Shown here: in pieces, positions 1 to 64,000 of the stretch | Numbering within the stretch: position 1 is the first letter of the stretch | How the letters are laid out: the number at the start of each line of letters is the position of its first letter | From: Euglena gracilis | Taxonomy: Eukaryota | Length of the DNA stretch: 64,000 nucleotides | NCBI GenBank assembly: GCA_039621445.1 | Contig: CP154954.1 | Location: 17,452,589-17,516,588, forward strand | Direction of reading: 5' to 3' | Position numbers and translations under genes: made by a program | Notes under the pieces: model-generated | Told to the model about the DNA's origin: nothing | Database searches by the model: none | What the model saw: the letters and a program-made list of their open reading frames with translations, nothing else

Positions 1-630
1 TTTGCCTTGAGATGGTCTAAAAATGGAAAGAAATGCCAAGATTTGAGGGGAAATTTTTTTCGACCCAAACACTGGCGCTTCTTTGCCATATGAATTTGAC
101 CCAAAACATTGGCAAAAGGGGAGATTGCGCAAGTAGGAAAGAATTTCATGGCAAAAAGGGAAAAAGGGGGGAGGGGAAACATGAAATTTCTGTGGAAGAC
201 CCCCCCAAAACAGAAAATAATTGTGTCGGCCGGGCCGAGGGACAATATGGGGGGGGACAATATGGGGGGGGGGTTGGAAGGGTTCCGCCCCTTTCCTGAT
301 GGGGAGGCAAAACCTGGATGGTACCTCCTGACCACCTCCAAAGTGCCATCCTCCCCCCGTCCCCCCCCCCCGTGACCCCCCCCCCCCCCGTGACCCCCCC
401 GTGACCCGCACCACCCCCCAGCAACAAAATCACCCAAAAGTTCAATGAAAAGTTGTGTTCTTAATCTGAAAGAATTTTTTCACAAAGTGCAAAAAAAATT
501 TGGAAGGTAACTTTTTAGGGTTCCGAAAAATTTTTGAGGCAAAAAATCTTTAGGGGGGGGCAAAAAAATCTCGGGGGGGCGCCCCCCCTGCCCCCCAAGT
601 TTCTACTTCTACACCAATGCCCCCAAGCGC

Positions 631-1215
631 TTGCAAAGACCCTCAATATTCTTCAAAGTTCTTCGTTCAAGCTGGAACTGGACCGGAAGTTCGAGCTTGC
701 TCCATCAGGACAGACCCCGTTTGTTTTTGATGGTGATGGATGTCCGGGTGCATTTTTTCCAACTTGCAAAGGAGAATGCCTCTCTTTCCCCACGGGTAGA
801 AGAAATTCTGTCGAAGTTTTTAGACGCCAAGAAATTGCGCGACATTTTTCGTTTGTCTGCCAAGAGAGCTTACAAACATTTTGACACAGTAATGTCAAAG
901 GACCAATCGGCAAAGGAGGTTCGTATTTTGTGCCCGGGTAATTTAACCGACTTTGAGCATGACATCTCTCAGTATGAAATGTTGCGTCTTCCGCTGGATG
1001 ATGAACAAATTCAGGATGAATGGCGTAAGTATTGCTGCATTGAGAAATCGCATATTGCTACACCTGATTGTGTTGCAACTTTTTGGGTGAACCGACCAGG
1101 TAAATTGGCAGAATATGCAGCTTTTCTGGTTTCTTTGCCAGTGACGTCGGCCGACCTACTTGCAGAACCATTTTGTTCCTTTGTCAAGAACATCCAGAAA
1201 TGGAGCATGGCATAG
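631..1215 (+). pseudogene. hAT-family transposase C-terminal (dimerisation-domain) remnant
   Basis: Translation contains ATFWVNRPGKLAEYAAFLVSLPVTSAD, fitting the hAT C-terminal pattern FW...P.LA..A..L.S.P.TSA; the expected following ERxFS is missing and no catalytic core is visible. Confidence 0.6.
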
Positions 1216-1956
1216 CAAAACAGGTGAATCCAGACGTCCGCCGCGGTCAGACAAAACGGCATTCAATGTCACCATTGAACAGCATCATAGTGGACAGGCG
1301 ACTAATATTGTCTGGCAAAGAATTCCGGAGTTTTGTATCAATGCACCCCAACAAACTGAAAGAACGCTCAACGTAATCTCCAAGTATGTGCAATTTTGTG
1401 CAATTTTGTGCAATTTTTTTTGCACAGCAATTTTGACCCCCCTATGTGCAATCCCCCCTGTTCTGTGTCCCCGCTGTGGTGTGAGGGTTGGTTTCCCAAC
1501 CACCTCAGATGTTGCCCGCTCCGTTTCGTGTACCACCCCCCCTTTATTTGACCCCCCCCCCTAATTGAGCATTTGGGTCCGGGGAATTTTTTTTTCATGC
1601 GCCGAAGGCGCGGAAATTTTTTTTTGCCCTATTTCTAAAGAAAATTTTGACCTCCCCTTATTTGACCCCCCCCCTTATTTGAGCATTTGGGGGGTCCTTT
1701 GGCGTGTGCTCAAATAAAGGGGGGGGAGTATCTCATGCAACGACACTTATCATTTTGTGTGCGCCGACCTCCGCCGTGCTCCCAAACGTCCCTGGAGATG
1801 CCCGGGATGTTTGTGATGCGGTGTGTCCGTAGTATGTCCCACGAGGTGTTTGCTATATCGAGAACTGTGTCCCAGACGCCGGTTCGGGCGGGAAACCTGT
1901 GCCTGGGACGCCGGTTCGGGCGGTAGCCGCCCGAACCGGCGTCTGGGACACAGTTT

Positions 1957-2774
1957 TTGAAACCGTGGCTAGGGGGCTCCGGTTTCATGCCCGAACCGGC
2001 GGCTAGGGAATCACGGCCAATTTCGCCCAAAATACCCATGTTTGGGGCAGTTTGGGCAATTTTGGCCCAAATGGGCGGCCGGTCAAAAATGGCAGATTTC
2101 ATACTTATGAAGGCATGTTACCCATTAAGCGAAAGCTCTTTTAAAGGGCTTTCGACAGATGGCCACAGGATTCGGCCATAATGCACGCAGCGCTTATTTT
2201 CAGCGATCGTGTATTCCAAAATTTGACATCCTAATTTGTCAAATCCCACTGCTCAGGTTGCGTATTGCATATCAAACGAAAGCTCTCGCCAACACCTTTC
2301 GCTTGGTACCCACAGAACTCAGCCAGATTGTAAAGCGCCCTCAAAATCAGCGATCGCATTTTTCCGCATTTTTCGGATCCCATTTGCATATCTGAAATTC
2401 CACTTTTCAGCTGCCATGTTGCCCATCGATCGAAAGCTCTTCTCAAGGGCTTTCAGCAGATGGCCTTAGATTTCTGCCATGCTGCGTGGTACTCTATTTC
2501 AGAAATTCTCCAAAATTGGCCAAAGGAAAATTGTTGCTCAAAAAACCCCAATTTTTGGCCCAAGACCACCCAAAAACTGCTATAATATGAATGCCACCTG
2601 TCTACAAACCCTTTTGGACACTTTTTGGCACTTTTTATTTTGGGTCCCCCAGACGCCGTTTTCACGCCCGAACCGGCGTCTGGGACGCCGGTTCGGCGCA
2701 GAAATTTCGCACCCGAACCGGCGTCCCAGACGCCGGTTCGGGCATGAAACCGGAGCCCCCAGACACGGTTTCAA
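1957..2774. mobile_element. Non-autonomous TIR element, family X copy 1
   Basis: Ends TTGAAACCGTG...GGGGCTCCGGTTTCATGCCCGAACCGGCG and its reverse complement (...CACGGTTTCAA); palindromic CCCGAACCGGCGTC subrepeats; interior homologous to 6879-7664 and 39839-40847. Confidence 0.7.
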
Positions 2775-3014
2775 TCCGTTTGCATACGTCCTCCCCCATT
2801 CATCTCCCATTGTCGTTGGCGACTCTTGGAGACACTCAACAATCATCTGGTGTGACTGCTCTTGTGATCTTTTTGTCCGTTTTACTCTGGGTAGTGAACA
2901 CAGTTTTTTGGCAGATAAACGTGTTCAGTCCACGCGTACAATGTCAATAAACGTGATAGGAGCACGATTTTTTGTTTATGAAAACGTGTTCAGTTCACGT
3001 GTACAGTGTCAATA

Positions 3015-3182
3015 CCATGCCCCCCCATATGAGACCTCCCATGTAAGACCCGCCCCCTGGCCGGCCGAAGGCCGGCCCTTTGGCTGGGACCGACCCCCCC
3101 CCCCCATATAAGACCGCCCCCCCATATAAGACCCCCCCTAGGATTTTGGCTCCCGAGGGGGGTCTTATGGGGGGGGGCATGG
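3015..3182. mobile_element. MITE with CCATGCCCCCCC TIRs and TA target duplication (Tc1/mariner-like)
   Basis: TA|CCATGCCCCCCC...GGGGGGGCATGG|TA; the nearby uninterrupted paralogue GTCAATAAACGTG (~2943) shows the empty site, supporting a TA TSD. Confidence 0.8.
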
Positions 3183-4629
3183 TAAACGTGTTCAGTCCAC
3201 GTTTATCGTCGCTGTACACGTGCACTGAACATGGTTTTTCACGACGCTGTACATCGTGGACCGTGTTGGGCCCAGAAAATAGGTTTAATGGTTGCCAAAT
3301 CACCCCTCAATTGAAAGTTCCTCGCATCAGACGACCAGCGATGACAAATGTATCTGGCCAAACTGTACAGAATGCTCATTCTGAACTTCCAGAAAATGAA
3401 ATGGGGTATCCTAAGTTCAGCCAGTTGTGATCATCTGACCGCAAAATTTAACCCTTGTCTGGTCCAAAACGCTTCCTGAACCCCATAACCAAAAATGTCG
3501 AAAAAAAAAGTGGAAATCCAAAATGTCCAAAAAAATTCACCAAAAATTCTGAATCTGACCAGCAACATATTTCAATGGAATGGAAAGCGACTGCCCTAAA
3601 CGGGCGCCTGAATGGAAATTGAACTGACTGACCTAAACAGGCGCCTGAATGGAAATCGACTGACCTAAATAAATTCAGCCTGAATTCCGTTTAAGTCAGT
3701 AGAAATTCAAGACAGGTGTCGGGCCCAGAAAATAGGTTTTAATGAAATTCCCCCTTTGTTTTTTTGATGTTTTTCAAACTGTTTTTTTTCCCCTTCAAAA
3801 AGCACGTTGTTTTTTTGAAAACAAAAAAATGCTCACTGTGGCTACTATGGCTGACTCTGTCCCCCTGGACGATGGCCTTGTTCGTACCCCCCCCCCTTTT
3901 CATTGCCCCCCCCCCCTTAATTAAGCATTTGGGTTTGGGAAGGAAAATGTTGCACATTTTTGGATCCCCCGCAATTGATATCACCCACATGTCTGCACAG
4001 ATGTTTTTCTTCAAAAAATGTCTTCCGCTCCGCAGATGACCCACACAATCCAGGTTGCTAATCCTTTTTTGAATTTGAACGTTGAACTCAGGTGGGAACC
4101 AAGGGAGGTCAGGTGGGGGGTCCAGACCTGCCCTGGTGAAGTTCATCAATGAAAGTTCACTGGGGATTGGGGGGGCACCCTTGGTTGGTGAACTTCACCG
4201 GTTCACCATTTTGACTGTCCGGAGATATTTTTTGATGCCTGAGAATTTTTGCTGTTTTCCCGACATAAATTACCTTTTCTCAAAATTTCTGAAGAGTTGC
4301 AAAAATGACATTTTCCCCCATTTTGGTCAAATTGCTTTGGTGGTGAACTTCACGGGTGAAGTTTGCCATTACATTGGGCAGAGGGGGGGGAGGGGGTCTA
4401 GTGAAGTTTCAAACGGTGAAGTCCACCATGAGGTTGGGGAGGGTCCAAAATGACCAAAGTCTGATCTCCAATGAATGCTGCTGGGGGGGACATGGGGGTC
4501 CATTTTTTGCCACAAAGGAAGTGGAAGGAGGGGTACACCCCAGAGATGGTGTGCATTCGCAATTTCATACCCAACCCAAAATTGTCTACCTCATGTCAAA
4601 ATTGTTGCTTGTGACACAAAAAATGCCAA

Positions 4630-5700
4630 AAACAGGGGGAATTTTTTTTTTGCATTTTTGTGCATTTTTTTTTTAATTTTTTTCCGGTGCATTTTTGCTT
4701 TTTGGGACATTGTTTTTTTTAGGTTAAAATTTTTTCGCATTTTTCAACCAGGTTTTTTGCAATTTTTGAATTTTTGAAACTGAGTTTTTTCCTCATGCAA
4801 TTATTGTGAATTTGGTGCCATTTTGCATTGGGGGGGGGGCAATTATTTGCATTTGTGTGATTTTTTTGCGCATTTTCTCTCAAAATTGGTTTTTTTCATC
4901 GTCATTTTTCTTGTGGGGGATTGTTTCGTTTCATTTTTTTCTTCTTCAAACAGGTTTTATTTTTTTTTTTTTTTTTTTAAAATTTTTTTTCCATTTTTAT
5001 TTGGGTTTGTTCAATTTTTTTTTTTTCATCCACGGTGTTTTTTTGCAATTTGCATGTGTTTTTTTCAGTTATTTGCAAACATTTGTTTTTTTCAATTTTC
5101 TTCTTTATTTTCACATTGAATTCTCAGCAGTTTTTTGCACTTTTTTTTTTTTTCATTTTTTTTTATTTTTTTTTTTCATTTTCTTTTTTCCTTCTATGCA
5201 ATGGCTTTTTTTTCCTGTTGTTTTTTACTTTTCAATGATTTTTTTTAATCCTGTTCGACTAAGTGCTTTACGCTCGGTTAAGCATTTTACAAAATCTGAT
5301 TGCTTTTTGTAAATTTTTTTGTTTCCGGGAACTTGGCAAAGTATTTGCATCAGGGGTGCACATTAGGTTCAGGAACGGTGACGTGGGTTCAGTTTTTATT
5401 TTGTTTTTTTCAAGGCCGCATTTTTTTTTGTAATTGTTTTTTTTCATCAAATCTTTTCACAAGTTTTTTTTCGTTTGTTTTTGTTTTTTTACTCGGCAAG
5501 GGACAAAAGTGGCTTCAAGGGCTTTCGGATGGCTCTAGAGTTTTTATGAGTTTCTTGTTTTTATATCAAAGGGTTATTTGAGGAATCAATTTGTTATTTT
5601 TTTTTGCAGCTGTGGGAACTTTTTTCTTTGTTTTTCAGTTATTTTCAACTTTTTCATGCAAATGCATTTTTTTTTTTTTTACAATTTTTTCCTTTGTTTC
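4630..5700. repeat. T-rich low-complexity tract
   Basis: Dense poly-T runs; ORFs here are Phe-rich artefacts. Confidence 0.85.
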
Positions 5701-6878
5701 ATAAATCCCATGAATAGAGTCTCAGTTTGAATGGTTTCAGGCGGTGTGTGACCGCTTTTTATTTTTTTGCCATATTATCCCCTCAAAGACACCAAAATCG
5801 GTTCTCCCCCTTTCCGCCCCCCATCTCCTCTTTCCCCCCCCTCAACCCCCTATCTCTCCCCCCATCTCCACTTTCAACCCTCCCTCCCCTGCCCAATTTT
5901 GTGCCCTCTAAATTTTTGCATTTTTTTTTTTCATTTTGCCTTCTCCCCTTTTGAGCTTGATTTACCTCCTTTCTTTGTTTCCTCGTTTGCTCTTTTCCGG
6001 CGAACTCATTGCCAGTCTTTTCATCATTGAGCAAAAATGCTGATTTTTTGTAAATTTTCTTGTATTCCGGGACACTCTTGGCAAATGTATTTGAAGGTGG
6101 GCAAAAATCCAGACGCCTTTGGCAGTTTATTTTTATCAAGTATGGGCAAATTTTTTGGGTGTAAGGTGTAATAATTTTTCAAAAGCAATCAAATCCTGGT
6201 GTGCTGTTTTTGCTGTTTTTATTTTTACAATTTTCTGACAGGTGCAATAGATGAAACCGAACATGTTTACTGTAAGTCAGTTTTTTAAATGGTTGGTGCC
6301 TTTTTCTGGTGCCTCCTGATTTGGGAGGTTTTTATGCCTATTTCACCAAAAAGGTGGAGTTTTTCAAAATCGTTTGAAGTCAAAGTTATTTTCCAAAAAA
6401 AAAACATGTTTTTGCTTCCCCCCCCCCATCTGGCAAGTTGGAAATTGGAGGGGGGGACCACCACTTTCTGTCTCGCACAGGGGAGGGTCCAAGAGCCAAA
6501 GGTTTCTTTTTACAAATTTGGTGTTATTCACCATTCTTAATCCTTTTTATCTCCCGAAATGTATTCAGCTTTTTGAGAGTTTGACAACCTGCTTTTGATG
6601 TTGACGAATTTGAGGCTTTTGTGGATTATGTTGCAACTGATTTCAAGGATCCATCCATGCCTGTTGCATATGCTCAGATCTCTTCTTCAGATCTCTTATT
6701 GCAATCTTTTTCATGGTATCAACGCCAAATGACAAATAACGTTTTCTGATACGAAAACTGTGTCCAAAACGCCGGTTCGGGCGTGAAGCCGTGTTCCAGA
6801 ACGCCGGTTCAGGCGGCAGCCCGAACCGGCGTTCTGGAACACGGCTTCACGCCCGAACCAGCGTTCTGGACACAGTTG

Positions 6879-7664
6879 TTGAAACCGTGGATTAGGGGCT
6901 CTGGCTTCACGCCCGAACCGTCGTTCAAGGAATCACGGCCAATTTCGCCCTAAATACCCATTTTTCAAACATTTTGGAGCATTTTTGGGCTGGCTGACTG
7001 AAGTTTTCACAGGTCTGGTGCCATGTTACCCATCGATCGAAAGCTCTTCTCAAGGGTTTTTGACATTGATATGCTGTATGGCACCTGAGGTGTGGGATTT
7101 CACAAATTAAGATGTCAAAATTTCGAATACACGATCGCTGAAAACAAGCGCTGTGTGCATCTTGGCCGAATCCTGTGGCCATCTCGAAAGCTCTCCCCAA
7201 GACCTTTCTCTTGGTACCCTCAGAACTCAGCTACACTACAGAGCACTCTGAAAATCGGCGATCGCATTTTCCGACCCTGTTTTCAAAGTCAAAATTCCTA
7301 TGTTTCACCAGCTATGCTGCCCATCTATCGAAAGCTCTTCTCAAGGGCTTTCAGCAGATGGCCTTAGATTCCAGCTGTATTCTATTTCAAAAGAATTCCC
7401 CAAATTTGGCGAAATGGAAATTGTTGCACAAAATACCCCATATCTGGCCAAATACCCCCCCAAAACTGCCCAAATGTGATTGCCACATGTCTACTAACCA
7501 TTTTGAACACTTTTTGGCACTTTTTATTTTCGGTCCCCTGGACGCCATCTTTCCCGCCCGAACCGTCCTTCTCGACACCGGTTCGGCGCAAAAAATTCTG
7601 CGCCGAACCGGCGTTCAGAACGCCGGTTCGGGCGTGAAGCCAGAGCCCCAATACACGGTTTCAA
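6879..7664. mobile_element. Non-autonomous TIR element, family X copy 2
   Basis: TTGAAACCGTG...CACGGTTTCAA ends; shares interior motifs such as CTCTTCTCAAGGGCTTTCAGCAGATGGCCTTAGATT with 1957-2774. Confidence 0.7.
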
Positions 7665-8527
7665 GAGCTCTTTTGTGTTCAGCAGGAAATTATTCAAGAT
7701 TTCGTCGCAAAGCACCGAAAGTCAAAAATGACGTTTTAAAGGGCTTTTTTTTGTGTATTTTGGCCTCAAAAATGAAGAAAAAGGTTGAAAAAATGCATCA
7801 TTTGTGCTTTTGGGTTCGGCCTGTTCTTGGGTGCCAGCCTGGAAGCCGGGTTGGACCAGGGTTTTTTTTTTATTAGTCTTGGACCCCCTCCCCCGGGGGG
7901 AGGGGGGGTAGGGTGGTCCCTCGGACCCCCCTCCCCCCCTGTGGGGGGGGGGTAGGGTGGGGGCTAGTGGGTATATCTTTTTTCGGCGCCGAAGGCGCCG
8001 AAATTTTTTTAAAAGGTGCTATTTTTAGCATTTTTTGCCAATTTCGGGCAAAAGTGGGTGGGTCCCCCCCCGGGACCCCCCCTCCCCCGGGGGCCCCACC
8101 ACAGGGGGGTGGGTGAATGTGTGGATGCTGACCAACACGGGGCTTAAAAAAACACCTGGGAAGGCCCGCAGGCCCGAAGGACCCAGGAGTCACCCTGACT
8201 TCTCAAGCAAAGCCTTCTCCAGAAAAGAAACAGCCCACCAGGGTATTTCTCAAGGACCCCCATGGGCGCATCAGTCCATTGGCCGGCAGAAAAAGGTGCA
8301 GCAAACCCCCCAGGGCGGGTCCTGCGCCTGATCCCCACACAAATGCACAAATGCCCAAATTTCACTCATTTTTTCATAACACCCCATTTGGAACATTATC
8401 AAAGGAGGTGGGAAAATTACACCAGCTTTGCAGTTCGTTGATTAGGGATGATTGGAAGGTCAAATTTTGCGCTGGATCAGTTTTAAACGGCAGCCCGAAA
8501 CTACTGGGCCCCCCCCAGGGGACGGGG

Positions 8528-8530
<3 letters not shown>

Positions 8531-8562
<32 letters not shown>

Positions 8563-11112
8563 TGATTGGTATGGACGAGGAATTCTAGGAATGGGTGGCG
8601 GTGGGTGGGGATGGGAGGGGATGGGAGGGAGGTGGGGGGGTGCCGCAGAGGGGGGAGGCCTCGCACGGTTTTCACGCCCACCTCCAGCCGGTGCGGCCCG
8701 AACTGGAGGGCCGGAGATACCAGCTCCGGCAGGCCGGGGGTGGCACACCTGCGATGTCGCCGCCTCCGCGTCCGTGCTGGTCATGGTCTCCTTCTGCCGC
8801 CGCTGCCGCCGCCGCCCGCCGCGACGATGGCCTTGAAGGGGATCCCACGGGTTGGGATGAGAGGGGATCGGAGGGGGGCCGGCCCTTGCCTCCCTCTCTC
8901 TCTCTCTCTCCCCTCCGCGGTGGTCTCGATGTGGTTGGGGGCTCCGACTCCCCCGACAGTGGCGTTGAGCTTGACATTTTTCCTGCAGCTTCTTCAGCTC
9001 CGCGCTCAGGGCGGAGATGGTGTCCGCCATTCTCTTGATCTCCTTGTGCAGGGCAGCCCCTCGCCTGCTCTGCACCGGCGTCCATACGTCGCCTTCTTCT
9101 CTTCTGCCTCTTGCTTCATCACGGGGTTGGTTGCCCTGCGCACTCCCAGGGCGAGAGGGTCTTGTAGATCTCATGGCGCTTGAACTTTGTGATTCCCCAG
9201 GGCGGTGCCCACGGGTCGATTCCCTGTTGGGTCGCCAAGGGGCTTGGGGCCGGGGCAAATCCCGCTTCGCTTGCTCCCCTGCGGACGGGGTTGGCGGGGC
9301 ACAGGCACCACGCTGCCTGCCACCCGCCCGGACTTGGCTCGGTCTCGCTCCGGGGACGTGGCTCCCAGAGGGTTGGTGGCCCTGGGGGGGGCCGTGGGGG
9401 TGGCGCCTTGGACCGGGGTGGTCGGCCTCCCCGATCCTGGCACCTTCATGCCAGTCGTGCGTCTGGCGCTCGAGGTCCGCGGGGCGCTCGACGTTCTGGG
9501 CTGCTGCGGCTTCTTGCCATTCTTGGATGATGCTCCGCCGCTGGGGGCCGCACGAGGCCCAGACCTGGTTCTGCAGGTCCGGGTCCCATGATTCGTACAT
9601 GGCTTGTCCTCGTCCTGCTTGTCGTGGGTCCTTCAGCACCGCCTTCCACTCTTCGTACTTGGCTCGCCACTCGGCAGGCCACTCACTCAACGAAGTGAAC
9701 TTCCTCTTCTTCGTGGGGCCTTGGGAAGAGGTGTCGTCGTCGGTGGTGTCGCTGGGTGGCGGCGGGGGAGCGGTGAGGAGGAGGCGGTTGGGGGCCTCGA
9801 TGGCGGGAATGGGGAGACCTTGGAGGAGGGCCAAGGAAGACGAGGAGGAGGAGGAGGGGCCGATGGTGAGGGTGTGGAGATGCACATTCTGCACGATGGA
9901 GGGGGGTTGTGGCGGGGAGGGTGGGGGGTAGTGGGGGTTGGGTGCCCGGGCCTCCACGGGGACGGGGACGGGCATGGGGACCCGGACCTCCACGGGGACT
10001 TGCACGGGGACCGGGACGACCCGCTCGATGACCCGATCCACGAAGACAGGCTCCCGCACGGGAACGGGGACCTGCCTCTCGACGATGACGACCCGCTCCT
10101 GGAGGACCTCACGGGTGGGTGGGGGGAGGCATGGGGTTGGGGAGGCGGAGTCCGGGTTGGAGAGAGGGGGGCCTTGGGAGGCTGTGGGGGCCGTTGGGGC
10201 GCTGGGGGATTGGGAGGCGGTGCTTGGCTGCGCTGCAACCCCCTCGAGGGCGTCCGTCTCTGTCTCCATGGCCGTGGGCTGGCAACTCTCAGGCCCGCCC
10301 GGGCTCCCCGGGGGCGAGATCCTTGGCGGCGTCACCCCCGGTTCACCGCCCAGCGTAAACCCCGCTCCGGTGTGGGCCAGCCTGTCGCTTGGGGCGTCCC
10401 CCCTCGGCTCTGAGGCCGGTCCTGGCAGCACGATCACGGACCCGCCCGGGCTCCCTGGGGCTGAGATCCTTGGCGGCGTCACCCCCAGTTCACAGCCCGA
10501 CGTAAACCCCGTCACGGTGTGGGCCAGTCCGTGGCTCGGGGCGTCCCCCTCGCTGTCCTCAGGCCCGCCCGGGCTCCCCGGGGGCGAGATCCTTGGCGGC
10601 GTCACCCCCGGTTCACCGCCCAGCGTAAACCCCGCCCCGGTGTGGGCCGGCCTGGTGCTGCGGCTGTTTGGGGCGTCCCCCTCCTCTTGACTGATTGGTA
10701 GAGGCTCGCCCGGGCTCGCCGGGGGCGGGATCCTTGGCGGCATCACCCCCGGGTCCTTGCCCTTGCTGCTCACGAATTGGGCGCACCTCACCTCTGGGGC
10801 GTCCCCCTCTCTGAGCCCTGGCCAGTGGACGGATCGGGACGCTCCTCTCGGGGCCTGCTGCTTGCCGTGGCGCACGTGGGCCTCCCGGTCGATGATCATC
10901 ACATCCACGTCGGAGGCCTGGGAGGCGGAGGGGGAAGGGGGCGGCATCATCTCGGCCAGCAAGTCGTCGATGCCCCCGGGGAGGGGGGCGGGGTGGCCGA
11001 AGACGGAGAGAAAGTCGGCCTGGGAGGGGGCATGGGCCTCATCGAGGGGGAGGGCTGTGGCCCATGGGGCTGGGGGAGCGCGGTGGGGGCTGGAGTGGAG
11101 CCACTTCCACAC
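8531..11112 (-). CDS. PLE post-RT extension: Pro-rich repeats, PVPV repeat, Trp-rich helical module, 2A-like motif, coiled coil; no stop inside the element
   Basis: Part of the 912-aa open frame 8374..11112; copy B shows WKWLHSSPH is in frame with RT; blocks EWPAEWR, WDxxLQxQVWA, HDWxEGxRIGEAxxPGP and NPWxPLQ are conserved in the divergent family 2 element. Confidence 0.7.
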
Positions 11113-12943
11113 CTTGGAAAACCAGGTGCGGAGCTCACGGACGCGGATGTCGGTGGCATGCCAGCGCTGGAAGAGGAAGGAAGCGGCTCCACACCGACTG
11201 CACCAGGCGGCGAGAGTACCCCCGCCAGATGGCGTTGCGGAAGATGTTGGCCACTGACTGCTTGAAATCCCCCATGTGGCTGCAGGCCATCCGGGCGAAC
11301 TCCAGGCGGCCCATGATGACCCCGCCCAGCTGCTCGGTGGGGGCGGTGGTGGTGGCTAGGGGGTAGCGAACAATGTGGTGGGGGTACTCCTCCTCCCGGT
11401 CGTGGACGGTGGTGTGCACCACGCGGTCCCCGTTGGAATGGCATTGGATGTACACCCGGACGCCCAGGCACACCACGGACTCGCCGGAGCCGGTGGTCTT
11501 GTACTCCATGCCGTACTCGGCTGCCGAGGGGAGGGGCATGGTGGTGGGGTGGACGATGTCGTCGATGTATCGGGACACGGCGGAGGACCGGAGCTGGGGA
11601 GGGAGGGCGTACATGTGGTCGCGCTCCACGGGGTAGCAGGCCAGGTTGGCCAGCTGCGGGGCCGGGGGGAGGCCCATGGGCATGCCCCGGATCTGGCGCC
11701 GGACCCTTCCGCCATTGCAGGTGTAGTTGTTCTGCACCGCCACGGCCACCAGCTCCTTCAGGTCATCCAAGGAGTAGCCGAGGCCATCCCACGACCAGCC
11801 GCCGGTGGTGAGGGACGGTGGGGTGGCGGGGTCCACCCCAGCGGGGGTCTTGGTCTCCCGCACGAAGGCCCAGGCCTCCTTGGCCGACTCCATGGTCCGC
11901 TCGATGATGGCGTCGAAGGTGAAGGCCGTGTACATCGTCGTGAAGTCCGCCGTCTCCAAGCCCCCCGCCAGGATGTCCTTGGAGTGGGTTCGGACCATCC
12001 GGACGAAAGACTCCACGCTGTCGATTCCCCAGAACGCCTTGATGCCCTCCTGCTGTTGCCGCCGCTCGTCCTTTTCCCGGAGGGCGACCTCGATGTGCTT
12101 CAGGAGCGACACCAAAGCCTTGCTCAGGGCATAGAGGGGCTGCCGGGGGGGCTCCTTGGAGGCGGTGGGGGCGGAGGCGGGGGCGGACTCAGAGGCGGGG
12201 GCGGGGGACCCGGGGTCGGGATCGGGGTTCTTGCGGGTCCCGGCAATGAACCGGAACTTCTTCTTCGCTGGCTTCCAGATGCCGTAGTTGTAGACGACAC
12301 CGGCGCCAGTGGGGAAGTGCAACCGCTGGTTGACCTCCGACAGCCGGGCAACCACCTCCCTCCAGGTGTCGGTCACGTCCTCGAACACGGTGGAGTCCGC
12401 CAGGTAGGTGGCCATCTGCTTCTGGTACCAGCGCTTGCAAACGAACATCAGGCCGTGGGGGGCCCGGTCGTCGTGGAGGAAGACGAGGACCTGGTGGGCC
12501 TCCCGCATTTGCTGTGACAGGCCCGGGAAGCCGGTGGGGACCAGCTCTTCTCTGACGGCCGAGCACCGCCAGTTGGTGGTGCAGCGGGCCTCCACGGCGT
12601 CGGCCCACTCGCCCAGCTTCCGGAGGTAGGTGGCGTCGGTGGGGTTGCTGCGCGCTGCCCACTCGGTGTACTGGTTCAGCGCCCGGCGGAGGTCGTGGAG
12701 GACGGTGTCGGGGGGGCCCTCCAGCCGGAACTTCTTCCCCTTGGCCGCCAGGGTTTGCAGGTACGACCATCGCAGCAGCTCGGACTCGTTGCTCACCACG
12801 TGGCCCTCGTGGAAGGCTGCCGGCTCCTTCCGGCGGAGGGCTGTGTGGCACTGGCAGCCCTCGAGGTCGTCGGCCTGCGCGGCGGCCACGTCCAGCTCGC
12901 TGGAGACCTGGGCGTAGTTGCACAGCCACGCCTGCCATTGCGG
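8531..12943 (-). mobile_element. Penelope-like retroelement family 1, copy A (5'-truncated, 3' end in (GA)n)
   Basis: Near-identical reverse complement of ~24313-29235 (without the MITE found in copy B); PLE-type RT motifs; ends ...CCAATCAAGAAGAGAGA(GA)n, seen as the TC run at 8531-8558. Confidence 0.9.
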
Positions 12944-12946
12944 CAC
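11135..12946 (-). CDS. PLE reverse transcriptase domain (copy A, N-terminally truncated)
   Basis: ADFTTMY, IRGMPMGLPPAPQLANL, RYIDDI, CLGV and upstream DDRAPHG (position of the PLE DK motif); frameshift near 11180-11210 relative to copy B. Confidence 0.88.
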   Translation of the reverse strand: MPQWQAWLCNYAQVSSELDVAAAQADDLEGCQCHTALRRKEPAAFHEGHVVSNESELLRWSYLQTLAAKGKKFRLEGPPDTVLHDLRRALNQYTEWAARSNPTDATYLRKLGEWADAVEARCTTNWRCSAVREELVPTGFPGLSQQMREAHQVLVFLHDDRAPHGLMFVCKRWYQKQMATYLADSTVFEDVTDTWREVVARLSEVNQRLHFPTGAGVVYNYGIWKPAKKKFRFIAGTRKNPDPDPGSPAPASESAPASAPTASKEPPRQPLYALSKALVSLLKHIEVALREKDERRQQQEGIKAFWGIDSVESFVRMVRTHSKDILAGGLETADFTTMYTAFTFDAIIERTMESAKEAWAFVRETKTPAGVDPATPPSLTTGGWSWDGLGYSLDDLKELVAVAVQNNYTCNGGRVRRQIRGMPMGLPPAPQLANLACYPVERDHMYALPPQLRSSAVSRYIDDIVHPTTMPLPSAAEYGMEYKTTGSGESVVCLGVRVYIQCHSNGDRVVHTTVHDREEEYPHHIVRYPLATTTAPTEQLGGVIMGRLEFARMACSHMGDFKQSVANIFRNAIWRGYSRRLVQSVWSRFLPLPALACHRHPRP

Positions 12947-13249
12947 CCCCTCCCCCAGGGGTTGGTGCTACGACCCCAGGACCGGCGGCTTAATTTGGGT
13001 ACTCACGCCCCAAGCCTTCGGGTGCCGTCCGTATTTTTCGGCAATTTTTGCCTCTTTCCACACCGAAAGGGCCTTGTCTCGCCCTCCCCAAAGGGTGCTG
13101 TCCCGGAGGGTGCCCCGTAGGTAGTGGACCATTTTTCCGTCCCGCGCTGCCTTGTTTTTGGGGCCGGTTTTTTTCAGCCCCCCCCCTCCCCCACCCCCGG
13201 GAGGGTGACGCAGAGCTCGTTTGTAACGGTCTGCACCACACAGACAAGA

Positions 13250-13322
13250 GCGGTCGGGGACGAGGGTTGGCAGGGTCGTCACCCCTGACGATGCCCCACC
13301 TGCCAGCCTGGGGCGAAACCGC
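13250..13322 (+). ncRNA. Type III hammerhead ribozyme (unit 1)
   Basis: Stem III GCGGT/ACCGC, GTC cleavage triplet (cut after 13255), stem I GGGGACGA/TCGTCACCC, core CTGACGA (13285-13291) plus one extra T, stem II GCCCCA/TGGGGC, GAAA (13315-13318); loops I and II are complementary. Confidence 0.9.
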
Positions 13323-13909
13323 AACACAGACTGACAACACACGCGCCCACACCGACTGACAACACACTTCCCCCACAAGCACACACTCTCGGGTCGGCAA
13401 GGAGTTCCCCCCAAGGAGTTCCCCCAGCAACACCGATTCAGAAGAGAGATTTACGCAGTGACCCTGCGTCCCATGGAGCTTTCCATGGCATTTTTCCCAG
13501 AATTGCATGGCGCGGTTGTTTCGCACCCCCATGCCTCGCCCCCAGCGCCCCATTTTGTGGGCTAAACCCGCGGCAGTTCTACTGAGCAACCGGCGGCTCA
13601 GGCCACCCCCTCCCCCAGGGGTTGGTGCTGCGACCCCAGGACCGGCGGCTTAATTTGGGTACTCGCGCCCCAAGCCTTCGGGTGCCGTCCGTATTTTTCG
13701 GCAATTTTTGCCTCTTTCCACACCGAAAGGGCCTTGTCTCGCCCTCCCCAAAGGGTGCTGTCCCGGAGGGTGCCCCGTAGGTAGTGGACCATTTTTCCGT
13801 CCCGCGCTGCCTTGTTTTTGGGGCCGGTTTTTTTCAGCCCCCCCCCTCCCCCACCCCCGGGAGGGTGACGCAGAGCTCGTTTGTAACGGTCTGCACCACA
13901 CAGACAAGA

Positions 13910-13982
13910 GCGGTCGGGGACGAGGGTTGGCAGGGTCGTCACCCCTGACGATGCCCCACCTGCCAGCCTGGGGCGAAACCGC
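13910..13982 (+). ncRNA. Type III hammerhead ribozyme (unit 2)
   Basis: Same sequence as 13250-13322. Confidence 0.9.
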
Positions 13983-14570
13983 AACACAGACTGACAACAC
14001 ACGCGCCCACACCGACTGACAACACACTTCCCCCACAAGCACACACTCTCGGGTCGGCAAGGAGTTCCCCCCAAGGAGTTCCCCCAGCAACACCGATTCA
14101 GAAGAGAGATTTACGCAGTGACCCTGCGTCCCATGGAGCTTTCCATGGCATTTTTCCCAGAATTGCATGGCGCGGTTGTTTCGCACCCCCATGCCTCGCC
14201 CCCAGCGCCCCATTTTGTGGGCTAAACCCGCGGCAGTTCTGCTGAGCAACCGGCGGCTCAGGCCACCCCCTCCCCCAGGGGTTGGTGCTGCGACCCCAGG
14301 ACCGGCGGCTTAATTTGGGTACTCGCGCCCCAAGCCTTCGGGTGCCGTCCGTATTTTTCGGCAATTTTTGCCTCTTTCCACACCGAAAGGGCCTTGTCTC
14401 GCCCTCCCCAAAGGGTGCTGTCCCGGAGGGTGCCCCGTAGGTAGTGGACCATTTTTCCGTCCCGCGCTGCCTTGTTTTTGGGGCCGGTTTTTTTCAGCCC
14501 CCCCCCCTCCCCCACCCCCGGGAGGGTGACGCAGAGCTCGTTTGTAACGGTCTGCACCACACAGACAAGA

Positions 14571-14643
14571 GCGGTCGGGGACGAGGGTTGGCAGGGTCGT
14601 CACCCCTGACGATGCCCCACCTGCCAGCCTGGGGCGAAACCGC
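14571..14643 (+). ncRNA. Type III hammerhead ribozyme (unit 3)
   Basis: Same sequence as 13250-13322. Confidence 0.9.
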
Positions 14644-15230
14644 AACACAGACTGACAACACACGCGCCCACACCGACTGACAACACACTTCCCCCACAAG
14701 CACACACTCTCGGGTCGGCAAGGAGTTCCCCCCAAGGAGTTCCCCCAGCAACACCGATTCAGAAGAGAGATTTACGCAGTGACCCTGCGTCCCATGGAGC
14801 TTTCCATGGCATTTTTCCCAGAATTGCATGGCGCGGTTGTTTCGCACCCCCATGCCTCGCCCCCAGCGCCCCATTTTGTGGGCTAAACCCGCGGCAGTTC
14901 TGCTGAGCAACCGGCGGCTCAGGCCACCCCCTCCCCCAGGGGTTGGTGCTGCGACCCCAGGACCGGCGGCTTAATTTGGGTACTCGCGCCCCAAGCCTTC
15001 GGGTGCCGTCCGTATTTTTCGGCAATTTTTGCCTCTTTCCACACCGAAAGGGCCTTGTCTCGCCCTCCCCAAAGGGTGCTGTCCCGGAGGGTGCCCCGTA
15101 GGTAGTGGACCATTTTTCCGTCCCGCGCTGCCTTGTTTTTGGGGCCGGTTTTTTTCAGCCCCCCCCCTCCCCCACCCCCGGGAGGGTGACGCAGAGCTCG
15201 TTTGTAACGGTCTGCACCACACAGACAAGA

Positions 15231-15303
15231 GCGGTCGGGGACGAGGGTTGGCAGGGTCGTCACCCCTGACGATGCCCCACCTGCCAGCCTGGGGCGAAAC
15301 CGC
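15231..15303 (+). ncRNA. Type III hammerhead ribozyme (unit 4)
   Basis: Same sequence as 13250-13322. Confidence 0.9.
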
Positions 15304-15881
15304 AACACAGACTGACAACACACGCGCCCACACCGACTGACAACACACTTCCCCCACAAGCACACACTCTCGGGTCGGCAAGGAGTTCCCCCCAAGGAGT
15401 TCCCCCAGCAACACCGATTCAGAAGAGAGATTTACGCAGTGACCCTGCGTCCCATGCAGCATTTTTCCCAGAATTGCATGGCGCGGTTGTTTCGCACCCC
15501 CATGCCTCGCCCCCAGCGCCCCATTTTGTGGGCTAAACCCGCGGCAGTTCTACTGAGCAACCGGCGGCTCAGGCCACCCCCTCCCCCAGGGGTTGGTGCT
15601 GCGACCCCAGGACCGGCGGCTTAATTTGGGTACTCGCGCCCCAAGCCTTCGGGTGCCGTCCGTATTTTTCGGCAATTTTTGCCTCTTTCCACACCGAAAG
15701 GGCCTTGTCTCGCCCTCCCCAAAGGGTGCTGTCCCGGAGGGTGCCCCGTAGGTAGTGGACCATTTTTCCGTCCCGCGCTGCCTTGTTTTTGGGGCCGGTT
15801 TTTTTTCAGCCCCCCCCCTCCCCCACCCCCGGGAGGGTGACGCAGAGCTCGTTTGTAACGGTCTGCACCACACAGACAAGA

Positions 15882-15954
15882 GCGGTCGGGGACGAGGGTT
15901 GGCAGGGTCGTCACCCCTGACGATGCCCCACCTGCCAGCCTGGGGCGAAACCGC
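15882..15954 (+). ncRNA. Type III hammerhead ribozyme (unit 5)
   Basis: Same sequence as 13250-13322. Confidence 0.9.
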
Positions 15955-16070
15955 AACACAGACTGACAACACACGCGCCCACACCGACTGACAACACACT
16001 TCCCCACAAGCACACACTCTCGGGTCGGCAAGGAGTTCCCCCCAAGGAGTTCCCCCAGCAACACCGATTC

Positions 16071-16534
16071 AGAAGAGAGAGAGAGAGAGAGGGGGGAGGA
16101 GAGAGGAGAGAGAGGCGAGAGAGAGAGAAGATGAGAGGAGGGGGGGAGCCGGGAGAAGAAAAGAGAGATGGAGAGGGAGAGGGAGAGAGAGAGGGGAGGG
16201 AGGGGGGGAGGCGCGGTCGAGGGGGAGAGGGTGAAGAGAAGGGGGGGGGGGGGAGGGGGGGGGGGGGGGTGGGGGAAGGGGGGGGGGTGGCGACGGGGGG
16301 GGGGGGGGGGGCTGAGGGTGGGGGAAAGGGGGGGAAGAGAGGGGGGGGAACGCGGAGGGGCAGGGGCGGGGCAGAGAGGGGGGGCGGGGGGGGGAGGGGC
16401 TGTGGAGCGGGACGGGGGGGGGGTGGAGAGAGGGAGGTGGCGTGGAGGGGGTGGGGTGGAGGGAGAGAAGAGGGGAGGGGGGGTGGTGGGGAGGAAGGGA
16501 GGGGGGAGAAAGGGCGGTGGATGGAGCGGGAGAG

Positions 16535-16565
<31 letters not shown>

Positions 16566-16640
16566 CAGGGAGAGAGGAGAGAGAGAGAGAGAGAGAGAGA
16601 GGCGAGAGGGAGGGCGAGCGGGGAGGTGGGAGAGAGAGGG
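16071..16640 (+). repeat. Polypurine (GA/G-rich) tract
   Basis: Almost pyrimidine-free on the + strand; (GA)n and poly-G runs. Confidence 0.9.
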
Positions 16641-16859
16641 GGGTGAAGAAGCAGAGCAGGCGACAACGCTGCGATCGCAGCAGAAGAGGGGCGAAGGCGG
16701 AGAGAGGCCGAGAAGATGGTACGGAGAGAGAGGTGTACAAGCTCCACCCAGAGCCGGAGAGGGGCAAGAGAGAGCGGAGGTGGGCAGAGCCAGCAGAGGC
16801 ACAAACCCATGCAGAGAGCCGAGAGAAGAGGGGGAGAGACTGGGGACGCAGGTGCGACC

Positions 16860-19700
16860 GAACGCCACGCTGGTGGAGGGGCACGTCCTCTCCACAGACC
16901 CCGACGAGCTGGCGTCCCCGTACCTGAGGGAGATCCTCAGCAAGGGGAAGAAGTACCGCCTGCGGCTGCCCATCTCGTCAGTGCTGGCGCGCCTCGACGA
17001 CGGCCTCCGCCAGTACGTGGAGTACAAGACCAAGGCCCACCAAGACGACGAGGGCTACCGCACGGGCCTGCTGAAGTGGGCGGAAGCGGTGCGGGCACGC
17101 GCAGAGGCCCGCATCACGCAGGCGGCGAGGGAGCACCCCCACGAGCCAGACGGGTACCCCAACCTGCAGGAGCAGCTCAGCGCAGCCAAGAGGGCGCTGG
17201 TGTTCGGGCCGGAGGACAGGGCACCGCACGCCCTGTTCTTCGCCTGCGGGCGGCTGTTCGCGGCGAAGCTGCACGAGCGGCTAGAAGCGACCGGGGCATT
17301 CGTCCCAGACGCCCGCCCGCCGGCGGACCTGCTGGAGCAGATCAAGGCCCTGAACGACGAGCTGCAGCTCCTCCACCACCCACGGCTGCCATACCTCTAT
17401 GGAGCATGGAAGGCCAAGAAGCAAGCCTTCCGCTGGATTGCCGGGACGGCCCGGAACCAGGACGAAGGCGACCATGAGGAAGAAGAAGGAAAGCCAAAGA
17501 ACGCCCTCTCCGAAGTGGGCGGCCTCATGGTCAAAGTGCTCCAAGTGGTGATGGCAACCCTGCGGCGAAAGGACCGGGAAGCAGTGGGCAAAGGCAACAA
17601 GTCCCGCTACTGGATCATCGAGGACATCGATGAGTTCGTGCAGGAGTTCCGGGTGCTGGCGCAAAGCCGAGCGCTGAGCGCCGTGCCGTGGGCAACGTAT
17701 GACTTCACCACCATGTACGAGGCGCTGGAGCACGAGCACCTGGTGCACGGGGTGATGGCAGCGGTGAAGGAGGCCTGGGAGGAGGAAACCATCGGCAAAG
17801 CACGGGACACGGGCCAACATCCACGAGACGTGGACCTACGCCTGGGGGCAGGGGGCTGGCACGAGGCGGCCAAGGTGAAGGACGCCCCCGGAATGCCGTG
17901 GTTCACGCTGCCGAGGGTGGAGGACACCCTGCGCAAGATGCTGGCCAACCTGTACGCGGTGAACGGCGGGGTGGTGCGGAAGCAGCAAAAGGGAGTACCC
18001 ATGGGGCTGGAGTGCTCCCCGCAGCTGGCCAACCTGTACGCCTACGCCGTGGAGAGCAGGTGGGTGGACCGAACGGCACCGACCAACGTCCTGATGCGGC
18101 GGTACATCGACGACATCATCGTCATGGGACCAGATGCCCTCACCCCCGGGAAAGGGCTGCCCACCGAGGAGGACTACGGGATGCAGTACAAGTCCACCGC
18201 CGAGGAGCCCCACAGCCTCATCTACCTGGGGGTGCGGCTGTTCGTGGACGACCGCGGACAAGCCCACTCGGTCCTGCACGACCGTGCAGTGGACTACCCC
18301 ATCCGGGTGGACCGATACCCCGAGGGCACAACAGTGGCCAACCCAGCCCAGCTGGCAGGCGTCATCATGGGCCGGTTGGTGGCAGCCCAACGGACATGCA
18401 GCCGCATGGATCTGTTCCAAGACGCGGTGGCCGGCATCTTCACCCACGCGCATCGCAGGGGATACCCACGGAGAATGGTGCACTCCACGTGGACCCGGTT
18501 CCTGTGGCGGTACTGGGACGCGGCATCCGTCACCACGCGGGAACTGCGGGCGTGGTTCCACGACGCGTGGCGAAAGGTGACGGAAGCGGAGGAGGGGGGA
18601 CAGCGCAAGCCGGCCCCCAAGTGGCCAACGTGGGAAGCCCGCGTACCACTGCCGCGGGACAGTGGCAGGGGAACACCACAGCACCCACCACCGCGGGACG
18701 CAGCAGGGCACCAGGCAGCATGTGAGGGGACCCCCCAGCCCCAAGCAGCACAACGGGAGCCCATCGACGACCTCATCGACCTCACCACGCCACCGGGGTC
18801 CCCGCCACACGCAAGCCCAGGCGACGGGGAGCCGCAGGGCGGCTCCTCGCAACCAGCCAGCAGCTACCGCCCGATGGCACCGCCGCTGATACCGTACCCC
18901 CTCCCACCGAGCGGCAGGGGAGGGGTGGGGCCAACCAGGACCGGACGACCAGGACAGAGGGGGGCAGGGCAGAAAGGCAACATACCGCCGAGAAGGCCGT
19001 GGTCTTCACCGGTGTACCCCACGCGGGGGGCTGCCAGCTCGTCGTCGACTTGGGCCGAAAAGGCTGTGCGATGGGGCTGTCCGCCTTCCGAGTCGCTGCC
19101 ACTGCACGCCCCTCTCGCACAGGAGCGTGCAGTGGGGGGCGCACTCTCCCCACGAGCACAGCCACCTCACGTCCCTGTCGCCGAAACACGGTGCACAGCG
19201 AGCACACAGGAGCGGGAGGTGGCCGGCGCTTCCCCCACACCCACCACACAGACATCAGCGGCGACGCCAACCAGCCAGCAGCCACCAACAACCACAGTGC
19301 AGCAGCCGCTGCAAGTGGTCCAGGTGCCCCAACCGTACCCGGTGCCGGTGCCGGTGCCCACCCCCTGTCCCGTGCCGGTGTACGTCGAGCGCGTGGTGCC
19401 GGTACAGATCCCAGTGCCATACCACGTACCCGTGCCGGTGGTCGTGGAGCGCGCAGTGCCCACACCGTACCCGGTGCCGGTGCACGTGGAGCGCCTGGTG
19501 CCAGTGGAACGCCCACTCCCGCTGCCGTGGCTGGACACCGGGGCAGTGACCGCGCTGCTCCGGGGGGCGAGCGCACAGCTGCCCATGCCAGTCCAACGCC
19601 TGATCCAAGCGGTCAGCAGCACCACCGGGCCGACGAGGGCCCGGTGGCAGCGGGAGATGGGGCGACCACAGCCTTACCCGGCGGAAGGAGCAGTGGACCC
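16860..19700 (+). CDS. PLE family 2 reverse transcriptase and PVPV repeat region
   Basis: Inside ORF 16168..20736: EGHV..KGKKYRL, EDRAPHA, WKAKKQAFRWIAGT, DFTTMY, YIDD, QLAGVIMGRL, RRGYPRRMV all align with family 1. The coding frame appears to switch near 19630-19790. Confidence 0.8.
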
Positions 19701-19779
19701 CCAACGGGCACTGCTCGTCGAAATGGTGCGATGGATCTGGCAGCAGCAACAGCAGCAGCAAGAGAGCCGCCCCTCACCC

Positions 19780-22029
19780 ATCGCGCCACGCTGGCGATCG
19801 AAGACGCACCCACCGCAGCCACACCCACATCGCCCGCGGCAGGCACCACCCCGGCAGGAGCAGCACCACCACCAAGCAACAACCCACCACCACCCGCAAC
19901 GGAAGGGGCCAGCACCACCGCCACGCCAGCAGCACCAGGCAGCACCAGCCCCGCGCCCGCAGCAGCAGCAGCAAGCAGCACGCCGGCCCCACCAACACCA
20001 ACCACAAGCGCCACACCGCCACCGAGCGCCACCCCCACGCAGGAAGCACAAAGCACCACAGCCACCGAGGAGGCACCGGCAAGAAGCGACCCCATGGCCA
20101 CAGACCGACTCCTGGGCAACAAGCGCCCAGTGTCGGTGGTGGTGGAGGAGGCGGCCACACCACAGCCCACCGAAGGGGACGATGCCTCGCAGGCAACCCA
20201 ACCAAGCCAACGCAAGAAGAGGCTGTACACACGCTTGGCCGAGTGGCCGGCAGAGTGGCGGGAGCAGTACGAGCGGTTCAAGGCCACGCCCAAAGCAAGC
20301 GACCGCCACGAGATGTGGCAGGGGTGGGACCAAAGCCTCCAAGACCAAGTGTGGGCAGCCGTCGCCGACAAGCGGAGGGACGAGATCCGCCGATGGAAGG
20401 CGAGGGAGAACGAAGGCCCACCAACCCAAGCAGAAGGCCAAGCCAGAAGCACGCGAGAAGAGAGGCGGAGGTCCCACACCGGAGCGGCAGACGAAGGTGG
20501 AGAACCCACCAGCCACGACTGGCAAGAAGGCCAGCGCATCGGGGAGGCGAAGCAGCCAGGCCCAGAAGAGGAAGGGTCGGCAGCGGACCCCCCCGAGGGG
20601 CAAGCGGGGAGCCCAAAGAATCACCCGCGACCGGCCTGGGGCGGCTCTCCAGGGGTACCTGCCGATCACCGGCAGGGCGTGTCCCGGCACGCCGTCAATC
20701 GGGACCCCAACAAAACAGAACCCACCAGCACCATGAACACAAAAATCACAGGCATGCCAGGCAATGACGGCCTGCCCGGCGCAGAGGACCTCTGCCCCGG
20801 GTGGCAGGCGGGGCGCCAGCCTAAGAACCCGCAACCGATCTGGGGCGGATCTCCAGGGGTACCTGCCAATCACTGGCAGGGCGTGGCCCGACACGCCGTC
20901 AAGTGGGACGAAGGAGCAGAAGAACCGTGCCCCAGAAGCAGAAGCCAAGACCAGCACGACTGGAAGAAAGGGGCACGGATCGGGGAAGCAAAGAACCCCG
21001 GACCACCCCAAAGAGGGTACCAACAGCCCAACCCAAAAGGGGGGGCCCAGCGAGGAGGACAACAAACAGGAAAAGGACAGACACAGCCCAGGAAAGGAGG
21101 CAAGGGTGGCAAAGGAAACGTCACCCCACAAGGAAGCCGGCAGGGCCAACCCCAAGGAGAGGGCTGGCAAACAGCACAAAGCACCGGCCGAAAACGCCTC
21201 CAAAAGCGCCTCCAAGGGCTCCAACGGGCGCTGCAAGAAATGCAGCAAGAGCTCGACCAATGGCGGCAGAATCCGCCCCCGCAGCAGCAGCAGCAACGAC
21301 CGGACCTAAGGGACGACAACCCCTGGGCCCCCCTGCAGCCACAGCAACAACGCCGGGAGCGGAAGAGATCCATTGGGTTTGAACCCCCAAGCCGCCAAGC
21401 GAGCAGGCAGCCGCCAGAGCAACGAGGAGGACGCGGAGGACGGGGAGGACGAGGTCGTGGACGAGGCGACGGAGCCCAAGATCGACACGGCCATGGAGAT
21501 CCCCGAAACCCGCGTGCCGGGCACGGAACTTGCCAGCCGTGCCCGTCATGCGGGTACCAGAACGAGGTGTACCACGCCGACGGGGCCCTGGGGGGTGGGG
21601 GGCTCGCCGGCGGTGGCATCCCCGGGCCCCCGGGCCCTGGCGCGGGGTCCGGGGGTGGCGTGAAAGGCGTGCGGAGCCCATGGGGGGAGCGCCGCCCCCC
21701 CAGCACGCACGCACGCACGGGGACCGCCACACACCCACCAGCAGGCAAGGGAGGGGGAGGGGGAAGGGGCAGCCCAGCGCGCCAGACAGACGGGCATCCG
21801 GAGGACCGGCGGCCAAGGGAGGGGGGAGGGGGAAAGGGATGGGCAGCCCAGAGCGCCAGACAGACGGGCAGCCACCGGGGGACAGGAGGCCAAGGGAGGG
21901 GGGAGGGGGAAAGGGAAAGGCAGCCCACGTGGAGAGAGAGAGGGGGAGGGGAGAGAGGAGGACAGACAGAGGGGAGAGGGGGGAGAGGGAGGAGAGAGGG
22001 AGAGAGGGAGGAGAGAGGAGAGGAGAGGT

Positions 22030-22030
<1 letters not shown>
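19780..22030 (+). CDS. PLE family 2 post-RT extension with two 2A-like motifs and a coiled coil
   Basis: Frame of ORF 18999..22190: LAIEDAP, KKRLYTRLAEWPAEWREQYE, HDWQEGQRIGEAKQPGP, HDWKKGARIGEAKNPGP, LQKRLQGLQRALQEMQQEL, NPWAPLQ, GIPGPP; open into the (GA)n run. Confidence 0.7.
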
Positions 22031-22184
<154 letters not shown>

Positions 22185-22363
22185 CGCTGACCCCGGCACC
22201 TGAGAAGAGCAAGGGGAAGAGAAGGCTCAAGACGGGCCCAAGCAAGACGACCAAGAAGGGAGTGGGGAAAAGGCCGGTGAGGGTCCCCATGAGGAGCCCA
22301 ACCCCCCGTGCCGGGGCGACTCCCTGTCGACAACTTCTTCCGCGGAGTACGATGCAAGAGAAT

Positions 22364-22420
<57 letters not shown>

Positions 22421-22669
22421 TGACCACCTTCACGCCAAGGAGTGGGGCGAGTGGCCCCCGGGGTCCCCGCTCCTGGCAACCGGAGTTCCTGGGCCGTTCC
22501 TCGGGTGACGGCAGCACCCGAGGGCCATGCAACACGCGGAGCCGCTCTCCAGGTGGGTGCCCACGGGGCTTTATCTCGCCTGCCTGGATGGAGCCGTGGG
22601 TGGCCCTGAGGGTCCGCATACCCTTGGGTCCCATGACTCGCCCACCCGCGGAACATGAGCGCCCCGTCA

Positions 22670-22745
22670 CCAGGCGGTCTGCCCCCACCAGCCGGGCGTC
22701 GGGGGCATCGACAAGGAAGGCCCGGCTGGATCCGAAACCGCCTGG
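22670..22745 (+). ncRNA. Type III hammerhead-like ribozyme with variant core (TCGACAA)
   Basis: Stem III CCAGGCGGT/ACCGCCTGG, GTC site, stem I TGCCCCC/GGGGGCA, core TCGACAA (22708-22714), stem II GGA/TCC, GAAA; perfect 10-bp loop-loop complement CCAGCCGGGC/GCCCGGCTGG. Confidence 0.75.
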
Positions 22746-22764
22746 CTCTTTTACCGCTGTGTGC

Positions 22765-22829
<65 letters not shown>

Positions 22830-22841
<12 letters not shown>

Positions 22842-25800
22842 CAAGGGCCGGCCCCCCTCCGATCCCCTCTCATCCCAACCCATGGGATCCCCTTCAAGGC
22901 CATCGTCGCGGCGGACGGCGTCGGCAACGGCGGCAGAAGGAGACCATGACCAGCACGGACGCCGAGGCGGCGACATCGCAGGTGTGCCACCCCCGGCCTG
23001 CCGGAGCTGGTATCTCCGGCCCTCCAGTTCGGGCCGCACCGGCTGGAGGTGGGCGTGCAACCCGTGCGAGGCCTCCCCCCTCTGCGGCACCCCCCCACCT
23101 CCCTCCCCATCCCCTCCCATCCCCACCCCCACCCACACCCAGAATCCCCCGTCCATACCAATCAAGAAGAGAGATTTCCGCAGTCCCTGCGGCTCGGGGA
23201 GCTTTCCCCGGGGTCCACCGTGAATTGCCTGGCGAGGTTTCTCGCACCCCCAGGCCTCCCCCCGAGCGCCCTCCCGGGCAACCCTCTTCCCGAAGGCCCC
23301 CCAGGCCGTCCCACTCCCGTGATGACCGTGCCCTCCCCATCGCCGAGCCCTACGACAAGCACGACCCCCAGCCGTCCCGCCACCGCCGCAACGAGGGGCA
23401 GTGGAGCTGGCAGGACCACCTGCAGTGGATGCAACGCAGCTGGGGGCGGCGATCTTGGCGCAACAAGACCATGCGCAGGGTCCTGCAGCTCCGCTCCAGC
23501 GACTCAGCCAACGCCGCCGTGGACTGGGGCGACGTGGCCGCCCTGTGGGATGCCCCCGGCTGGATTTACGCCCTCTTCCACTTCCCCACGGGGCGACTGT
23601 ACGTCGGGCAGACCACCCGGAAGGTTTACAAGCGGGCCAAGGAGCACTGGTGGAGCCGGGGGCGCTGCGCCGACGCCCTGCACGACGCCCTGGCCAACGA
23701 CCCCACCCCCTTCTCCTTCCTCATGATCCCCATCGAGAGGCTCCCCTCACCCGACAGCTTCCCCCGGGCTGACCGCCGCGCCCTCGCCCGCCGGGATGCC
23801 CTCGCCCGCGAGCGCAAGTGGGTGGGCCTCCTCAACTCCATGTGGCCCCATGGCTTCAACGCCGCCTACCCCGGCTTCCCCGTCAGCCGGAAGGTGCTCC
23901 GCCGCCAGCACACCCTCCCCAGCCCCGATCCCGCCCCCACATCCCAAGGCGACCCCCCGCCCAGCCCCGACCTAACCAAGTGGCTCCGTCGCTGCCACCA
24001 AGGGGACTCCAGCGCCCTGGCGGAGGCACGCTCCTGGGGCAAGGCGCGGCTGTGTTCCACCCTGGACTGGCTGCAGCAGCACGTCCCGGACGACGAGCGG
24101 CGCTCCGGCCACCTCTCGCTGGAGTGCAAGCTGGTGGAGCTGATCAAGGCGAAGAGGAAGGAGGCCCCCGAGCGGCAGTTCCTGAAGTTCTCCTACTCCA
24201 ACAACGGCGCCCGCCACCTGGAGCTGCGCAAGGTGTTGCGGGAAGAGGCCGTCTACAAGCTCCACCCCAACCCGGACGTCGCCGCAGCCATCATGGTCTG
24301 CGACAAGTTCGCCCCGCAATGGCAGGCGTGGCTCTGCAATTACGCCCAGGTCTCCAGCGAGCTGGACGTGGCCGCCGCACAGACCGACGACCTCGAGGGC
24401 TGCCAGTGCCACACAGCCCTCCGCCGGAAGGAGCCGGCAGCCTTCCACGAGGGCCACGTGGTGAGCAACGAGTCAGAGCTGCTGCGGTGGACGTACTTGC
24501 AGACCCTCGCGGCCAAGGGGAAGAAGTTCCGGCTGGAGGGCCCCCCTGACACCGTTCTCCATGACCTCCGCCGGGCGCTGAACCAGTACACCGAGTGGGC
24601 AGCGCGCAGCAACCCCACCGACGCCACCTACCTCCGGAAGCTGGGCGAGTGGGCCGATGCCGTGGAGGCCCGCTGCACCACCAACTGGCGGTGCTCGGCC
24701 ATCAGAGAAGAGCTGGTCCCCACCGGCTTCCCGGGCCTGTCACAGCAAATGCGGGAGGCTCACCAGGTCCTCGTCTTCCTCCACGACGACCGGGCCCCCC
24801 ACGGCTTGATGTTCGTTTGCAAGCGCTGGTACCAGAAGCAGATGGCCACCTACCTGGCGGACTCCACCGTGTTCGAGGACGTGACCGACACCTGGAGGGA
24901 GGTGGTTGCCCGGCTGTCGGAGGTCAACCAGCGGTTGCACTTCCCCACTGGCGCCGGTGTCGTCTACAACTACGGCATCTGGAAGCCAGCGAAGAAGAAG
25001 TTCCGGTTCATTGCCGGGACCCGCAAGAACCCCGACCCCGACCCCGGATCCCCCGCCCCCGCCTCGGAGTCCGCCCCCGCCTCCGCCCCCACCGCCTCCA
25101 AGGAGCCACCCCGGCAGCCCCTCTATGCCCTGAGCAAGGCTTTGGTGTCGCTCCTGAAGCACATCGAGGTCGCCCTCCGGGAAAAGGACGAGCGGCGGCA
25201 ACAGCAGGAGGGCATCAAGGCGTTCTGGGGAATCGACAGTGTGGAGTCTTTCGTCCGGATGGTCCGAACCCACTCCAAGGACATCCTGGCGGGGGGCTTG
25301 GAGACGGCGGACTTCACGACGATGTACACGGCCTTCACCTTCGACGCCATCATCGAGCGGACCATGGAGTCGGCCAAGGAGGCCTGGGCCTTCGTGCGGG
25401 AGACCAAGACCCCCGCTGGGGTGGACCCTGCCACCCCACCGTCCCTCACCACCGGCGGCTGGTCGTGGGATGGCCTCGGCTACTCCTTGGATGACCTGAA
25501 GGAGCTGGTGGGCGGTGCAGAACAACTACAGCTGCAATGGCGGAAGGGTCCGGCGCTAGATCCGGGGCATGCCCATGGGCCTCCCCCGGCCCCGCAGCTG
25601 GCCAATCTGGCCTGCTACCCCGTGGAGCGCGACCACATGTACGCCCTCCCTCCCCAGCTCCGGTCCTCCGCCGTGTCCCGATACATCGACGACATCGTCC
25701 ACCCCACCACCATGCCCCTCCCCTCGGCAGCCGAGTACGGCATGGAGTACAAGACCACCGGCTCCGGCGAGTCCGTGGTGTGCCTGGGCGTCCGGGTGTA

Positions 25801-26265
25801 CATCCAATGCCATTCCAACGGGGACCGCGTGGTGCACACCACCGTCCACGACCGGGAGGAGGAGTACCCCCACCACATTGTCCGCTACCCCCTAGCCACC
25901 ACCACCGCCCCCACCGAGCAGCTGGGCGGGGTCATCATGGGCCGCCTGGAGTTCGCCCGGATGGCCTGCAGCCACATGGGGGATTTCAAGCAGTCAGTGG
26001 CCAACATCTTCCGCAACGCCATCTGGCGGGGGTACTCCCGTCGGCTGGTGCAGTCGGTGTGGAGCCGCTTCCTCTTCCAGCGCTGGCATGCCACCGACAT
26101 CCGCGTCCGTGAGCTCCGCACCTGGTTTTCCAAGGTGTGGAAGTGGCTCCACTCCAGCCCCCACCGCGCTCCCCCAGCCCCATGGGCCACAGCCCTCCCC
26201 CTCGATGAGGCCCATGCCCCCTCCCAGGCCGACTTTCTCTCCGTCTTCGGCCACCCCGCACCCCC
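22830..26265 (+). CDS. PLE polyprotein: N-terminal GIY-YIG endonuclease, Cys/His linker, RT (locally frameshifted)
   Basis: GWIYALFHFPTGRLYVGQT...RAKEH...ERKWVGLLNSMWPHGFN (23558-23860) matches the GIY-YIG pattern including R, H, E, N residues; CQCH...HEGH linker; DFTTMY; YIDD. The GMPMG motif is out of frame through compensating indels. EN-before-RT order is that of Naiad/Chlamys-type PLEs. Confidence 0.85.
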
Positions 26266-27787
26266 CCCTCCCCGGGGGCATCGACGACTTGCTGGCCGAG
26301 ATGACGCCGCCCCCTTCCCCCTCCGCCTCCCAGCCCTCCGACGTGGATGTGATGATCATCGACCGGGAGGCCCACGTGCGCCACGGCAAGCAGCAGGCCC
26401 CGAGAGGAGCGTCCCGATCCGTCCACTGGCCAGGGCTCAGAGAGGGGGACGCCCCAGAGGTGAGGTGCGCCCAATTCGTGAGCAGCAAGGGCAAGGACCC
26501 GGGGGTGATGCCGCCAAGGATCCCGCCCCCGGCGAGCCCGGGCGAGCCTCTACCGATCAGTCAAGAGGAGGGGGACGCCCCAAACAGCCGCAGCACCAGG
26601 CCGGCCCACACCGGGGCGGGGTTTACGCCGGGCAGTGAACCGGGGGTGACGCCGCCAAGGATCCCGCCCCCGGGGAGCCCGGGCGGGCCTGAGGACAGCG
26701 AGGGGGACGCCCCGAGCCACGGACTGGCCCACACCGTGACGGGGTTTACGTCGGGCTGTGAACTGGGGGTGACGCCGCCAAGGATCTCAGCCCCAGGGAG
26801 CCCGGGCGGGTCCGTGATCGTGCTGCCAGGGCCGGCCTCAGAGCCGAGGGGGGACGCCCCAAGCGACAGGCTGGCCCACACCGGAGCGGGGTTTACGCTG
26901 GGCGGTGAACCGGGGGTGACGCCGCCAAGGATCTCGCCCCCGGGGAGCCCGGGCGGGCCTGAGAGTTGCCAGCCCACGGCCATGGAGACAGAGACGGACG
27001 CCCTCGAGGGGGTTGCAGCGCAGCCAAGCACCGCCTCCCAATCCCCCAGCGCCCCAACGGCCCCCACAGCCTCCCAAGGCCCCCCTCTCTCCAACCCGGA
27101 CTCCGCCTCCCCAACCCCATGCCTCCCCCCACCCACCCGTGAGGTCCTCCAGGAGCGGGTTGTCATCATCGAGAGGCAGGTCCCCGTTCCCGTGCGGGAG
27201 CCTGTCTTCGTGGATCGGGTCATCGAGCGGGTCGTCCCGGTCCCGGTGCAAGTCCCCGTGGAGGTCCGGGTCCCCATGCCCGTCCCCGTCCCCGTGGAGG
27301 TCCGGGTACCCATCCCCATCTACCTCCCTCCCTCCGCACCACAAGCCCCCTCCATCGTGCAGAATGTGCATCTCAACGCACTCACCATCGGCCCCTCCTC
27401 CTCCTCGTCTTCCTTGGCCCTCCTCCAAGGTCTCCCCATTCCCGCCATCGAGGCCCCCAACCGCCTCCTCCTCACCGCTCCCCCGCCACCACCCAGCGAC
27501 ACCACCGACGACGACACCTCTTCCCAAGGCCCCACGAAGAAGAGGAAGTTCACTTCGTTGAGTGAGTGGCCTGCCGAGTGGCGAGCCAAGTACGAAGAGT
27601 GGAAGGCGGTGCTGAAGGACCCACGAGAAGTAGGACGAGGACAAGCCATGTACGAATCATGGGACCCGGACCTGCAGAACCAGGTCTGGGCCTCGTGCGG
27701 CCCCCAGCGGCGGAGCATCATCCAAGAATGGCAAGAAGCCGCAGCAGCCCAGAACGTCGAGCGCCCCGCGGACCTCGAGCGCCAGAC

Positions 27788-28307
27788 CAGGGAATTTCTT
27801 AAGGACCCCCCGGGGGGGGGGGGGGGTCCAGCCTCCGGCTGGCAAAAAGGCTGCTGGCTGGATTTGAGCTGCTGGCTGGACCCCCCCCCCCGGGGGGGTG
27901 GGGGGGGGGGGGGGGGGGGGGGGGTCCGGGGCTGGAGCGGGCTGGGCTGGGCTGGGTCGAGGAAAAACAAAATTTTCTAACACATTTTGGCCATTTTCGA
28001 CATTTTGATGGGTGGAGCTAGATCAAGGCTGGGGGGCTGTGATGGAGGGGCTGTGATGAGGGGGAAAAATGCAGGGATAAGTGAGCTGGACAGCCCGGTT
28101 GGCTGGCCGGCCTGCGGCCGGCTGGGCCGGCCTTCGGCCGGCTGGCCCGGCCTCCGGCCGGGCTGGACCCGACTTTATTTCACTCGACCCCCCGGGGGGG
28201 GGGGGCTCCCAGCCCAAATTTGGGCTGCTGGCTGGATTTGAGCTGCTGGCTGGCTGGACCCCCCCCCCCCGGGGGGTAGGGTACCCTCCGGCTTAAGAAA
28301 TTCCCTG
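27788..28307. mobile_element. hAT-like MITE inserted in PLE copy B
   Basis: Perfect 16-bp TIR CAGGGAATTTCTTAAG; 8-bp TSD CGCCAGAC (27780-27787, 28308-28315); copy A has the empty site. Confidence 0.93.
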
Positions 28308-31300
28308 CGCCAGACGCATGACTGGCATGAAGGTGCCAGGATCGGGGAGGCCGACCACCCCGGTCCAAGGCGCCACCCCCACGGCCCCCACCAGGGCCAC
28401 CAACCCTCCGGGAGCCACGTCCCCGGAGTGAGACCGAGCCAAGTCCGGGCGGGTGGCAGGCAGCGTGGTGCCTGTGCCCCGCCAACCCCGTCCGCAGGGG
28501 AGCAAGCGAAGCGGGATTTGCCCCGGCCCCAAGCCCCTTGGCGACCCAACAGGGAAGCGGCCCGTGGGCGCCGCCCTGGGGATTCTTTTTCTTCAGCAGC
28601 CATGAGATCTTCTAGACCCTCTCGCCCTGGGAGTGCGCAGGGCAACCCAACCCGAGGAGAAGAAAGAGACCGAAGAGACGAAGGTGTCGCATGGACACCG
28701 GTGCAGAGCCGGCGAGGGGCGGCGCTGCACAAGGAGATCAAGAGGATGGCGGACAGCATCTCCGCCCTCAGCGAAGAGCTGAAGAAGCTACAAGAAAAAT
28801 GCCAAGCTCAACGCCACTTTCGGGGGGAGTCGGAGCCCCCAACCACATCAAGACCATCGCGGAGAGGAGAGAGAGAGAGAGAGAGGGAGGCAAGGGCCGG
28901 CCCCCCTCCGATCCCCTCTCATCCCAACCCATGGGATCCCCTTCAAGGCCATCGTCGCGGCGGACGGCGTCGGCAACGGCGGCAGAAGGAGACCATGACC
29001 AGCACGGACGCCGAGGCGGCGACATCGCAGGTGTGCCACCCCCGGCCTGCCGGAGCTGGTATCTCCGGCCCTCCAGTTCGGGCCGCACCGGCTGGAGGTG
29101 GGCGTGCAACCCGTGCGAGGCCTCCCCCCTCTGCGGCACCCCCCCACCTCCCTCCCCATCCCCTCCCATCCCCACCCCCACCCACACCCAGAATCCCCCG
29201 TCCATACCAATCAAGAAGAGAGAGAGAGAGAGAGAAAATGAGGTTTGGTGAGGTCAGCTTTTTTGATTCAGTGAGAGTTTTTGAGTAACCCCCCTAAAAT
29301 AATGTACACCCTCTGCCCCAGACTTCGGTGACAAAACAACATACCCTCCCTGCCGCCACTGGGAGAGGGAAATCAAGCAGGTTTGTCAATCTCTCTCCAA
29401 AACATCATATTTTGGCAAAAAATGACTGGTAGGTTCAATTCCTTTACAAAACCAAAAAGGTAACAATGAATTCTAATTCACAGAATAAACCCCACATAAA
29501 AAAATTAAAAATTGATTTTTCAAAAAAAAACGAAATATACAAAAAATGAAAAATTGCCAAATAGGCAAGAATATGAACAATTGCGCAAAACAATGGATAA
29601 ACATGGAACATTTGAGGGGAAATGTGACTTTTGCCATCTCCAGTGCATAGCACTAGGAGAAATTTTTCGTGGTTATGTCTTTCAGTCAAGGAGGGAAGGA
29701 GGGGGAGCTCCAGAGCCACCTCCCAACACCTGGGGTGGTGATCCGGACACCCCCCGCCACCACTTTGACCCCTCGGGAGGGTCGGGATCCCCACTCCAAC
29801 CATCCTCACTCACTACCCTACTCACCACCTTCCAGAATGCTGAAGGGCTTCCTGTCGATCCCGGGGGGGGGGGGGGTGGTTGGGACCCGAACTCGCTGCC
29901 TGGCCTCCTTCTGTGTAGTGTGTAGGAAGCGGATTTGTCCTTCCCCTTCGGGAATTTGTCCCTTCTGGTAGTGCCTGCAAAAAAAGGGACGTGCAGAGCC
30001 TTACGCTTCCTGTGTACCTCCTGGCACGGCTGGTGTTCAGTTCACCAAGTTCTTAGACAGCCGGGAATGCATTTTTCTTGTTGAGTCACAAAATTCTGGC
30101 AGTTTTTTTTGAAAATGCGCATCCGCGCATTTCGGAAGCGAAGTGCGCAGGTGCGCATTCTGAATGGTTTGATGCCTCTTCCAGACTGGGGCTAAACACC
30201 ACAAAAATGAGCTGTTTGGATTTAACACGACCACAGAGGTTCACTGTTGTTTACTGGTTCAGGACACCGGTTCGGGAGGGAAAGACCCCAAATGAAAAGT
30301 GCCAAAAGGTGTGCAAAATGCTTTGTGGACATGTGGCACAGAAAAGGCAGAACGGAAAAAATTACTGGGATTATCGGCAAGTTTCTTTTGTGATGTGCTT
30401 GTGCCTGACTCATGGTCTCAAGGGCCTGGGGAAAGTTTGGGGCAAGGACTGACCAGTGGTGTTCGCTTCTTTGAGTCCATTTGGATTGTGAAATAATTCC
30501 GTGTTCACAGACCGTTTTTGGGAATGATGCTAAAGGTGGCGACAGGGGTGTTTCACTCTCGAGGTGCCAACCCAGTGAGCACCGTGTGTGGAACCAGACA
30601 CAATCCCGTGTGCTAATTGTGGGGCACAGTGCTCCTTGCACCGTGCACCGCAGCCCAACGTAAGGCAGTTCAGGGGGCCCATCAGCTGCGTGCTGCCATG
30701 CATGCTCTGGGGCGCGGGGTCAGACAACGTTGGCATCAACCGGCCCATCACCTCCGCCGGGTGGGGGACGGTTGCACGTGCGTTGTGGCGTGTTTCACGT
30801 GTTCATGAGAGTAGTGTAAGCTAGGCTGGGCACTGGATTGCAGTGGGCGAAGTGGAATGCGCAAGTGCACATTCTGATTTGTTCGGTGACTTGCCCTGCA
30901 GGGGGCAGTTACCTTGTCACTGAAGGACATGAATTCGTGCCTTGACACCTGGCATCGCCGAGAACAGGGATTTCCACGCCGTTGTAGGTGTCGCGTTTCA
31001 GGGTGTGGTCTGATATAGCGACATTGTTACCAAGGGTGATTTTTTTGATTCACCTCCCCCTCGCACACCCATGTTCTGCAAGCCCGAAAGCCACACCATA
31101 GCGGTGCACAACTCAGATTCAAGGCAGGCAAACAACAGGCCATACCCAGTGCGTCCTTCAACATCAATGTGCGTGTGCGCATTCCCTCCTTCCCACAGCC
31201 TGTGTCCATTCCAAAACAAATGCGCACCTGCGCATTTTTTTGGGTTTGACACTCGGTGGCACCCCTATTGACCTTGGGATTGGGAGGGCTGTGTCTCTAT

Positions 31301-32176
31301 GGCTGCAAGGAGTTCCTTCCCATGCTCATCCCGGGTTCACCAGGCCATGCCTCCAGGAGCCATCAGCAGCGCTGGAATTACACCACAGATACTCACTCAC
31401 CCGGCCAGGGGGGGCTACAAAGTACTGGTGTAAGGGGTCCCTGGCCACTCACCACACAGCAAACTGGGCCAGAAGCGAAGTAGCAACGGCCATAAACAGG
31501 CAAGAAGCCTTAGTGCAACTAAGGGGGTCCGAGGGCGGCTGCGCGGGCAGCACGCGTCCTAAAATTTGTAATTTTTGTCCAAAAAAATGGTCATTTTTGG
31601 CCATTTTTGGGCTATTTTTGATTAAAAAAAAACAGCTTTTTGGGCCGCGCGCAGAGTGCGCAGCCCCTAAATTTGCCTCAAAAAAGTCACAATTTTCTGC
31701 AAATTTTTTTTCTTGGGCAAACTAGGCACAGTGGGGGGGTCGTGGGGGGACGAGCGGAGGGGCTGCGCGGGGGGGGGAGGGGGGCTGGGCCCCCCCCCCC
31801 CCCAAGCGGCGCCTAGCCCCCCCATGCATTTCATGATGTGTTTGCGTTCTGTTCCTCGCCAACAGGCCACAAGGTGCTTGCATACCCTCCCTCGCCAAAT
31901 GCCAACTTCCCGCCGTTGCGTTGCTTCTCGCTTTTTTATCGATGCATTCTAGTAATGTTTCATCCAATACAGTATTTTTAATTTGAAACCATGTATTGGG
32001 GCTCTGGTGTGGAGACATACACTCACCTTTCCCGTGGGTGGGTCTACACCCTTACGCCCCAGTGCTGCTCTTGTCTCCTGCCCTCTTCCCACTTTTTTGT
32101 GTGGGGGATGCATGGTGCGGACCCCGCCCTCAGACCCCCCCCCGCGGCCGCTCAGCCCCCCGCCAAAGCCGGGGAG

Positions 32177-32215
32177 GGGTCCTGGGTTTGATTCCACATC
32201 TCCGCAAGCAAGGAG
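32177..32215 (-). other. Canonical 2A (StopGo) motif LLACGDVESNPGP, probable retroelement remnant
   Basis: Exact DVExNPGP consensus with LL..G lead-in in short ORF 31949..32275; no RT visible downstream. Confidence 0.65.
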
Positions 32216-35200
32216 AAAAAGTTGCCGCGGGGGGTCCCGCTTTGGTATGGGCTTCGCCTCTGACCCAACGAGCACCTAGAATGGTTCCCCTCTGCCAGGT
32301 TTAAAGTGTGCAGTGTGCCGTGCCTATCCTCCATTCCAAACATCCCGGGCATGTCCAAGGACGTTTGGGAGCTCGGCGCAGGTCAGCACACACAAAATGG
32401 GACGTGTCCGTACAACTGACACAGGAGACGACAAAATTGCGGTCTTAGAAACAATACCTTGGGTCAATCCTACCCAGTTTGGACCCCTTCGCGGCTGAAT
32501 AACTCAGGCCTGGCGGGGAGTTGGGGAATCAAACAGAGGTGATTCGGAAACTAGAAATACAATCATTCGCATCTGGAAAAAAATTCCAAGAACAGAGCCG
32601 GGATTATGGTGATGGGGATAAGAGCTCGGCAACACCCCCCCCTAATTGGCTAATTGGCCTCTAGTGCGAGAATAGCCGAAAATACGTGTGTTGGTGTGCG
32701 CATGTGCGTGCACAATCAAATTTTGTTGGTTTGCTCCAAGGCTCGCATGAACGCATTCTTTTGAAGATTAACGTGACCCCCCCTATTTGTCCCTCCCCCC
32801 TAATTGGCCAGAGCCCAGGTGGCCAATTAGGGGGGGGGGGGGTTACTCATTTCAAGGGAAAATGCCTTTGTTCGGGTGTTTTTCGGGGGTTCGCGACTAT
32901 GAAGGACGAGGCCCAGGTGGCCAATTAGGGGGGGGGGGGGTTAGGGGTAACCCCCCCCCCTAATTGTCCCCCCCCCCTAATTGGCCAGAAGGAGGGTCCG
33001 GGCCGCCCGGAGGGCGGCCAAATAGGGGTGGGGGGGCACGTTAAATGTTGGTGCGCGATTTGCGCCCACAAGCAAATTTTGTTGGTGCGTGCAAGTGCGC
33101 ACCAACATGCCTATAACGTTCAAAAACCTTGTAGGGTCATGATCATCATCGGTGTGCTTTACCCCCCCCATATTGTCCCCCCCCCATATTGTCCCTCGGC
33201 CCCGGCCGACAGGGGGGTTTTTTGGCTCGGCCAATGAAATTCCTTTGGTACCCCCATATTGTCCCCCTCCCCCACATTGTCCGGTCGGGCCCCCCGGGGG
33301 GAGGTCGGTGGGACAATAAGGGGGGGGTGACATGGACATGTTGTTCGTTGCTGCCCATGAACAAACCATCCACATACCAGTTTCCCCAAAATATTGGTGC
33401 GTGTTTGCGCGCACCAACAAATTTGTTTGTGGGCGCATTTGCACCCCCAAACATGTCATTATTAAAACTTCAGCATTTTTATGGGGGTGCTATCCCGTGA
33501 CCCCCCCCCCCATGACGGCCGTCCTGTTGGGTCGACCGACCCTTGGAGGGTCGACTAGGGTCGGTTACAGACGGGGAACAAAACAAAGAATACTGATAAT
33601 TAGTTATTTGTGCTTCAAAAAAAAACAAATAAATGACTTGGTTGCACGAGGGATTTTATTATTTTGGGGCCCTCGAACAGTTGAGCAACAAAAGGGATTT
33701 ACCCGCCAAAACGGGTTGGAAACACAGGGGATTTTGTTATTTTGGGGCCCTCCAAGCACCATGGGACCCCAAAATGGCCACTCTGGAGGAGGGGACACTT
33801 TGGGGGGGGGTCAAATATTGGCTTTCGGCGCCTTTGACGTTGAAGGGAAAGGGCCACTTTGGGGGGGGGGGGTAAACCAAAATTTGCCAAAAAAAATTGG
33901 CCGCTTTGAGTGCGGGGAGGATAGGTTTTTGATGACGGTGGCACCAGTGGCCAAGGACGTGATTGGGTTGAATGTTTAGCGTTGCAAATTGACCAAGCTG
34001 GGAGAAGGTGGCCAGGCTGTCCCCTGTGGAGCTCAAGTGCTTGGGAAGCGGTCCAACATGACAGGGCTACACAACCACATGCGGGACCATCACCCTGTGG
34101 AGTTCAGGCAAAGGACATTACAAGTTTAATTCCCGGTGCCAAAGGTGACTTGCAACCATAATGCTTAACACCTGTCCCACTCCATCCCTGGGGGGGTGAC
34201 TGACTAGTTTTTTCAGAGTAACTGACTGGTTTTCTGGCCAAGAGCCCCCCCCAGGGTGTAGGCCCAAAAATGAAAGAAAAAAACGGCCTTGCGCCAAAGG
34301 CACCGGAAATTTTTTGGAATTTTGGCAAAAGGGTAAATAGTTGGACTGGTTTTTTCAGAGTGGACAGTGCCCCCCCCCCCTTGGGGTTCGCTAAGCAATG
34401 GTATGCCGGCAGCATCAGCAGATTGCATTAGCATTCTCATTGCACCTTGGGTTCGTGGGGTAACTCAAAACCCCTTCTCCGCCTTTTGATGGCTGTGAAA
34501 TGGTGGGGGGGGCGCAAACCTTATATGTTGATGCCTGTTGACACCTTATGTTGATACCTAAATGTTGCAGGCTGAAAATGGGGGGGGGGGTCCCTGGCCT
34601 GTTACATCACCTCATCCTGGTGCCAGGGTGAAAGGCGTAAGGCTGAATTACGCTGGCCAAGGACCAACTTTTTTCCTGTAGGGAGGGCTTAAAAAATAAT
34701 ATTGCATGCACCGTTCACAGGGGGGGGGGGGCTTAAAAGTCGGCGGTTGTCACCCGTTAGTAAATTAGAGTGGGTATTTTGCTGACTAGTCGGCTGACTA
34801 CCCACTACCCCCCCCTCCCCGTCTCGCCAACCAGCTACCGACCAGGCCTTGTCGGCCGACCAGTTGGGTAGTCGGCCGACTCCCCACTACCTCCCGTCTA
34901 CCGCCATGCGCCGGCGAATCCCTTTTGTTGCTCAATCATTCGAGGGCCCCAAAATTTCAAAATCCCTTGTGTTTCCAACCTGTTTTTGGTGTCAAAACCC
35001 CTTTGTCGCTCAGATGTTCGAGGGCCCAACAAGGCTGTTAATTGATCTTGCATTTGGGGGGGGCGATATTTTGCGAGATATTGCACGCCCTTGCGATATT
35101 GGCGATATTTTCGATATTTGCCGACTTCCCACTCTAATGTGCTAACGGGTCAAATTCGCCGACTTTTAAGCCCCCCCCGAAGAATTTTTTGTCCAAATCA

Positions 35201-35474
35201 TCCGAAAACCAAACGGAAACCTACCCAGATGGCTCCAGAACCCACCAAATCGGGGGTGAATATGCAAAAATTCGGAAGAAAATTCTCCTTTTTTAGCCAC
35301 TTTTTAGCAAAATTTGTCCATCATGTTTTCCATACGGTGGCAAGGAAAACCCAGTCAAAATGATCAACAAAAAAGAACTCAGCCCCCCAAAGAATTTTGC
35401 CAACATAAAGGGATTTTGTTATTTGAGGGGGGGTGCAGGGGGGGTGGTAGCCCCGCCCCCCCGAGGAGGCCGTA

Positions 35475-35899
35475 CAGTCCCTGGACGTAAATTGTCACCC
35501 CCCCGAAAATCCCCCCCCTGAAATTTGGGAATTTTCCTGGTTTTGCAAAAGGTTCCAAAACGGGCGAAAAATCCCCCCCCCTTCAACCCCAGAGGAACAG
35601 CTAAGGCAGGTGGGTTGGGACTTTTTTGTGTACATGCAAGGGCATTGGCATCTTTTGGGTTGTTTGTCCATTGAACCATCCTCGGCATGCATCAATCAAT
35701 CAGACCCACCGCCCTGAACAGAGGTGTTCAGGAATATACCATAACAACTGCACAACACACGGCAAATGAATTTCGAATCCCAGAAGGCTTCTGGCTTCAA
35801 AGAATGGAAGGGACGGGACAAAGTGCCCGAAACGGCCGAAAATCCCCCCCCCCCTTGTCAAGAGCCCAAAAAACCCTCCCCAGGGGATTTACCCGACTG
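35475..35899. mobile_element. Tc1/mariner-like MITE (CAGTC... TIR, TA TSD) nested in another repeat
   Basis: TA|CAGTCCCTGGACGTAAAT...ATTTACCCGACTG|TA; empty site GGCCGTAGGCCGACT is present in the inverted paralogue near 58275; related to 63489-63996. Confidence 0.8.
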
Positions 35900-36933
35900 T
35901 AGGCCGACTAAGTTCGCACTCGATCAACTGGAGGTTGGCCCCCTCCCTGTAGAGGTGCTGTGTAGGGGGAGGAGGGCCCCCCTCCCCCCCCCCTGTACAG
36001 CTTCCAACCCCCCCCCCTCGGACCCCCCCTCCCCCCCTGCGCCTTGTCTCCTAAGTTCGCATGATATACTTTGCCCTACTCTAAATTGTCACTTTCACTT
36101 CAAAAAAAAGCCCAAACTGAGGCCCGGGTGGGGTTGGATTGGGGAGTTTTCTGCCTTGGCAATTTACCCCTCTGCAGTCCCACCAACACAAAATTGACCC
36201 CCCAACAACCAGACATTTTCATCTGTGGGTAATCACAGAGACCATTTTTATGTCCGCCGACTAGTCTGCTTAGGGATTTGTTCACAGGAGTGCCAGACGG
36301 TAGACTGGGGGGGGGGGGGTAGTCAGCCGACTGGTCGGCCGACTATTCACTCTAATGTGCTGACATGTCGGTATCGCCGACTTTTAAGCCCCCCGAAAAA
36401 ATATTTTGTTCAAATCACCTCAACACCAGTCAAAACCCACCCAAATGGCTCCAGAACCCCTCAATCGGGGGTGAATATGCAAAAAACTTGGGCGGAAATG
36501 TCCATTTGGTCCATTGGTCCATTGGTCCACTTTTTGCAAAAGAACCCCTCTCCCCATTGGATTTTCAATCTAATGGAGGCGTGCGGACGGACGGACGGAC
36601 GGACGGACGGACGGATGGACGGACGGCTAGAGAAAATTACTTTCATCTGGACGGACGGCTGGACAGGGTTCATTTTGGCTGGACGGACGGACGGCTAGGT
36701 TGGTCTCAAAATCGTGAAAGGTCTGGCGCAGGCGACCACGCCCGGTATTTCCTAATTGTGTGTCAGGAAAAAAAAAGTCAGGAAAGTGTTTATCCCCCTT
36801 GGAATTCTTTGTTTATCTTTATTCTGCCTTCAGGTACAAGCTATTTGAAGGAAAGGGAATGCAGTCATGCAAGGTTTTTTAAACATCGAAGCAGGTACGC
36901 TCATCTAAAAGTGTCTTTTGAAGAATGATTCTA

Positions 36934-38284
36934 CAGGGGGTAGCTTTAAATCGTAGGACACTTAATTCGGTTTGACATTTAACTCGGTCTGGATTAAATC
37001 CGTTTTAATCCAGCGAGGTTCGGGTGTCAGACCGGATTTAATCCAGCGAGTTAAACCGCTATCGAGGCAACTCCTAATTTGCAGGCGACAGCTTGGAGCA
37101 AGGTCCCATACAGGGGAGTGTTTGAAAGCGGTTTAAAAGGTTCTTTTTAAGTCCGATGCACGACAACCTTTTTCAACTTTTAGGTATTGGAACTGATGTG
37201 ATGTGGTCACTTTCGCACCCAACAACATGACCACTGAAGTCAAGTCTATGGAGACCACGAGGCTCTGAGGGAAGCTGTCCCTGACGACAACCTTGGTTTC
37301 AACGTGAAGAACGTTTCTGTCAAGGATATTCGCCGTGGTTATGTGGCCTCGACACCAAGGAGGCTGCTGACTTCACTGCCCAGGTAAGCCTCTCTTCAAT
37401 ATTTTTCTGTCTGGCTTGTTTCTTGTCTGTCGGCTGTTTTGTTCCTTTTCACATTCATGTTTCTTCAGTTCATCATTCTGAAGTACACGATCCCCGAATA
37501 TGTCCACAGCCGTGGACGCTGTCAAACCCTGGAAGTGATGGTCCTGGCATCACCAGGTTATTCGCCAGGGAGTTGTGGACCGAAGTTGAGATTTAAACTA
37601 CTGATCGAACTGCGGTTTATTTGCACGAGCATTTCTGTTTGCAGTTCAATGGACAAAATTTTTCTACCACACACATTGGATGGATGATTTTGGAAAAAAT
37701 GTTTACTTATCCGGAATTTTTTTTTCCAAATTTGAGGAACCTCCTTCCAGTCTGGTTTTTAAAGACCCCGGGGGGCCCAGGGTGAAAGTAAAGTCGTTTT
37801 CAACTGTTGCAGTTTTTTGTAATCTAGCGCTGTTTGTTTCAGTTTCAGTGGGTTGTGCTTTTGCGCAAATTTGTGTTTTAATTTCCTGTGAACCTTCTTT
37901 TCAATGGTGTTTGGCAAAATGTTCTTGCAGGCGGGCTTTGTCCAGGCTGGCTTGTTTTTTGAAAAGGCCTTGGGCGCACTGTGGGTAAATCATCAATTAA
38001 ACTGAATCTTTTTTTGCACTTTTTCGTTTTTTTCTGGGGATTCCAAATTTTTTTGATGTTTTGGGGGTGCAAAACTATTTCCCCCCGGCAGCGAGTATCA
38101 AGTGCAGCCTGTTCGTTTGATTGTAAAGAGTTGCAAAAAAAAAACGTCGCCCTCTGGCCATTTACCAGCCTTCCTTGGCCCGAACCGAATTTAATCCGCC
38201 GAGGTTTGGTTCCGAAACCGAATTTAATCCGAGCGCCTTTAATCCCTACGTATTAAGTACCCGGCGCCTTTAAACTACCCCCTG
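36934..38284. mobile_element. TIR element with TA TSD carrying a captured host gene fragment
   Basis: TA|CAGGGGGTAGCTTTAAA...TTTAAACTACCCCCTG|TA; TTTAATCC subterminal repeats near both ends. Confidence 0.75.
37184..37482 (+). pseudogene. EEF1A: Elongation factor 1-alpha gene fragment with retained intron
   Basis: Encodes [55 protein letters not shown], then GTAAG...TTCAG intron (37384-37468) and IIL; several deletions and frameshifts. Confidence 0.88.
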
Positions 38285-39593
38285 TACTGGTCTTTTCTAA
38301 TGCATCTGGACCACTTTAAAAAATCTTCGCCTTCAAACTGTAATTCTGTAAATTTAACCCCCGATCTGCCATTGCGCCGTTTTTTTGTACCACATTGCCT
38401 GCCATCTTTTTTTTGTCATTCGTCTGTCATCCTTGTCTCACAGGTTGAAGTGTGAAGAAGCAGAAGATGAACCAAGAACCAAGATGAAGAGTATGAAGTG
38501 AAGGATTTAAAACTGTTTTTGTCGAAAGTAAATTGGAAAGCAAGAAAACACAGAATGCAAGGCCAAAATGTCCCCAAGTCATCAGGCCCAAGACACAGAG
38601 CTGCAGCTGGAGCTCTGTGAAATGGCAGCAAAAGTTCCAAAACTGTAAAACACGACCAGAAAACCATGAGAACGCTCAGAAAATGATACAAAACGAGAAC
38701 GCCCAACAGAAGACATGCCACACAAGAGGGTGGGACTCAAAATTGTCACCCAGCGGACCAAATTTTGGAGAAAATGCCACAGGGTCCTTTGGTATTTTAC
38801 AGAAAAACACAGGACCCTGTTGCTGTAAACTGTGTCCTTCTGTGTTGCCATGTTCACCTTTTCTTTCTGCCTTTGCAGTTCAAGGTTGTTGGATTGTTTT
38901 TTTTGCCAAGGGCATTTGAAAAAGGCTTTGTTGTAGCGTTCTCGTTCTGAAAACATTCTGTTAAGCCCCCCCCCCCCCTGGTTTGGTGCCATCTTGGGCC
39001 AGACCTTGGGGCATTTTGGGACCCACGTCTTGGTTTTAGTTCTTAAAATCTTTGAGACTGCCCCAGTTTGGGAAGCACTTTTAGTGCCACAGGTGGGAAC
39101 CAGTTTTGGTGCCACATGTGGGGACCACTTTTTTGGGGGGGCCTCGGGCAGGTTTCTTTTTTTCCGGAGCACCCACAGAATAAAGCCATCAGGCGGGCCG
39201 CCTTGCGGTCCGAACATTCAGTACGGTGACCTTGTGCCGGAAAACTTTGACACGGGCGAACACAGTCCTGTCCAAGGCACACACGTTCTTTTTCTGCTCC
39301 AGCCAGGACTTAGTGCGGCGTACGTATTGTTTGGTCTGGATAGCCGGGCGGCTAGCGAAAGTGGCTTTCATCTGGACGGACAGCTGGGGGCAGGCATGTT
39401 GGCTGGCTAGGTTGGTCTGCCAGCCGGCTAGGTTGGTCTGGCCATCCGGCTAAGTTGGTCCGGCCAAACGCCCCCAATGGCCTCAAAATACATCAGAAAA
39501 GGGAATTTCGCACAAAAAGGACTTAGCCCTCCAAGTATGTTGCAAACATAGAAGGGATTTTGTTTTTTGAGGGGGAGCCACAAAAACAACTTA

Positions 39594-39796
39594 CCATGCC
39601 CCCCCCCTTTATGTACCTCCCCCCGGGAGGCCAAAACCGGGCAGGAGGAACATAATGGGGGGGAGGTACACAATGGGGGGGGGCAAGTTTTTCTTTGGCG
39701 GGACATGGGAGAAGGTGGTGCTACCCCCCCCCATCATGTACCTCCCCCCCCCAGGGGGTACACAATGGGGGGGGTACACAATGGGGGGGGGCATGG
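39594..39796. mobile_element. MITE, CCATGCCCCCCC TIR, TA TSD
   Basis: TA|CCATGCCCC...GGGGCATGG|TA; inverted near-copy at 48147-48344. Confidence 0.82.
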
Positions 39797-39838
39797 TAGC
39801 CCCCGAGTATGTTGCCAACATAGAAGTGATTTTGTTAT

Positions 39839-40847
39839 TTGAAACCGTGTATTGGGGCTCTAGCTTCACGCCCGAACCGGCGTTCAGGACGCCTGTTCGG
39901 GCGGGAAGTCGGCGTCCGAGGGACCCAAAAACAAAAAGTGCCCAAAAAGTGTCCAACAGGGCTTGTAGGCATATGGCAATCATATCAATCATATCTGAGC
40001 AGTTTTTGAGGGGTATTTGGCCAAAAAATGGAGTATTTTGTGCAATAATTTCCATTTGGCCCAATTTGGCGATTTTGTGAAATAGAGTACCATGCAGCAC
40101 GGCTGAAATCTAAGGCCATCTGCCGAAAGCCCTCGAGAAGGGTTATCGATCAAGGGGCAACATGGCAGGTGGATTTGGAATTTGCGAAAAGGGTCGGAAC
40201 ATGCGATCGGCAATTTTCTGGGCGCTATGCAGTGAAGCTGAGTTCTGAGGGTACCAAGGAGGTTCGGCACGTCTGACGAGGACGGCCACCAGGGGGGGGG
40301 GGTCCCCATTTTGCCGTGCCAAGGGGGTCAGTCCCCCAGGGGGGGGGGGGGTTCACCGCGGCTGACAGCCGGATTTCCCAAAGGTATGGTTCGGCATACT
40401 GTGGGGGGTTGGCTGACCAGGAGGGGGGGGTCCCATTTTGCCGTGCCGAGGGGGTCCGACCACCAGTGGGGGGGGGGGCTGCCAAACTTCCCAAGCGAAA
40501 GGTCTTGGGGAGAGCTTTCAATTGATATGCTGTATGGCAGCTGAGGTGTGGGATTTCACAAATCAGGATGTCAAATTCTGGAATACACGATCCTGAAAAT
40601 AAGCGCTGTGTGCATAATGGTTGAATCCTATGGCCATCTGTCAAAAGCCCTTGAGAAAAGCTTTCGATTGATGGGTAGCATGGCATCAGACGTGAGAATT
40701 TCAAGCGTCGATCGACATGGCCATGAGCCAAAGGGGCCCAAAAATGCTCAAAAATGTTCAGAAACTAGGTATTTAGGACGAAATTTGCCGTGATTCCTTG
40801 AATGCCGGTTTGGGCGTGAAGCCAGAGCCCCTAATCCACGGTTTCAA
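39839..40847. mobile_element. Non-autonomous TIR element, family X copy 3 (inverted, interrupted)
   Basis: Same termini as copies 1 and 2 with reverse-complement interior. Confidence 0.7.
40258..40491. mobile_element. Small TIR insertion with 3-bp TSD inside family X copy 3
   Basis: CAA|GGAGGTTCGGCA...TGCCAAACTTCC|CAA; the empty site (reverse complement GGGTACCAAGCGAAAGG) is in copy 1 near 2295-2311. Confidence 0.75.
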
Positions 40848-40947
40848 CAACTGTGTCCAGAACGCCGGTTCGGGCTGCCGCTTTACCCCTCCGGACCCCC
40901 ACCGACCCCCCACCAACCAAAGATTTCCATGGGGGTGGTTCGGGACA

Positions 40948-40981
<34 letters not shown>

Positions 40982-43900
40982 GGGGGGGGGGGGACTGTGG
41001 CCCAACTACCCCCACACGTTTTCTTTGGTATCACCCAAAATTGTATGCAATTTTCCTTTTGTCGACAAAAAAAGTGTGCCCGGCCAAAATTCGGGACGTG
41101 GGGGGGACGCGGGGGGAACACCCCCCATCTGAGGATGTTTATGTTGGTGTAAGGCACTTTTTTGGGATTTATTGATCGTCACTTTTTTTTGGGATGCATT
41201 TTGGGCCATTTTGGAGAAAATGGCCCAAAATGGCCATTTTGAAAAAGAAAAAAAATGTACCCAAAATTCTGTTTTGGGTGTGAAATGCAACTTTGGCACA
41301 TTTAGGGGCAAGATTTTTGGCCATTTTTGGGTGTGAAGGTGCATTGGATGTTGGGTGTCAAAAAGGGATTTGGTTGTCCAAATGGAAGGTGGGGTGAGGA
41401 CAATTCTTTTCTGTTTTTGGGGTTTTTTCTTCCACAAAAATTTCATGTTTCCCCTCCACCCCTTTTGCCATGAGATTCTTTCGTACTTGCGCAATCTCCC
41501 CTTTTGCCATTGGGGCATATTCTGGGTCAAATTAATACGCCAAAAAGGCGCCATTGTTTGGGTCGAAAATCTTTTCACCTCAAATCTTGGGGTTTCTTTC
41601 CATTTTTTGACGATGTCAAGGCAAATTTTCGATGGTTTGAACCGGGGGGTCAAAATGCAAGGAATGACTGAGCAAGGAAAGAGGGTCCTGGGGTGTGTGA
41701 TTTTCTTTAATTTCATAACTTTCATAAATTTCAAAAATTATTGTAAGTTACGGTAAGTTACGGGTAATTTATAAAAAAAAATTTCGCAAAATTTGCAATG
41801 CTACCCGAGAATTTTCATACAATGCATCAACCTTCATCACTCCAGCCTTTCTTTTCATTCATCATTTCAGCCTGATTTTTGATGTAGTGGCGTTTTTGGT
41901 CGCTTTTCATCAATTTTCTTCCTAAGGCAACAAAAAAAAACAGCCAAAGCTTGTGACCAGATGCCTCACTGGGAAGCCACAACAGTGGATTCACTGCAAT
42001 GGCCCTTGGACAACATGTGGGGACTGTAGGTCAATCACCCTGGTCAATAATTCAAAGCATTTCCACAGTCCGAAATTTTGATGGTCACCCCCTATTACGA
42101 TTCAGCCACCCGGTGTCCCCAATTAAATAAAGAATGAAAGTACCAGGAACCACCTGCCTGAAAATCACCCCCCAGAGGGGTATGTTCAAAAACTGCAGGG
42201 GGTAGAAAATGCCACCCCCCCAGGTGTCCCATTCAGTTTCACGGCCCTACTGCCAACGCGGAAACCCCTGCCCCAGGCCAGTCTCTGGCGTAGGATCGTC
42301 TTTTGGCTCCTTCTGCTGACTTGCGCTGGAAGTTTTTTTCACCTTCTGACCCCCCCTGTGGCTGAATCTGGAATTTACAAGGACTTCCAGACCCTCCCCA
42401 ACCCCTGAGGCGAGTGTCGCTTGGATTTTCAAGGGGGGTCCCACCACCCTGCCCCTTTTCCAACAGATGAAAGGGTAAGGGGAAGGCAAACCTCCCCTTC
42501 TTACACGGCGACAAAGGCCAAAATTTGACCTCCCCTCCAAAGTGTCCCCCCCCCCGGAGTGGCCATTTGGGTGCCACGATGCCTGGAGGGTGGCCACTTT
42601 GATACTTTGATGGGGGGTGAGGGCAGTGAAATTAAGTTAGTTAAGCTAACTTGACTAAGGCAGATGAGGGGGAGGGTTTCCGGGACCCCCCCCCCGGTGA
42701 ACTTCACCATGGTTTTGGTGTCGAAGGAAAATGATGGGTAAACCCTTTGAGGGGATAAACCAAAATTTGCCAAAAAACTTGGCCACGTTTGGGGGGTGAC
42801 ATTTTGAGGGGGGGTGAGGGTAAGTTAAATTTGGTTAAAGTAAATTGGGTGAAGTTAACTTCACTGGTGAAGTTAACTTCACTGGTGAAGTTCACTACAA
42901 GAGCACTTGTTTGGCAAAAAAATGGCCAAAATGACATTCTTTAAGAAATTTTGATAAAAGTCCATGACAAATGCATACAGAGTGACCATTAACATAATTG
43001 CGGAGCATGTCTTATGATGGCATGGCCGTGGGTTCGAAACCCACGAGGTCACACCGCTTTTTCCTTTGAGGGGTGAGACCGCCCGATTAAGTACACCGCC
43101 AATTTTTATTTTGGAATTCATCCAAGCCAACATACTTGGCATTTTTTTTGTTTTTTTTTTAAAAAAAACAACAACAACAAAACAACGTGTTTTTTAAAAA
43201 AAGAAACGCCCAAAAAAACATCAAAAAAAACAAAAGGAAAATTTCATTGAAAAAGCTTGTTATGAAACCCAAACCATACTTCGAATCCTACTAAGTTCAA
43301 AAATTGCCAAAAAAATGGTCAAAAACATTCAAAAAATGCAAAAAAATGCCACTTTAGGACTTTCTTCATTTTTTGTTTAAGGAAATATTTGGCAGAAATG
43401 CCCCAAAACTTGCCAAAATTGATTGAAAATATGCATTCAAAAATTTTTCCGAGCAAAACCTTGTTGGCGTTTTTTTTTAAAAAAACATTGTTAGAATTAA
43501 AAAAAAACAAAAAAAACAAAGTCCAAAAAAAAAAACAGGTTGCCAACTACCGGGGGGATGAAAATACCGCTCGGTAGCAATACCGAATGGATTAATACCG
43601 CTCTTTAATAAAACCTGCCAGACGCCTGATCGTTTCGCTGTGAGACGGAAAAAACCCACCCCGCGATCCAGATTAATTTTTGCCTGATCCTAATTCCGGC
43701 CGCCGTGCCAGAAAGATGCCCAGATCGCCAGTTATGGAAACTCGCCCAGTGAGCGGAATTAATCCATTCGGTAATTAATGCAGCGCGGTATTTTAATCCC
43801 TCCGGTATGCAAGCCAATGCACTTTTTCAGGCGGGTTGCTGCCTTCGGGTCCAAAAATGGTCCCCCCCTTTGGTTGTAAAAAAAACCTTGAACTCCATTT

Positions 43901-44180
43901 TTTTTGCAGAGACCTTTGGTTGTTTTTTCTTGGGATTGGGATGACAACAACACATAAACCCAATTTTGAATGGGAAAAAAAGGTGCTTTGCACAAAAAAA
44001 AGGAGAAACGGTCTAAAATATCTGAAAAAGGAAGAACATAAATTACACAGCGGAAATTAAAAAATGAATAACGCCGTCAGTTACGCGTAAGTTACAAGCG
44101 AAACTTACAATTGTAAATTACGTCGCAATGCTATTCTCGGGTCACGGGCGGGTCACGGGGGGGTCACGGGGGTCACTTAT

Positions 44181-44828
44181 GGCCAGTTTCCCCCCCCCCA
44201 GGACTCTGTCCTGGGGGGGTCCTGGGGGGGTCCTGGGGGGGTCCTGGGGGGGTCCTGGGGGGGTCCTGGGGGGTCCTGGGGGGGTCTTGGGGGGGTCCTG
44301 GGTGGGTCCTGGGGGGGTCCTGGGGGGGTGCAGGGGAGGCCCTGGGGGGGTCCGGGGAGGGCCTGGGGGGGTCCTGGGGGGGTCTTGGGGGGGTCCGGGG
44401 GGGGTCGTGGGGGGTCCTGGGGGGGTCCTGGGGGGGTCCCGCAACTTTTTGGCAAAATTTTTGCTCCAAAAGATGAGGTTATTTTGAAGCCCGGGGGGGT
44501 CCGGGGGGGGCTGGAGCCCCCCCCGGTCGCGGGCGCCGAAGGCGCCCGGAACTCCACGGTCAGTGGGTCATCTGGGTACCGCCCCCCGGTGGGTCCTGGG
44601 GGGGTCCTGGGGGGGTCCTGGGGGGGTCCTTGGGGGGTCCTGGGGGGGTCTTGGGGGGGTCCTGGGGGTGGTCCTGGGTGGGTCCTGGGGCGGTCCTGGG
44701 GGGGTCCTGGGGGGTCCTGGGGGGGTCTGGGGGGGTCCTGGGGGGGTCCCGGGGGGGTCCTGGGGGGGTCCTGGGGGGGTCCTGGGGGGGTGGGGTCCTG
44801 GGGGGGTCCTGGGGGGGGGAAAACTGGC
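44181..44828. repeat. (GGGGGGTCCT)n-type minisatellite blocks inside short inverted ends
   Basis: Two arrays (~44210-44440, ~44590-44820) between GGCCAGTTTCCCC and GGGGAAAACTGGCC. Confidence 0.8.
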
Positions 44829-47800
44829 CATGACTCACGGGGGTAGCACCCCTAAAGGCTCCCGGTTCTGGCCTGGGGGGGTAGTGGGGGTCGACCATGG
44901 TTGCTCTCGGTCGCTATGGGTGATTCCTACCGGGATTTTTTTTTCACCTTTTTTGCCATGTAGCGGCGTAGGCAACTGTTCCAGGGCCCTAAAATAACAA
45001 AATCCCTTGTGTGTGTAACGCCTTTTGCTTGTATGTTGCGGCAATTTGCCCGGTTAAACACTTTTTGACATTCACAGGCCCACGACCGAGAGCGACCGAG
45101 AGCGACCATGGTCGCTCTCGGTCGACCCCCACTACCCCCCCCCCCAGGATATAGCAACCCCCCCCCCAGTCTACCGCCATGCCGTTTGGCACTCCATGTG
45201 CCTGGGCTTTGCCTCTGAACGAGGGGGGGGGGGAGGAAAATAAACAACCAAATGGGCACCTTCTTGAAGCAGTTCTTGAGGCAAATGACCAGGGCTGCAT
45301 AGAGGTAGAGGTAGAGGTCAAAGGCCTCTACCTCTATGTCAACCACCTCTACCTCTACCTCTACCTCTATGTCACCTCTATGTCTGTAAAATGTACCAAA
45401 ATGGCCTCAAAAAGGGTCATATAACACCCCATCTGCTCGGAAAATGGCAATTTTGCATGAAAACACATGCAAAACGGCGAGGGGATGAGAAACAATATGT
45501 GGGTTGGTGATTTTGAAAGTTGTTGGCGCGTTATGTGACCACATTGAGCAATTCTGAAAACCTTTCATGTATTTCTCCTTTGCTTGCTAAAAAGTTCCTT
45601 TATTGAGTTCATTTTCCTGGTTTTTGACATAGAGGTGACATTACACAAAAATCGTCCATGTCACCCGGACACACTGTGTGTCCGGGTTATGGGCGCCGAA
45701 GGCGCCCATAACCCGGGTACACAGTGTGTCCGGGTTACAATGGACGATTTTTGTCTATATCCGTTGACTAAGAGGCCCAAGACACACACTGTGTCTCGTG
45801 GAACTTAGCCACGCAATGTCTACCCCGTATTTTTTTGCGATTTTTTGTCAAATTTTCAGTTCACGAGGACACACACTGTGTCTCGTGGACTGCCAGTCCA
45901 CGAGACACAGTGTGTGTCCCAGTCCACGGGGACACACACTGTGTCTCGTGGACTGCCAGTCCACGAGACACAGTGTGTGTCCTCGTGAACTGAAAAAATC
46001 AAGAATTCCCACTGGTCCGACCAACAAGTGCCCCCCAATAACTTGCCTTTCGGCAACTTTTGGCTTAGAGCATAAAGGTTTCTCGTGGACAAGTTTTACC
46101 ACATTCCACTTCCTGTCCTTGCAGTTTTTTCTTTCGGAAAATGAAGAAGACCGCAAACAGTGTGGACCGCATGCTCCCCCGACCCCCGAAACCAGATGAA
46201 TTTGTTGCTACACTGGAAAAGTATTTGGTCGATTTGCAGAAGGGCCCTGTTGTTGGAGGTTAGGCAGGGGTGGGGGGGGGCTTCGCCCTAAAGGAATTTC
46301 AATGGAGAAACTTCACCGGTGAAGTTCACCGGTGAAGTTCACCGCCATGTATTTCCAATGAAGAGGGGGGGGGTGGGGGGGTCCCGCCCGAAAAACCCAA
46401 AGTTCACCGCCTGATCTCCGTTGACCCAATACACGGTACGTTGTTGGCCAACGTGTTGGAAGAGAAGCCAAAAGGGACCGCAAAGGCTGAGCGTGTAGCT
46501 GTTACACGCCTGTTGGAGTTCCAGCAGGTGTGTAAACATCTGAACGCTCAGTATGAGGACCTGGATGGCTTTTTTTCCGCATGGGCTGGTTGGGTCATTG
46601 ACCCCAGATATTTGTTTGATGAGGCTACCCTCATCAATCAAGCTGAGCAACAACGCCGCGCCAACTGTCTCTCAGCTGTTACAGCTCACGGTTGTCCAGT
46701 GACGGCTCCCGGTTCTGGCCTGGGGGGGGGGTAGTGGGGGTCGACCATGGTCGCTCTCGGTCGCTATGGGTGATTCCTACTGGGATTTTTTTTCACCTTT
46801 TTTGCCATGTAGCGGCGTAGGCAACTGTTCCAGGGCCCTAAAATAACAAAATCCCTTGTGTGTGTAATGCCTTTTGCTTGTATGTTGCGGCAATTTGCCC
46901 GGTTAAACACTTTTTGACATTCACAGGCCCACGACCGAGAGCGACCGAGAGCGACCATGGTCGCTCTCGGTCGACCCCCACTACCCCCCCCAGGATATAG
47001 CAACCCCCCTCCGGTGACCATCTTTCCACTGCCCTGCTGCGTTGCATTAGATGTAGAACACCTCGCATTTCTGGCAAACACCTTTTATTTTTCAGACCAC
47101 GAGACACAGTGTGTGTCCCAGTCCACGGGGACACACACTGTGTCTCGTGGACTCAGTCCACGAGACACAGTGTGTGTCTTGGGCCTCAGTCCACGGATAT
47201 AGAGGGATAGAGGAGGTTGGAAAACCTCTACCTCTACCTCTACCTCTACCTCTACCTCTATCCCTCTACCTCTATGCATCCTTGCAAATGACGCCGAGGT
47301 TCAACATGTCAGGGACAAAGAAAGATGAGAAATGGCTGAAGGAAAGAAACAGGAAGGGGAGCATTGACACAAATCTGAACATGATGCCATTGTTGCCGTA
47401 GCCGTAACGAACCAGGACACAGGGGAAAACATTGGCTACAATTCCGCATGGTGTGCCAAGGGGGAATGATTGAAGCTGCTTCCTGCCTTTCTGGTAAGTG
47501 TTTAAAGTGAAAACATTGGCTACCATTCTTTTCACAAGAAACAAATATTTCGCAAAATGCATCTGAATTTCGCAAAATCCATCATTGCAAGGAAATTAAC
47601 CTTCGGAGTTTCAACACTTCTGCTGAATGTTTAAAATGAAAACATTGACCATCATTCGGCATTCTGGGCCAAGGGTGAAATGTCAATAGGAACAATCACA
47701 AACGCAACAGCATTGGTCATCTTCCCGTAAGATGCAATCTGAACTGCACAAAATGTATGTACAACGCAGACAACCTCAATTGGACGAAAAATGTCGCAAC

Positions 47801-48146
47801 TGTCTTGGGGGTAGGCAGTACAGTTGTGATTTTCTGGGGACCCCCCTGTACATAGCTTCCAACCCCCCCCGGACCCCCCCTCCCCTCTTGTCTCCCATGT
47901 ATATTGAACTCCGGCTTCTTCTTGTAGACAGGGCACTGCTGTGTTGAAGATGCAGCAGCAACTCCACGACTAAATAAAACCCTGCTGGAGTGGAGCAATT
48001 TTGGTTGGGAGTAATTGTGGTCTTGTCACCGAAACAATCTATTATTTGGAATGGTGGCACACCAACCTCTGTCGTATTGAGAGGCAAAGCAGTTGGCAAG
48101 CCAGTTGAGGGCAAGGCATAGCTGTAGACAACACAACTCATGAATA

Positions 48147-48344
48147 CCATGCCCCCCCCCATTGTGTACCCCCCCCATTGTGTACCCCCTGGGGGGGAGG
48201 TACATAATGGGGGGTAGCACCACCTTCTCCCATGTCCCGCCAAAGAAAAACTTGCCCCCCCCCCATTGTGTACCTCCCCCCCATTATGTACCTCCTGCCC
48301 GGTTTTGGCCTCCCGGGGGGAGGTACATAAAGGGGGGGGCATGG
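48147..48344. mobile_element. MITE, CCATGCCCCCCC TIR, TA TSD
   Basis: Inverted copy of 39594-39796 with TA flanks. Confidence 0.82.
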
Positions 48345-49694
48345 TAGATGATGCTTTTTCTTGAGAAACACCTGTCAAACATACAATCCAGAAGAAAAAA
48401 AAAACACCTCGAAACTGAAATAATAAAAAAAAACTGCAAAAAAAACTGCAAAAAAATGCAAAAAAACTGCAAAAAAACCCCAAAAACATGAAAACTGCAA
48501 AAAAAAACTGCAAAAACTGCACGGCGAATATTTCCCAACCTCCTGCCCTTGGGTGTTGCCACCCCACATTGGTGTGGGGTGTGGGTGTAAATCCGATGCT
48601 CGCTACTTCAAACATGTGGAGGTCATGGCAAACTTGGAGATCAGGCAGTAATTTTTGGGGTCCTGGACCCCCCCCCCTAGGTGAAGTTCACCGTTTGAAA
48701 GTTCATCGGGGGGTCCCGGACCCCCTCCCCCCCCATCTGCCTACCCCAACGGTGAACTTCACCATGAAGTTCACCACAGGAGCACTTTCTTGGCCAAAAA
48801 CGGCCAAAAATGTCATTTTGGGCAATTCTTTCATTTCATCGTTCATGGAATTTCGATAAATTCCATGAACCATCAACCTCAAAATGACCATTTTAAGAGG
48901 AAAGGAATCAAAATTCCACCCATCAAAATTTCACCCCCAACCATCAAAACGGTGAAATTCACCGGTGAACTTCATCAGTGAACTTCACCGCCAAACTACC
49001 CCTCCCCCTCCCTCCCAGTGAACGTTCACCGGTGAAGTTCACTGGGGTTTCCGCACCACCCCCGTACTGCCAAAATGTGGCTGTGTTGTCCTGGTGGGTG
49101 GCCAATGTTGTTATATATATATATATATACGGTAGTGGGGCGAACCGAGTCCACCGACCAGTGGCACAGCCTACTGGATTTGAGTGTTCAGGGGAGAGGG
49201 AAGCTATGTACAGATGGGGCGACCCCATGGATAGTCAGAAGTGGTTAAGCAGAGGCAGAGGCCGCGGGGCTTTAGTGGTCGGGGTACGAGGGTGACCGGG
49301 AGGCTGGGTGTGGGGAGTGATGCCGTTGCCCTGGTTTGTGGACGATGCGGTGGTGAGCATGCTCCGGCTGGCTGATGGCAGTACAGGCAGCTTGTAATCC
49401 TGTGCTTTACCGCAACATCATTTCGGAACGGCCTTGGTGCTCTGGATGCAGGGCTTGAGTCACGAGGTCCACCAACACGTGTCAAACTCAAATGGTGCGA
49501 CGAGAAACCGTGCCGGACAGGTGGACGAAGCTATGTGGGAAGGAGGCGGGCCGTAGGAACAGCGAAGCAGCGCCGTTGAAGTCAGCCGATGCCTTGTGTC
49601 CAGTGAGGCTTGGCCATGAACTCAGAAACGATATTGCCGCCGGAGCGGCAGCTAGTTTTCTGCAGCAGGTGCGTTTTCTGCACCGAGGGCGTTT

Positions 49695-52600
49695 CTAGAG
49701 TGAGTACGGGTGGTGTGCGCTGCTTCCCCCATCAGTCACTTCCTCCGCGCATTGACCCCAGGCCAGCTGCTTCGCTAGCTCCCTGGCCAGGGCCATGCTG
49801 AGGCCCTGCCAGCAGTTTGCCTCAGCAGCCCTCCTTTCCCATGAGTCGTGCTGTCCCACCAGCAAACGTACACACTGCCCAACGAAGCTGAGAGCTGAAT
49901 CTCCCATGCCTCCGTAGCAATCAAGAACGAAGGGAATGAACGTCCATCCCCTCCGTTTGCAACCATCGCCATATTTCTTGATTTTATCGGCCTCCTGTGA
50001 CTCGTGCCATTTCCCAAGGTCTTCCGTCCCAGGTCGCACACGGGATGGGGCAAGGGGGTGGCGGACAGTCACATCGATGGCTGCTGGGCCATTGGCGTCA
50101 TATCGCATCACAAACACGTCTCCTGGACGAGAACCATCCGGGGCACTTTCTTCTCTTCTGGCCGGGAATCCCGCTCTTCGGGCCAGGCCCAAGAGATAAG
50201 ACTGCACCGCCCCGTGTCGCCTCACAATGTTATTTCGGTGGCAACAGACGAGGTGGTGGCCTCTTACATCAAGGGGGTTGTGGCATCGCGGGCAGCCAGG
50301 CAGTCCATCACCGGGAGTAACCACAGGTGCGCCAACGGACCACTGGATCAGGGCCTGGAATTCCCTGGTTGGGATGAGGGTTTTCATCGCAGCACAGGGC
50401 ATCACGGATGCCCACGCCATAGCGTGGGGCTTCATTTGGCAAGTTAGCTTCAGTTTATCCACTCCTGAGAGGGAGTCGTGCAATGATTTTTGGCGCGCCA
50501 TTGCGCACTGCTGGCCGCAGAATTTTTGGGGGATCACGTCGTGAGGAAGTGTCTCATGCCTTCGGGGATCTTCCAGGAATGTCTTGACAGCCGGTGGGAG
50601 GTCACATGATGCGCTGATGTCCCCAACTAGCTTTGTGAAATCCGTTGGCAAGGGGGTCGCTCCGTTGAGTGGTGGCAAGTCCAGGATGCGTTCACCGCGA
50701 ACCAGGAAATCCAGTGTGGCAGCCCACCTTGCGCTGGTACGTTCGGTGCTTGGATCTCGGATACCCAATCCACCAAGGCGGACAGGAAGTGTGACCTGGC
50801 TCCACTGATCTTCCTCTAGAGGCCGTCCGACGATGACACTCATCGTGTTTCGTAAGGTTTTGCTGAGCAACGTGCACTGGGCGGTCGCCACGGTGATTGG
50901 TGTGGTCCTCAAGAGATCGTTCACTTTGCAAGCATCCAAGCACATTCGGAGAATTGTGAACTGGATGTGTGCAGAAGGTACCTTTTGTAGAAGAGAACAC
51001 GCTTTCAGAGCTGCCTCGCACCGTCCAAACCACACTCGATCTGCAAAGGTGTGATCTTCTGGGTGACAGACTGGCACTCCCAACGACTTGAGGCCTGACC
51101 CTGGTACGTAGGGAGTGACAGGGATACGCTGCAGCACACTTGTCCCGGGCGGGAGAGATGCCCAGTCTGGGTGGAAGGCGGGGCCCCACAGTGTGCACTT
51201 CTCGGCATTCAAGGCAACACCAATGAGGGGTCCTTTCTCCAACACGAGGTGTACTACCGCTTCAAGTTGGCGCAGGTTCCCCACGACGTGGGCATCATCC
51301 AAATACCATGCTTGCCATCCGCACACTGCATGTATTTCCTCCACAAGGCTTTGGATTGCAAGAGAGAAGGTAGCTGGTCCACACGGGTCCCCTTGTTGAA
51401 CTCCCGTTTCGCTTCGAAGGCACGCATCACCAAGGAACAAGCTGGAGTGCTCAGCGTAGCAGGTCTCCAACCATGTCACCATTTCGGGACATCGTTCTCG
51501 CGATGCCTCCAAGAGGGCTTCTCGTCGGATGCAATTGAACGCATTGGAGAAGTCGAGTTGCAGAATTCCCCAATCTCGGGACCCTCCTTGGTGCAGTGTT
51601 GTGACAACGTGTTGAAGGCCCATCCCGATGAGCCCACATGCGTCCGGACAGCCCACACCGAACTGTCCTGGCAGCCCTTCCAGCGTGAATTTCCGGACAG
51701 CGGGTTGGCGCATCAGGACTTTGCCCACGAGTCGCCTTAGACACTCGCCCGAGGCGATGGGGCGGGTGCCTTCTTGGGCGGGATCCAGTGAGGTGGGGAT
51801 GAGATTTCCCGCGTTGTCCACGGTAGTCGACGGCTTCACCTTGCGCAGGGCCGTGAGGCGTGCGGATGTGAGAATCTCGGCCGCACCGGCAGGCCATCCC
51901 TCGTTGATGCACCTGTACACGAAGGTCGTGAGTCCCTCCGGGAGTGTCTCTGCCTGGCCTCCTGCCTCTTTGCTCAGCATGTCTTTCAGGTGATCCGGCT
52001 TTAGCCCAGATGGGCCCGCCGCGGACTCCTTTCCGAAGCTAAAGACGGCCTTGCGCACCAAAGACAGCCGGTCCCTCCTTTCGTCCTCATCGGAAGGCGG
52101 CGGCACACCTTTCCGCTTGTCCGGTGGCCCTCGGCCAGGTGGCTCTTCGGAAGGGTGGAGATCCTTCAAGCGTTGGCGAACAATGGGGTCTTTGTTGTCC
52201 TGCACTCCATCAGACAGCAGGAATTGGCACGCTTTGCCAACTGCACCCTTGCTCACCAGGTGTTCAAGTCGGCGAACAATCCCCTCCTGCACTTCCTCCT
52301 CACGGCGAGCCTGGCCCCGCGTGCGGATCGTTTGGCTCAACTGTGGCAAACGGATGGAGTCCTTCCAACTCTCCGCCACCGCCCGCCTCAAAAATGCCTC
52401 CGCCCTGCCGCGAATGACCCGGCCCAAGCGGGCCGAATGCCCTCGGCCGCCCTTTCCTAGAGGGGCCAGCAAAGCCTTCGGGAATGCCCAAAGCGCGTGC
52501 AGAGTTTCCCACGTGGGCTTGTCATTGAACGCGCGCAGGATCGTGGAATACGCATCCGAGACCGCTGGGAGGGCCCCCTTCGGGATGTTCGAAACCGTCC

Positions 52601-53345
52601 CACGGGAGTCCAAAGAAATTTCGGTCCAGGACGGGTACAAATCCGGGCAAGGAGAAGTCAAGGGGGCGCCAGATTTCATGCCGGGGATAAAATCCATCCC
52701 CATGTCCTGGTCGTCCTGCAGCGCGCTTGGGCCGCGGGTCGTGGTTCTTGAATCAATGGAGGGGAGAGCGGCCTCTGGCGGTGGTCGGCTGAGAAGGGCC
52801 TGAAGAAGTTGTTGAAGGTCCCGGGCGTCCTGCGTCGTGGTCTCTTCCACTGGGCCTAAGGCGGAAGGAGGCACGTGTGTTGTGGCCAGTAAGAACCCCA
52901 CCGCTCTTGTGGGGTCCGTAGTCAGGTCGATATCCATGGATCCCGTCGGCGGATCCGCCGGGGGGGTGGGTCCCGGGTTTGCTTCCACGTCGCCCGATGT
53001 CAGGATGTCGTCACCTCTGCCCGACCGGCAGTGGTAGCTTACGGCCAAGGAATTCCTTAGTGCCGGGAAGAGACATGGCTTTTTTGCTCCAGGAACATGG
53101 CATGAGGCACTGTGGACTGTCTGGCATGTTTTTTGCGTCTGGTCAGGGTGTGCGGCAGAAGCAGGTGAGCGGTTGTGTGTCCGGGGGCTTGTTTCGTGGC
53201 TATGCTGTCTGCTGGGTGGCTGAATCTCACCTTGCTGACCATTGGGGGCCGTTGGCTCGATGCCTGCCAAAGCTGATGCACAAGGTTGTTGGCAGGGATT
53301 GGATCTTTCAGGGCCAGCTGCAATGTCTGCCAAATCCCTGTCCAA
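49695..53345 (-). CDS. RT plus zinc knuckle plus restriction-like endonuclease, with N-proximal 2A peptide
   Basis: RPIASGECLRRLVGK, QFGVG, LDFSNAFN, GVQQGDP, YLDD, GGLG, CPRC...HLVCC, RH, RPGD...IDVTV...EADKIKKY, PFVLDCYG; GDVEANPGP at 52968-52994. Confidence 0.93.
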   Translation of the reverse strand: MDRDLADIAAGPERSNPCQQPCASALAGIEPTAPNGQQGEIQPPSRQHSHETSPRTHNRSPASAAHPDQTQKTCQTVHSASCHVPGAKKPCLFPALRNSLAVSYHCRSGRGDDILTSGDVEANPGPTPPADPPTGSMDIDLTTDPTRAVGFLLATTHVPPSALGPVEETTTQDARDLQQLLQALLSRPPPEAALPSIDSRTTTRGPSALQDDQDMGMDFIPGMKSGAPLTSPCPDLYPSWTEISLDSRGTVSNIPKGALPAVSDAYSTILRAFNDKPTWETLHALWAFPKALLAPLGKGGRGHSARLGRVIRGRAEAFLRRAVAESWKDSIRLPQLSQTIRTRGQARREEEVQEGIVRRLEHLVSKGAVGKACQFLLSDGVQDNKDPIVRQRLKDLHPSEEPPGRGPPDKRKGVPPPSDEDERRDRLSLVRKAVFSFGKESAAGPSGLKPDHLKDMLSKEAGGQAETLPEGLTTFVYRCINEGWPAGAAEILTSARLTALRKVKPSTTVDNAGNLIPTSLDPAQEGTRPIASGECLRRLVGKVLMRQPAVRKFTLEGLPGQFGVGCPDACGLIGMGLQHVVTTLHQGGSRDWGILQLDFSNAFNCIRREALLEASRERCPEMVTWLETCYAEHSSLFLGDACLRSETGVQQGDPCGPATFSLAIQSLVEEIHAVCGWQAWYLDDAHVVGNLRQLEAVVHLVLEKGPLIGVALNAEKCTLWGPAFHPDWASLPPGTSVLQRIPVTPYVPGSGLKSLGVPVCHPEDHTFADRVWFGRCEAALKACSLLQKVPSAHIQFTILRMCLDACKVNDLLRTTPITVATAQCTLLSKTLRNTMSVIVGRPLEEDQWSQVTLPVRLGGLGIRDPSTERTSARWAATLDFLVRGERILDLPPLNGATPLPTDFTKLVGDISASCDLPPAVKTFLEDPRRHETLPHDVIPQKFCGQQCAMARQKSLHDSLSGVDKLKLTCQMKPHAMAWASVMPCAAMKTLIPTREFQALIQWSVGAPVVTPGDGLPGCPRCHNPLDVRGHHLVCCHRNNIVRRHGAVQSYLLGLARRAGFPARREESAPDGSRPGDVFVMRYDANGPAAIDVTVRHPLAPSRVRPGTEDLGKWHESQEADKIKKYGDGCKRRGWTFIPFVLDCYGGMGDSALSFVGQCVRLLVGQHDSWERRAAEANCWQGLSMALARELAKQLAWGQCAEEVTDGGSSAHHPYSL

Positions 53346-54482
53346 TGCTGACGGCTGGGTGGAAGAGCCTCACCCCGTTGTTGAATGGGGGCTTTTGGTC
53401 CAATGTCTGTCAAATGCTGCAGGCTGTGCGTTTTCTCCTGCACCATTGGCATTTGGCAGAGGCAAAAAACACGGGCCAAACCCACTTTGAAGACCACAGT
53501 GCGCGATGAGGAGATGCGGAGCAGGAAGGCAGACAGCTTGAGTTGGAAAGTTTTGACATCGAGTCCCGCAGGATTATAGCATTGACACTGCAGGCCGAAT
53601 GTCTCACTCACTCACCTTCTGCTGGGTTGATCCTCCGGGGCTGAAGTTCTGGGTTGACCCCTCGGGGGTTGCCCCCCCCGTTGGCAGTAAGGGGGTGGAA
53701 TGCTGAGCAGGTACTCCAGGGTTGAGCTCCCGGGCTGTTGCTGAGGGGCTGATTCCCTGGGCGGGCACGACGGGGCTGAATTCCTGGCCCAACTCTCCAG
53801 GGCAGACTGGGGAAGATTCTTCTGGGGGGGAACTGGGTGCACAGGATGTCCCAGGGCCAGGTAAGATGTAATGTCTGGGGTCTGTGGTGCTGGGTGGCTG
53901 AGTCTCACCCTGCTGTAAATTCAAGGCTGACAAATCCTGCTGGCTGTTTGAAGCCTGCTGCATGTTTTTCCCTTCCACCATGTGAATTTGAATTTGGGAA
54001 ATGCAAAACACATGGGCCAAGACAACATTGATGATCAGAATGTTCAGCATGATTGGGCAAGTTGTGGTTGTAGTGGCTGTGCCTGCTGCAGCTGCAGTGG
54101 GAGCCATTATGGGCTCGACCTCTGCTGCATTTTGCTTCAGTTCCTTGGGCTCCATGGTGAACAATTCTCCTGGGGCTGGATCCTCCAGGGCTTGGATCGC
54201 AGATGTTGATGTACTGATGCTGGGTGGCTGAATCTCACCCTGCTTCTCCTGGGGCTAGATCTCCCAGGGCTTGAGTCGATGTGCTGCTGCTGGGTGGCTG
54301 AACCTCACCCTGCAATCAGTGGACCTTGCTCTCCACCAAGAAGGCTGACTCCAGATTAGATGAAAAGCAGAAACTGCAGCGATCAAATCAATTTGACAAT
54401 TGTTGATTGTAAACTTCGTCTCCTTGGGGAAGTGAACTTTTACGGGCCACCCGCCCGCTTGCCAGACATGTTCATGTGGAGG

Positions 54483-54508
54483 CGAAAAAAAATAGACACT
54501 CAGAAAGT
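54483..54508 (-). other. Euglenid spliced-leader exon sequence
   Basis: Minus strand reads ACTTTCTGAGTGTCTATTTTTTTTCG, which I recognise as the 26-nt Euglena-type spliced leader; not followed by a GT donor. Confidence 0.88.
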
Positions 54509-54540
54509 AGTTGTTCAAGTCAAAGACCCAGCGGGGTGCC

Positions 54541-55766
54541 CGGTGGTGGGGCGAACCGAATCCACCGACCAGTGGCACAGCCTACTGGATTTGAGTGTTC
54601 AGGGGGAGAGGGAGGATATGTACAGATGGGGGAACACCATGGATGGTCAGAGGGGATATACAGAGGCAGGGGTGGCTTTAGTGACCGAGGTTACGGGCGT
54701 TGAGGTGATGTTGTGTAGGTTCGGGGTCGTGAGGGCACGGATGATGCAGGGCCTGGCCCTAGTGGGAGCCGTTTCTTCTATTCGGTCGATCCGGCTCCTG
54801 CGTGCCCTGTGCATCGTGCCATGTGCACCCTGCTGACCTTTGGGGCCCGGTGGCCCAATGCTTGCCAGAGCTGAAACAAATTGCTGCTGACTGGGATTTG
54901 ATCTTCCAGGGCCAGCTGCAACGATGTGGTTCACCAATGTGAAATGCTGCAAGGTGAGTGACTGGATCTCACCCTGCTGCAGATTGGGGGCTGTTGGTTC
55001 AATGCCTGTCAAATACTGCTGGCTGTTTGCTTCCTCCATTTGCATTTGGCAAAGGCAAAAGGCATTGGCCAAAAAGACTTGGAAGATCACAATGTGCAGC
55101 ATGTGTGGGGTGCTAGTTCCAGCTGCAGAGGGAAGATGCCCTGGGAAATGTGCCCTGGGGGGGATGTCACTGGGGAGGGGGTTGAACCCCAATTTGACAG
55201 ACCCAGTGACTCAAACGCTTTCATTTCCCTGGGGACATGCAACAACAACAACAGCAAGACAAAGATGGGCCTGGAGAGGCCAAGGCAGTTGCATCTTATA
55301 AAATGTCTTGCTGCCACAGTGGTCAATGATGATCGACATGGCACCATTACATCTTGGCTGCTGGGGCTGCCTGTGGCTATACTCCTGCTGCTAGGGCGGC
55401 CTGAGGCTCTGCCCTTGCTGCTGGAGTCGCCGGAGGCTTCGCACCCGCTGCTTGATGTCTGGAAGCTGCAGCTGCTGAGCATGCTGCTGCTGGTGCCATC
55501 GATGTGGACCCCAGATGTCCAGGAGGTGACCATGCTGCTGCTGGCGCTGCTGCTGGCGCAAAAAATATGGGCCGTACTCTCCACGAAGAAGGCTGACTCC
55601 AGACTTGAACACTTGAACAGCAGGAACTGCAGTGACCAATGCAACCAATTGTGACAATGATTGAAATTCTGTCTCCTTGAGGGTCTGCTGCAAACTTTCA
55701 CGGGCCACTCGCCCGCTTGTCGGACATGTTCATGTGGAGACGAAAAAAAATAGACACTCAGAAAGT
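54541..55766 (-). mobile_element. Non-autonomous internal-deletion relative of the CRE-like element
   Basis: 54541-54660 matches the 3' end 49130-49250; 55620-55775 matches the 5' end 54365-54520; no RT or RLE. Confidence 0.8.
55741..55766 (-). other. Euglenid spliced-leader exon sequence (second copy)
   Basis: Identical 26-mer ACTTTCTGAGTGTCTATTTTTTTTCG on the minus strand. Confidence 0.88.
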
Positions 55767-56109
55767 TGTTCAAGTAGAGTTAAGAATTTGTCAGTTGACA
55801 TCATCTTAAGAAACTGAATCTCAACCGTTGTGAACAAACGGTCTTGTATACACATCCTTTTCCAATCTACATCCAGGTCTCAAAAAAGGGTGGGAAATCA
55901 TCATCTTTTGAGATTTTAATACTTTTATATTTTTGGTGAAGATTCTCCACTGCTAAAAATGTAAAAAGCGCGCGTGATCCAGAAGAACAGTCAAAAAGTT
56001 TTTTAACAAACATCAGCCATTTTTTCTGTGTTTCTGGTCATGGGTGGTGCAATTGTGAGTGAGTGAGCGACCGAGCGAGCGAGTGTGTGAATGTGATTGT
56101 GAGCGCCTT

Positions 56110-56128
56110 GGATGAGTGTGTGTAGAAC

Positions 56129-56194
<66 letters not shown>

Positions 56195-56305
56195 TGTGTG
56201 TGTTGTGTTGTGTTGTGTTGTGTTCTGTTCTGTTGGGTTGTATTGTGTTGTGGTGTTGTGTGTTGTGGGTGGGTGGGTGGGTGGGTGGGTGGGCGTGGGC
56301 GTGGG
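56110..56305. repeat. Compound microsatellite (TC, AC, TG, TGTGT, GGGT)
   Basis: Stacked simple repeats read directly. Confidence 0.9.
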
Positions 56306-59300
56306 GTTTGGACATTCAGCTTCATTGATCACCTTCCAGATTGATCAGAGAGCACCCTCATTTTTTAGTACCCTGTCATGTCGCACGAAGAACAAGGTGA
56401 TTTAAGTTCTTTTGTGATGAAAATTCATCCTCTTTCCTCCACAGGTGAACAGTATTATGAGGGACAGTACGAACCGCAATATGAAGAAAATTTTTTGCAA
56501 GAAGGAGAGCAAGGTGTGCCAAGCCACAACCACATTTCATTTTTTTGCTCTCCTGGTGGCGCTCCCCTTGGCCTTGGGGGGGGGAGGACTTTTTTGGGTC
56601 TAATCTTCCTGTGTAACACCAAGAAACACGGATTTTTTTTGCAATTCTTCTGCAATTGGGGGGACACAAGGGATGTTGGACCTTTGATTTGTGTTCTTTT
56701 TTAATTTTCATTTTTTTCATTTTAACTCAACTCAATTCAAGTTGGAAGGGCAAAGTCGGGGTACCCTCATCCCCCCCATTTTGCCCCCCCCCCTAATTGG
56801 CTAATTGGGGGTCCCGTTGGACGGTCCATAAGCCAATTAGGGGGGGGGGTCAGGCTTATTGGCCATTGGCCGGGGTAACCCCCCCCTAATTGTCCCCCCC
56901 CCTAATTGGCTAATTGGGGGTCCGAAGGAGCCCGGCCATAGCCAAATAGGGGGGGGGGAGGGTACTTGTTAGGACCAAAGTCAGGCCAGAAATTAGGCCT
57001 AACTTCTAACCTGAATTGTAACCCTAACCCCACTCCTTCAATAACCCTAAAAATTCCGACTTAGAAAAATTTCGGTGGGGGTCGCTTAGCGAACAAGTAC
57101 CAAAGTCGGTACTTGTCTGTTGTCACGCGGCAGAACCCCGCCCCCTTTTTGGGTTGCACTTTTGGAGTTTTTGCCCTTCAGGCAAATCACCCCATTTCCC
57201 TGTTCTGGGTGGGCAGCCTTGCATGACACAGGGGTCAGCGTCTTTTATCCCCCTTTTCTCCAACTGCTGCCTCTGGATTTCTTGCAAGGTGCGGGACAAT
57301 GCGAGCGTGCCAAAGAAAAAATTTTGGCCCGGCCAAAAAACCCTCCGTCGGCTGGGGCTCAGGGACAATAGGGGGGGGGGTAAACCTGTTGCGGCACACG
57401 CCGACCAGAAGCAGCCTGGCCGCACCTTGCCACCAGGGTTTTGGCTTGTCTTGGAAATCTTCACCTCAAGGTTGCGACGACTAGTTGACTAGTGATTATT
57501 CGTTCGCAACCCCCGAACAGGATCGTTCAGGCCCAAAAAGGATAATCCACACCATATACAATGGTGATTATTGTGATAGGCAGGGGGTTATTTCGGTACT
57601 TGTCGGTTAGTCGATCCACGGCAGTGCATCAAGTCTGTCAGTCGATCCACACCAATTACGGTTAGGAAACCGGCTATGCTGAAGGAAGTTCACGGCCATC
57701 CTAACTGCCATCGGTGAGCGGCAGACCATCTGCCCCTCCAATCCTATCACTTCCCTGCAGCTGTTATGTCTTCGTTCGCTCAGTACAACAGAAACCAATT
57801 TTGGGCTTTTATGGATTATAGCTAGTCGGCGAGATGGGGGGGGGGGTAGTGGGTAGTCGGCCGACTAGTCGGCGAAATACCCACTCTAATGTACCAACGA
57901 GTCAAAACCGCCGACTTTTAAGCCCCTCCTGTGAACAAATCCCTAAGCAGACTAGCCGGCAAACATAAAAATGGTCTCTGGCTTGCCCAAATCACCCAGA
58001 AATGGTCTACCTGGGGCCAAATGAGTACTCTGCACCAGTGTGATCACCCACAGATGAAAATGCCTGGTTGGTGGGGGGTCAATTTTGGGTTGGTGGGACT
58101 GCAGATTGCCACAGATACACAAGGTTTGCATGAAAATCAGTTACAAATGAGAGTGTTTGCACCTTGAGAGGCAGAAAACTCCCCAATCCAACCCCACCCG
58201 GGCCTCGGTTTGGGCTTTTTTTTTGAAGTGAAAGTGACAATTTAGAGTAGGGCAAAGTATATTCATGCGAACTTAGTCGGCCTACGGCCTCCTCGCGCGG
58301 GGGGGGGGGGGTGCTACCGCCCCCCCCCCCGCACCCCCCTCAAATGGCAAAATCCCTTTATGTTGGCAAAATACTTGGGGGGCAAAATCCTTTTCCGTTG
58401 GCTGTTTTGACATCGGTGGGGGGGACCTCCAGTTGATCGAGTGCGAACTTAGTCGGCCTACGGCATCCTCGGGGGGGGGGGGGGGGCCCCCTCCCCCCCA
58501 TGCACCCCCCCTCAAATAGCAAAATCCCTTTATGTTGGCAAAATTCTTTGGGGGGCTAAGTTCTTTTTTTTGTTGACCATTTTGACTGGGTTTTCCTTGC
58601 CACCGTATGGAAAATATCATGGGCAGGGGTGAAATTTTGCTAAAAGTTGCTTAAAAAAAAAGGAGGCTTTTCTTCCGATTTTTTTGCTTATTCACCCCTG
58701 ATTGGTGGGTTCTAGAGCCATTTGGGTGGGTTTCCGTTGGTTTTGGGATGATTTGGACAAAAATTTCTTTGGGTGGGGGGCTTAAAAGTCGGCAAACTTG
58801 ACCCGTTAGTACATTAGAGTGGGTAGTCGGCCGACTGGTCAGCCGACTACCCCCCCCCCCACCCCGTCTCGCCAACTAGCTACCGACTTGGCCTAGTCGG
58901 CCGACCAATTGGGTAGTTGGCCGACTTGTCGCCCCCCCCCCCGAGCTATTTCCGTCCCCAGGACCCTTTACGGCCTGGGTCCCCCCCCCGAGCTATTCCC
59001 ATACCCGACCCTTGGGCAGTCCAAAAGGGGTCAATTTTGGCAACTTTTTTTGCATGTTCGCAAAAAATGGTCAATTTTAAGCACATTTACCAAAATCAAT
59101 TTTTGAAAAGTCCCAAAAACGTCGATTTTTGAGCACTTTTTGGGGAAGTTCTTTGTAAAAAGTGCTATGACAGTGAGCTATTCCCGTCCCCCCAATGGGA
59201 AATTTCTCGGGGGGGGGGGAAAGCTCGGGGGGGGCATGGTACCCACTACCCCCCCAGTCTCCGTTTGGCACTCAAGAGCCCCATGTTCATCCAAACAAAC

Positions 59301-60698
59301 ACCAGAGCATGCACAGACTGCCCCAATGGCCGGTTTTGCAAATCTCCATGCAAGAGCTTGAAATGATTGAAAAGCCTGTGGAATGGCTACCTGCTTCAAA
59401 CGGGGAAATACTGGCAGTGGCTGAAAACTTCCCCCCCCCCCAGGGCCGCATTTTTCGGACCATTTCAGGGGGGGGGGGATTTTCGGACCCCTGGGAGCTT
59501 AAGCTTCGGACCATTTCAGGGGGGGGGGGATTTTCGGACCCCTGGGAGCTTAAGCCCCGGCCGTGTCACAGAGAACCATGGAATCTGAACCTAAGATGGA
59601 CATAGCACCTGTTGGTGCACGAAACTCAAATATGGCTGTTTGTTGAAACCGTGTTTGGGCCGATTTCGAGATTTTAAAAGTCTTAAATCTTCGCCCAAAA
59701 CACGGTTTCAAACAAGAACAGTGTTTTGGGCCAAGGTTTCAGGGGGGCCCAGGGGCGACCACGGCGCCTTCGGCGCCGCGGTCCCCGCCCCTGGGCTCCC
59801 CCTAACTCTTGGCCCAAACACAGTTCTTGACACAGAAGACCATTTTGCATTGGACTACAACATTTGTTTCATGATGGTTCAGAAGGACAAAAAATCGCTA
59901 CCACGGCATGTGTAAAAAAAGGAATTCCTTCCAAAAAGCCCTTGCCTTGCGCCTTTGTTGACTTTTTTGGAGGGGGGGGACCGGGCTTTTTCAAGGGGGG
60001 GGGGGATTTTCGGACCCCTGGAAGCATAAGGTGGAACCGCCAAAATCTGGCCGATTTGAGGGAGGGGGGGATTTTCGGGGGGGGGGGGGGAGTTTTCAGC
60101 CACTGCTAGTAACGGTACTTGTCTGTTAGTCGATCCGCGGCAAAACAGGTTGATCCACACCTATTTTTGGCCTACTTTGGGTCACTGATGGACAGGGAAA
60201 GCACAAAACAGGGTCAGAAGATACGGCTGGTGTCGGCACAGGGTCTAGAGAGTTTGTGGAGCTGCGCACATCGCTACACAGGTACGAGTCGCAGGGGAAC
60301 GCCTGTAGAACCATTGACTTCCTCTTGTGACAATGCGGACGTTCATGCAAATTTGTCGAACTCAACTCGCTGGTTGTCCTCATACCGACCAGGCCTAGTC
60401 GGCCGACCAGTTGGGTAGTCGGCCAACTAGTCGGCCGACTACTCGGCCGACCACTTAGGTGGTTTGGCCGACGAGTCGGCCGACTACCCACTACCCGCCC
60501 TCCCCCCCCCCCCCGCAGCCTACCGCCATGCGCGGGTCTTTTGACATTGTTGGGAAATAAACATGTCCCATGGACGTTTTCTGCTCCCCATTTGTGCACA
60601 CCATCAATCGGTTAATCGATTGAGGAGCCTGGTTAACTACGGTTAATTGACCAATTGCAAAAGGTCTGGTTAACTCGTCAACCCTGGAGATTGCTTTT

Positions 60699-61796
60699 AA
60701 AACCTATTTTCTGGGCCCGACGCCTGTCTTGAAATTCTACTGACATTAAACGGTTTCAGGCTGAAATTGTTTATGTCGGTCGATTTCCATTCAGGCGCCC
60801 GTTTATGAAAGTCGATTTCCATTCAGGCGCCCGTTTATGAAAGTCGATTTCCATTCAGGCGCCCGTTTATGACAGTCGATTTCCATTCAGGCGCCCGTTT
60901 ATTGAAAGTCGATTTCCATTCCATTGAAATCTGTTGCTAGTCAGATTGGGAATTTTTAGTGATTTTTTGGACATTTTGTATTTCCATTTTTTTTGACATT
61001 TTTGGTCCTATGGGGTTGTGGAGGAGTTATGGATCAGACAAAAACCAAATTTTGTGGCCAGGTGATCACAGCTGGCTGAACTTTGGATGGAACAGACGGA
61101 AGGACGGTACTTAAGATTATTATTTTCTGGATCTTCAGGAATAGCATTCGGCATATTTGTCCTGAACCAGTTGTCATCACTGGCCATCTAAAAGAAAAGG
61201 TTTCGGGTGAGGAGTTATTTGGCAATGTCAACCCTATTTTCTGGGCTCGACGCCTGTATTGCAATTATATTGACATCATCGGATTTCGGGCCAAGGCTGT
61301 GTTCATAGCAAAAGGCTGTGTTCATGGCTTTGGTCAAAATCTGTGTTTGAAATAAAACGCAGACTCTGGCCTGAGTCTCTGTTTCGAAACGCTGAGTCTG
61401 TTATTCGGCCTGAGTCTGCGTTTCGAAACGCAGACTCAGGTCAGAGTCTGCGTTTAAGAAGCAGTTCTTGATATAAAAATTAAAAAAAAAAAAAAAGCAT
61501 TCCGAAAAAAAGAGACAATTTCCAAGACATCGGAAACCGTTTATGTAAGTCGATTTCCATTCAGGCGCCCGTTTATGTAAGTCGATTTCCATTCAGGCGC
61601 CCGTTTATGTAAGTCGATTTCCATTCAGGCGCCCGTTTATGAAAGTCGATTTCCATTCAGGCGCCGTTTATGTCAGTCGATTTCCATTCATGCGCCCGTT
61701 AATGGGCCAAAAACCACTTTTTGACCATATTTCCGTCCAGGCGGTTCGGTCGAATGAATATCAAGACAGGCGTCGGGCCCAGACAAAATAGGTTTT
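60699..61796. mobile_element. TIR element with 30-bp subterminal tandem repeats
   Basis: AAAACCTATTTTCTGGGCCCGACGCCTGTCTTGA and near reverse complement at the right end; arrays of AGTCGATTTCCATTCAGGCGCCCGTTTATG near both ends; inverted relative at ~3480-3740. Confidence 0.72.
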
Positions 61797-62206
61797 AGAA
61801 AAATCGACCGACACTAACAGATTCAGCAGGGGCGCCGGGCGGCTCGCTTCGCTCGCTCACGCCCGGCGCCCCTGCTGAATCTGTTAGTGTCGGTCGATTT
61901 TTGTATAGAAACATCGGGTCTTGCAAATCCTCAATCACAGACAATCAAAAACATTTTGGCATCACCCTCACCCCCCCCCTCAAATTGCCCACCCTGTGGC
62001 ATTGTGGGACCCCTCTGGGGGGTGAACACTTTGGGGGGGGGTGGACACTTTGGGGGGGTGAGGGTATCCCCGGCGGAACCTCTCACCGAAATAATTCCCC
62101 GGCCATCTTTCACCGAAATAATTCACTCTGACCAGTCCAAAATGCTCCCTGAACCCCATAGAACCGAAGAAAGGGGCGTCAAGAATGGTCAAAATGGCGG
62201 CTCATT

Positions 62207-63291
62207 GCGGGAAATTGGTGATGGATTTTTTGGTGGTCGCTAGCGACTTGTCGCTAGCGACTGTTGGTGATGGCCTAGCGACCATTGGTGGTCGGGCCGA
62301 CCAATTTTAAGTCCACCCCCCCCCCCTCTAAAAATTTTTTAAGCCCCCCCCTCCAAAAAAAATTCATTGAAATATGAAGGAAAATGACTCGAAACCCACC
62401 CAAATGCCTTCAGAAACCCCCATTCGGGGGTCCAATTGCAAAAAAAAATTGGGTAATATGTTCTTTTTGCGCCAGTTCTGTGAAAGTTATCTTTGTCCAG
62501 GAGTCCAGTTGGACGGGTGGGTCTCCGGGGGGGGGGGGGGGCGAACCCCCCCCCCCCCGGAGGAGGCCGTAGTAGGAGGGCCGAATCGTGCTCCCGAAGG
62601 AACCCCGATATGCGAACTACGCGCACCGTAAACAAAACAGTCCTAAGGCGCCTTCGGCGCCCTTGGTCGTCTAGCGGGGGGGGGGGGGGGCTGCCGCCCC
62701 GCACCCCCCCCCCCGCCCTCCAATAACAAAATCCCCTCCGGGGTAACCGACCCAGGGCCAGGCGCGCATGTAATGCCACGCGCACCGTAAACAAAACATT
62801 CCTAAGGCGCCTTCGGCTCCTTTGTTCTTCTAGCGGGGGGGGGGGGCTGCCGCCCCCCCCCCCACACCCCCGGACCCCCCCCCCGCCCAAAATAACAAAA
62901 TCCCCTCCGGGCCCCCTTGTGTGTGCAAGGCAAGGAAGGCCGAATCGTGCTCCTTAACTCCTGGACAAAGACAAGTTTCACAGAACTGGCGCAAAAAGAA
63001 GAATATTACCCAATTTTTTTTGCAGATGGACCCCCGAATGGGGGTTTCTGAAGGCATTTGGGTGGGTTTCGAGTCATTCTCCTTCATATTTGAATGAATT
63101 TTTTTTGGAGGGGGGGGGGGCTTATAAACTTTTTTAGAGGGGGGGGTGGACTTAAAATTGGTGGTCGCTAGCGACTAGTCGCCAGCGACCAGCCTTATCA
63201 CCAATGGTCGCTAGCGACTAGTCGCTAGAAAATGGTCGCTAGCGACCATGGTCGCTAGCGACCACCAAAAAGTCCATCACCAATTTCTCGC
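62207..63291. mobile_element. Foldback element with ~300-bp inverted arms
   Basis: ~62207-62520 is the imperfect reverse complement of ~62955-63291; palindromic GTCGCTAGCGAC subrepeats; no clear TSD. Confidence 0.75.
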
Positions 63292-63488
63292 TCGGGGCCA
63301 AAAATGGCTGCAAAAAATGGATGCAAAAGCCACTTGAGTTGTTCGCATTGTGGCCACTTCTGCTCAATCTGCTCATTGATATTACTCAATAAGCAGAATT
63401 TTAATTATTTTGGATCTTTGCGTGGTTCGCGGGGCTGGCCCTTGTCTGGACCTCAGTGGGGGGGGGGGGTGTTCAATCGGGGTTAGTA

Positions 63489-63996
63489 CAGTCCCTGGGC
63501 GTAAATTTCCCCCCAGGGAAGATTTTTTGGGCTCTTGACTGGGGGGGGGGATTCCGTTTCGGACATTTTGCCCCGTTCCTCCACAGTCTTTTCTATTCTT
63601 TGAAGCCATGAAGCCTGCCGGCATTCGGAATTCATTGGCCGTATGTTGTGGGGTTGTTATGACATATTCCCGAACACCTCTGTTCTGGGCGGTGGGCAAC
63701 CGGCAAAAGATCCTGAACCGGAGGCAGGGCACACATAAAGACACACACAGGCCGAGGGTGGTTCAATGGATAAAAAGACCAAAAGATGCCAAGTCCTCGA
63801 CCCGGGGGTCATGCAAGTGGTGAAGCTGTGCTGCTGCATGCATAAAAAGAAAGTCCCAACCCACCTGCCTTTGCCGTTCCTCTGGGACAGAAGGGGGGGG
63901 AATTTCAACCGTTTCAGAGCCTTTTGCAAGTCCAGGGAAATTCCGAAACTTCAGGGGGGGGAATTTTCGGGGGGGGGGATTTACGCCCAGGGACTG
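63489..63996. mobile_element. Tc1/mariner-like MITE
   Basis: TA|CAGTCCCTGGGCGTAAAT...ATTTACGCCCAGGGACTG|TA, perfect 18-bp TIR. Confidence 0.85.
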
Positions 63997-64000
63997 TACC

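What the first reader, a model, noticed from the sequence alone, without database searches (positions are those of the whole stretch)
9409..9459. Conserved non-canonical 2A-like motif HDWxxGxRIGEAxxPGP in both PLE families
Seen: HDWHEGARIGEADHPGP here and at 28317-28367; HDWQEGQRIGEAKQPGP at 20514-20564 and HDWKKGARIGEAKNPGP at 20955-21005. It is the best conserved short block in otherwise unalignable low-complexity protein. Established: 2A StopGo peptides end in D(V/I)ExNPG|P. Inference: this PGP-ending motif lacks the canonical spacing but may be a variant StopGo signal replacing a stop codon in the endless ORF, so the mature protein would begin with the coiled-coil segment followed by GIY-YIG and RT.
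Basis: partly seen in the sequence, partly recalled or inferred. Interest (0 to 1): 0.85.

Follow-up and report, generated by a model that had tools for sequence, protein, structure and literature searches.

The report
New 2A-like skipping motif in retroelements
A 17-residue peptide ending in PGP, carried by two retroelement families in this window, belongs to a widespread undescribed-looking variant of the viral "2A" ribosome-skipping signal that also punctuates RNA-virus polyproteins and heads LINE retrotransposon proteins.

Summary
HDWxxGxRIGEAxxPGP occurs four times: 9409-9459 (-), 28317-28367 (+), 20514-20564 (+) and 20955-21005 (+). None is expected by chance.

The carriers are three copies of two families of Penelope-like elements of the Chlamys/Naiad type (N-terminal GIY-YIG, CxC, RT). 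Family B is 99% identical to a transcript labelled Euglena gracilis.

In relatives the motif sharpens to S-H-[DN]-W-x-E-G-x-R-[IV]-G-E-A-x-[N/H]-P-G-P, so the 2A tail NPGP dominates. Spacing never varies, and synonymous codons vary freely. AlphaFold places the motif in an unstructured linker behind a confident four-helix domain.

The core R-[IV]-G-E-A-x-[N/H]-PGP recurs in unrelated settings:
- It sits 163-169 residues before the endonuclease GDFN motif in 14 of 16 relatives of a LINE family.
- It heads OTU-domain proteins.
- It occurs up to five times per polyprotein in RNA-virus contigs that carry RdRp or coat genes.

These are the places where canonical 2A sits. The core is not D(V/I)E, and it matches no published class A, B or X pattern that I could read.

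I judge a StopGo-type function likely (0.65) but untested. Relatives' ORFs run through the unit junction, which supports the "endless ORF". The proposed order of the mature protein is only partly supported.

The parts
9409..9459 (-). Motif copy, family A minus-strand copy: HDWHEGARIGEADHPGP (HPGP type)
28317..28367 (+). Motif copy, family A plus-strand copy: HDWHEGARIGEADHPGP. It lies 10 nt after a 528-bp insertion.
20514..20564 (+). Motif copy 1 of family B: HDWQEGQRIGEAKQPGP. Gln before PGP is rare: 3 of 67 unique 17-mers.
20955..21005 (+). Motif copy 2 of family B: HDWKKGARIGEAKNPGP (NPGP type, the commonest form)
20745..20822 (+). Conserved 'PGNDG...AEDL.PGW.AGSQP' module lying between the two family B motifs. 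It also lies beside motifs in relatives.
9508..9687 (-). Trp-rich domain (SEWPAEWR...) upstream of the motif, family A minus-strand copy. It is predicted as a four-helix bundle. The linker and motif behind it are predicted to have no secondary structure.
20238..20417 (+). Trp-rich domain, family B
8971..9054 (-). Heptad-like, coiled-coil-looking stretch (ALHKEIKRMADTISALSAELKKLQEKCQ), about 120 residues after the motif, family A minus-strand copy. This is read from the sequence; no coiled-coil predictor was run.
21189..21269 (+). Coiled-coil-looking stretch after motif 2, family B. A CxxCxxC knuckle-like motif follows at 21531-21554.
22836..29182 (+). Family A, full-length plus-strand copy. 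The pseudo-LTR 22818-23133 is repeated at 28867-29182. Landmarks: GIY-YIG 23561-23614, CxC 24401-24412, YIDD 25682-25693, Trp-rich domain 27561-27740, motif, coiled-coil-looking stretch 28722-28805. The copy is flanked by (GA)n. It carries small indels relative to the other copy and a 528-bp insertion.
8597..12943 (-). Family A, minus-strand copy. It is 5'-truncated after GIY-YIG (CxC 12845-12856, YIDD 11558-11569) and 96.6% identical to the plus-strand copy.
16846..22177 (+). Family B copy. It is 5'-truncated just after the CxC motif (YIDD 18103-18114) and ends in (GA)n at 22056-22177. It is 99% identical over 976 residues to P0061, a protein from a transcript labelled Euglena gracilis. It has one frameshift relative to that transcript.

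Best explanation
The motif is a member of a distinct sequence class of 2A/StopGo-like nascent-peptide signals. Its core is R-[I/V]-G-E-A-x-[N/H]-P-G|P, here with an H-[D/N]-W-x-E-G extension.

Inferred mechanism: while the last ~17 residues lie in the ribosomal exit tunnel, the Gly-Pro bond is not made. The upstream chain, ending ...NPG or ...HPG, is released, and translation goes on from Pro.

In these Penelope-like elements the motif sits in an unstructured linker. Upstream lies the endonuclease-RT protein with its Trp-rich helical domain. Downstream lies a basic segment with a coiled-coil-looking stretch and a Cys knuckle.

One reading frame with no internal stop would therefore give an enzyme and a separate ORF1-like protein. 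Where units stand in tandem, it would give unit-length products.

Shown: the motif, its conservation, its fixed register, selection on the peptide, its portability, and its placement at 2A-typical sites.

Inferred: that the ribosome actually skips the bond.
For: 1. Conservation in homologues.
- A profile of the Trp-rich domain plus motif found 47 proteins at E<=1e-3.
- Of these, 33 carry an intact motif and 5 a decayed one (NPAH, NPRP, NPGA, NPEP, EPRP). The other 9 end before the site, are frameshifted, or are unrelated.

2. The tail resembles 2A.
- Among 67 unique 17-mers, the residue before PGP is N in 48, H in 12, Q in 3, D in 2, K in 1 and T in 1.
- H at that position is a documented active variant of 2A.

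3. Fixed register. In 86 of 86 instances exactly two residues separate GEA from PGP. The linker to the Trp-rich domain varies by tens of residues.

4. Selection acts on the peptide. Invariant residues use 2 to 4 synonymous codons across 8 distinct DNA copies: R 4, both invariant Gly 3-4, A 4, P 3-4.

5. The motif is not part of a fold. Block-mean pLDDT is 89-94 over residues 11-70 of the four-helix domain. It is 52-71 without secondary structure over the linker and motif.

6. Portability to sites typical of 2A.
- LINE family (APE-RT-RNase H): 14 of 16 relatives plus the query carry the core. PGP lies 163-169 residues before GDFN in the 13 proteins where GDFN was found, while the leader length varies from 35 to 856 residues. 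The 2 relatives without the core start inside the endonuclease.
- The core lies at residues 5-21 and 47-63 of an OTU-domain protein, and three times in tandem in P0068.

7. RNA viruses.
- 25 distinct viral contigs hold the core, and 12 of them carry RdRP_1, coat or nodavirus methyltransferase hits.
- 6 contigs have 2 to 5 sites in one ORF; L009 has five after its RdRp.
- All 37 [N/H]PGP sites in those ORFs are of the GEA/GDA type, and 12 of them were not required by any search pattern.

8. Control. The same DNA pattern gives only 12 single hits in 596 billion bases of prokaryotic genomes, and none of these ORFs holds more than one site.

9. A relative of the element (P0097) carries, in the same region, both RIGEATNPGP and a canonical-type GDIHPNPGP.

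10. The same window holds canonical GDVEANPGP near the start of another RT ORF. Retroelements of this genome therefore carry canonical 2A motifs too.
Against: - No experiment exists.
- In ungapped alignment with the canonical octamer, the core has G at p12, E at p13 (canonical V/I) and A at p14 (canonical E).
- Li et al. 2026 report p14 as almost exclusively E and p13 as V/I, with G as a rare variant.
- Baral et al. 2026 found that all clustered class X motifs kept V/I at that position.
- The Trp is one residue closer to PGP than in class B (position 15 against 16). In class B peptide B1, shifting the Trp by one residue abolished activity.
- Motif copy 1 of family B has Gln before PGP, for which I found no activity data.
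- Part of the invariance follows from how the sequences were retrieved or filtered.
- Conservation at domain borders would also fit a site for a host protease or a binding partner.
- All three window copies are damaged (truncations, frameshifts, an insertion), so they say nothing about present activity.
Confidence: 0.65

Rival explanations
1. The motif is a nascent-peptide stalling or termination signal without efficient restart ('falloff', or lowering of protein abundance). It would end the endonuclease-RT protein in a frame that has no stop codon. It would keep synthesis of the downstream part low rather than producing two proteins in equal amounts.
For: The frame has no internal stop and runs into the (GA)n flank. 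A 2026 preprint reports that most retrotransposon-associated 2A-like peptides lowered protein abundance rather than skipping cleanly in human cells (passages read). This reading shares all the comparative evidence for a ribosome-directed peptide.
Against: In viral polyproteins with up to five sites, and in LINEs where the enzyme lies downstream of the site, translation must continue past the motif. The sequence after the motif is conserved at protein level in relatives.
Confidence: 0.12
2. The motif is a short linear motif that acts after translation. It would be a cleavage site for a conserved host protease, or a docking site for a host factor, reused by viruses and retroelements.
For: The motif lies in a predicted unstructured linker at domain borders. 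It is conserved as a peptide. The core departs from every 2A core reported as active in the papers read.
Against: - The invariant [N/H]-P-G-P end and a fixed ~17-residue register are the signature of 2A.
- The carriers are very different: noda-like, tombus-like-coat and picorna-like viruses, plus LINEs and Penelope-like elements that appear to come from a euglenid and from Symbiodiniaceae-like gene sets. All would have to rely on one host protease or partner.
- Sites at residues 5-21 of a protein make little sense as docking or cleavage sites.
Confidence: 0.15
3. The motif is an ordinary structural segment of the element's C-terminal domain, or the conservation lies in the nucleic acid (an RNA structure or a protein-binding DNA site).
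For: The motif always follows the Trp-rich domain in the Penelope-like elements.
Against: The motif also occurs without that domain in LINEs, OTU proteins and viruses. It is predicted to be unstructured. Synonymous sites vary freely. No Rfam family matches at gathering score anywhere in the window.
Confidence: 0.03

Closest known systems
Canonical (class A) 2A/StopGo peptides, core (D/G/C/N)(V/I)ExNPG|P
   Same: - The C-terminal N-P-G-P is shared, with H as an alternative to N.
- The block is about 17-18 residues long with a fixed register.
- The constraint is on the peptide, not on codons.
- The motif sits between modules of RNA-virus polyproteins and just before the endonuclease of non-LTR retrotransposons, and it can occur several times in one ORF.
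   Different: The core is R-[IV]-G-E-A-x in place of (G)D(V/I)E-x. That gives E at p13 and A at p14, or one extra residue if the Glu residues are aligned. The upstream part has H-[DN]-W-x-E-G rather than a Leu-rich stretch. Activity is untested.
Class B 2A peptides (Rao et al. 2025; motifs 1/4 of Li et al. 2026): W-x3-(L/V)-x2-E-G-(I/V)-E-x-(N/H)-PGP
   Same: Both have an upstream Trp, a Gly eight residues before the final Pro, N or H before PGP, and occurrence in viruses and protists. Rao et al. mention dinoflagellates.
   Different: Trp is at position 15, not 16. The centre reads R-I-G-E-A rather than E-G-(I/V)-E. There is no Pro at position 5. The published class B pattern does not match any of the four window copies (read). 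I could not see whether the supplementary lists of Rao et al. already hold such peptides.
2A-like sequences at the N-terminus of APE-type non-LTR retrotransposons (Odon et al. 2013, as cited in the preprints read)
   Same: The LINE family found here carries the new core at the same place: a variable leader, then the motif, then the endonuclease.
   Different: The core sequence is different. In the window the carrier is a Penelope-like element, and the motif lies after the RT rather than before the enzyme.
Chlamys/Naiad Penelope-like elements (Craig et al. 2021)
   Same: Shared features are N-terminal GIY-YIG, a CxC motif, RT, pseudo-LTRs, 5' truncation, insertion at microsatellites, and no canonical hammerhead ribozyme.
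   Different: The carrier appears to be a euglenid, and no euglenid is named in the sections I read. The target is (GA)n rather than (CA)n or (C)n. There is a ~900-1,200-residue extension after the RT holding the Trp-rich domain, one or two 2A-like motifs and a coiled-coil-looking segment. The frame stays open across the unit junction.

Membership tests
2A/StopGo peptides (general) | C-terminal x-N-P-G-P with skipping between G and P | tested here: inconclusive
   PGP is present in all 4 window copies. The residue before it is N in one copy, H in two and Q in one. In homologues it is N in 48 and H in 12 of 67 unique 17-mers. H is a documented active variant. Q is not.
2A/StopGo peptides (general) | Core (D/G/C/N)(V/I)E at p12-p14 | tested here: not met
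   The window and all homologues have G-E-A at these positions. G at p12 is allowed. E at p13 and A at p14 are not in the published core. A at the Glu position was active in a few class X peptides.
2A/StopGo peptides (general) | A conserved upstream stretch of ~15-19 residues in a fixed register, constrained as a peptide and not as RNA | tested here: met
   There are 17-18 conserved residues. No indel occurs between GEA and PGP in 86 of 86 instances. Synonymous codons vary at the invariant residues.
2A/StopGo peptides (general) | Portable module at junctions of polyproteins in RNA viruses and at the N-terminus of retrotransposon ORFs | tested here: met
   Viral contigs with RdRp or coat genes hold 1-5 sites per ORF. 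In the LINE family the site keeps a constant distance before the endonuclease.
2A/StopGo peptides (general) | Demonstrated co-translational separation that depends on the PGP | not testable with these tools
   This needs a reporter assay or proteomics.
Class B 2A peptides | W at position 16 and E-G-(I/V)-E-x-(N/H)-PGP | tested here: not met
   W is at position 15 and the centre reads R-I-G-E-A (compared with the pattern and the text).
Chlamys/Naiad clade of Penelope-like elements | GIY-YIG endonuclease N-terminal to the RT, linked by a domain with a CxC motif | tested here: met
   In family A, GIY-YIG lies at 23561-23614, CQCH at 24401-24412 and YIDD at 25682-25693. P0061 (family B) has GIY-YIG at residue 2, CPCR at 281 and YIDD at 704. 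Pfam RVT_1 matches are weak: 21.3 bits for P0002 and 32.3 bits for P0003, against a cut-off of 29.6. Pfam gave no GIY-YIG hit, so that motif is read by eye.
Chlamys/Naiad clade of Penelope-like elements | Pseudo-LTRs from partial tandem insertion, 5' truncation, microsatellite targets, no canonical hammerhead ribozyme | tested here: met
   A 300-nt direct repeat at 22818-23117 and 28867-29166 is 100% identical. Two of three copies are 5'-truncated. (GA)n lies at the ends. No Rfam family matches at gathering score.
Chlamys/Naiad clade of Penelope-like elements | Insertion-in-fingers domain in the RT; CCHH absent (Chlamys) or present (Naiad) | not tested
   No alignment with reference Chlamys or Naiad proteins was made, and no phylogeny was built.

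The most novel reading that the evidence does not exclude
R-[I/V]-G-E-A-x-[N/H]-P-G|P would be a third, independent sequence solution for StopGo recoding. It is shared by protist RNA viruses, Symbiodiniaceae-type LINEs and euglenid Penelope-like elements.

In the Penelope-like elements it would be the only delimiter of protein ends in a circularly open frame without stop codons. Tandem, or possibly circular or rolling-circle, templates would then be translated into unit-length proteins.
Probability: 0.35. Interest if true: 0.9.

Novelty: new variant of a known kind. Interest (0 to 1): 0.8.

Why it matters
Three large surveys of 2025-2026 defined 2A classes A, B and X around a (V/I)-E core. A class with G-E-A at these positions would show that the exit tunnel accepts a quite different solution, provided it is active. 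That would widen viral and retroelement annotation and add a new tool sequence for co-expression.

It would also be, as far as my searches show, the first 2A-like signal in a Penelope-like element. It would give a testable answer to how an element whose frame never closes defines its proteins.

The motif is also a practical marker. It flags RNA-virus polyprotein junctions and the true start of LINE enzymes in protist genomes that gene callers fuse to unrelated leaders.

Tried and rejected
- Rfam at gathering score over the whole window gave no match, so no hammerhead or other known RNA family lies here.
- The earlier-findings index gave nothing by sequence, by place or by words.
- The ESM Atlas gave no usable hit for the C-terminal region.
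- No whole genome is held for this window.
- Foldseek of the Trp-rich domain model against the PDB gave no match at E<=0.001.
- Pfam found nothing in the C-terminal parts of the elements.
- Cluster look-up of 10 hits gave no names or organisms.
- Sequencing runs: no RNA holder is listed. 20 runs hold at least half of the sampled words, but their kind is only guessed.
No read or contig evidence on transcript ends, splicing or expression was obtained.
- Literature. No paper in the library holds RIGEA together with NPGP. None holds any of six GEAxNPGP or GEAxHPGP octamers. A search for RIGEA, RVGEA, IGEAS or IGEAK alone returned only unrelated words. 'Euglena' with 'Penelope-like' gave one unrelated paper. 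'NPGP' with 'Marnaviridae' gave four papers that did not look relevant from the search listing; none was opened.
- Considered and rejected: membership of class B, because the register and centre differ. Also rejected: a nucleic-acid signal (codon variation) and a segment of the Trp-rich fold (the motif occurs without that domain).
- The unit length modulo 3 of family A could not be settled from the two damaged copies. The endless frame rests on the same-frame reading of the repeat at both ends and on the relatives' ORFs.
Full report
**1. What is in the window**

Bases ~8.4-29.3 kb are a GC-rich block (0.60-0.70) set in sequence of about 0.37-0.53 GC on either side. It consists of three copies of two related retroelement families.

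Family A has two copies.
- The full-length copy is on the plus strand. A 300-nt direct repeat (22818-23117 and 28867-29166, 100% identical) forms a pseudo-LTR.
- The second copy is 5'-truncated and lies on the minus strand (8597-12943). It is 96.6% identical to the first.

Family B is one 5'-truncated copy (about 16846-22177, plus strand).

Read by eye from the translations, the layout is: (GA)n, pseudo-LTR, GIY-YIG (WIYALF...YVGQT), a CxC motif, RT (YIDD), Pro/Val-rich low-complexity sequence, a basic KKRK patch, a Trp-rich domain, the motif, basic low-complexity sequence, a heptad-like coiled-coil-looking stretch, R/G-rich sequence, (GA)n.

Pfam sees only weak RVT_1 matches, and Rfam sees nothing at gathering score.

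This is the organisation of the Chlamys/Naiad clade of Penelope-like elements. I read sections 9 and 10 and the abstract of Craig et al. 2021, PMC8557442. The shared features are N-terminal GIY-YIG, CxC, pseudo-LTRs, 5' truncation, microsatellite targets and no canonical hammerhead.

A protein from EukProt labelled EG_transcript_109 (P0061, 1954 aa) is 99% identical over 976 residues to the family B RT part. It is 96% identical over 695 residues to the family B C-terminal part. That label style is used for Euglena gracilis transcripts in the papers listed (search listing only). The window therefore very probably comes from that species or a close relative, and family B is transcribed as one frame.

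**2. The observation**

The four peptides are exactly as reported, the first on the minus strand. A back-translated pattern hits only these four places, and none of 100 shuffles gave any hit. The two family A copies are identical as peptides. Family B has two copies 147 residues apart that flank a conserved 'PGNDG' module.

**3. Conservation in relatives**

A two-sequence profile of the Trp-rich domain plus motif was searched against 1.84 billion representatives. It returned 47 proteins at E<=1e-3.
- 33 carry an intact motif.
- 5 carry a decayed one.
- 9 end before it, are frameshifted, or are unrelated (P0055).

In a 14-sequence alignment the motif supplies 10 of the 11 invariant columns, while the linker before it varies from about 10 to 60 residues.

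I pooled 86 instances, giving 67 unique 17-mers, from the protein searches. The consensus is H-[D/N]-W-x-E-G-x-R-[I/V/M]-G-E-A-x-[N/H]-P-G-P. The residue before PGP is N in 48, H in 12, Q in 3, D in 2, K in 1 and T in 1. Trp is present in 52 of 67. Exactly two residues separate GEA from PGP in 86 of 86.

Part of this invariance is built into the retrieval. The N/H preference, the Arg and the hydrophobic residue are not.

Across 8 distinct DNA copies the invariant residues use 2-4 synonymous codons each, so the constraint is on the peptide.

AlphaFold2 on the alignment gives a confident four-helix domain (block-mean pLDDT 89-94 over residues 11-70). The linker and motif have no secondary structure and block-mean pLDDT 52-71. 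The domain has no significant match in the PDB.

**4. The same core elsewhere**

*LINE elements.* One locus (L006) and a protein cluster (P0065, 85 member sequences) are a LINE. It has a GDFN endonuclease motif, RVT_1 and a TDGS RNase H-like motif. The core lies in the N-terminal leader.

Searching with the endonuclease and the region after it (residues 85-700, without the motif) gave 16 relatives of 32-54% identity. Three carry EukProt gene labels, among them 'Skav...', which I recall as a Symbiodiniaceae gene set.
- 14 of 16 carry R-[IVWF]-G-E-A-x-[N/H/L/R]-PGP.
- The other two start inside the endonuclease.
- PGP lies 163-169 residues before GDFN in the 13 proteins where GDFN was found, although the leaders range from 35 to 856 residues and are not alike.

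*Other proteins.* OTU-domain proteins carry the core at residues 5-21 and 47-63 (P0094), or between the OTU domain and a CCCH finger (P0056). P0068 has three copies in tandem.

*RNA viruses.* 25 distinct IMG/VR contigs of 1.2-10.4 kb hold the core.
- 12 of them have RdRP_1, a coat domain (Viral_coat or Peptidase_A6) or a nodavirus methyltransferase.
- For 9 contigs the ORFs I tested gave no Pfam hit.
- 4 contigs were not tested.
- 6 contigs have 2-5 sites in one ORF. L009 has an RdRp followed by five sites at residues 357, 478, 604, 734 and 1224.
- All 37 [N/H]PGP sites in these ORFs are preceded by G-[E/D]-A-x, and 12 of them were not demanded by any search pattern.
- Several viral sites have the extended form seen in the window, such as EHDWKRGVRIGEASNPGP and SHDWKDDERIGEASNPGP.

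*Control.* The same DNA pattern gives 12 single hits in 596 billion bases of prokaryotic genomes. They lie mostly in short ORFs of GC-rich genomes, and no ORF has more than one site.

**5. Comparison with known 2A**

I read named sections of these papers:
- Rao et al. 2025, PMC12338488;
- Li et al. 2026, PMC12846837;
- Baral et al. 2026 preprint, 10.64898/2026.09.24.754024.

I read passages of the 2026 preprint on eukaryotic 2A-like peptides, 10.64898/2026.06.17.732966.

The published patterns are:
- canonical: (D/G/C/N)(V/I)ExNPGP;
- class B: W-x3-(L/V)-x2-E-G-(I/V)-E-x-(N/H)-PGP, with the register of the Trp critical;
- class X: one substitution in (G/H)D(I/V)ExNPGP.

The present motif shares several features with these. 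It has the N/H-P-G-P end, a Gly at p12, an upstream Trp, and the length and fixed register. It also has the same genomic placements: N-terminal to the LINE endonuclease, between polyprotein modules, in multiple copies, and before a coiled coil.

It differs in three ways. It has E at p13 and A at p14. Its Trp is one residue closer to PGP. It lacks the Pro at position 5. It matches none of the three published patterns.

Single deviations of this kind have been found active in natural contexts: G at the Asp position, A at the Glu position, and H before PGP. The combination has not been reported active in anything I could read, and nor has E at the V/I position.

I found no mention of the motif in main texts. 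Rao et al. mention class B in dinoflagellates, and the 2026 preprint tested many NPGP-ending 20-mers.

**6. The endless frame**

In family A the repeat is read as the same amino-acid sequence (...ARAGPPPIPSHPNPWDPLQ...PYQSRRE) at both ends. At the 5' end it leads into the GIY-YIG part. At the 3' end it follows the coiled-coil-looking part. No stop lies in that frame inside the element, and (GA)n has no stop in any frame of that strand.

The frameshifts that break the frame differ between the two copies, so they are mutations.

Relatives confirm the frame at protein level.
- P0098 (1808 aa) reads Trp-rich domain (351), motif (456), coiled-coil-looking stretch, GIY-YIG, CxC (1177) and RT.
- P0095 (2168 aa) reads module, motif (100), coiled-coil-looking stretch, GIY-YIG (608), CxC (887) and RT (1314).
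- P0061, P0096, P0097, P0099 and P0100 have the motif after the RT.

The stretch just before GIY-YIG (RDDRxLP...W.W...RRxWR...LxLR) is conserved between family A and P0095, so it is coding.

One caution applies. This GC-rich, repeat-rich DNA gives long open frames in all six frames, so openness alone is weak evidence. The conserved protein sequence is the stronger argument.

**7. Reading**

The most economical explanation is a StopGo-type signal. It would release the endonuclease-RT-Trp-domain protein at ...[N/H]PG. Translation would restart at Pro with a basic, coiled-coil-looking, Cys-knuckle protein that resembles an ORF1-like partner.

Family B would in addition free the ~147-residue module between its two motifs.

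The only full-length copy in the window cannot do that, because its upstream repeat is ~316 bp and holds no motif. How translation ends at the 3' end of a single unit remains open.

I put 0.65 on a StopGo function. I put 0.12 on a stall or termination variant, 0.15 on a post-translational linear motif, and 0.03 on structural or nucleic-acid explanations.

**8. Verdict**

I file the motif as a new variant of a known kind. It works like 2A by every comparative criterion, but it fails the defining core test of classes A, B and X. It should therefore not be filed as a member of those classes until it is assayed.

Noticed in passing
window 49695-53369 (-), motif at 52968-52994: A 1224-residue open frame has RVT_1 (residues 596-728) and a Cys/His-rich C-terminal part. 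It carries a canonical 2A motif (SGDVEANPGP) about 125 residues from its start. Retroelements of this genome therefore carry canonical 2A as well.
   Followed up: partly
window 32177-32200 (-), in the short frame 31949-32275: A second canonical 2A-like peptide (LFLLACGDVESNPGP) lies in a 108-residue frame with no recognisable domain nearby. It may be the remnant of a retroelement 5' end.
   Followed up: no
window 12944-16086: A tandem array of about 4.75 units of 660 bp, 98-100% identical, abuts the truncated 5' end of the family A minus-strand copy. Part of the unit is 76% identical to 23145-23271, just inside the family A plus-strand copy. It may be a non-autonomous head-to-tail derivative of the element.
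   Followed up: partly
window 27779-28306: A 528-bp insertion in the family A plus-strand copy ends 10 nt before the motif. It has terminal inverted repeats (AGGGAATTTCTTAAG / CTTAAGAAATTCCCT) and a duplicated GCGCCAGAC at its flanks. It looks like a small DNA-transposon (MITE-like) insertion.
   Followed up: partly
window 8531-8558, 22056-22177, 22770-22835: All three Penelope-like copies end in or next to (GA)n runs. This suggests a (GA)n target preference, whereas (CA)n and (C)n are reported for Chlamys elements.
   Followed up: partly
protein P0097, residues 1277-1293 and 1445-1460: A relative of the element carries both RIGEATNPGP and a canonical-type 2A variant (DGDIHPNPGP, His at the Glu position) in the same post-RT region.
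   Followed up: partly
locus L009, ORF 2-4141: This is an RNA-virus contig with its RdRp at the start of the frame, followed by five motif sites. The first three segments between sites are about 120-130 residues long. The first site is followed at once by a zinc-ribbon.
   Followed up: partly
window 9508-9687 (-) and 20238-20417 (+): The Trp-rich domain before the motif is predicted as a confident four-helix bundle. It has no Pfam family and no significant PDB fold match.
   Followed up: partly

Follow-up and report, generated by a model that had tools for sequence, protein, structure and literature searches.

A tandem array with type III hammerhead motifs, related to neighbouring Penelope-like elements, in Euglena gracilis

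Related elements in other hosts

Non-autonomous Penelope-like elements (PLEs) of the 'Chlamys' type, such as MRC1 of Chlamydomonas, are the described elements most comparable to the locus reported here. In the sections of Craig et al. 2021 drawn on here (PMC8557442), they are non-coding, carry pseudo-LTRs (pLTRs) or multicopy head-to-tail insertions, are similar at their 3' end to an autonomous family, and have inverted 5'-truncated copies and microsatellites nearby. Multicopy head-to-tail insertions are said there to be frequent among Chlamys non-autonomous elements, and adjacent inverted truncated copies are published as well; given these precedents, the array described below needs no RNA circle. 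The array occupies positions 12944-16080 of a 64,000-nucleotide stretch of Euglena gracilis contig CP154954.1, the whole of which we call the window. Like MRC1, it is multicopy and head-to-tail, is similar to an autonomous family at its 3' end, and encodes no reverse transcriptase (RT). It differs in possessing a complete hammerhead motif, whereas most Chlamys elements in those sections have no detected one, and in having, unlike the non-autonomous elements, about 100 nt of its 5' end in common with a PLE. Furthermore, (GA)n takes the place of the (CA)n and (C)n microsatellites named for Chlamys elements, and the host is a euglenid, where the hosts given are green algae, spike mosses and Physarum (PMC8557442).

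Retrozymes provide a second point of comparison. According to the portions used of PMC7229834 and of the Li et al. 2026 preprint, metazoan non-LTR retrozymes likewise consist of non-coding units repeated in tandem, each with one hammerhead, and their mobilisation by PLEs has been proposed. Their hammerheads are of type I, however, in units of about 150-450 bp with a GC content below 50%, and their circular RNA has been demonstrated (PMC7229834, same portions), whereas the present array has a type III motif, a 660-bp unit, a GC content of about 62-65%, and as partner a PLE with an N-terminal endonuclease (EN). Plant LTR retrozymes are closer in having a type III hammerhead and a GC-rich, non-coding monomer of 600-1000 nt (Cervera et al. 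2016, PMC4918200, in part). They are described, in the part of a preprint cited here (bioRxiv 10.64898/2026.07.22.740005), as having LTRs, PBS, PPT, 4-bp TSDs and a dependence on Gypsy, while our array is directly tandem, without LTRs, with PLE-type termini and a GA tail. Animal PLEs, for their part, have minimal hammerheads of type I, which are believed to work in dimeric form (Cervera & de la Pena 2014, PMC4209133); the motif found here, in contrast, has a stable, open helix III of 5 bp, and closed helices I and II.

Against this background, a tandem parasite of Chlamys type that bears a PLE-style hammerhead motif with type III topology would be new, the euglenid host is probably new for such a parasite, and the hybrid junction between parasite and helper is new. 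Within the open-licence PMC and bioRxiv literature, we found no publication on hammerhead-bearing PLE derivatives or retrozymes in protists, and no published report of permuted-domain PLEs in the Euglena lineage. The locus would extend these PLEs and their parasites to that lineage. It bears on the mobility of tandem repeats with hammerheads (non-LTR retrozymes) and on the role of hammerheads in PLEs, one PLE reconstituted in vitro having had no need of its ribozyme (PMC11167929, in the part used). In a protist that can be grown in culture, it also offers a small system for testing, which combines a young array, its five ribozyme motifs all identical, with a conserved RNA module restricted to the head-to-tail junction and with the parasite/helper hybrid junction.

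The array and the neighbouring elements

BLAST against the window and a five-row alignment resolved the array (+ strand) into a truncated unit of 506 bp followed by four full units of 650-661 bp. This amounts to 4.77 units with 98.0-100% identity between them, in good agreement with the initial annotation, which had reported some 4.8 near-identical head-to-tail units, a 5'-truncated first unit and an exact 3' end followed by (GA)n. The first unit (12944-13449) begins at unit position 155. The second (13450-14109) and fourth (14771-15430) are 660 bp long, the third (14110-14770) is 661 bp long, with an extra C within a C run, and the last (15431-16080) is 650 bp long, its second 5' hairpin being removed by a 10-bp deletion. 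Spacings of 660, 661, 660 and 651 were obtained in a repeat search; the array escaped TRF, whose longest period of 500 is shorter than the unit. Every unit ends in AGAAGAGAGA, the final copy of which, at 16071-16080, runs into (GA)n and then a degenerate G/GA-rich tract (16081-16650, + strand). At position 132 of the unit, the second to fifth units have A, G, G and A, respectively, where all four other runs compared have G.

In three contigs of RNA run X17, GA follows directly after the unit end. The 3' end is therefore common to other loci. In its truncated 5' end, its constant 3' terminus and its GA tail, the array bears the marks of retrotransposition, and the evidence supports its being a non-autonomous, hammerhead-motif-bearing retroelement related to the neighbouring PLE.

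Three PLEs flank the array. Copy A (8533-12943, - strand) is inverted and 5'-truncated, with no EN, an intact RT frame (P0001), and a 3' end with a (TC)n tail at 8533-8562; it is joined to the array bluntly, head-to-head, at 12943|12944. Copy B (23175-29235, + strand), 7 kb downstream of the array, extends over 6049 bp to 29223 and then has a (GA)n tail. It has a GIY-YIG motif at about 23561, a CxC motif (GCQCH) at about 24398 and a frame-shifted RT, and is preceded by a pseudo-LTR (22812-23174, + strand), which is a partial tandem copy, 99.7% identical, of its last 363 bp. Copies A and B are about 98% identical; the 2.1% difference was counted against reading the junction of A with the array as a single event. 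Element C (approximately 16846-22061, + strand) is a 5'-truncated member of a second PLE family, with 34% amino acid identity to A and 99% identity to a protein named by the Euglena gracilis transcriptome convention. On account of this match, a slime mould was rejected as host, which the leaf-litter and soil origin of RNA datasets had at first suggested. The locus thus shows several hallmarks of PLEs: microsatellites at the ends of elements, a pseudo-LTR, and an inverted 5'-truncated copy close by. A helper had been placed next to the array by the initial annotation. At the level of the family this stands, A abutting the array and B lying downstream of it, but both copies are defective: A has no endonuclease and the RT of B is frame-shifted, so that neither could act as helper.

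An AlphaFold model of P0001 (pLDDT 85) had telomerase RTs as all of its top 13 Foldseek matches in the PDB (E 5e-8 to 8e-6), TERT ranking ahead of group II intron RT. At the sequence level, the RVT_1 profile matched 15 of 20 relatives, profile searches of the RT against the PDB gave weak generic RT matches only, and phmmer of P0001 gave nothing useful. N-terminal to the RT, a GIY-YIG domain was matched in Pfam with E = 0.0014 and 19.3 bits, below the cut-off of 22.6, and in one of the nine relatives scanned. Profile search of this putative endonuclease region against the PDB returned no endonuclease match; a WIY...YVGQT motif and invariant R, E and N columns are visible in it. The linker that separates EN from RT contains the CxC motif, both cysteines of which (C325 and C327) are conserved without exception in the nine aligned sequences. 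Judging by the N-terminal GIY-YIG signal, the CxC motif and the predicted telomerase-like fold of the RT, the neighbours are PLEs of the permuted Chlamys type, which places them in the clade with N-terminal EN (Chlamys/Naiad).

The link between the unit and copy B is a block of 131 nt (13420-13550, + strand), made of the last 30 nt and the first 100 nt or so of the unit, which is 76% identical to the junction of B (23145-23271) and has three hairpins in common with it. The homology claimed earlier for about 100 nt of the PLE start is thus confirmed, and includes 30 nt of the 3' end. This junction module is contiguous only across a head-to-tail junction, and 4 of its 26 predicted pairs stay paired through two-sided changes. 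When one unit was compared by BLAST with the window, the module was the sole match outside the array. Most of the unit, including the hammerhead motif, has no match in B, and the family of B may therefore not be the true helper.

The hammerhead motif and a competing hairpin

A descriptor scan detected a type III hammerhead motif at 13910-13982 (+ strand) in the second unit, and identical copies at 13250-13322, 14571-14643, 15231-15303 and 15882-15954, which bears out, at the level of the motif, the claim of one hammerhead per unit. The 5' part consists of helix III (GCGGU/ACCGC), a GUC cleavage site with the cut predicted after 13915, and a helix I of 8 bp with a bulged A; then come CUGACGA, an extra U, a helix II of 5-6 bp, and GAAA. 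All core residues (C3-A9, G12-A14, A15.1-U16.1, H17) are present in the five units, with three flanking helices of which helix III is open. The extra U is inserted after A9, and the Rfam alignment, which covers the whole model (1-54), agrees in register. In a viroid hammerhead, a U at the corresponding position sped cleavage 3-4-fold (PMC3705267, in the part used). Both the extra nucleotide that is specific to PLE hammerheads and the G10.1-C11.1 pair are found in the motif. Cleavage would occur after 13255, 13915, 14576, 15236 and 15887, that is, 194 nt before the unit end. This matches the distance of about 195 nt given by the initial annotation and would leave the 3'/5' junction inside the cleaved monomer, as claimed there. 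Two loops of 12 nt are complementary over 10 nt (13925-13934 in loop 1, 13959-13968 in loop 2), which represents either a kissing contact or part of a competing long hairpin.

Chance matches to the descriptor were rare: 3 of 10,000 shuffled strand-scans gave any, and none reached the observed helix lengths. In Rfam searches, the whole window had no match that reached the gathering score, and a stretch of 1.5 kb had none with E<=10. For the 96-nt candidate alone, Hammerhead_3 (RF00008) was the best of 4227 families, with 16.8 bits (E = 0.19) compared to a gathering score of 48.5 bits; by Rfam score, the hammerhead is non-canonical. The type III scan of the window matched the array only, with no hammerhead in B or C, plus one weak site at 48997-48927 (- strand; helices of 5, 9 and 3 bp), which is probably a chance match. 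No match was found with the type I/minimal descriptor in the window.

The minimum-free-energy fold of the region is a long hairpin (13924-13969; -36.0 versus -25.5 kcal/mol for the hammerhead fold), in which the core box 13946-13952 is taken up by pairing with 13935-13941. It is conceivable, if somewhat doubtful, that the motif is no working ribozyme at all, and that the conserved feature is this hairpin, for instance as an element for RT binding or initiation, the hammerhead resemblance being a decayed relic or a coincidence. The difference of 10.5 kcal/mol and the sub-threshold Rfam score point in this direction, and so do the diverged variants, of which at least three were seen, among the matches listed, in contigs of RNA runs. 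Core residue U4 is lost or replaced in the deepest X17 contig (record 13), and an X12 contig has C in place of U16.1. Among the matches listed, a damaging core change is thus present in two of three diverged variants, so the core is not visibly under selection in those copies. The strongest covariation, a double change from G-C to A-U at 13929/13964, agrees with both folds alike; the hairpin also accommodates a change from U-G to U-A (13966), and G13935>A, which converts a G-U pair with the extra U13952 to A-U. An AC-rich stretch follows the hairpin, and according to the part of Frangieh 2024 cited here (PMC11167929), the RT starts in a stem-loop close to an AC-rich region. However, the hairpin accounts neither for helices II and III (the latter of 5 bp) nor for the 5' side of helix I (8 bp), the GUC site and GAAA, and these were found together, at the observed quality, in none of the 10,000 shuffles. 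The PLE-specific nucleotide and the G10.1-C11.1 pair are an additional argument for a hammerhead, and A13958>G together with T13969>C preserves the sixth pair of helix II. Another X17 contig (record 14) carries at least eight changes in the motif; among the changes listed, none is in the core and two double changes keep a pair. We favour a PLE-style type III hammerhead, which on sequence grounds would most likely trim multimers co-transcriptionally and later refold into the stabler hairpin.

Origin of the array

The array is, in our judgement, probably one multicopy head-to-tail product of target-primed retrotransposition, derived from a 660-nt non-coding parasite of a Chlamys-type PLE (N-terminal endonuclease). 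A source array would be transcribed into a multimer, and the RT of the helper would recognise the structured block of 131 nt, which is formed only where two units meet head-to-tail. It would start internally, at GAGAGA just upstream of the block, using a nicked TC-rich DNA end as primer; such a start would fix the 3' end at AGAAGAGAGA with a GA tail. Several units would then be copied, either from a multimeric template or by jumps between templates, until the RT stopped within a fifth one, where the truncation at unit position 155 is observed. Finally, the truncated cDNA end may have been joined to a second cDNA, made on PLE RNA with the opposite DNA strand as primer, which would yield the blunt head-to-head junction observed with copy A. 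We infer a single event at this junction, the alternative being independent nested insertions. For one animal PLE, the part of Frangieh 2024 used here describes cleavage and extension of both DNA strands, and internal RT starts on RNA spanning the pLTR-ORF junction (PMC11167929). Cleavage by the hammerhead is not needed for making the array.

The initial annotation had read the array as a rolling-circle cDNA: hammerhead-cut monomers of 660 nt would be ligated to circles, and the PLE RT would go round one circle several times from the internal GAGAGA. We regard this as unlikely and, as stated, unsupported. Each unit does have one complete hammerhead motif, and the junction module, lying inside the would-be monomer, would be intact on a circle. 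Tandem copies, however, do not imply circles, since multicopy insertions are known for the non-autonomous elements of a clade mostly without canonical hammerheads (PMC8557442, same sections). The series A, G, G, A found at position 132 argues against the copying of a single monomer circle, as it would be impossible from one monomer template without later events. The predicted circular monomer, with 58% of its bases paired, is not unusually stable (z = -2.0 for the plus strand, -1.4 for the minus strand), and not viroid-like in this respect. The head-to-tail joint was found in contigs of two metatranscriptomic RNA runs, which may be equally well explained by multimeric transcripts or DNA carry-over. 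Animal non-LTR retrozymes, argued to be PLE derivatives, do form circular RNAs (PMC7229834; bioRxiv 10.64898/2026.07.22.740005; both in part), but the PLE tested in vitro inserted without hammerhead cleavage, and no reads ended at its site (PMC11167929, in part). Distinctly unlikely, too, is a true retrozyme in a euglenid, that is, a self-cutting 660-nt RNA with a type III PLE-style hammerhead, circularised and copied by a Chlamys-type RT, with the fusion of array and copy A as one integration. If it were one, this fusion would record the extension of two DNA ends on parasite and helper RNAs, and be physical evidence for who mobilises retrozyme-like repeats.

Still another history seems highly improbable, namely that a PLE terminus gave rise to a single insertion or dimer, which then grew in place into an ordinary satellite by unequal crossing-over or replication slippage. 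Homogenisation could explain why the inner units are nearly identical, as well as the A, G, G, A series, and unequal-crossover amplification of retrozyme repeats is discussed in the part used of a 2026 preprint (bioRxiv 10.64898/2026.07.22.740005). Unequal crossing-over explains neither end of the array, however: the first unit is 5'-truncated and bluntly joined to a truncated inverted PLE, and the last stops exactly at the 3' terminus of the family, with its GA tail, as in other contigs.

Outside the window, the head-to-tail joint was present in all four runs compared, at the level of assembled contigs, which neither distinguish circles from multimers nor mark the ends of molecules. Possible signs of cleavage, namely an X18 contig end at 13919, an X12 truncation at 13919, and a rise in summed X12 depth from 13913, were set aside as contig-level features from too few studies. 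Pattern scans gave no match to the ribozyme module in metagenomes and none to the ribozyme pattern in viral contigs, and a protein-based metagenome scan gave three short RT-only contigs (L001-L003), without 3' ends. Three bacterial matches among genome contigs (L004-L006) were rejected, because their number was about that expected by chance, the sequence does not go on as a hammerhead in any of them, and BLAST showed no resemblance to the unit. The RNA datasets with unit-like contigs were from leaf litter and soil.

Tandem units and their hammerhead motif

The array, five non-coding 660-bp units placed head to tail at 12944-16080 (+), had been described in the initial annotation as near-identical copies with a 5'-truncated first unit and a fixed 3' end followed by (GA)n. 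This description holds. Blast of one unit against the window, together with alignment, gave four full copies of 98.0 to 100% identity and one partial copy of 506-507 bp. As delimited by alignment, the units, all on the + strand, are U1 (12944-13449, 506 bp, beginning at unit position 155), U2 (13450-14109), U3 (14110-14770), U4 (14771-15430) and U5 (15431-16080). Every unit ends in AGAAGAGAGA, and U5 runs from there into (GA)n, then into a degenerate G/GA-rich tract of about 570 bp. Repeat finding gave spacings of 660, 661, 660 and 651; TRF reports no array because its longest period is 500. Variation among the aligned units is minimal. Two G>A changes are confined to U1; U3 and U5 differ from the others in homopolymer length, 10 bp are deleted from U5, and unit position 132 reads A, G, G, A across U2 to U5.

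A self-written type III hammerhead descriptor was run on both strands of the window (128 kb of strand). An identical motif was found in all five units, in agreement with the one hammerhead per unit noticed earlier. From helix III (GCGGU/ACCGC), the motif leads through a putative GUC cleavage site (after 13255, 13915, 14576, 15236 and 15887) into helix I, which has 8 bp, a bulged A and a loop of 12 nt. Next come the core CUGACGA, one extra U, and helix II, which has 5-6 bp and likewise a loop of 12 nt, followed by GAAA. When the unit was dinucleotide-shuffled, any descriptor match arose in 3 of 10,000 strand-scans, and the observed helix lengths were reached in none of 10,000. Rfam gave no match at the gathering score for the whole window, and none at E <= 10 for 1.5 kb. 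With the 96-nt stretch alone, Hammerhead_3 was the best of 4227 Rfam families, at 16.8 bits (E = 0.19) compared with a gathering score of 48.5; the alignment spanned the full model in the register of the descriptor, the extra U being an insertion. Such a U after CUGACGA is not odd for a hammerhead of PLE (Penelope-like element) context, and according to a review, a U at the extra position of a viroid hammerhead increases the cleavage rate 3-4-fold (PMC3705267). The motif is probably a genuine PLE-lineage hammerhead; the chances that it cleaves in the array copies would be slightly better than even. The sole other descriptor match in the window, at 48997-48927 (-), near a third RT frame, has helices of 5, 9 and 3 bp and also an inserted base; this weak match is probably due to chance.

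Two observations, a competing fold and core changes in contig variants, speak against an active ribozyme. The MFE fold of the hammerhead region is a long hairpin (-36.0 kcal/mol, compared with -25.5 for the hammerhead fold), which pairs loop 1 (13925-13934) with loop 2 (13959-13968), and GUCGUCA (13935-13941) with the core box UGACGAU (13946-13952). When partial folds are extended from 5' to 3', helix I alone is the first to form, so that a window for co-transcriptional cleavage is conceivable. The contig variants listed include at least three diverged forms of the motif, from X12 and X17, two sequencing runs whose contigs carry the unit. In record 14 of X17 the core is intact and all 8 listed changes are hammerhead-compatible: G13929>A with C13964>T converts a loop-loop G-C into A-U, A13958>G with T13969>C converts the sixth pair of helix II from A-U to G-C, G13966>A turns U-G into U-A, C13942>T turns G-C into G-U, the bulged A is absent, and helix III has an insertion at its base. 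U4 is missing from record 13, the deepest contig of X17, and U16.1 is replaced by C in a variant from X12. The firmest covariation backs the pairing of loop 1 with loop 2, which is common to the hammerhead fold and the hairpin. In natural hammerheads, Watson-Crick pseudoknots of about 6 bp can replace the usual tertiary contact (PMC11300833); the 10 complementary loop nucleotides of the unit exceed those described in that source.

Over 13913-14000, a stretch with the hammerhead plus the AC-rich 3' part, summed contig depth in X12 and X17 was several-fold higher than elsewhere in the unit, and separate contigs joined a diverged version of this stretch to unrelated upstream sequence. Other families, the true helper perhaps among them, may have the 3' module of the unit in common with it.

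Penelope-like elements around the array

The GC-rich island that surrounds the array (about 8533-29235; GC 0.63-0.70, compared with 0.37-0.55 in the flanks) is a nest of related retroelements. Its 20.7 kb consist entirely of PLE-type pieces, with inverted copies of one family at the edges. Sequence comparison delimited element B at 23175-29223 (+), preceded by a pseudo-LTR at 22812-23174 (+), a 363-bp partial tandem copy of the B 3' end (99.7% identical). Copy A of the same family, at 8541-12943 (-), is the reverse complement of B 24314-29235 at about 98% identity, and is thus inverted and 5'-truncated. Element C, which starts at about 16846 (+), belongs to a second PLE family (34% identity) and is also 5'-truncated; over 16846-19774 it is 99% identical (969/976) to the database relative P0059, a transcriptome-derived protein named "EG_transcript_109", which indicates that the family of C is transcribed. 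In all 8 papers listed with this style of identifier, the subject is Euglena gracilis.

In B, the ORF order is WIYALFHFPTGRLYVGQT..., then a CxC motif, then the RT. The GIY-YIG match stays under the Pfam cut-off (E = 0.0014), and both cysteines of CxC are invariant in all nine aligned sequences. The RT has 52 matches, to assembly or metagenome proteins, and RVT_1 was matched in 15 of 20 RT relatives. The AlphaFold model of the RT of A has a pLDDT of 85, and in a structure search its 13 best PDB matches were all telomerase RTs. The neighbours match the Chlamys/Naiad clade as outlined by Craig et al. 2021 (PMC8557442) in domain order, CxC, pseudo-LTR, microsatellite ends and the presence of an inverted truncated partner. 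The helper element proposed to lie next to the array is there in that copy A adjoins it; A has no endonuclease, however, and the RT of B is frame-shifted within the conserved NGG..R.Q..GMPMG block, so that neither is able to help the array.

An open frame leads from the pseudo-LTR of B past the tandem junction and on into the frame of EN and RT (22655-26638; also 28602-29288), and in the protein relative P0056, 3'-region sequence is likewise fused upstream of EN; in this family, coding sequence may thus extend over head-to-tail junctions. Downstream of the B RT, a proline-rich frame of 630 aa (26088-27980, +) carries a conserved terminal block, ...SEWPAEWRAKYEEWK..., which recurs in P0056 and, close to the C-terminus, in P0059. 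This frame has no Pfam match, which points to an uncharacterised domain of these elements. A separate retroelement, with a 1224-aa open frame at 49695-53369 (-) (RVT_1, E = 2.3e-12), is apparently unrelated to the PLE cluster.

A GA tail is found on each 3' end regardless of element orientation: (TC)n at the far left, and (GA)n at the far right, after the array, after C and after two short fragments. Tails may thus be brought or made by the elements; alternatively, they may have been pre-existing target microsatellites. The two fragments (22181-22365 and 22418-22767), each with its own (GA)n end, lie between C and the pseudo-LTR of B and resemble 3' ends, truncated on their 5' side, from further families. 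They may have become stacked by inserting one after another into GA tails, or through successive template jumps within a single event.

The junction module and the origin of the array

The homology of about 100 nt to the PLE start reported in the initial annotation proved longer, as it includes 30 nt of 3' end: 13420-13550 matches 23145-23271 at 76% over 131 nt, that is, the last 30 nt and the first ~100 nt of the unit. This is the only match of the unit in the window outside the array, and the block is contiguous solely across the head-to-tail junction. Joint folding of the two junctions predicted three hairpins just 3' of the junction, with 4 of 26 pairs kept through two-sided changes; from two sequences, these paired changes are suggestive, no more. 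For an animal PLE, Frangieh et al. 2024 (PMC11167929) report that the RNA used as template has to extend over the pLTR-ORF junction, that the RT start is internal, that both DNA strands are cut and extended, and that hammerhead cleavage is dispensable in vitro. By analogy, the junction module of the unit fits this system. The deletion specific to U5 (15455-15470) takes out the second of the module's conserved 5' hairpins, which would make U5 a poor template if recognition by the RT depends on the module.

The locus combines 5' truncation, a fixed 3' end, a GA tail, tandem junctions and a blunt hybrid junction at 12943|12944, where A meets the array with zero filler and zero overlap. We propose a multimeric transcript as the template: the RT would bind its junction module, start at GAGAGA with a TC-rich primer, copy several units and halt within the fifth; the array cDNA would then be joined to a second cDNA, extended from the opposite DNA end along a PLE RNA. 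The order left flank, (TC)n, inverted A, array, (GA)n fits such two-ended priming. Nested insertions, one after the other, would leave an identical arrangement, and A differs from B by 2.1%.

As to the template, the initial annotation took the array for rolling-circle cDNA of a circular RNA, which now appears unlikely. Non-autonomous Chlamys elements "often" produce multicopy head-to-tail insertions, in the words of Craig et al. 2021 (PMC8557442), so tandem units need no circle. One monomer circle, moreover, cannot template A, G, G, A at position 132 without later mutation or conversion; this position is G in all four other runs. The circular monomer is also only modestly stabler than its shuffles (z = -2.0, 2 of 60 shuffles as good, 58% of bases paired), and its minus polarity gave z = -1.4. 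The head-to-tail joint was found in each of four runs examined, two of them metatranscriptomes, but joints in contigs are equally compatible with circles, multimers and DNA carry-over.

Novelty and distribution

In the open-licence PMC and bioRxiv literature, no paper on Penelope-like elements in Euglena was found; the single paper that mentions both deals with something else. PLE hammerheads, non-autonomous Chlamys arrays, retrozymes, and retrozymes as PLE derivatives are each published separately; as far as the literature searched reaches, their combination at this locus is new. The new elements are a tandem parasite that belongs with a PLE whose EN is N-terminal, a euglenid host, a PLE-style hammerhead with type III topology and complementary loops, and a hybrid junction between parasite and helper. 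Unit words were detected in 20 of 24 listed runs, from 13 studies and four coded organisms, and two environmental RNA runs accounted for about 55% of them. Their presence even in very small runs hints at a high copy number.

Follow-up and report, generated by a model that had tools for sequence, protein, structure and literature searches.

A canonical-core type III hammerhead motif with unusually long loop-loop complementarity in a retrozyme-like, PLE-linked euglenid repeat

Penelope-like elements (PLEs) carry hammerheads that are known for the most part as minimal motifs of type I, weak in activity and uncertain in function. The window examined here (the whole stretch of 64,000 nt of DNA that was analysed) contains a hammerhead-shaped motif at 13250-13322 whose two closed loops are complementary to each other over a length of 10 bp, and the locus raises the question of whether such a motif is a working ribozyme and, if so, whether the pairing of its loops supports cleavage or silences it. 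The evidence assembled below supports the description of the motif as a type III hammerhead with a canonical core, whose loop-loop complementarity is conserved and unusually long and which lies in a retrozyme-like, PLE-linked euglenid repeat. The explanation that we prefer, with a probability of roughly 0.6, is that the motif is a genuine type III self-cleaving hammerhead carried in a 660-nt protein-less repeat, which would be a non-autonomous derivative of Naiad/Chlamys-type PLEs in a Euglena-like nuclear genome.

On the forward strand the motif is laid out as GCGGUC / GGGGACGA-loop-UCGUC(A)CCC / CUGACGA / U / GCCCCA-loop-UGGGGC / GAAA / CCGC, with three helices surrounding the core (Table 1). 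Every element of the invariant hammerhead core is in register: the CUGACGA and GAAA segments, the U-A pair (A15.1-U16.1) and a non-G nucleotide, C17, at the predicted cleavage position. The topology is type III, with loops at the ends of helices I and II and an open helix III. GGTTGGCAGG in loop I (GGUUGGCAGG) and CCTGCCAGCC in loop II (CCUGCCAGCC) can form a helix of exactly 10 bp, one pair of which is G-U, and the flanking letters do not extend it. These readings bear out the initial annotation of the locus, which had described a type III hammerhead, a 10-bp complementarity between loops I and II with a single G-U, and a T inserted between CTGACGA and stem II. The core, GUC and GAAAC are in register, and the 5' strand of helix II that follows the T is GCCCCA. 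In a search with type III hammerhead models, which the annotation had also proposed, Hammerhead_3 (RF00008) was the top Rfam match of the motif and aligned over its full length (model positions 1-54 of 54), but the score of 16.8 bits (E 0.35 on 181 nt) fell below the gathering threshold of 48.5 bits. In this alignment the long loops are penalised as insertions (23 and 13 inserted positions). The whole window, when compared with Rfam at the gathering threshold, returned no match. The hammerhead is followed directly on its 3' side by an AC-rich tract (13323-13370) in which 16 nt are duplicated (GACTGACAACACAC...). Frangieh et al. (2024, PMC11167929) reported, for a vertebrate PLE, that RT initiates at an internal site within an AC-rich stem-loop.

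Table 1. Positions of the hammerhead motifs, the tandem array and the neighbouring retroelements in the window.
Feature	Position	Strand	Remarks
Type III hammerhead copy 1, whole motif	13250..13322	+	sequence reading, Rfam alignment, descriptor
Helix III, copy 1	13250-13254/13318-13322	+	5 bp, GCGGU/ACCGC, includes A15.1-U16.1
Predicted cut, copy 1	after C13255 (13255/13256)	+	GUC site, C17 is the cleavage nucleotide
Helix I and loop I, copy 1	13256-13284	+	8 bp with one bulged A; 12-nt loop
Core CUGACGA (C3-A9), copy 1	13285-13291	+	
Extra unpaired U between A9 and G10.1, copy 1	13292	+	
Helix II and loop II, copy 1	13293-13314	+	6 bp GCCCCA/UGGGGC, G10.1-C11.1 closing; 10-nt loop
GAAA (includes G12-A14), copy 1	13315-13318	+	
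Hammerhead copy 2, identical to copy 1	13910..13982	+	
Hammerhead copy 3, identical to copy 1	14571..14643	+	
Hammerhead copy 4, identical to copy 1	15231..15303	+	
Hammerhead copy 5, identical to copy 1	15882..15954	+	
Tandem array, ~4.75 units of 660 nt	12944..16080	+	spacings 660, 661, 660, 651
One insertion unit, TTTACGCAG ... AGAAGAGAGA	13450..14109	+	
Hammerhead-shaped motif 2, close to the element B 3' end	22670..22745	+	core UCGACAA, perfect 10-bp loop match
Element A, full-length retroelement	23175..29235	+	ORF from ~23564
Partial element A tail copy, pseudo-LTR-like, upstream of element A	22812-23174		
Inverted 5'-truncated element A copy, abuts the array	8541..12943	-	93-98% identical to 24314-29235
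Element B ORF, 5'-truncated	16846..21839	+	99% and 96% identical to EG_transcript_109 residues 285-1949

The motif recurs once per 660-nt unit of a tandem array and is letter-identical in all five copies; because of this identity, the array yields no covariation. The array, whose period lies outside the range of TRF (limit 500), begins at its 5' end inside a unit and stops at its 3' end exactly at the unit terminus ...AGAAGAGAGA, which is followed by (GA)n. We searched the unit for a counterpart of the RT ORF of the neighbouring elements and found none. Its termini are those of a retroelement, however: its first ~100 nt match the element A 5' end with 76% identity (E 4e-14), the last ~30-40 nt resemble the 3' terminus of the same element (a short match), and the head-to-tail junction ...AGAAGAGAGA/TTTNCGCAGT... 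is common to both. Since both ends are shared with element A, the 660-nt unit reads as its non-autonomous, retrozyme-like derivative, that is, a non-coding unit that carries a hammerhead between termini common to an autonomous retroelement. The 5' ends of the unit (13450-13560) and of element A (23175-23290) also carry two small hairpins each. One of the shared hairpins (13471-13488 in the unit, loop AGCUUU) keeps its pairing through two compensatory changes (A-U and U-A to G-C and G-C), and may serve as a signal at the 5' end of the element RNA. Folding of the 660-nt monomer was modestly better than that of 20 shuffles (z -2.3), which does not clearly support a viroid-like rod.

The array is part of a compound insertion (8541-29235) composed, in order, of the inverted truncated copy of element A, the 660-nt array, a G-rich/(GA)n tract (16074-16845), truncated element B, (GA)n, the tail fragment of element A and full-length element A. 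Because every 3' end in this insertion abuts (GA)n, the arrangement suggests that the elements prefer (GA)n targets. The RT ORF at 16135-20736 is 99% identical to the Euglena transcriptome protein EG_transcript_109 (eukprot). The element proteins match RVT_1 (32.3 bits, cut-off 29.6) and, weakly, an N-terminal GIY-YIG domain (13.4-15.2 bits, cut-off 22.6; Pfam), and the motifs IYG...YVGQT...R..H, CPC (CxC) and GKKY/F could be recognised by eye in the alignment and in the transcript protein. In the nearest Atlas clusters, GIY-YIG and RVT_1 are annotated in a minority of members. A search of viral_contigs for relatives of the RT returned none, and a PDB profile search with the RT alignment gave nothing useful. 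The pseudo-LTR-like tail copy, the inverted 5'-truncated copy and (GA)n at every 3' end fit the tandem or inverted copies and microsatellite tails that are described for PLEs with an N-terminal endonuclease (Craig et al., 2021, PMC8557442). As judged from domain order, layout and (GA)n tails, elements A and B would belong to the Naiad/Chlamys type of PLE. Searching element A with our hammerhead descriptors revealed no motif, which counts against the preferred explanation, as the termini of the unit are those of this element.

Other repeats in the window were also recorded. Repeats of 123-147 nt within the ORF of element A (10287-10672 and 26489-26964) encode a reiterated proline-rich segment (GVTPPRISPPGSPGGP...), and the C-terminal halves of the element A and B proteins are of low complexity (PV and Q runs). 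Approximately nine copies of a 46-nt palindromic repeat (CCGAACCGGCG...CGCCGGTTCGG) occur at 1859-2758, 6752-7648 and 39872-40830 and, together with larger inverted repeats (1926-2593/6851-7184 and 39986-40878), look like a separate family of dispersed repeats. Tandem arrays with periods of 11 and 32 nt, unrelated to the hammerhead, are present at 44123-44866 and 60731-61729, respectively.

Public sequencing runs gave a view of the unit beyond the window. It was represented by 0.89-0.95 of the sampled words in 20 runs from 9 studies, of which 14 carry an RNA label that is a guess. In all four runs whose contigs were compared, the contigs span the whole unit and show the head-to-tail joint from 14109 to 13450, and one contig of 690 nt closes the 660-nt cycle; this contig and the joints that go back by 660 are compatible with tandem DNA as well as with circles. 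In one large run, as many as 3536 assembled contigs could be fitted to the unit, which marks it as a very abundant repeat. When variant letters were called from a share of 10% upwards, none fell within 13910-13982 in the large run; as only 4 positions of the whole unit reached that share in this run, the invariance of the hammerhead says little. In run X1, a single contig joins (GA)n to position 13919, 3 nt downstream of the predicted cut. Such a joint is what copying of a self-cleaved RNA would be expected to leave, although the record is a single one.

With the array copies identical, the comparative evidence comes from two other families. Approximately 25 nt upstream of the (GA)n tail of element B, the motif at 22670-22745 combines a 9-bp helix III, the GUC triplet, a 7-bp helix I, a 3-bp helix II and GAAAC with a loop-loop match that is perfect over 10 bp (CCAGCCGGGC/GCCCGGCTGG). 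Its core reads U3 C4 G5 A6 C7 A8 A9 and hence departs from CUGANGA by three changes; among them, the U3-A8 combination is a covariation known from the core of PLE hammerheads (PMC4209133). Compared with Rfam at E values up to 10, this motif returned no hammerhead match. The recurrence of the long kissing architecture at this site, as the initial annotation had it, holds: the complementarity is perfect and spelled in unrelated letters, with the three core changes as a caveat. The third family was found in a survey of 22 metagenome loci with genes for RT relatives (32-54% identity). Three of them (L001, L003 and L015), which represent one element family and are 99% alike, bear four copies of a type III hammerhead with the core CUGAUGA, the same extra U, helices of 6, 5 and 6 bp and a loop-loop match of 10 bp (GGCCCCCGGG/CCCGGGGGUC). 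The L001 motif (141 nt) matched Hammerhead_3 with 27.3 bits and an E value of 2.9e-4, below the 48.5-bit threshold, and a comparison of the three loci together with Rfam at E values up to 1 gave no match. Strict, relaxed and core-free searches of the remaining 19 loci, many of them short, detected no convincing motif. In L015, the 3' region of the element forms a partial tandem of 2307 nt (466-2715 and 2773-5022), pseudo-LTR-like and with one hammerhead per copy; the 3' end of this element is AC-rich and terminates in a CT-rich run.

In all three families, the hammerhead is located 25-127 nt upstream of the 3' end of the element, and the complementarity of loops I and II amounts to 10 bp in different letters. 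Nine of the ten loop-loop pairs are altered on both sides between the 13250 and 22670 motifs, as are 4-6 of the ten in the comparisons with L001, and the single difference between the two L015 copies changes a G-U to a G-C within this helix. The earlier view that the design is kept by structure rather than by sequence is supported, and the metagenome relatives add a third independent family with the same design, including a loop match of 10 bp.

How the loop-loop helix would act is a matter of which fold it serves. One possibility, and the one that we favour, is that it works as a Watson-Crick brace that would align helices I and II side by side and, as with shorter hammerhead pseudoknots, would permit fast cleavage at low Mg2+. 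The main rival is a two-state or OFF-state reading, in which the ribozyme is real and the 10-bp complementarity instead forms a long hairpin at the expense of helices I and II, which leaves the core sequestered. Such a hairpin could shield unit-length or circular RNA from being cut again or offer a stable stem to the RT, and cutting would then take place only during transcription, before loop II exists. Nested MFE folding chose the 10-bp hairpin in place of helices I and II in all three families, with energies in the 13250 motif of -36.0 kcal/mol for the hairpin vs. -26.5 kcal/mol for the hammerhead fold, so the complementarity could define an inactive fold. Moreover, the inner stem of the hairpin pairs with the core in both motifs of the window (UCGUCA/UGACGA at 13250 and GUCG/CGAC at 22670), and the change of U4 to C4 in the 22670 motif is matched by an A to G change in the partner strand of that stem. 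Viroid-type hammerheads are kept off by alternative folds, which also counts in favour of an OFF state. The MFE structure of L001, however, contains only a 2-bp element inside the 10-bp helix and no stable inner stem, so the inner stem is not a conserved feature.

Nested folding is, in addition, a restricted judge of the two folds, for it cannot hold helices I, II and the loop-loop helix together. The naive sums of the hammerhead fold and the loop duplex (-45, -52 and -41.5 kcal/mol), which contain no pseudoknot penalty, are lower than the nested optimum in each of the three families. Some strain has to be allowed for: the loops of the 13250 motif leave only 1+1 and 0+0 unpaired linker nucleotides, and because these linkers are so short, the full 10 bp may be sterically strained when helices I and II are intact; L001 has linkers of 3 nt on the 5' side of each loop. 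The conservation of the two helices weighs on the other side. Each family retains helix I (6-8 bp) and helix II (3-6 bp) but spells them differently, which speaks for selection of the hammerhead fold, whereas an OFF hairpin alone needs neither of them. Loop I-loop II pseudoknots of 4-6 bp are reported in ~40% of hammerheads, among all three types, and mutations identified them as necessary for fast cleavage (Perreault et al., 2011, PMC3088659). This report agrees with the statement in the initial annotation that loop I-loop II contacts speed up hammerhead cleavage, and an activating role of the shorter pseudoknots runs counter to an OFF state. We favour the brace because helices I and II are kept, the naive sums are lower and the shorter published pseudoknots activate, and we consider it unlikely that the complementarity serves solely to switch the ribozyme off.

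A less probable rival, to which we give little credence, is that the motif is decayed or non-catalytic and that its hammerhead shape is kept for recognition by the RT or endonuclease or for dimerisation of the RNA. The 22670 sister motif, with three core changes of which one affects U4, is what such a history might leave behind; most Naiad/Chlamys elements are described as proliferating without canonical hammerheads (PMC8557442), and hammerhead mutants left the insertion of a vertebrate PLE in vitro unaffected (PMC11167929). Every invariant core position is, nevertheless, intact in the five array copies and the four metagenome copies, and a fold used only for binding would not require CUGANGA, GAAA, the A15.1-U16.1 pair and a non-G at position 17.

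Motifs were detected with custom descriptors, MAFFT alignments having misplaced them, and the descriptors also provided the controls for chance. A strict type III descriptor (canonical core and helices of at least 3, 4 and 4 bp) matched 5 times in the window vs. 3 times in total across 300 block shuffles. A looser descriptor matched 0-5 times per shuffle of ~125 kb, with frequent long chance pairing of loops in low-complexity DNA; given this noise, only the strict descriptor is informative. Additional candidates at 48927-48997, 41863-41942 and 41170-41287, which came from relaxed descriptors and from a search, independent of the core, for pairs of hairpins whose loops are complementary (70 raw matches), have minimal stems and low quality, and we treated them as chance matches. 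When the loops were shuffled with their composition preserved, 165 of 50000 shuffles attained 10 bp for the 13250 motif, 12 of 50000 for the 22670 motif and none of 50000 for the metagenome family. Hence, the reading that G+C-rich repetitive DNA resembles the hammerhead consensus merely by chance, with which the marginal Rfam E value and the noise of the relaxed descriptors would agree, is very unlikely given the shuffle controls and the independent occurrence of the same design beside related RT genes in metagenomes, and ranks in our view as the least credible one.

Several features of the motif have precedents in known systems. Published PLE hammerheads, as Cervera and De la Pena (2014, PMC4209133) characterise them, are type I or minimal motifs that often require dimers and have weak activity, in agreement with the earlier remark that many of them are minimal type I motifs. 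The same account counts G10.1-C11.1, a long helix II and an unpaired nucleotide that separates A9 from G10.1 among their conserved traits, and the extra core nucleotide of the 13250 motif is accordingly not new: it is a tolerated variation and a published hallmark of PLE hammerheads. Other points of resemblance to that group are the association with PLEs and terminal repeats, the U3-A8 covariation (in the 22670 motif) and the proposed processing of tandem transcripts; the extra A9/G10.1 nucleotide, long helix II and G10.1-C11.1 are likewise common to both. Unlike the PLE hammerheads described there, the 13250 motif is a monomeric type III hammerhead in which helices I and II are both closed and the loops match over 10 bp; the PLE hammerheads of protists and fungi are reported in that work to have no recognisable contacts between helices I and II. 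The host elements differ as well. The PLE clade with an N-terminal endonuclease, to which the hosts of the 660-nt unit would belong by type, is described as having no canonical hammerheads except in two Chlamys subclades (PMC8557442), unlike the hosts of published PLE hammerheads.

The closest parallel to the loop-loop helix is found in the pseudoknot-stabilised hammerheads (PMC3088659; Rfam Hammerhead_II, HH10), in which Watson-Crick pairing is described as replacing the non-canonical loop contacts and which likewise have Watson-Crick complementarity between the ends of helices I and II. The examples described there are 4-6 bp long, whereas the pairing is exactly 10 bp in each of the three families described here and takes up nearly the whole of the loops. 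Viroid and satellite hammerheads of the CChMVd type (De la Pena and Flores, 2001, via PMC4209133) share the type III topology and the extra A9/G10.1 nucleotide, although they belong to infectious RNAs and rely on non-Watson-Crick loop contacts, whereas the 13250 motif resides in nuclear repeat DNA. Retrozymes offer the closest comparison at the level of the repeat. Plant LTR retrozymes are reported to carry a type III hammerhead and to give circRNAs of 600-1000 nt, and metazoan non-LTR retrozymes a type I hammerhead in tandem repeats that are proposed derivatives of PLEs (bioRxiv 10.64898/2026.07.22.740005). As described for retrozymes, the unit is non-coding and a few hundred nt long, has one hammerhead, forms tandem arrays and carries the termini of an autonomous element. 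Its 660-nt size resembles that of plant retrozymes, and its tandem layout and link to PLEs resemble those of animals; unlike either class as published, it combines the plant-type type III motif with the animal-type tandem, PLE-linked layout in a euglenid host, where it is known from DNA and contigs. A finding that counts against the preferred reading comes from Frangieh et al. (2024, PMC11167929), in whose study the hammerhead of a vertebrate PLE was assisted by protein in its cleavage and was not required for in vitro insertion. Our literature search, which covered titles only, found no paper tying hammerheads, PLEs or retrozymes to Euglena.

Taken as a genuine hammerhead with a braced fold, the motif would suit the following cycle. 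Transcripts that read through the array would cut themselves after GUC (between 13255 and 13256, and then every ~660 nt) and release 660-nt monomers. Ligation may turn the monomers into circles, which the RT of the element may copy at (GA)n targets. Rolling-circle copying would yield arrays with 3' ends at unit termini and 5' truncation, as in the array at 12944-16080; target-primed reverse transcription from the 3' end across several unit lengths would produce the end pattern of the array. A more far-reaching version, which we put forward tentatively and regard as possible rather than probable, is that euglenids harbour an undescribed class of retrozymes, with highly repeated 660-nt units mobilised by PLEs with an N-terminal endonuclease and circRNAs processed by the hammerhead. 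The 10-bp loop helix, approximately one turn in length, would have two states in such a class: a brace that drives cleavage and ligation and a hairpin that locks the circle and may mark it as a template for the RT.

A monomeric, canonical-core type III motif with a strong putative tertiary lock should be easy to assay. Its presence in an abundant 660-nt repeat of a culturable protist opens the question of whether ribozyme cutting and perhaps circularisation feed PLE-type retrotransposition, and the array system also bears on the origin of tandem arrays and on the maximum length of a working hammerhead pseudoknot. If the preferred reading is true, retrozyme-like elements would extend beyond plants and animals. 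And if the undescribed euglenid class is real, it would unite the plant (type III) and animal (tandem, PLE-linked) retrozymes in one protist.

Follow-up and report, generated by a model that had tools for sequence, protein, structure and literature searches.

The window analyzed here is a 64,000-nt stretch of Euglena gracilis contig CP154954.1 (assembly GCA_039621445.1, positions 17,452,589 to 17,516,588, forward strand). A GC-rich island (60–70% GC) spans about 8.5–29.3 kb within surrounding host DNA of about 50% GC, and repeat analysis combined with inspection of the ends resolved five pieces inside it (Table 1). Copy A is 92–99% identical to 24314-29242 and breaks off at exactly the point where the array, starting in the middle of a unit, begins. 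At this junction (12943/12944), the minus-strand copy A and the plus-strand array meet head-to-head by their truncated 5′ ends, an arrangement that could stem from a single event in which each target strand was extended along a different RNA template. Low-complexity sequence rich in G and GA follows the array tail (16096 to about 16650), and element C ends in 77-nt tandem repeats followed by about 126 GA repeats (region 21749-22184). The pseudo-LTR (pLTR) of copy B is evident from the identity of 22818-23117 with 28867-29166, at a repeat spacing of 6049. The (GA)n tails of copies A and B (8534-8570 and 29213-29236) both point outward to unique host DNA. Three to four direct repeats of 116–147 nt lie 3′ of the RT at 26489-26964 and 10287-10762; the peptides they encode are proline-rich and repeated (..GVTPPRIPPPGSPGGP..). 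Elsewhere, the window holds about 56 copies of an 11-nt repeat (GTCCTGGGGGG) at 44208-44817 and many short repeats containing poly-G/C.

Copy B encodes, in this order, GIY-YIG (GWIYALF..GRLYVGQT), CxC, and RT (YIDDIV) segments. The Pfam GIY-YIG domain matches residues 8-45 of a conserved 831-aa query with an E value of 0.0077, below the curated cut-off. RVT_1 is detected in 15 of the 18 aligned relatives (best E 1.9e-6) and in element C (E 1e-7); copy B itself gives no RVT_1 match at E ≤ 0.1. Residues C289 and C291 are nearly invariant in the alignment of relatives (A2), and copy B reads GCQCH, the CxC of the EN-RT linker. The island shows the hallmarks of a Penelope-like element (PLE), namely a pseudo-LTR, an inverted truncated partner (copy A), and (GA)n at all ends. 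On the strength of the GIY-YIG/CxC/RT order and these hallmarks, we assign copy B to the N-terminal-EN PLEs of the Naiad/Chlamys group. Judged by eye alone, it is probably Chlamys-like rather than Naiad; the check, made on P0001, found a single Cys in the EN region, and the Naiad criterion is CCHH in the EN with CX2-5CxxC upstream. There are 21 relatives of the copy B protein among public metagenome proteins, and a metagenome scan for the PLE protein returned 22 loci at 22–54% identity.

The array had been labeled a satellite when the sequence was first read. It is instead a non-autonomous PLE sharing its junction ends with copy B, and one of a known kind, as head-to-tail multicopy insertions are known for non-autonomous Chlamys elements (PMC8557442, in excerpt).

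Table 1. Positions of the elements, tracts, hairpins, and hammerhead-like motifs (window coordinates, except where a metagenomic locus is named)
Feature	Position	Strand	Description
PLE copy A	8534-12943	minus	5′-truncated, (GA)n at 3′ end, head-to-head with array
Non-autonomous PLE array	12944-16095	plus	4.7 head-to-tail units of 660 bp, (GA)n tail
Element C	about 16650-22184	plus	5′-truncated PLE of a related family; (GA)n tail 21932-22184
Copy B pseudo-LTR	22841-23174	plus	same sequence as 28890-29223, the 3′ end of the unit
Copy B full unit	23175-29236	plus	GIY-YIG, CxC, RT; body to 29223, then (GA)n tail
Array tract	13440-13449; also 14100-14109, 14761-14770, 15421-15430	plus	AGAAGAGAGA
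Array module, copy 1	13450-13534	plus	TTT, H1, H2 (GCUU loop), 16-nt linker, H3
Copy 1 spacer	13450-13452		TTT
Copy 1 H1	13453-13469		ACGCAG/CTGCGT
Copy 1 H2	13471-13488		CCATGGA-GCTT-TCCATGG
Copy 1 linker	13489-13504		GAATT at its end
Copy 1 H3	13505-13534		GCATGG..CCATGC
H3 interior of array module			CGCGGUUGUUUCGCACCC
Identical array module copies	14110-14194, 14771-14855	plus	
Damaged array module	15431-15505	plus	H2 destroyed, 12 nt replaced by 2 nt
Copy B tract	23165-23174	plus	at pLTR/main-body junction
Copy B module	23175-23255	plus	TTT, H1, H2, linker, H3
Copy B spacer	23175-23177		TTT
Copy B H1	23178-23192		CCGCAG/CTGCGG
Copy B H2	23193-23212		GCTT loop
Copy B linker motif	23222-23226		GAATT
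Copy B H3	23227-23255		GCCTGG..CCAGGC
Type III hammerhead-like motif in array unit	13250-13322	plus	GCGG-UC cut after 13255, CUGACGA 13285-13291, GAAA 13315-13318, CCGC
Repeats of the hammerhead-like motif	13910-13982, 14571-14643, 15231-15303, 15882-15954	plus	
Type III hammerheads of relatives	L001 1584-1660; L008 about 3313-3389; L011 1134-1211		27–28 bits with Hammerhead_3

The junction tract and its three hairpins

Four array junctions and one site in the full-length copy B carry AGAAGAGAGA followed by TTT and three hairpins (H1, H2, and H3), which together with the TTT spacer we call the module. Searching for AGAAGAGAGATTT gives five matches, starting at 13440, 14100, 14761, and 15421 in the array and at 23165 in copy B, and none elsewhere; five matches were reached by 0 of 100 shuffles. 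The motif and hairpins thus lie where the sequence-only reading had placed them, offset by one base (tract start 13440), and its report that the last array copy has lost hairpin 2 also holds (junction 15421). Outside this region the two elements have little in common. They can be aligned only for about 25–30 nt before the junction and about 100–105 nt after it, and blastn reports two matching segments and no others, one of 101 nt starting at the junction (76%, E 1.6e-13) and one of 30 nt running up to it.

RNAalifold applied to the array and copy B sequences returns H1, H2, and H3. Among its 26 pairs, four are changed on both sides and one goes from C:G to U:G. The two modules differ by 19 substitutions over 84 ungapped columns, nine of which fall in stems and break no pair; just 2 of 200,000 random placements preserve the stems as well. 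The compensatory stem changes that had been proposed between the array and copy B are therefore present, with pairing kept at all nine substitutions. The MFE fold of the array module consists of the three hairpins (z −2.6), and the copy B module folded alone favors a competing fold (z −0.9). Two additional helices were considered and dropped: pairing of the tract and spacer with the H2-H3 linker (GAUUU with GAAUU) does no better than shuffled linkers in seven of seven lineages, and the GAG/CUC closing helix drawn by RNAalifold is just 3 bp long, with 4 informative rows. The module matches no Rfam family at E ≤ 10, ARAGORN finds 0 tRNA genes in 8000-30000, and the PDB profile search returned low-complexity matches only.

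Sequencing runs add further variants of this region. Contig 13 of X10 (23151-23658) has 22 of its 24 differences at or past 23284, which we count in favor of the docking reading proposed below. At 23174, contigs of X10 and X16 switch to sequences that end in ..CACTGCAAGGGG and may represent other partners, and an X20 RNA contig that joins at 23238 holds a third variant of the H2-linker-H3 region. As to coding, the copy B frame is open over 22946-23650, from an ATG in the pseudo-LTR (MTST..) across the junction and module into the nuclease, with no in-frame ATG between the module and the conserved EPYDKH motif. The start codons of two relatives, L002 (also MTST..) and L007, come after the module, unlike that of copy B.

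Insertions end at the tract. The sequence-only reading had made this claim for the GA motif, and it is borne out at four ends, those of copy A (minus strand, about 8534-8570), copy B (29213-29236), the array (from 16074), and element C (from 21932), together with 23 contigs of DNA run X1 that depart from the copy B sequence at 23174 into (GA)n. Word depth in X1 drops 5- to 15-fold past 23174. The internal junctions hold (GA)3, whereas the runs at the four insertion ends are much longer. For element C, a full-length relative is available in L011 (76% nucleotide identity over 867 nt), which carries tract, module, and hammerhead: the 3′ region of element C matches L011 837-941, and its insertion end corresponds to the L011 tract that continues into TTC and the module. 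All sequencing runs were compared as contigs, from which RNA ends are not readable. An intron search across the copy B junction found no RNA joint in the X20, X10, and X16 contigs, X20 being without cover at 23084-23200.

Distant relatives and hammerhead motifs

Three metagenomic PLE families with 47–49% protein identity also have the module, in the sense strand and 5′ of the ORF, and two further families (L016 and L011) have weaker or partial copies. Its consensus is a short dinucleotide tract, 2–4 nt, H1, H2 with a GCNN loop, and H3 with GGU..CACCC. A covariance model built from the two window sequences alone and run without filters matched L002 (25.9 bits, E 3e-6), L007 (14 bits), and L001/L008 (about 11 bits), each time upstream of the ORF and on the sense strand. 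With L002 added to the model, the scores of L007 and L001/L008 rise to 15.8, 13.4, and 14.1 bits, and the next match over 64.5 kb lies at 9.2 bits. False matches within the window score 12–17 bits (up to 16.8), a range into which L007, L001/8, L016, and L011 (9.6–16 bits) fall. The window matches at 32912-33023 (−), 62789-62885 (+), and 8102-8203 (−) were rejected as poly-G/C or partial look-alikes lacking the tract or H3. Because covariance scores alone were insufficient proof, we wrote a structural descriptor, and the standing of these four relatives comes from the descriptor, their position and strand, and the flanking tract.

The looser form of the descriptor, which asks for a GCNN loop on an H2 stem of 6 bp or more, a linker of 12–20 nt, and an outer H3 stem of at least 5 bp around GGU-N5-8-CACC, finds exactly eight sites in 257 kb: the three intact array copies, copy B, L002, L007, L001, and L008. 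Its background is 0 matches in 40 simulated sets and 2 in 200. A stricter form, derived from the array, copy B, and L002 only, adds L001 and L008 as its sole extra matches in the same 257 kb. Alignment A7 (nine rows, seven distinct, from five lineages) was fitted to the model, which favors pairing; 97.6% of its cells are paired, and 15 of the 26 pairs are changed on both sides. These values are reached by 0 of 500 shuffles, and slid alignments are 37–46% paired. The behavior of the covariation in a larger alignment had been set beforehand as one test that could refute the proposal, and the covariation increases, with two-sided change at those 15 pairs. The conserved positions are mainly paired, with few invariant unpaired bases, and copy B, L002, and L001/8 have G:U pairs in H2 that are compatible with the sense strand only. 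MFE folds reproduce the hairpins in L002 (z −3.2), L007 (z −2.2), L011 (z −2.5), and L001 (z −1.0). These comparisons support the view that the three hairpins are a real, selected structure common to the autonomous PLE and its tandem derivative.

Of the weaker or partial copies, L016 3254-3326, located 2.5 kb downstream of the end of an ORF, reads (TG)4, ACT, H1, and H2 (GCUU loop, one A.C mismatch) before it is cut by the contig end, and matches L002 in blastn at 75.7% over 74 nt. L011 1375-1470 has GAGAAGAGAGA-TTC(A) followed by three hairpins with neither the GCNN loop nor CACCC, and scores 9.6 bits. L001 overlaps L008 in a tandem arrangement with units of about 5.4 kb. The covariance model found no module in L004 and L018, for which upstream sequence is present, nor was one found in 13 further loci. 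The tract, which is (GA)3 in the window and (TG)4 or (TC)3 in relatives, ends 2–4 nt before H1 in seven of seven lineages and exactly 3 nt before it in five. This fixed spacing agrees with the earlier claim that the structure lies directly 3′ of the insertion-end tract.

Hammerhead-like motifs are a separate feature of several of these elements. Each unit of the array contains the core pattern CUGACGA..GAAA, which the sequence-only reading had overlooked. Within 257 kb, a type III descriptor, ordered as helix III, UH cut, helix I, core, helix II, and GAAA, matches the five array units, L001, L008, and L011 and nothing further, with 2 matches in 300 simulated sets. Short Rfam searches with Hammerhead_3 gave 27.3 bits for L001 (E 8e-4) and 28.2 bits for L011 (E 5e-4), the gathering score being 48.5. 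The array motif is not called by Rfam and its MFE fold is an alternative rod; it resembles the L011 and L001 hammerheads, and we describe the array unit as carrying a putative type III hammerhead. The predicted cut lies 5′ of the tract by 194 nt in the array, about 150 nt in L001, and about 235 nt in L011, and the insertion ends do not coincide with it. The hammerhead core was not found in the copy B pseudo-LTR or, as a pattern, in the module regions 13450-13560 and 23175-23280. The idea that the module is itself a hammerhead was rejected on the absence of an Rfam match and of a CUGANGA/GAAA core and on its coexistence with a predicted hammerhead in three lineages; since the core is missing and the two coexist, the module is neither a hammerhead nor simply the replacement of one. 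The clade of N-terminal-EN PLEs has been reported as mostly devoid of canonical hammerheads, and L001, L008, and L011 hold type III ones.

A candidate docking site for the RT

We take the module to be a conserved cis-acting RNA at the 5′ unit boundary of Chlamys-like N-terminal GIY-YIG PLEs and of their tandem non-autonomous derivatives, and propose, partly by analogy, that it may be an RT docking site fixing the internal start of cDNA at the adjacent tract. We give this reading a probability of roughly 0.5. A role in mobilization is suggested because a non-coding parasite keeps the module with compensating changes while sharing otherwise only the last 30 nt with copy B. On a transcript running across a head-to-tail junction, the module would sit 2–4 nt 3′ of (GA)3, (UG)4, or (UC)3. 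The RT/EN protein would dock on it and begin cDNA synthesis internally, on the neighboring tract, so that new copies end at the tract. The module would be copied only when synthesis continues past the next upstream junction, and such run-on would give the 6-kb element its pseudo-LTRs and turn the 660-nt element into multi-unit arrays. Long (GA)n tails may grow by slippage on the tract. Copies of the copy B type have their sole tract-plus-module near the RNA 5′ end, where internal initiation would yield a copy of the pseudo-LTR and no more; the source would then have to carry a module 3′ of a complete unit. Among the loci examined, the array and the L001/L008 tandem show this arrangement, as L016 probably does, its module lying downstream of a stretch with an ORF, and no others do.

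Biochemical data are available for PAc, a Poseidon PLE of Anolis carolinensis studied in vitro in 2024 (PMC11167929). Given a multi-copy RNA template, its RT initiates at an internal position about 90 nt downstream of the hammerhead cut and depends on RNA as far as +172, which the authors took to hold a protein-binding motif. The start sites match the ends of genomic insertions, and the hammerhead need not cleave (PMC11167929). Like the module here, the RNA required in PAc closely follows the pLTR/unit junction and is 3′ of the hammerhead. In our lineages with a predicted hammerhead, the order is hammerhead, 150–240 nt, tract, and module, and this shared order favors docking with initiation on the tract. 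PAc differs in belonging to another PLE clade, with a C-terminal EN, and in starting inside the ORF in an AC-rich stem-loop that lacks homology to the target, and neither a tract nor a three-hairpin consensus was reported for it.

Other functions can be envisaged for the same structure. As a 5′ UTR, an internal promoter, or a junction-spanning intron, it would act on transcription, splicing, or translation; Penelope and Chlamys-3_cRei have their TSS in the pLTR, and an intron with an internal promoter spans the pLTR/body boundary (PMC8557442, in excerpt). The start codon follows the module in L002 and L007, and a non-autonomous element needs a promoter too. We nonetheless find an expression element unlikely: covariation with G:U pairs indicates a folded sense RNA and not duplex promoter DNA, the array has no ORF to translate and still keeps the module, and the constant spacing to the insertion-end tract would be left unexplained. 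Cleavage between the tract and the NNN spacer, by the RNA itself or by a host nuclease, could alternatively expose the tract as an RNA 3′ end for target annealing, as proposed for hammerheads beside telomeric repeats in EN-minus PLEs. The precise junction, identical in five of five copies, would suit such an end-processing signal, and reverse-complement telomeric repeats adjoin the hammerheads of Athena/Coprina (PMC8557442, in excerpt). It is a quite improbable role for an RNA that matches no Rfam ribozyme and whose conserved positions are mainly paired, with few invariant unpaired bases, the more so as three lineages already have a predicted hammerhead 150–240 nt upstream and cleavage is dispensable in PAc (PMC11167929).

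The hairpins might also matter as DNA, extruded or single-stranded, serving as the target of the element's own nuclease, so that copies home into junctions and build tandems. PAc nicks its own ORF-pLTR junction and the Penelope EN requires a "tail" sequence (PMC11167929), and arrays and nests are present in the window. However, the G:U pairs would be G.T mismatches in a sense DNA hairpin and A.C in the complementary strand, and the insertion ends border unique host DNA at 8533 and 29237, which makes homing more improbable still. There is finally the view that the module has no function. Template switching in quasi-palindromes, during replication or reverse transcription, can generate paired changes, and the independent lineages are few. 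That the architecture persists across families of 47–49% protein identity with unrelated stem sequences, and is kept by a non-autonomous element, makes this hardly credible.

Known systems offer partial parallels for a docking site of this kind. Stringent LINE/SINE pairs such as eel UnaL2/UnaSINE1 share a 3′ stem-loop and a short repeat tail at which the RT starts, possibly with slippage. The likeness is that autonomous and non-autonomous partners share a stem-loop adjoining a short tandem-repeat tract; the UnaL2/UnaSINE1 stem-loop, however, sits on the 5′ side of the tail and is the first to be copied, whereas the module lies 3′ of the tract and would not be copied in the first pass. Telomerase RNA places its template next to TERT-binding structures, and by analogy the module is a structured RNA, proposed to bind RT, beside a short repeat "template". 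PLE RTs are the sister group of TERT (PMC8557442, in excerpt). Unlike telomerase RNA, the module shows no pseudoknot or CR4/5-like junction, and its template would belong to a mobile RNA through which copying continues, reiterative copying being a conjecture. One can go further and imagine that PLEs carry a telomerase-like unit, a 6–8 nt repeat "template" tract plus an RT-binding three-hairpin domain, with the RT initiating internally on the tract and copying it reiteratively, so that long (GA)n or (TG)n ends are at least partly RT-made tails; we regard this as possible but rather doubtful. Long microsatellite runs at PLE insertion ends have so far been read as target preference. RT-made tails would fit the outward direction of the tails, which adjoin unique host DNA as (TC)n at 8534 (plus-strand reading) and as (GA)n at 29236, and would fit the contrast between internal (GA)3 and the far longer runs at the four insertion ends.

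Among non-autonomous elements, the MRC1-type Chlamys derivatives likewise consist of short, ORF-less, head-to-tail units that share ends with an autonomous PLE, with similarity at the 3′ ends (PMC8557442, in excerpt); the larger piece shared by the array is the roughly 100-nt module after the junction. Animal non-LTR retrozymes carry hammerheads, as does the array in putative form (bioRxiv 10.64898/2026.07.22.740005, in excerpt). PLE pseudo-LTR hammerheads are also structured RNAs near the unit junction of tandem transcripts, and the module differs from them in having neither a CUGANGA/GAAA core nor a three-way junction. The papers and passages covered here describe microsatellite bias, pseudo-LTRs, head-to-tail non-autonomous elements, and hammerheads but no three-hairpin module beside an element-encoded tract; the supplementary consensus sequences and HHR_core marks of PMC8557442 may bear on this.

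The mobilization of PLEs is the least understood among the three retrotransposon classes, and the sole biochemical PLE study found an RNA requirement just 3′ of the internal start with no structure or consensus defined. A covariation-backed module common to autonomous and non-autonomous partners and to distant families provides a mutable candidate for the RNA handle of the RT. With it, one can test why propagation of PLEs requires tandem copies, how "retrozyme-like" tandem arrays originate, and whether the microsatellite association reflects targeting or RT-made tails, a question that bears on the link between PLEs and telomerase.

Follow-up and report, generated by a model that had tools for sequence, protein, structure and literature searches.

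The sequence analysed is a stretch of 64,000 nucleotides of Euglena gracilis contig CP154954.1 (the window), and positions are counted from its first letter. Between 8.5 and 29.2 kb it holds a GC-rich block of nested retroelements, with a GC content of 0.60-0.70 in 2-kb bins versus about 0.37-0.59 elsewhere. Copy A (8534-12943, minus strand) is an inverted, 5'-truncated element of family 2 that is 92-99% complementary to 24314-29242 and adjoins an array of 660-bp units. Copy B (16846-22366, plus strand) is a 5'-truncated Penelope-like element of family 1 with a (GA)n end and an identity of 96-99% to residues 285-1949 of P0001; P0001 is the protein EG_transcript_109, to which one open reading frame is 99% identical. 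Copy C (23175-29236, plus strand) is a full-length family-2 Penelope-like element with an N-terminal GIY-YIG and an end in (GA)n. It is preceded by the 334-bp 3' tail of a family-2 element (22841-23174, plus strand), and 22818-23117 is 100% identical to 28867-29166. P0001 contains, in order, a GIY-YIG-like motif at its start, a CxC motif and a reverse transcriptase; copy C is 33% identical to it over residues 2-860 and has a GIY-YIG-like N-terminal start of its own. One relative carries GIY-YIG together with Josephin, and others carry UCH. All units of the nest finish in a GA-rich tail leading into (GA)n, and the terminal GA-rich letters were the only ones in common when five element 3' ends were aligned. 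A protein-guided scan of the metagenome_contigs collection confirmed one of 190 candidate stretches, and this locus (L001) consisted of the open reading frame only, with no flanks.

The tail of copy B contains a 350-bp, 5'-truncated copy of a further repeat (22419-22768, plus strand), which lies between (GA)25 on its 5' side (22367-22417) and (GA)36 on its 3' side (22769-22840). By blastn the piece is a single copy within the window, and it is missing from the corresponding places of copies A and C. None of the 24 candidates scored when the translated piece was compared with proteins. The piece is linked to the Penelope-like elements by its position among elements with GIY-YIG and reverse transcriptase, by their GA-rich 3' end, which it shares, and by its insertion into (GA)n. 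A hammerhead-shaped motif ends 23 nt before the 3' end of this copy.

The motif (22670-22745, plus strand) is a type III junction with a variant core, in which stems I, II and III have 7, 3 and 9 bp and the junction strands have 1, 7 and 3 nt. The 5' strand of stem III, CCAGGCGGU (22670-22678), ends in U16.1 and forms 9 bp with the 3' strand, ACCGCCUGG (22737-22745), which starts with A15.1; U16.1-A15.1 is the closing pair. The GUC triplet occupies 22677-22679, with C17 at 22679, and the predicted cut lies 3' of C22679 by analogy with hammerhead numbering. In the stem I hairpin (22680-22707), UGCCCCC (22680-22686) forms 7 bp with GGGGGCA (22701-22707) around the 14-nt loop 1 (22687-22700). The core heptamer UCGACAA (22708-22714) is read as U3 C4 G5 A6 C7 A8 A9 and is followed by the stem II hairpin (22715-22733), in which GGA (22715-22717) and UCC (22731-22733) form 3 bp, with G10.1-C11.1, around the 13-nt loop 2 (22718-22730). 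G12 A13 A14 (22734-22736) and A15.1 together give GAAA at 22734-22737, and A22737 pairs with U22678. The loop 1 sequence CCAGCCGGGC (22688-22697) is the exact reverse complement of the loop 2 sequence GCCCGGCUGG (22720-22729) over 10 bp.

The strand lengths at this junction are those of a hammerhead (N17, 1 nt; positions 3-9, 7 nt; positions 12-14, 3 nt). GUC agrees with the N-U-H cleavage triplet, and both G12 A13 A14 and the A15.1-U16.1 pair are present. In regards to the conserved core C3 U4 G5 A6 N7 G8 A9, the motif departs from three of the six specified letters, with U3, C4 and A8 in their place; it matches 8 of 11 conserved core letters and retains the 3-8 pair. The 19 pairs of the stems and the 10 pairs between the loops are without a mismatch. 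Our own descriptor scan recovers 22670-22745 with stems of 7/3/9 bp and 3 core mismatches, and none of the other core registers checked by eye has fewer deviations. Direct reading of the letters thus bears out the three stems, GUC, GAAA and TCGACAA core described in a first-pass annotation of this locus. Its remark that C4 is an extra deviation also stands: U3-A8 keeps the 3-8 pair, whereas C4 is uncompensated. Search descriptors take core position 4 as invariant, and to our knowledge U4 is otherwise invariant.

The same nest contains a second repeat with a canonical hammerhead core. The array next to copy A (12944-16080, plus strand) consists of 4.8 tandem units of 660 bp, each with a canonical-core type III hammerhead. 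The five hammerheads (13250-13322, 13910-13982, 14571-14643, 15231-15303 and 15882-15954, plus strand) are identical over 73 nt and have the full core CUGACGA, an extra U between A9 and 10.1, GAAA and GUC. A partial-pattern search gave 5 matches versus 0.21 expected, all five of them from this one array. Their loops match each other over 10-11 bp with a sequence unrelated to that of the variant; counting G-U, the run has 11 pairs, was attained in 93 of 100,000 shuffles and has a duplex energy of -21.8 kcal/mol. The 660-bp unit is 76% identical to family 2 over some 100 nt at the 5' end and 80% identical over some 40 nt at the 3' end, and from these shared ends it looks like a non-autonomous partner of the family-2 element. 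About 590 bp of low-complexity sequence (16074-16660), rich in GA and G and with runs of more than 15 G, separate the last unit from copy B.

We compared the variant motif with shuffled sequences. The loose descriptor, which allows up to 3 core mismatches and is weak by itself, gave 19 matches in the 64-kb window, whereas 30 block shuffles yielded 5.0 on average and 10 at most. Across 200 shuffled windows, 1128 matches were counted, 18 of which had summed stems of at least 19 bp (about 0.09 per window). A 10-bp loop-loop run was attained in 42 of 100,000 shuffles of both loops. These descriptor counts and the loop-shuffle result place the stems and the loop match jointly far beyond chance. The folding z-score of the motif was -3.1, and 2 of 200 shuffles folded equally well. 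The structure at 22670-22745 is real; the case for a hammerhead is built on the details of the junction and on the context.

The nested minimum-free-energy fold of the motif (-43.0 kcal/mol) consists of stem III and the loop-loop helix and leaves the core partly buried. The hammerhead secondary structure alone has -29.9 kcal/mol and the loop duplex -25.2 kcal/mol. A nested algorithm is unable to hold stem I and the loop pairing simultaneously; the hammerhead fold and the loop duplex summed (-29.9 + -25.2 kcal/mol) lie lower than the nested alternative. The canonical neighbour shows the same pattern (-22.7 vs -36.0 kcal/mol). In prefix folding, the stem I hairpin of the variant is the earliest to form (-14.6 kcal/mol). 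The term kissing interaction, used in the first-pass annotation for the 10 bp, goes too far: what is seen is a complementarity, and nested folding makes it an alternative helix that hides the core. We infer a hammerhead clamped by a pseudoknot, which may change over to the long helix once it has cut. A helix of 10 bp formed by two closed loops of 13-14 nt may be under steric strain.

None of the 4227 Rfam families reached its gathering score anywhere in the window, and no Rfam hammerhead was found at 22670-22745 up to E = 10. The expectation that standard searches would miss the motif is correct for these covariance models. The same models also missed the five canonical-core copies nearby (13250-13322 and the others), again up to E = 10, so the negative result says little; the Rfam miss therefore reflects the unusual loops and not the absence of a hammerhead. 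A covariance model of our own (R1), which was built from the five identical canonical copies and is over-specific (effective sequence number 1.12), gave no significant match to the variant (plus strand, 11.7 bits, E = 2, row 28 of 64). R1 scored the minus strand of the variant higher (17.5 bits, E = 0.096). This higher score is due to a likeness of 13 of 16 letters (our own count) between 22699-22714 on the minus strand, which covers the variant core and stem I, and 13281-13296 on the plus strand, which covers the canonical core and stem II. The likeness is probably a coincidence of GC runs around the TCGA palindrome. A minus-strand hammerhead was rejected: it is without GAAA, has a 3-nt junction at the cut site and has the core UUGUCGA. 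The motif with a free core was also sought in the viral_contigs and metagenome_contigs collections, with no match.

The variant and the canonical motifs have two stretches in common, GCGGUC at the cut site and CGAAACCGC in the 3' part. Beyond these they cannot be aligned with each other. In a blastn comparison of the 660-bp unit and the 350-bp piece with the window, no similarity was found between the two families. With this null result and the R1 score of 11.7 bits (E = 2), the kinship of the two motifs is therefore architectural, not statistical.

A weak hammerhead-like three-way junction lies in the 3' untranslated end of copy B (22258-22324, plus strand), about 42 nt before the element end. 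Its core is AUGAGGA, GAC replaces GAAA, and 15.1-16.1 is C-G; R1 gave 15.3 bits there (E = 0.3 window-wide), which is not significant. The TCGACAA heptamer occurs again at 22328-22334. Elsewhere in the window, a minus-strand CTGATGA...GAAA match with stems of 3/4/3 bp (48927-48996) falls within GGTGAAGTTCAC-type palindromic repeats and was judged a chance match. Other repeats of the window are an array of about 56 copies of the 11-bp unit GTCCTGGGGGG (44208-44817), palindromic repeats of 34-63 bp (45857-45992 and 47119-47195) and a 32-bp tandem unit at three places (60779-60921, 61537-61704 and 3578-3669).

The 350-bp piece is present in 20 of the 24 public runs listed (17 studies), some of which are very small and two of which are recorded as RNA. 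We compared it with four runs (X1, X5, X10 and X19), each of which consists of contigs; such contigs drop rare variants and show no RNA ends. X1 gave 765 contigs, of which 331 have an identity of at least 99%, 279 of 95-99%, 133 of 90-95% and 22 below 90%; X5, X10 and X19 gave 4, 11 and 1, respectively. Over the 108 positions from 22661 to 22768, which include the motif and its core, no alternative letter reaches at least 5% in the contigs of the four runs. Alternative letters of at least 5% were found at 15 positions (17 rows), all inside 22538-22660. The first 119 nt of the fragment (22419-22537) are likewise free of such letters, so the conservation is not specific to the motif. Two substitutions at 22629-22630, outside the motif, are private to the window copy compared with essentially all contigs of the four runs. 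According to the first-pass annotation, canonical-core copies elsewhere, together with a lack of cleavage, would mark this one as decayed; no such copy type reaches at least 5% in the contigs of the four runs. These results indicate that the motif is not a lone decayed copy and that UCGACAA is the family's own core.

The contigs also reveal how the units are joined. In one contig of X5, a guessed DNA run, and in one of X19, an RNA-library run, 22768 is joined back to 22419 with 542 letters between them, which gives a unit of about 892 nt in a head-to-tail or circular arrangement. The contig of X19 has 922 nt and carries the 30 letters of 22681-22710 at both ends; it fits a circle, a tandem transcript or DNA carry-over. 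Head-to-tail multimers are thus documented by the contig joints, and the window itself holds one truncated copy. Contigs run through the predicted cut site in all four runs. The insert had been proposed to belong to a second satellite family. A second repeat family is indeed present, with a unit of about 892 nt and the 765 contigs of X1, but a Penelope-linked repeat that inserted, 5'-truncated, into a (GA)n tract describes the piece better than a plain satellite does.

The published data on the three core changes, cited here from excerpts of the sources, bear on the ability of the variant core to cut. U3-A8 covariation occurs in several natural ribozymes that are reported active (Perreault 2011, PMC3088659), and the U3-A8 core variant accounts for about 1,300 Schistosoma hits among hammerheads of Penelope-like elements (Cervera and De la Pena 2014, PMC4209133). 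The argument that positions 3 and 8 pair in the active fold, with U3-A8 as a compensatory change, is established. In regards to U4C, a viroid with this change remained infectious, and the change markedly lowers in vitro activity (PMC3088659). When the single and double mutants of a type III hammerhead were scanned comprehensively, those in the CUGA turn had low activity throughout, with the C3G/G8C swap as the exception (PMC9901934). These mutational data argue for weakened catalysis of the UCGACAA core. The motif may still self-cleave usefully, a claim to which we give slightly less than an even chance.

The reading that we prefer, though tentatively and at just under even likelihood, is that the motif descends from a real hammerhead and is the consensus 3'-end module of a very abundant repeat, about 0.9 kb long, which is arranged head to tail and dependent on Penelope-like elements. 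Descent from a hammerhead is supported by the presence of everything except three core bases (junction strands of 1/7/3 nt, GUC, GAA, A15.1-U16.1 and G10.1-C11.1) and by the fact that two of the three changes restore a 3-8 Watson-Crick pair. The reading is further supported by the canonical-core family with the same type III layout 7-9 kb upstream, by the lack of any alternative core letter of at least 5% in the contigs of the four runs, and by the unit joint in both the guessed DNA run and the RNA-library run. The setting is also like that of published Penelope-like elements, whose hammerheads lie close to the 3' end or within pseudo-LTRs and whose insertion sites are microsatellites (PMC8557442, PMC4209133).

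We infer a cycle of cleavage, circularisation and mobilisation in trans. The repeat arrays would be transcribed into multimers. Stem I would fold earliest, and the loop 2 strand would then pair with loop 1 and hold the short stem II beside stem I, with the U3-A8 pair standing in for C3-G8. The RNA would cut itself 3' of C22679, more slowly than with a canonical core owing to C4, and would free RNA of unit length. This RNA could be circularised, or copied into (GA)n targets by the reverse transcriptase of a Penelope-like element. The window copy would have been dead on arrival, a 5'-truncated piece inserted into another element's (GA)n tail. The complete proposal is that the U3-C4...A8 hammerhead is catalytically active, serves as the consensus ribozyme in a repeat that ranks among the most abundant of this euglenid genome, is held by an exceptionally long Watson-Crick clamp of 10 bp between its loops, and gives rise to RNAs of about 0.9 kb, linear or circular, which Penelope-like elements with N-terminal GIY-YIG mobilise into (GA)n; taken as a whole, we regard it as rather unlikely.

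The main rival, a serious one to which we give clearly less than an even chance but which is far from improbable, is that the motif is a dead hammerhead relic. According to this explanation C4, with or without U3-A8, ended useful cleavage, and amplification continued since cleavage was dispensable; the uniformity of the family would then come from its youth, or from another role of the folded 3' end such as recognition by reverse transcriptase. The low activity of CUGA-turn mutants (PMC9901934) and the effect of U4C (PMC3088659) fit this explanation. A lizard Penelope-like element also agrees with it: hammerhead mutants left in vitro insertion unaffected, no reads ended at the cut site, and hammerhead cleavage needed protein (PMC11167929, excerpts). 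As insertion of the lizard element is independent of the hammerhead, amplification is no proof of activity. Hammerheads are mostly absent from those Penelope-like elements whose endonuclease is N-terminal, and Naiad and Chlamys thrive in this state, according to the excerpted account of Craig et al. 2021 (PMC8557442); with cleavage dispensable for the lizard element and most N-terminal-endonuclease elements hammerhead-free, a dead motif could still be amplified. The equal invariance of the motif and of the fragment's 5' 119 nt and the contigs that span the cut site in all four runs are further points for a relic. Against it, selection for the active fold, and not free drift, predicts a paired change such as that at positions 3 and 8; the 19 stem pairs and 10 loop-loop pairs are all perfect; and GUC, GAA, A15.1-U16.1 and G10.1-C11.1 are intact. 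That the motif is no hammerhead at all, and is a GC-rich structured piece of repeat (a long loop-loop-helix hairpin or a generic three-way junction) with a chance likeness at three mismatches, is improbable: the 1128 loose matches in 200 shuffled windows (18 with summed stems of at least 19 bp), the nested minimum-free-energy helix, the lack of an Rfam match and the preference of R1 for the minus strand (17.5 vs 11.7 bits) are in its favour, but the junction strand lengths, the 8 of 11 conserved core letters and the retained 3-8 pair fit a hammerhead, a canonical core occurs in the same layout, element nest and strand, the 3' end of Penelope-linked repeats is a known hammerhead site, and the minus strand has neither GAAA nor a proper cut-site junction.

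If the motif is active, a family-wide C4 with U3-A8 would show that strong tertiary clamping buys tolerance in the U-turn, and genome scans would undercount hammerheads. If the proposal is true, the locus would represent the first retrozyme-like cycle of a protist, would tie type III hammerheads to a Naiad/Chlamys-type clade thought to be hammerhead-free, and would call for a core consensus wider at position 4 than the accepted one. The interest would be considerably higher if cleavage were shown. Whether the motif cleaves or not, the locus documents three things that were not found in the open-access literature searched, namely euglenid Penelope-like elements with an N-terminal endonuclease, their short hammerhead-bearing partner families and the habit of insertion into (GA)n. 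The E. gracilis assembly contains 32.7% unclassified repeats, and the paper describing it is without the words Penelope, PLE and satellite; the Penelope-linked families found here may make up part of this fraction.

Among the nearest known systems are the hammerheads of Penelope-like elements, which likewise lie in or beside the elements, near their ends and in tandem, and for which U3-A8 is reported (PMC4209133). The extra nucleotide between A9 and 10.1 of the canonical 660-bp family is listed as typical of Penelope-like hammerheads in the same source. In the excerpts of that account, however, the motifs are type I or minimal and thought to be dimeric, whereas the variant is type III with a stable 9-bp stem III. 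Compared with them, the variant adds C4 and a 10-bp Watson-Crick loop match, and its elements have an N-terminal GIY-YIG and a euglenid host.

In regards to the elements, the Naiad/Chlamys clade (PMC8557442) is like those of the window in its GIY-YIG-like start, CxC motif and reverse transcriptase, and like this locus in its partial tandems, inverted 5'-truncated copy and microsatellite bias. The Josephin and UCH domains of relatives are counted as a further likeness to this clade (PMC8557442). The clade targets (CA)n, (C)n or (TA)n and is mostly without canonical hammerheads according to the excerpted account (PMC8557442), whereas the elements of the window have (GA)n ends and short hammerhead-bearing partners; the excerpts of PMC8557442 name no euglenid.

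Animal non-LTR retrozymes are derivatives of Penelope-like elements (bioRxiv 10.64898/2026.07.22.740005). Retrozymes are like the present repeat in being non-coding, non-autonomous, tandem and a few hundred to 1000 nt long and in carrying a hammerhead, and cutting to unit length followed by circularisation has been proposed for them. In plant LTR retrozymes a non-coding core is flanked by a pair of LTRs, both about 350 bp long and bearing a type III hammerhead. At the present locus the 350-bp piece is unique in the window and is flanked by (GA)n repeats only, with no LTRs. Plant LTR retrozymes share the type III hammerhead with the variant, whereas those of animal retrozymes are type I (bioRxiv 10.64898/2026.07.22.740005); neither the variant core nor a protist host appears in the excerpts of this account.

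About 40% of hammerheads have a pseudoknot that joins stems I and II (Perreault 2011, PMC3088659). Those tested in that study, as excerpted, have about 4-6 bp, whereas the loop match of the variant has 10 bp. Its excerpts mention the core variants U3-A8 and U4C singly and do not mention the combination of U3, C4 and A8, for which no report was found in the open-access literature searched. The same literature yielded no case of a type III hammerhead as the partner of a Penelope-like element with N-terminal endonuclease, and no hammerhead, retrozyme or Penelope-like element of a euglenid. Penelope-like hammerheads, U3-A8, U4C, pseudoknotted hammerheads and non-autonomous retrozymes are thus each precedented singly, and what is new at this locus is only the combination of U3-A8 with U4C and the setting in which it occurs.

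Follow-up and report, generated by a model that had tools for sequence, protein, structure and literature searches.

Two leader-headed elements in one Euglena window

The window, by which we mean the whole 64-kb stretch of DNA analysed, carries a complete 26-nt spliced leader (ACTTTCTGAGTGTCTATTTTTTTTCG) twice on its minus strand, at 54508-54483 and at 55766-55741, where it heads a long and a short element, respectively (Table 1). The 24-mer core of the leader had exact matches at 54506-54483 and 55764-55741 on this strand (0 expected; 0 in 100 dinucleotide shuffles). No further 26-mer within five substitutions of the leader was found on either strand of the whole window, and no cut-down relict leader was found there behind a full one within five mismatches. 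Letter for letter, the 26-mer is the spliced leader of E. gracilis as printed in the available part of PMC6242988, and the same leader is common to other euglenophytes according to the excerpted text of PMC3621762. Judged by this leader, the window belongs to a euglenophyte, most likely Euglena. In the spliced leader (SL) RNA gene, a GT donor lies immediately 3′ of the 26-nt exon (PMC10679874, available part), whereas the two copies have CC and TC at this position: the last G of the leader is followed by CCTCCACATG in the long element and by TCTCCACATG in the short element. Both 5′ junctions are base exact, with the leader's last G leading directly into YCTCCACATG. The earlier note had described a complete leader without a GT donor at the 5′ end of both elements, which the exact 26-mers and the CC and TC junctions bear out, and its refuting case of a host leader differing from the 26-mer is not borne out by the printed sequence. 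The interval to which it assigned the feature (54483-55780) covers the short copy and the leader of the long copy, but the long copy extends beyond it to 49130.

Table 1. Positions of the features of the two elements and of their flanks within the window.
Feature	Position	Strand	Basis or remark
ACTTGAACA abutting the leader of the short copy	55767..55775	-	read as the left-hand repeat of a 9-bp target-site duplication
Leader heading the short element	55741..55766	-	exact 26-mer; identity from the available part of PMC6242988
Body of the short element	54541..55740	-	without a long ORF matching a family
Unique 20-nt tail past the common 3′ end of the short element, up to the right-hand 9-mer	54521..54540	-
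ACTTGAACA plus ACT ahead of the leader of the long copy	54509..54520	-	read as the right-hand repeat belonging to the short element
Leader heading the long element	54483..54508	-	exact 26-mer
48-nt block with 12-codon upstream ORF, stop included (ATG 54475), in both copies	54435..54482	-
ORF1 remnant, P0002	53604..54155	-	without Pfam family; cut short in the window copy
ORF2, P0001, 1216 codons open	49695..53345	-	without ATG ahead of the 2A-like motif
Putative 2A-like motif GDVEANPGP, P0001 residues 118-126	52968..52994	-	sequence motif
Reverse transcriptase domain, residues 588-720, YLDD 681-684	51186..51584	-	RVT_1
CCHC zinc knuckle and PD..D..K restriction-like endonuclease, residues 1018-1121	49983..50294	-	alignment and model
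3′ module common to the short element (54541-54670)	49130..49260	-	self-comparison
(TA)9 run after the 3′ end of the long element	49112..49129	-	read as tail

The long element (54508-49130, minus strand; 5.4 kb) is a non-LTR retrotransposon with a restriction-like endonuclease, of the R2/CRE/NeSL/R4/HERO grade. Other contigs of the family are without 4 nt at 53606 and there ORF1 has 367 codons and overlaps ORF2. The reverse transcriptase (RT) domain of P0001, the ORF2 product, matched RVT_1 (E 2.3e-12; Pfam) and, like that of R2, the profile of R2 proteins (E 3.2e-14), and its YLDD is invariant in 7/7 aligned relatives. So are C1018, C1021, H1031, C1035, P1074, D1076, D1091 and K1121, and the CCHC and endonuclease residues are again invariant in 14/14 relatives of a second alignment. 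In the predicted structure of this CCHC and endonuclease part (pLDDT 82.9), the fold appears R2-like (TM 0.45-0.60; 9dou, 9nl3, 9nl2, 8gh6, 8ibw-z), although sequence identity with R2 is only 13-17%. The best seven PDB matches were all R2 proteins (E 3.6e-6 to 2.6e-3), followed by Holliday-junction resolvases at only E ~0.2. RVT_1 was the sole Pfam family at E ≤ 0.1, with no AP endonuclease; Pfam detected no protease family in P0001 or P0002, and self-comparison of the element detected no terminal direct repeats of the LTR kind. Among the 120 homologues listed, distant ones carried USP (7/120) or OTU (3/120) domains, and none bore a trypanosomatid name. The other RT ORFs in the window are unrelated to P0001.

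A putative 2A-like motif, D(V/I)ExNPGP, lies in frame upstream of the RT in P0001, and eight further such motifs occur in its relatives (three in P0004, three in P0005 and two in P0013). L1Tc/ingi of trypanosomes and other 2A-bearing non-LTR elements combine a 2A-like motif with an AP-type endonuclease. The Euglena element resembles L1Tc/ingi in the place of the apparent motif, which precedes the RT part of the polyprotein, and in its host phylum, Euglenozoa; unlike L1Tc/ingi, it has a restriction-like endonuclease and relatives with up to three 2A motifs.

The short element (55766-54541, minus strand; 1,226 bp, leader included) is a non-autonomous relative of the long element. The two have in common a 5′ stretch of 208 nt (81%), a middle stretch of 279 nt (74%) and a 3′ stretch of 133 nt (89%). 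The best-conserved part of the 5′ region is its first 74 nt: the leader is identical at 26/26 positions, the adjoining 48-nt block at 43/48 (5 changes), and the next ~130 nt are ~75-80% alike. When folded together with the flanks upstream of them, the two heads revealed no special structure (z -0.78 and +0.15). In a protein search with P0003, the frame that reads through the head of the short copy, none of 707 candidates scored.

Junctions, flanks and the SL RNA gene

The short element is bracketed by the 9-mer ACTTGAACA (55775-55767 and 54520-54512), and we infer that this pair is its target-site duplication. Five copies of the 9-mer were observed against ~0.46 expected in the whole window, all of them between 52261 and 55775 and two of them within the short element on the opposite strand. 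AACAAC occurs at 54515-54510 and again at 49112-49107, where it overlaps the last A of the (TA)9 run; this pair is a possible target-site duplication of the long element, but at 6 bp and with a 1-nt offset it could be due to chance. An uninterrupted copy of the insertion site was not found by flank comparison within the window.

At their 3′ ends the two copies differ: the short element is followed by a unique 20-nt stretch, from whose border (54541) the family contigs part ways, and the long element by (TA)9 within a flank reading G(TA)9A (49130-49111). Both stretches are probably tails. A site-specific nick gives the opposite of this pattern of exact 5′ and variable 3′ junctions, which is the pattern that a fixed RNA 5′ end produces. 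The spacer between the two copies is 32 nt long (54540-54509) and contains no intron-like stretch, so the earlier note was right that no SL intron separates the elements. Its statement that the 9-mer precedes both elements is correct, except that in the long copy ACT intervenes and the 9-mer is 3 nt away from the leader. The argument against fresh trans-splicing that it drew from the shared 9-mer is weak, because the 9-mer flanks the short copy in the manner of a target-site duplication and because three other leader-bearing stretches (see below) carry different letters upstream of the leader.

According to the title of Keller 1992 (cited in the available part of PMC10679874), Euglena carries its SL RNA and 5S genes in tandem repeats. 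A search of the whole 64-kb window with Rfam at gathering score returned 0 matches, 5S included, and around both heads nothing appeared at E ≤ 1, with no ribozyme family. A bacterial sRNA match in the 3′ flank was rejected as chance level (E 0.31; 17 bits versus a gathering score of 100). GT opens the 3′ flank of the long copy, and 55 nt beyond it lies an Sm-like ATTTTGG, which is partly paired in the fold; the leader joined to this flank folded no better than shuffles (z -0.5 to -0.7). An SL-gene context is thus absent from the site as far as is detectable, and we read the two copies as lying outside an SL RNA gene. Insertion into such a gene, one of the origins offered in the earlier note, agrees poorly with the complete leader, the lack of 5S or SL-gene context in the window and a 3′ flank that gives an intron no support.

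SL-gene-specific non-LTR retrotransposons are known from trypanosomatids (CRE1, SLACS and CZAR) and nematodes (NeSL-1); they occupy SL RNA genes and interrupt the exon, and the leader there is target DNA. The CRE clade is defined by its habit of inserting at a fixed site within the SL exon of these genes. The Euglena element is likewise joined to spliced-leader sequence in a trans-splicing host and, as a non-LTR element, likewise unites an RT with a C-terminal restriction-like endonuclease (PMC4640811, available part). Unlike in those elements, its leader is complete and an SL-gene context was not found; unlike in the NeSL-1 group, neither P0001 nor P0002 shows a Ulp1-like protease. The label CRE-like, which the earlier note had applied, accordingly suits its non-LTR nature and its C-terminal CCHC knuckle and endonuclease, but not the CRE insertion habit. 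R2, for its part, targets 28S rDNA, and a ribozyme frees it from the co-transcript. Like R2, the element lacks a poly(A) tail; unlike R2, it has neither rDNA nor an Rfam ribozyme match here.

Other copies, reads and relatives

Among the genome contigs searched for the leader, a single match was found: L081, a 988-bp contig from another project with an exact leader, an unrelated body and no Rfam match. The rest of its assembly contained no further leader and nothing element-like. Among the runs listed with window words there was no RNA run, and an RNA run (X24) was chosen by species label. Forty-seven of its reads mapped, of which six, the sole RNA reads at an element head, extend 37 nt upstream of the leader and have only the leader and 8 nt in common with the window. 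These six reads represent a third variant, in which the junction leader|YCTCCACA is as in the long and short copies. No site at which many RNA molecules begin was seen among the mapped RNA reads.

The family is multi-copy: DNA runs of two organism labels contain the element body in multiple copies. In each of at least 18 runs, whose DNA type is a guessed label, 36-49% of the window's words were present, and contigs of three runs covered 30/30 bins, the head-bearing bins included. The DNA runs are far richer in the last ~55-100 nt of the 3′ module, with a summed word depth of 2.3-5.5 x 10^5 in X1 and X6, than in the body, with about 10^3-10^4. Contigs continuing past the 3′ end agree only at 0.36-0.37 (73, 84 and 50 contigs), and many of them may belong to more abundant short relatives. 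The end-to-end reading covers the two copies in the window, and 24 of ~900 contig loose ends were seen. A joint from the 3′ module to the leader (54508>54541) occurs in one contig each of runs X6 and X17, and in one X6 contig a 3′ module is separated from the leader by 8 other letters. In 2 of the 15 joints listed (31 more exist), the interior of the long copy (51137, 52434) adjoins the end of the 3′ module (54541/54543), as 5′-truncated copies would give.

In a metagenome scan with the protein alignment, 515/600 stretches were relatives. The best 80 of the 515 are 23-30% identical, and the leader is present in 0/80; protein relatives that are 42-48% identical exist outside these 80 loci. Four metagenome loci (L003, L004, L005 and L011) form a 3.3-kb family with differing flanks, which shows only that distant relatives can be dispersed. 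Neither the leader nor a relative was found in viral contigs, and in the protein atlas only unnamed RVT_1 clusters matched. No earlier report of such a Euglena element was found in the literature searched, a scope that leaves aside subscription journals and supplements; the repeat tables of genome papers may already include this family.

Source of the leader

We propose that the leader is the 5′ end of a retrotransposed, leader-bearing RNA, a reading to which we give about an even chance. More than 70% of Euglena mRNAs bear the leader after trans-splicing, and the RNA of the element would have done the same. In target-primed reverse transcription, the element's own RT would have followed this RNA through to its 5′ terminus, and the leader would thereby be written into the DNA of every full-length daughter; the complete host leader would then be the first 26 nt of the inserted unit in both copies. 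The short element would have landed 3 nt upstream of the head of the long element or, in the reverse order, the two insertions would lie 5 bp apart. That the template RNA bore a leader at its 5′ end is suggested by the junctions, and several observations favour the reading as a whole: (i) an RT and an R2-type endonuclease are both present and open, apparently as autonomous machinery; (ii) the 9-mer flanks the short element; (iii) other leaders have differing letters upstream; (iv) no SL-gene context was detected; (v) the family is multi-copy; and (vi) the leader is identical in the two copies, while the sequence after it has diverged. Of the three alternatives offered in the earlier note, retroposition of a trans-spliced RNA is the best supported.

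Other observations speak against it. Endonucleases of the R2/CRE grade are usually site specific (PMC4640811, available part), two insertions within 5 bp are unexpected for random targets, and plain duplication does not explain the excess of ACTTGAACA (5 copies). In addition, the written-in leader ends in CG rather than AG at the junction, so a canonical acceptor would not allow re-splicing at the same point, and the source of new leader-bearing RNA is therefore left unexplained by this reading. Its closest parallel is found in dinoflagellates, where retrogenes with relict spliced leaders underlie a model of mRNA recycling (PMC3942190; also PMC5585692 and PMC6050394, all in the parts available). 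As there, a genomic leader at the 5′ end of a unit would mark a trans-spliced RNA that was reverse transcribed and integrated. In dinoflagellates, however, the units are host genes, the RT works in trans and a fresh leader is followed by shortened relict ones, whereas here the unit is a retrotransposon together with its non-autonomous relative, and the leader is whole, with no relict.

Alternatively, the leader may have been captured once and have become a working part of the element's 5′ end, copied from parent DNA and kept by selection, for example within an internal promoter whose transcripts begin with the first base of the leader, or as a 5′ UTR already in place for translation, with no need of trans-splicing in each cycle. 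We consider this possible but unlikely. The constancy of leader|YCTCCACA in the long copy, the short copy and the RNA-read variant is in its favour, as are the CG end, which bars re-splicing at the exact junction by way of an AG acceptor, and the strong conservation of the first 74 nt; 26/26 identity beside 5 changes in 48 nt fits purifying selection as well as it fits renewal. The 6/47 RNA reads at a head, however, are read-through that starts upstream of the leader, with no cluster of starts. The SL RNA carries a special cap that is brought by SL trans-splicing, and a leader encoded in DNA alone would not bring it. This account overlaps with the retrotransposed-RNA reading, from which it differs solely in the source of the leader in each cycle.

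Rather unlikely, in our view, is a further account in which the leader is a selected working part and the endonuclease prefers ACTTGAACA just ahead of leader heads. The leader's own U8 tract is one base change (CG to AG) short of a consensus acceptor at the old junction. Read-through transcripts can on this account be turned repeatedly into leader-capped mRNAs, a daughter copy can thus become a new source, and new copies would stack head to tail on old ones. If this is true, trans-splicing would be built into the life cycle of the retrotransposon, beyond merely marking it.

That the element, like CRE/SLACS/CZAR or NeSL-1, inserted site specifically at the exon-intron border of an SL RNA gene we regard as improbable. 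The leader would then be host target DNA, the element would be co-transcribed from the SL RNA promoter, and GTATAT would be the start of the SL intron. The type of endonuclease goes with target-specific insertion (PMC4640811, available part), both bodies begin exactly past the last base of the exon, the flank of the long copy offers its GT and Sm-like motif, and the 3′ module stands just ahead of the leader in the single contigs of X6 and X17. Against this, the 64 kb yielded 0 RNA-family matches and no more than two leaders, the Sm-like motif lies partly in paired sequence within a fold of ordinary stability, and the 3′ flank of the short copy is not intron-like. Furthermore, the letters upstream of the leader differ among the window, L081 and the RNA reads, the 3′ junctions are variable although a specific first nick should fix them, and the contigs diverge past the 3′ end.

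The tandem could instead have arisen in one step, with the RT switching templates at the leader, from the long RNA to a short-element RNA that it entered at the 3′ end, but this we hold to be distinctly improbable. The leaders would still mark RNA 5′ ends, through a single event rather than two insertions. End-to-end template jumping is a known property of the R2 reverse transcriptase, the order of 3′ module and then leader recurs (the X6 and X17 joints and the X6 contig with 8 letters), and 5′-truncated long copies likewise follow a 3′ module (2 joints). The identical 9-mers in the 32-nt spacer and ahead of the short copy would be left unexplained, however, and the joints do not establish that their two sides abut directly. 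Finally, that cDNA or transcript was mixed into the assembly and the leader is not in the DNA is hardly credible even with run types that are guessed labels, since both heads lie inside continuous sequence that is flanked on either side, with the second element directly upstream, since the window's words recur in at least 18 runs and contigs of three runs cover the head bins, and since the unrelated contig L081, from another project, also has the leader within DNA.

On practical grounds, SL RNA genes and transcript starts cannot be located in Euglena assemblies by the leader alone, and leader-primed cDNA libraries may prime on read-through RNA of leader-headed copies. Leaders in DNA have been taken as proof of RNA-to-DNA recycling in dinoflagellates, and the retrotransposed-RNA reading would extend this marker to euglenids. 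The element would also supply a source of RT for such recycling in a very repeat-rich genome. As to how a scattered element of the R2/CRE grade, not parked in a host RNA gene, is expressed, trans-splicing by the host may be the answer.

The spliced leader at the head of two adjoining elements

The host's 26-nt spliced leader (SL) exon, ACTTTCTGAGTGTCTATTTTTTTTCG, heads both a long element and the short element that adjoins it 5′, as the earlier note had read from the sequence, and both matches are complete (26/26). The 26-mer is identical to the Euglena gracilis leader printed in the available text of PMC6242988, and the same leader is common to other euglenophytes (PMC3621762, available part). 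By this leader, the host is a euglenophyte and most likely Euglena. A 24-nt core of the leader was matched twice in the window and 0 times in each of 100 shuffles; no further 26-mer in the window lay within five substitutions of the leader. Also borne out was the claim that element sequence rather than a GT donor follows: directly after the last G of the leaders stand CCTCCACATG and TCTCCACATG. In SL RNAs, GT lies directly behind the exon (PMC10679874, available part). The leader is identical between the copies (26/26) beside 5 changes in the adjoining 48 nt, a pattern that would fit renewal and selection equally. In both copies, a short upstream ORF starts 8 nt past the leader.

Features of the two elements and of other reverse transcriptase ORFs in the window
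Feature	Position	Strand	Remarks
Short element	55766-54541	-	1,226 bp
Leader, short copy	55766-55741	-	exact match
Upstream ORF, short copy	55698-55733	-	12 codons, stop included; MNMSDKRASGP
Long element	54508-49130	-	5,379 bp
Leader, long copy	54508-54483	-	exact match
48-nt block behind leader, long element		-	43/48 identical to short copy; contains upstream ORF
Upstream ORF, long copy	54440-54475	-	12 codons, stop included; MNMSGKRAGGP
ORF1 remnant	54155-53604	-	no family match
ORF2	53345-49695	-	open, 1216 codons
2A-like GDVEANPGP	52968-52994	-	ORF2 residues 118-126
Weak RVT_1 ORF	11135-12946	-	E 2.4e-4, below cut-off
Weak RVT_1 ORF	16168-20736	+	E 1e-7

ORF2 contains an RVT_1 domain (E 2.3e-12) and, at its C terminus, a CCHC plus PD..D..K module with key residues that do not vary across the aligned relatives (7/7 and 14/14). 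A family profile matched R2 proteins in the PDB over the reverse transcriptase (RT; E 3.2e-14) and weakly over the CCHC-nuclease stretch (domain E 0.07). The predicted structure of the last 238 residues (pLDDT 82.9, pTM 0.80) found R2 proteins as its best seven PDB matches (E 3.6e-6 to 2.6e-3, TM 0.45-0.60), followed by Prp8-containing spliceosomal entries and, from rank 13, Holliday-junction resolvases. Given the RVT_1 domain, the C-terminal module, and the R2-like profile and model matches, the long element belongs to the restriction-like-endonuclease grade of non-LTR retrotransposons. The label "CRE-like" in the earlier note thus stands as to grade (RT, CCHC-nuclease); within it, CRE is not singled out from the other clades, NeSL, R2, R4, and HERO (PMC4640811, available part).

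Among the 120 ORF2 homologues listed, the best are unnamed proteins (42-48% identity), none bears a trypanosomatid name, and distant ones carry protease domains (USP in 7, OTU in 3). The closest relatives, P0004, P0005, and P0013, have 3, 3, and 2 2A-like D(V/I)ExNPGP motifs between N-terminal modules; P0005 and a further relative, P0019, also have the Dam-type adenine methyltransferase family PF05869 in precomputed annotation. ORF2 itself has no ATG upstream of its 2A motif. A ~30-nt unit (GGTGAGATTCAGCCACCCAGC-like) is repeated at 54313, 54243, 53914, and 53236. At 53606, within a GTGA run, the window copy has 4 nt that every family contig covering this point lacks; in the 4-nt-shorter form, ORF1 has 367 codons and overlaps the ORF2 start (53060-54155, minus strand), and the window copy's ORF1 is therefore cut short.

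The short element shares three blocks with the long one (208 nt at the 5′ end, 81%; 279 nt in the middle, 74%; 133 nt at the 3′ end, 89%), and no family-matching ORF was found in it. It is a non-autonomous relative and not a fresh deletion. At 56120-56290, 350 nt upstream of the short element, stand long microsatellites of compound type: (CT)n, (CA)n, (GT)n, (GTTGT)n, and (GGGT)n. A GC-rich block (8374-27980, 63-70% GC) holds long ORFs, including the two with weak RVT_1 matches; these are unrelated to the ORF2 protein, and no leader lies near them.

Family copies in sequencing runs

Contigs from X1 and X6 (organism A), X17 (organism B), and X24 (RNA) were compared with the element at a likeness of 90; the DNA label of the first three runs is a guess. 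Family-wide results draw on 24 rows out of ~900 for loose ends and on 15 joints out of 46, and two copies, those in the window, were read from end to end. The element is present in runs of two coded organism labels, and contigs of X1, X6, and X17 cover 30/30 bins. Summed word depths, which are not copy numbers, were 10^3-10^4 over the element body. Towards the end of the 3′ module (the 3′ end block common to both elements), they reached 2.3-5.5 x 10^5 in both X1 and X6, against 2-5 x 10^4 in X17. These depths do show that the family is multi-copy and that its 3′ end is common to something far more abundant, which suggests a very abundant short family with the same 3′ end. In DNA-run contigs, the last ~55-100 nt (54541-54600, 49130-49190) have ~20-100x the abundance of the body. 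At 54541, 73, 84, and 50 contigs depart from the window sequence, and beyond this point their agreement is only 0.36-0.37; the common 3′ end is therefore 54541/49130, with variable sequence behind.

X1 and X6 each have a single contig (word depths 690 and 1676) in which 16 letters stand in place of 53339-54288, a 950-bp piece with most of ORF1. Two of the 15 joints place the long copy's interior (51137, 52434) against the end of a 3′ module, as would be expected of 5′-truncated copies. In X6 and in X17, a single contig has a 3′ module ahead of a leader, the window's 32-nt spacer being absent or replaced. A distantly related 3.3-kb family (28-30% identity to the ORF2 protein) occurs on long metagenome contigs (L003, L004, L005, L011, L046, L053); its copies are 97-99% alike, and because their flanks differ and poly(A) is lacking, it is dispersed rather than site-specific.

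The 9-mer and the insertion site

The 9-mer ACTTGAACA, which the earlier note had placed ahead of both elements, is present before both leaders; it abuts that of the short copy, but 3 nt separate it from that of the long copy, where it lies 20 nt past the short 3′ end. The arrangement is like that of a target-site duplication flanking the short copy. AACAAC at 54515-54510 and 49112-49107 (6 bp, 1-nt offset) may be the long copy's own duplication or may be chance. On this reading, an original site ...CTCTACTTGAACAAC/ATTGG... would have been struck twice within 5 bp. The 9-mer occurs five times in the window (0.46 expected), always within 52261-55775, and two occurrences lie on the opposite strand inside the short copy, in tandem (plus strand, 55603-55619). 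Plain duplication does not explain the double hit or the 9-mer excess, which together hint at a target preference. In read-through RNA, the flank 9-mer would base-pair with its inverted copies inside the short element; folds of the heads with their upstream flank were unremarkable (z -0.78, short; +0.15, long).

Origin of the leader

Our preferred reading, at about even chances, is that the reverse-transcribed RNA began with the leader. In Euglena, over 70% of mRNAs undergo trans-splicing (PMC10679874, available part). Trans-splicing would supply a scattered element that lacks its own promoter with a cap and a fixed 5′ end, and target-primed reverse transcription to the template end would write the leader into every full-length daughter. 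The logic is that of dinoflagellate relict leaders (PMC3942190, available part), here applied to the retrotransposon itself. The written-in leader ends in CG, which rules out renewed splicing of a daughter at this position through a canonical AG acceptor. New leader-bearing RNA could come from a few source copies that retain outron and AG, from a CG-to-AG change behind the leader's U8 tract that would make a daughter a source again, or from use of the written-in leader itself.

That the elements live by this last route, on an inherited leader, we regard as unlikely: the CG end and the unchanged leader agree with it (the latter with renewal alike), but the RNA reads at a head (6/47) are read-through and not transcript starts.

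Insertion into an SL RNA gene is more doubtful still. The long copy's 3′ flank, G(TA)9A, starts with GT and has ATTTTGG further on; the short copy's is a 20-nt unique stretch. Joined to the long copy's flank, however, the leader shows no advantage in folding over shuffled sequence (z -0.52 to -0.72, ATTTTGG partly paired), which is a weak test. Although SL RNA genes and 5S genes form joint tandem repeats in Euglena (by the title of Keller 1992, cited in the available part of PMC10679874), Rfam gave no match at gathering score in the 64-kb window, nor did the heads and their surroundings give one at E<=1, and the window holds only two leaders. Upstream letters also vary in three other leader-bearing stretches. 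Six RNA reads of X24 carry different letters over the 37 nt that precede a leader, sharing only the leader and 8 nt with the window; in one X6 contig, eight other letters separate 3′ module and leader; and L081, a 988-bp contig, has the exact leader at 791-816 between unrelated letters and an unrelated body. Behind that leader come ATCTTCTCAG, a consensus-like GTAAC, and an open frame; L081, filed under a bacterial MAG, is probably mis-binned euglenid DNA and is a further case of a leader written into DNA. Finally, the window's 5′ junctions are base-exact in both copies and its 3′ junctions differ, the opposite of what a site-specific first nick would leave. We found no support for a location in an SL RNA gene. 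A one-step tandem through template jumping is highly improbable, and an artefact deserves next to no credence.

A literature search outside supplements and subscription journals found no report of such a leader-headed element in Euglena, and none is mentioned in the available part of a preprint that deals with adenine methyltransferases in Euglena retrotransposons. Both the use of leaders as marks of retroposition and the link of endonuclease-bearing elements to leader genes are already known; the variant seen here is a multi-copy retrotransposon that, with its short relative, carries the whole leader as its first 26 nt, outside any leader gene.
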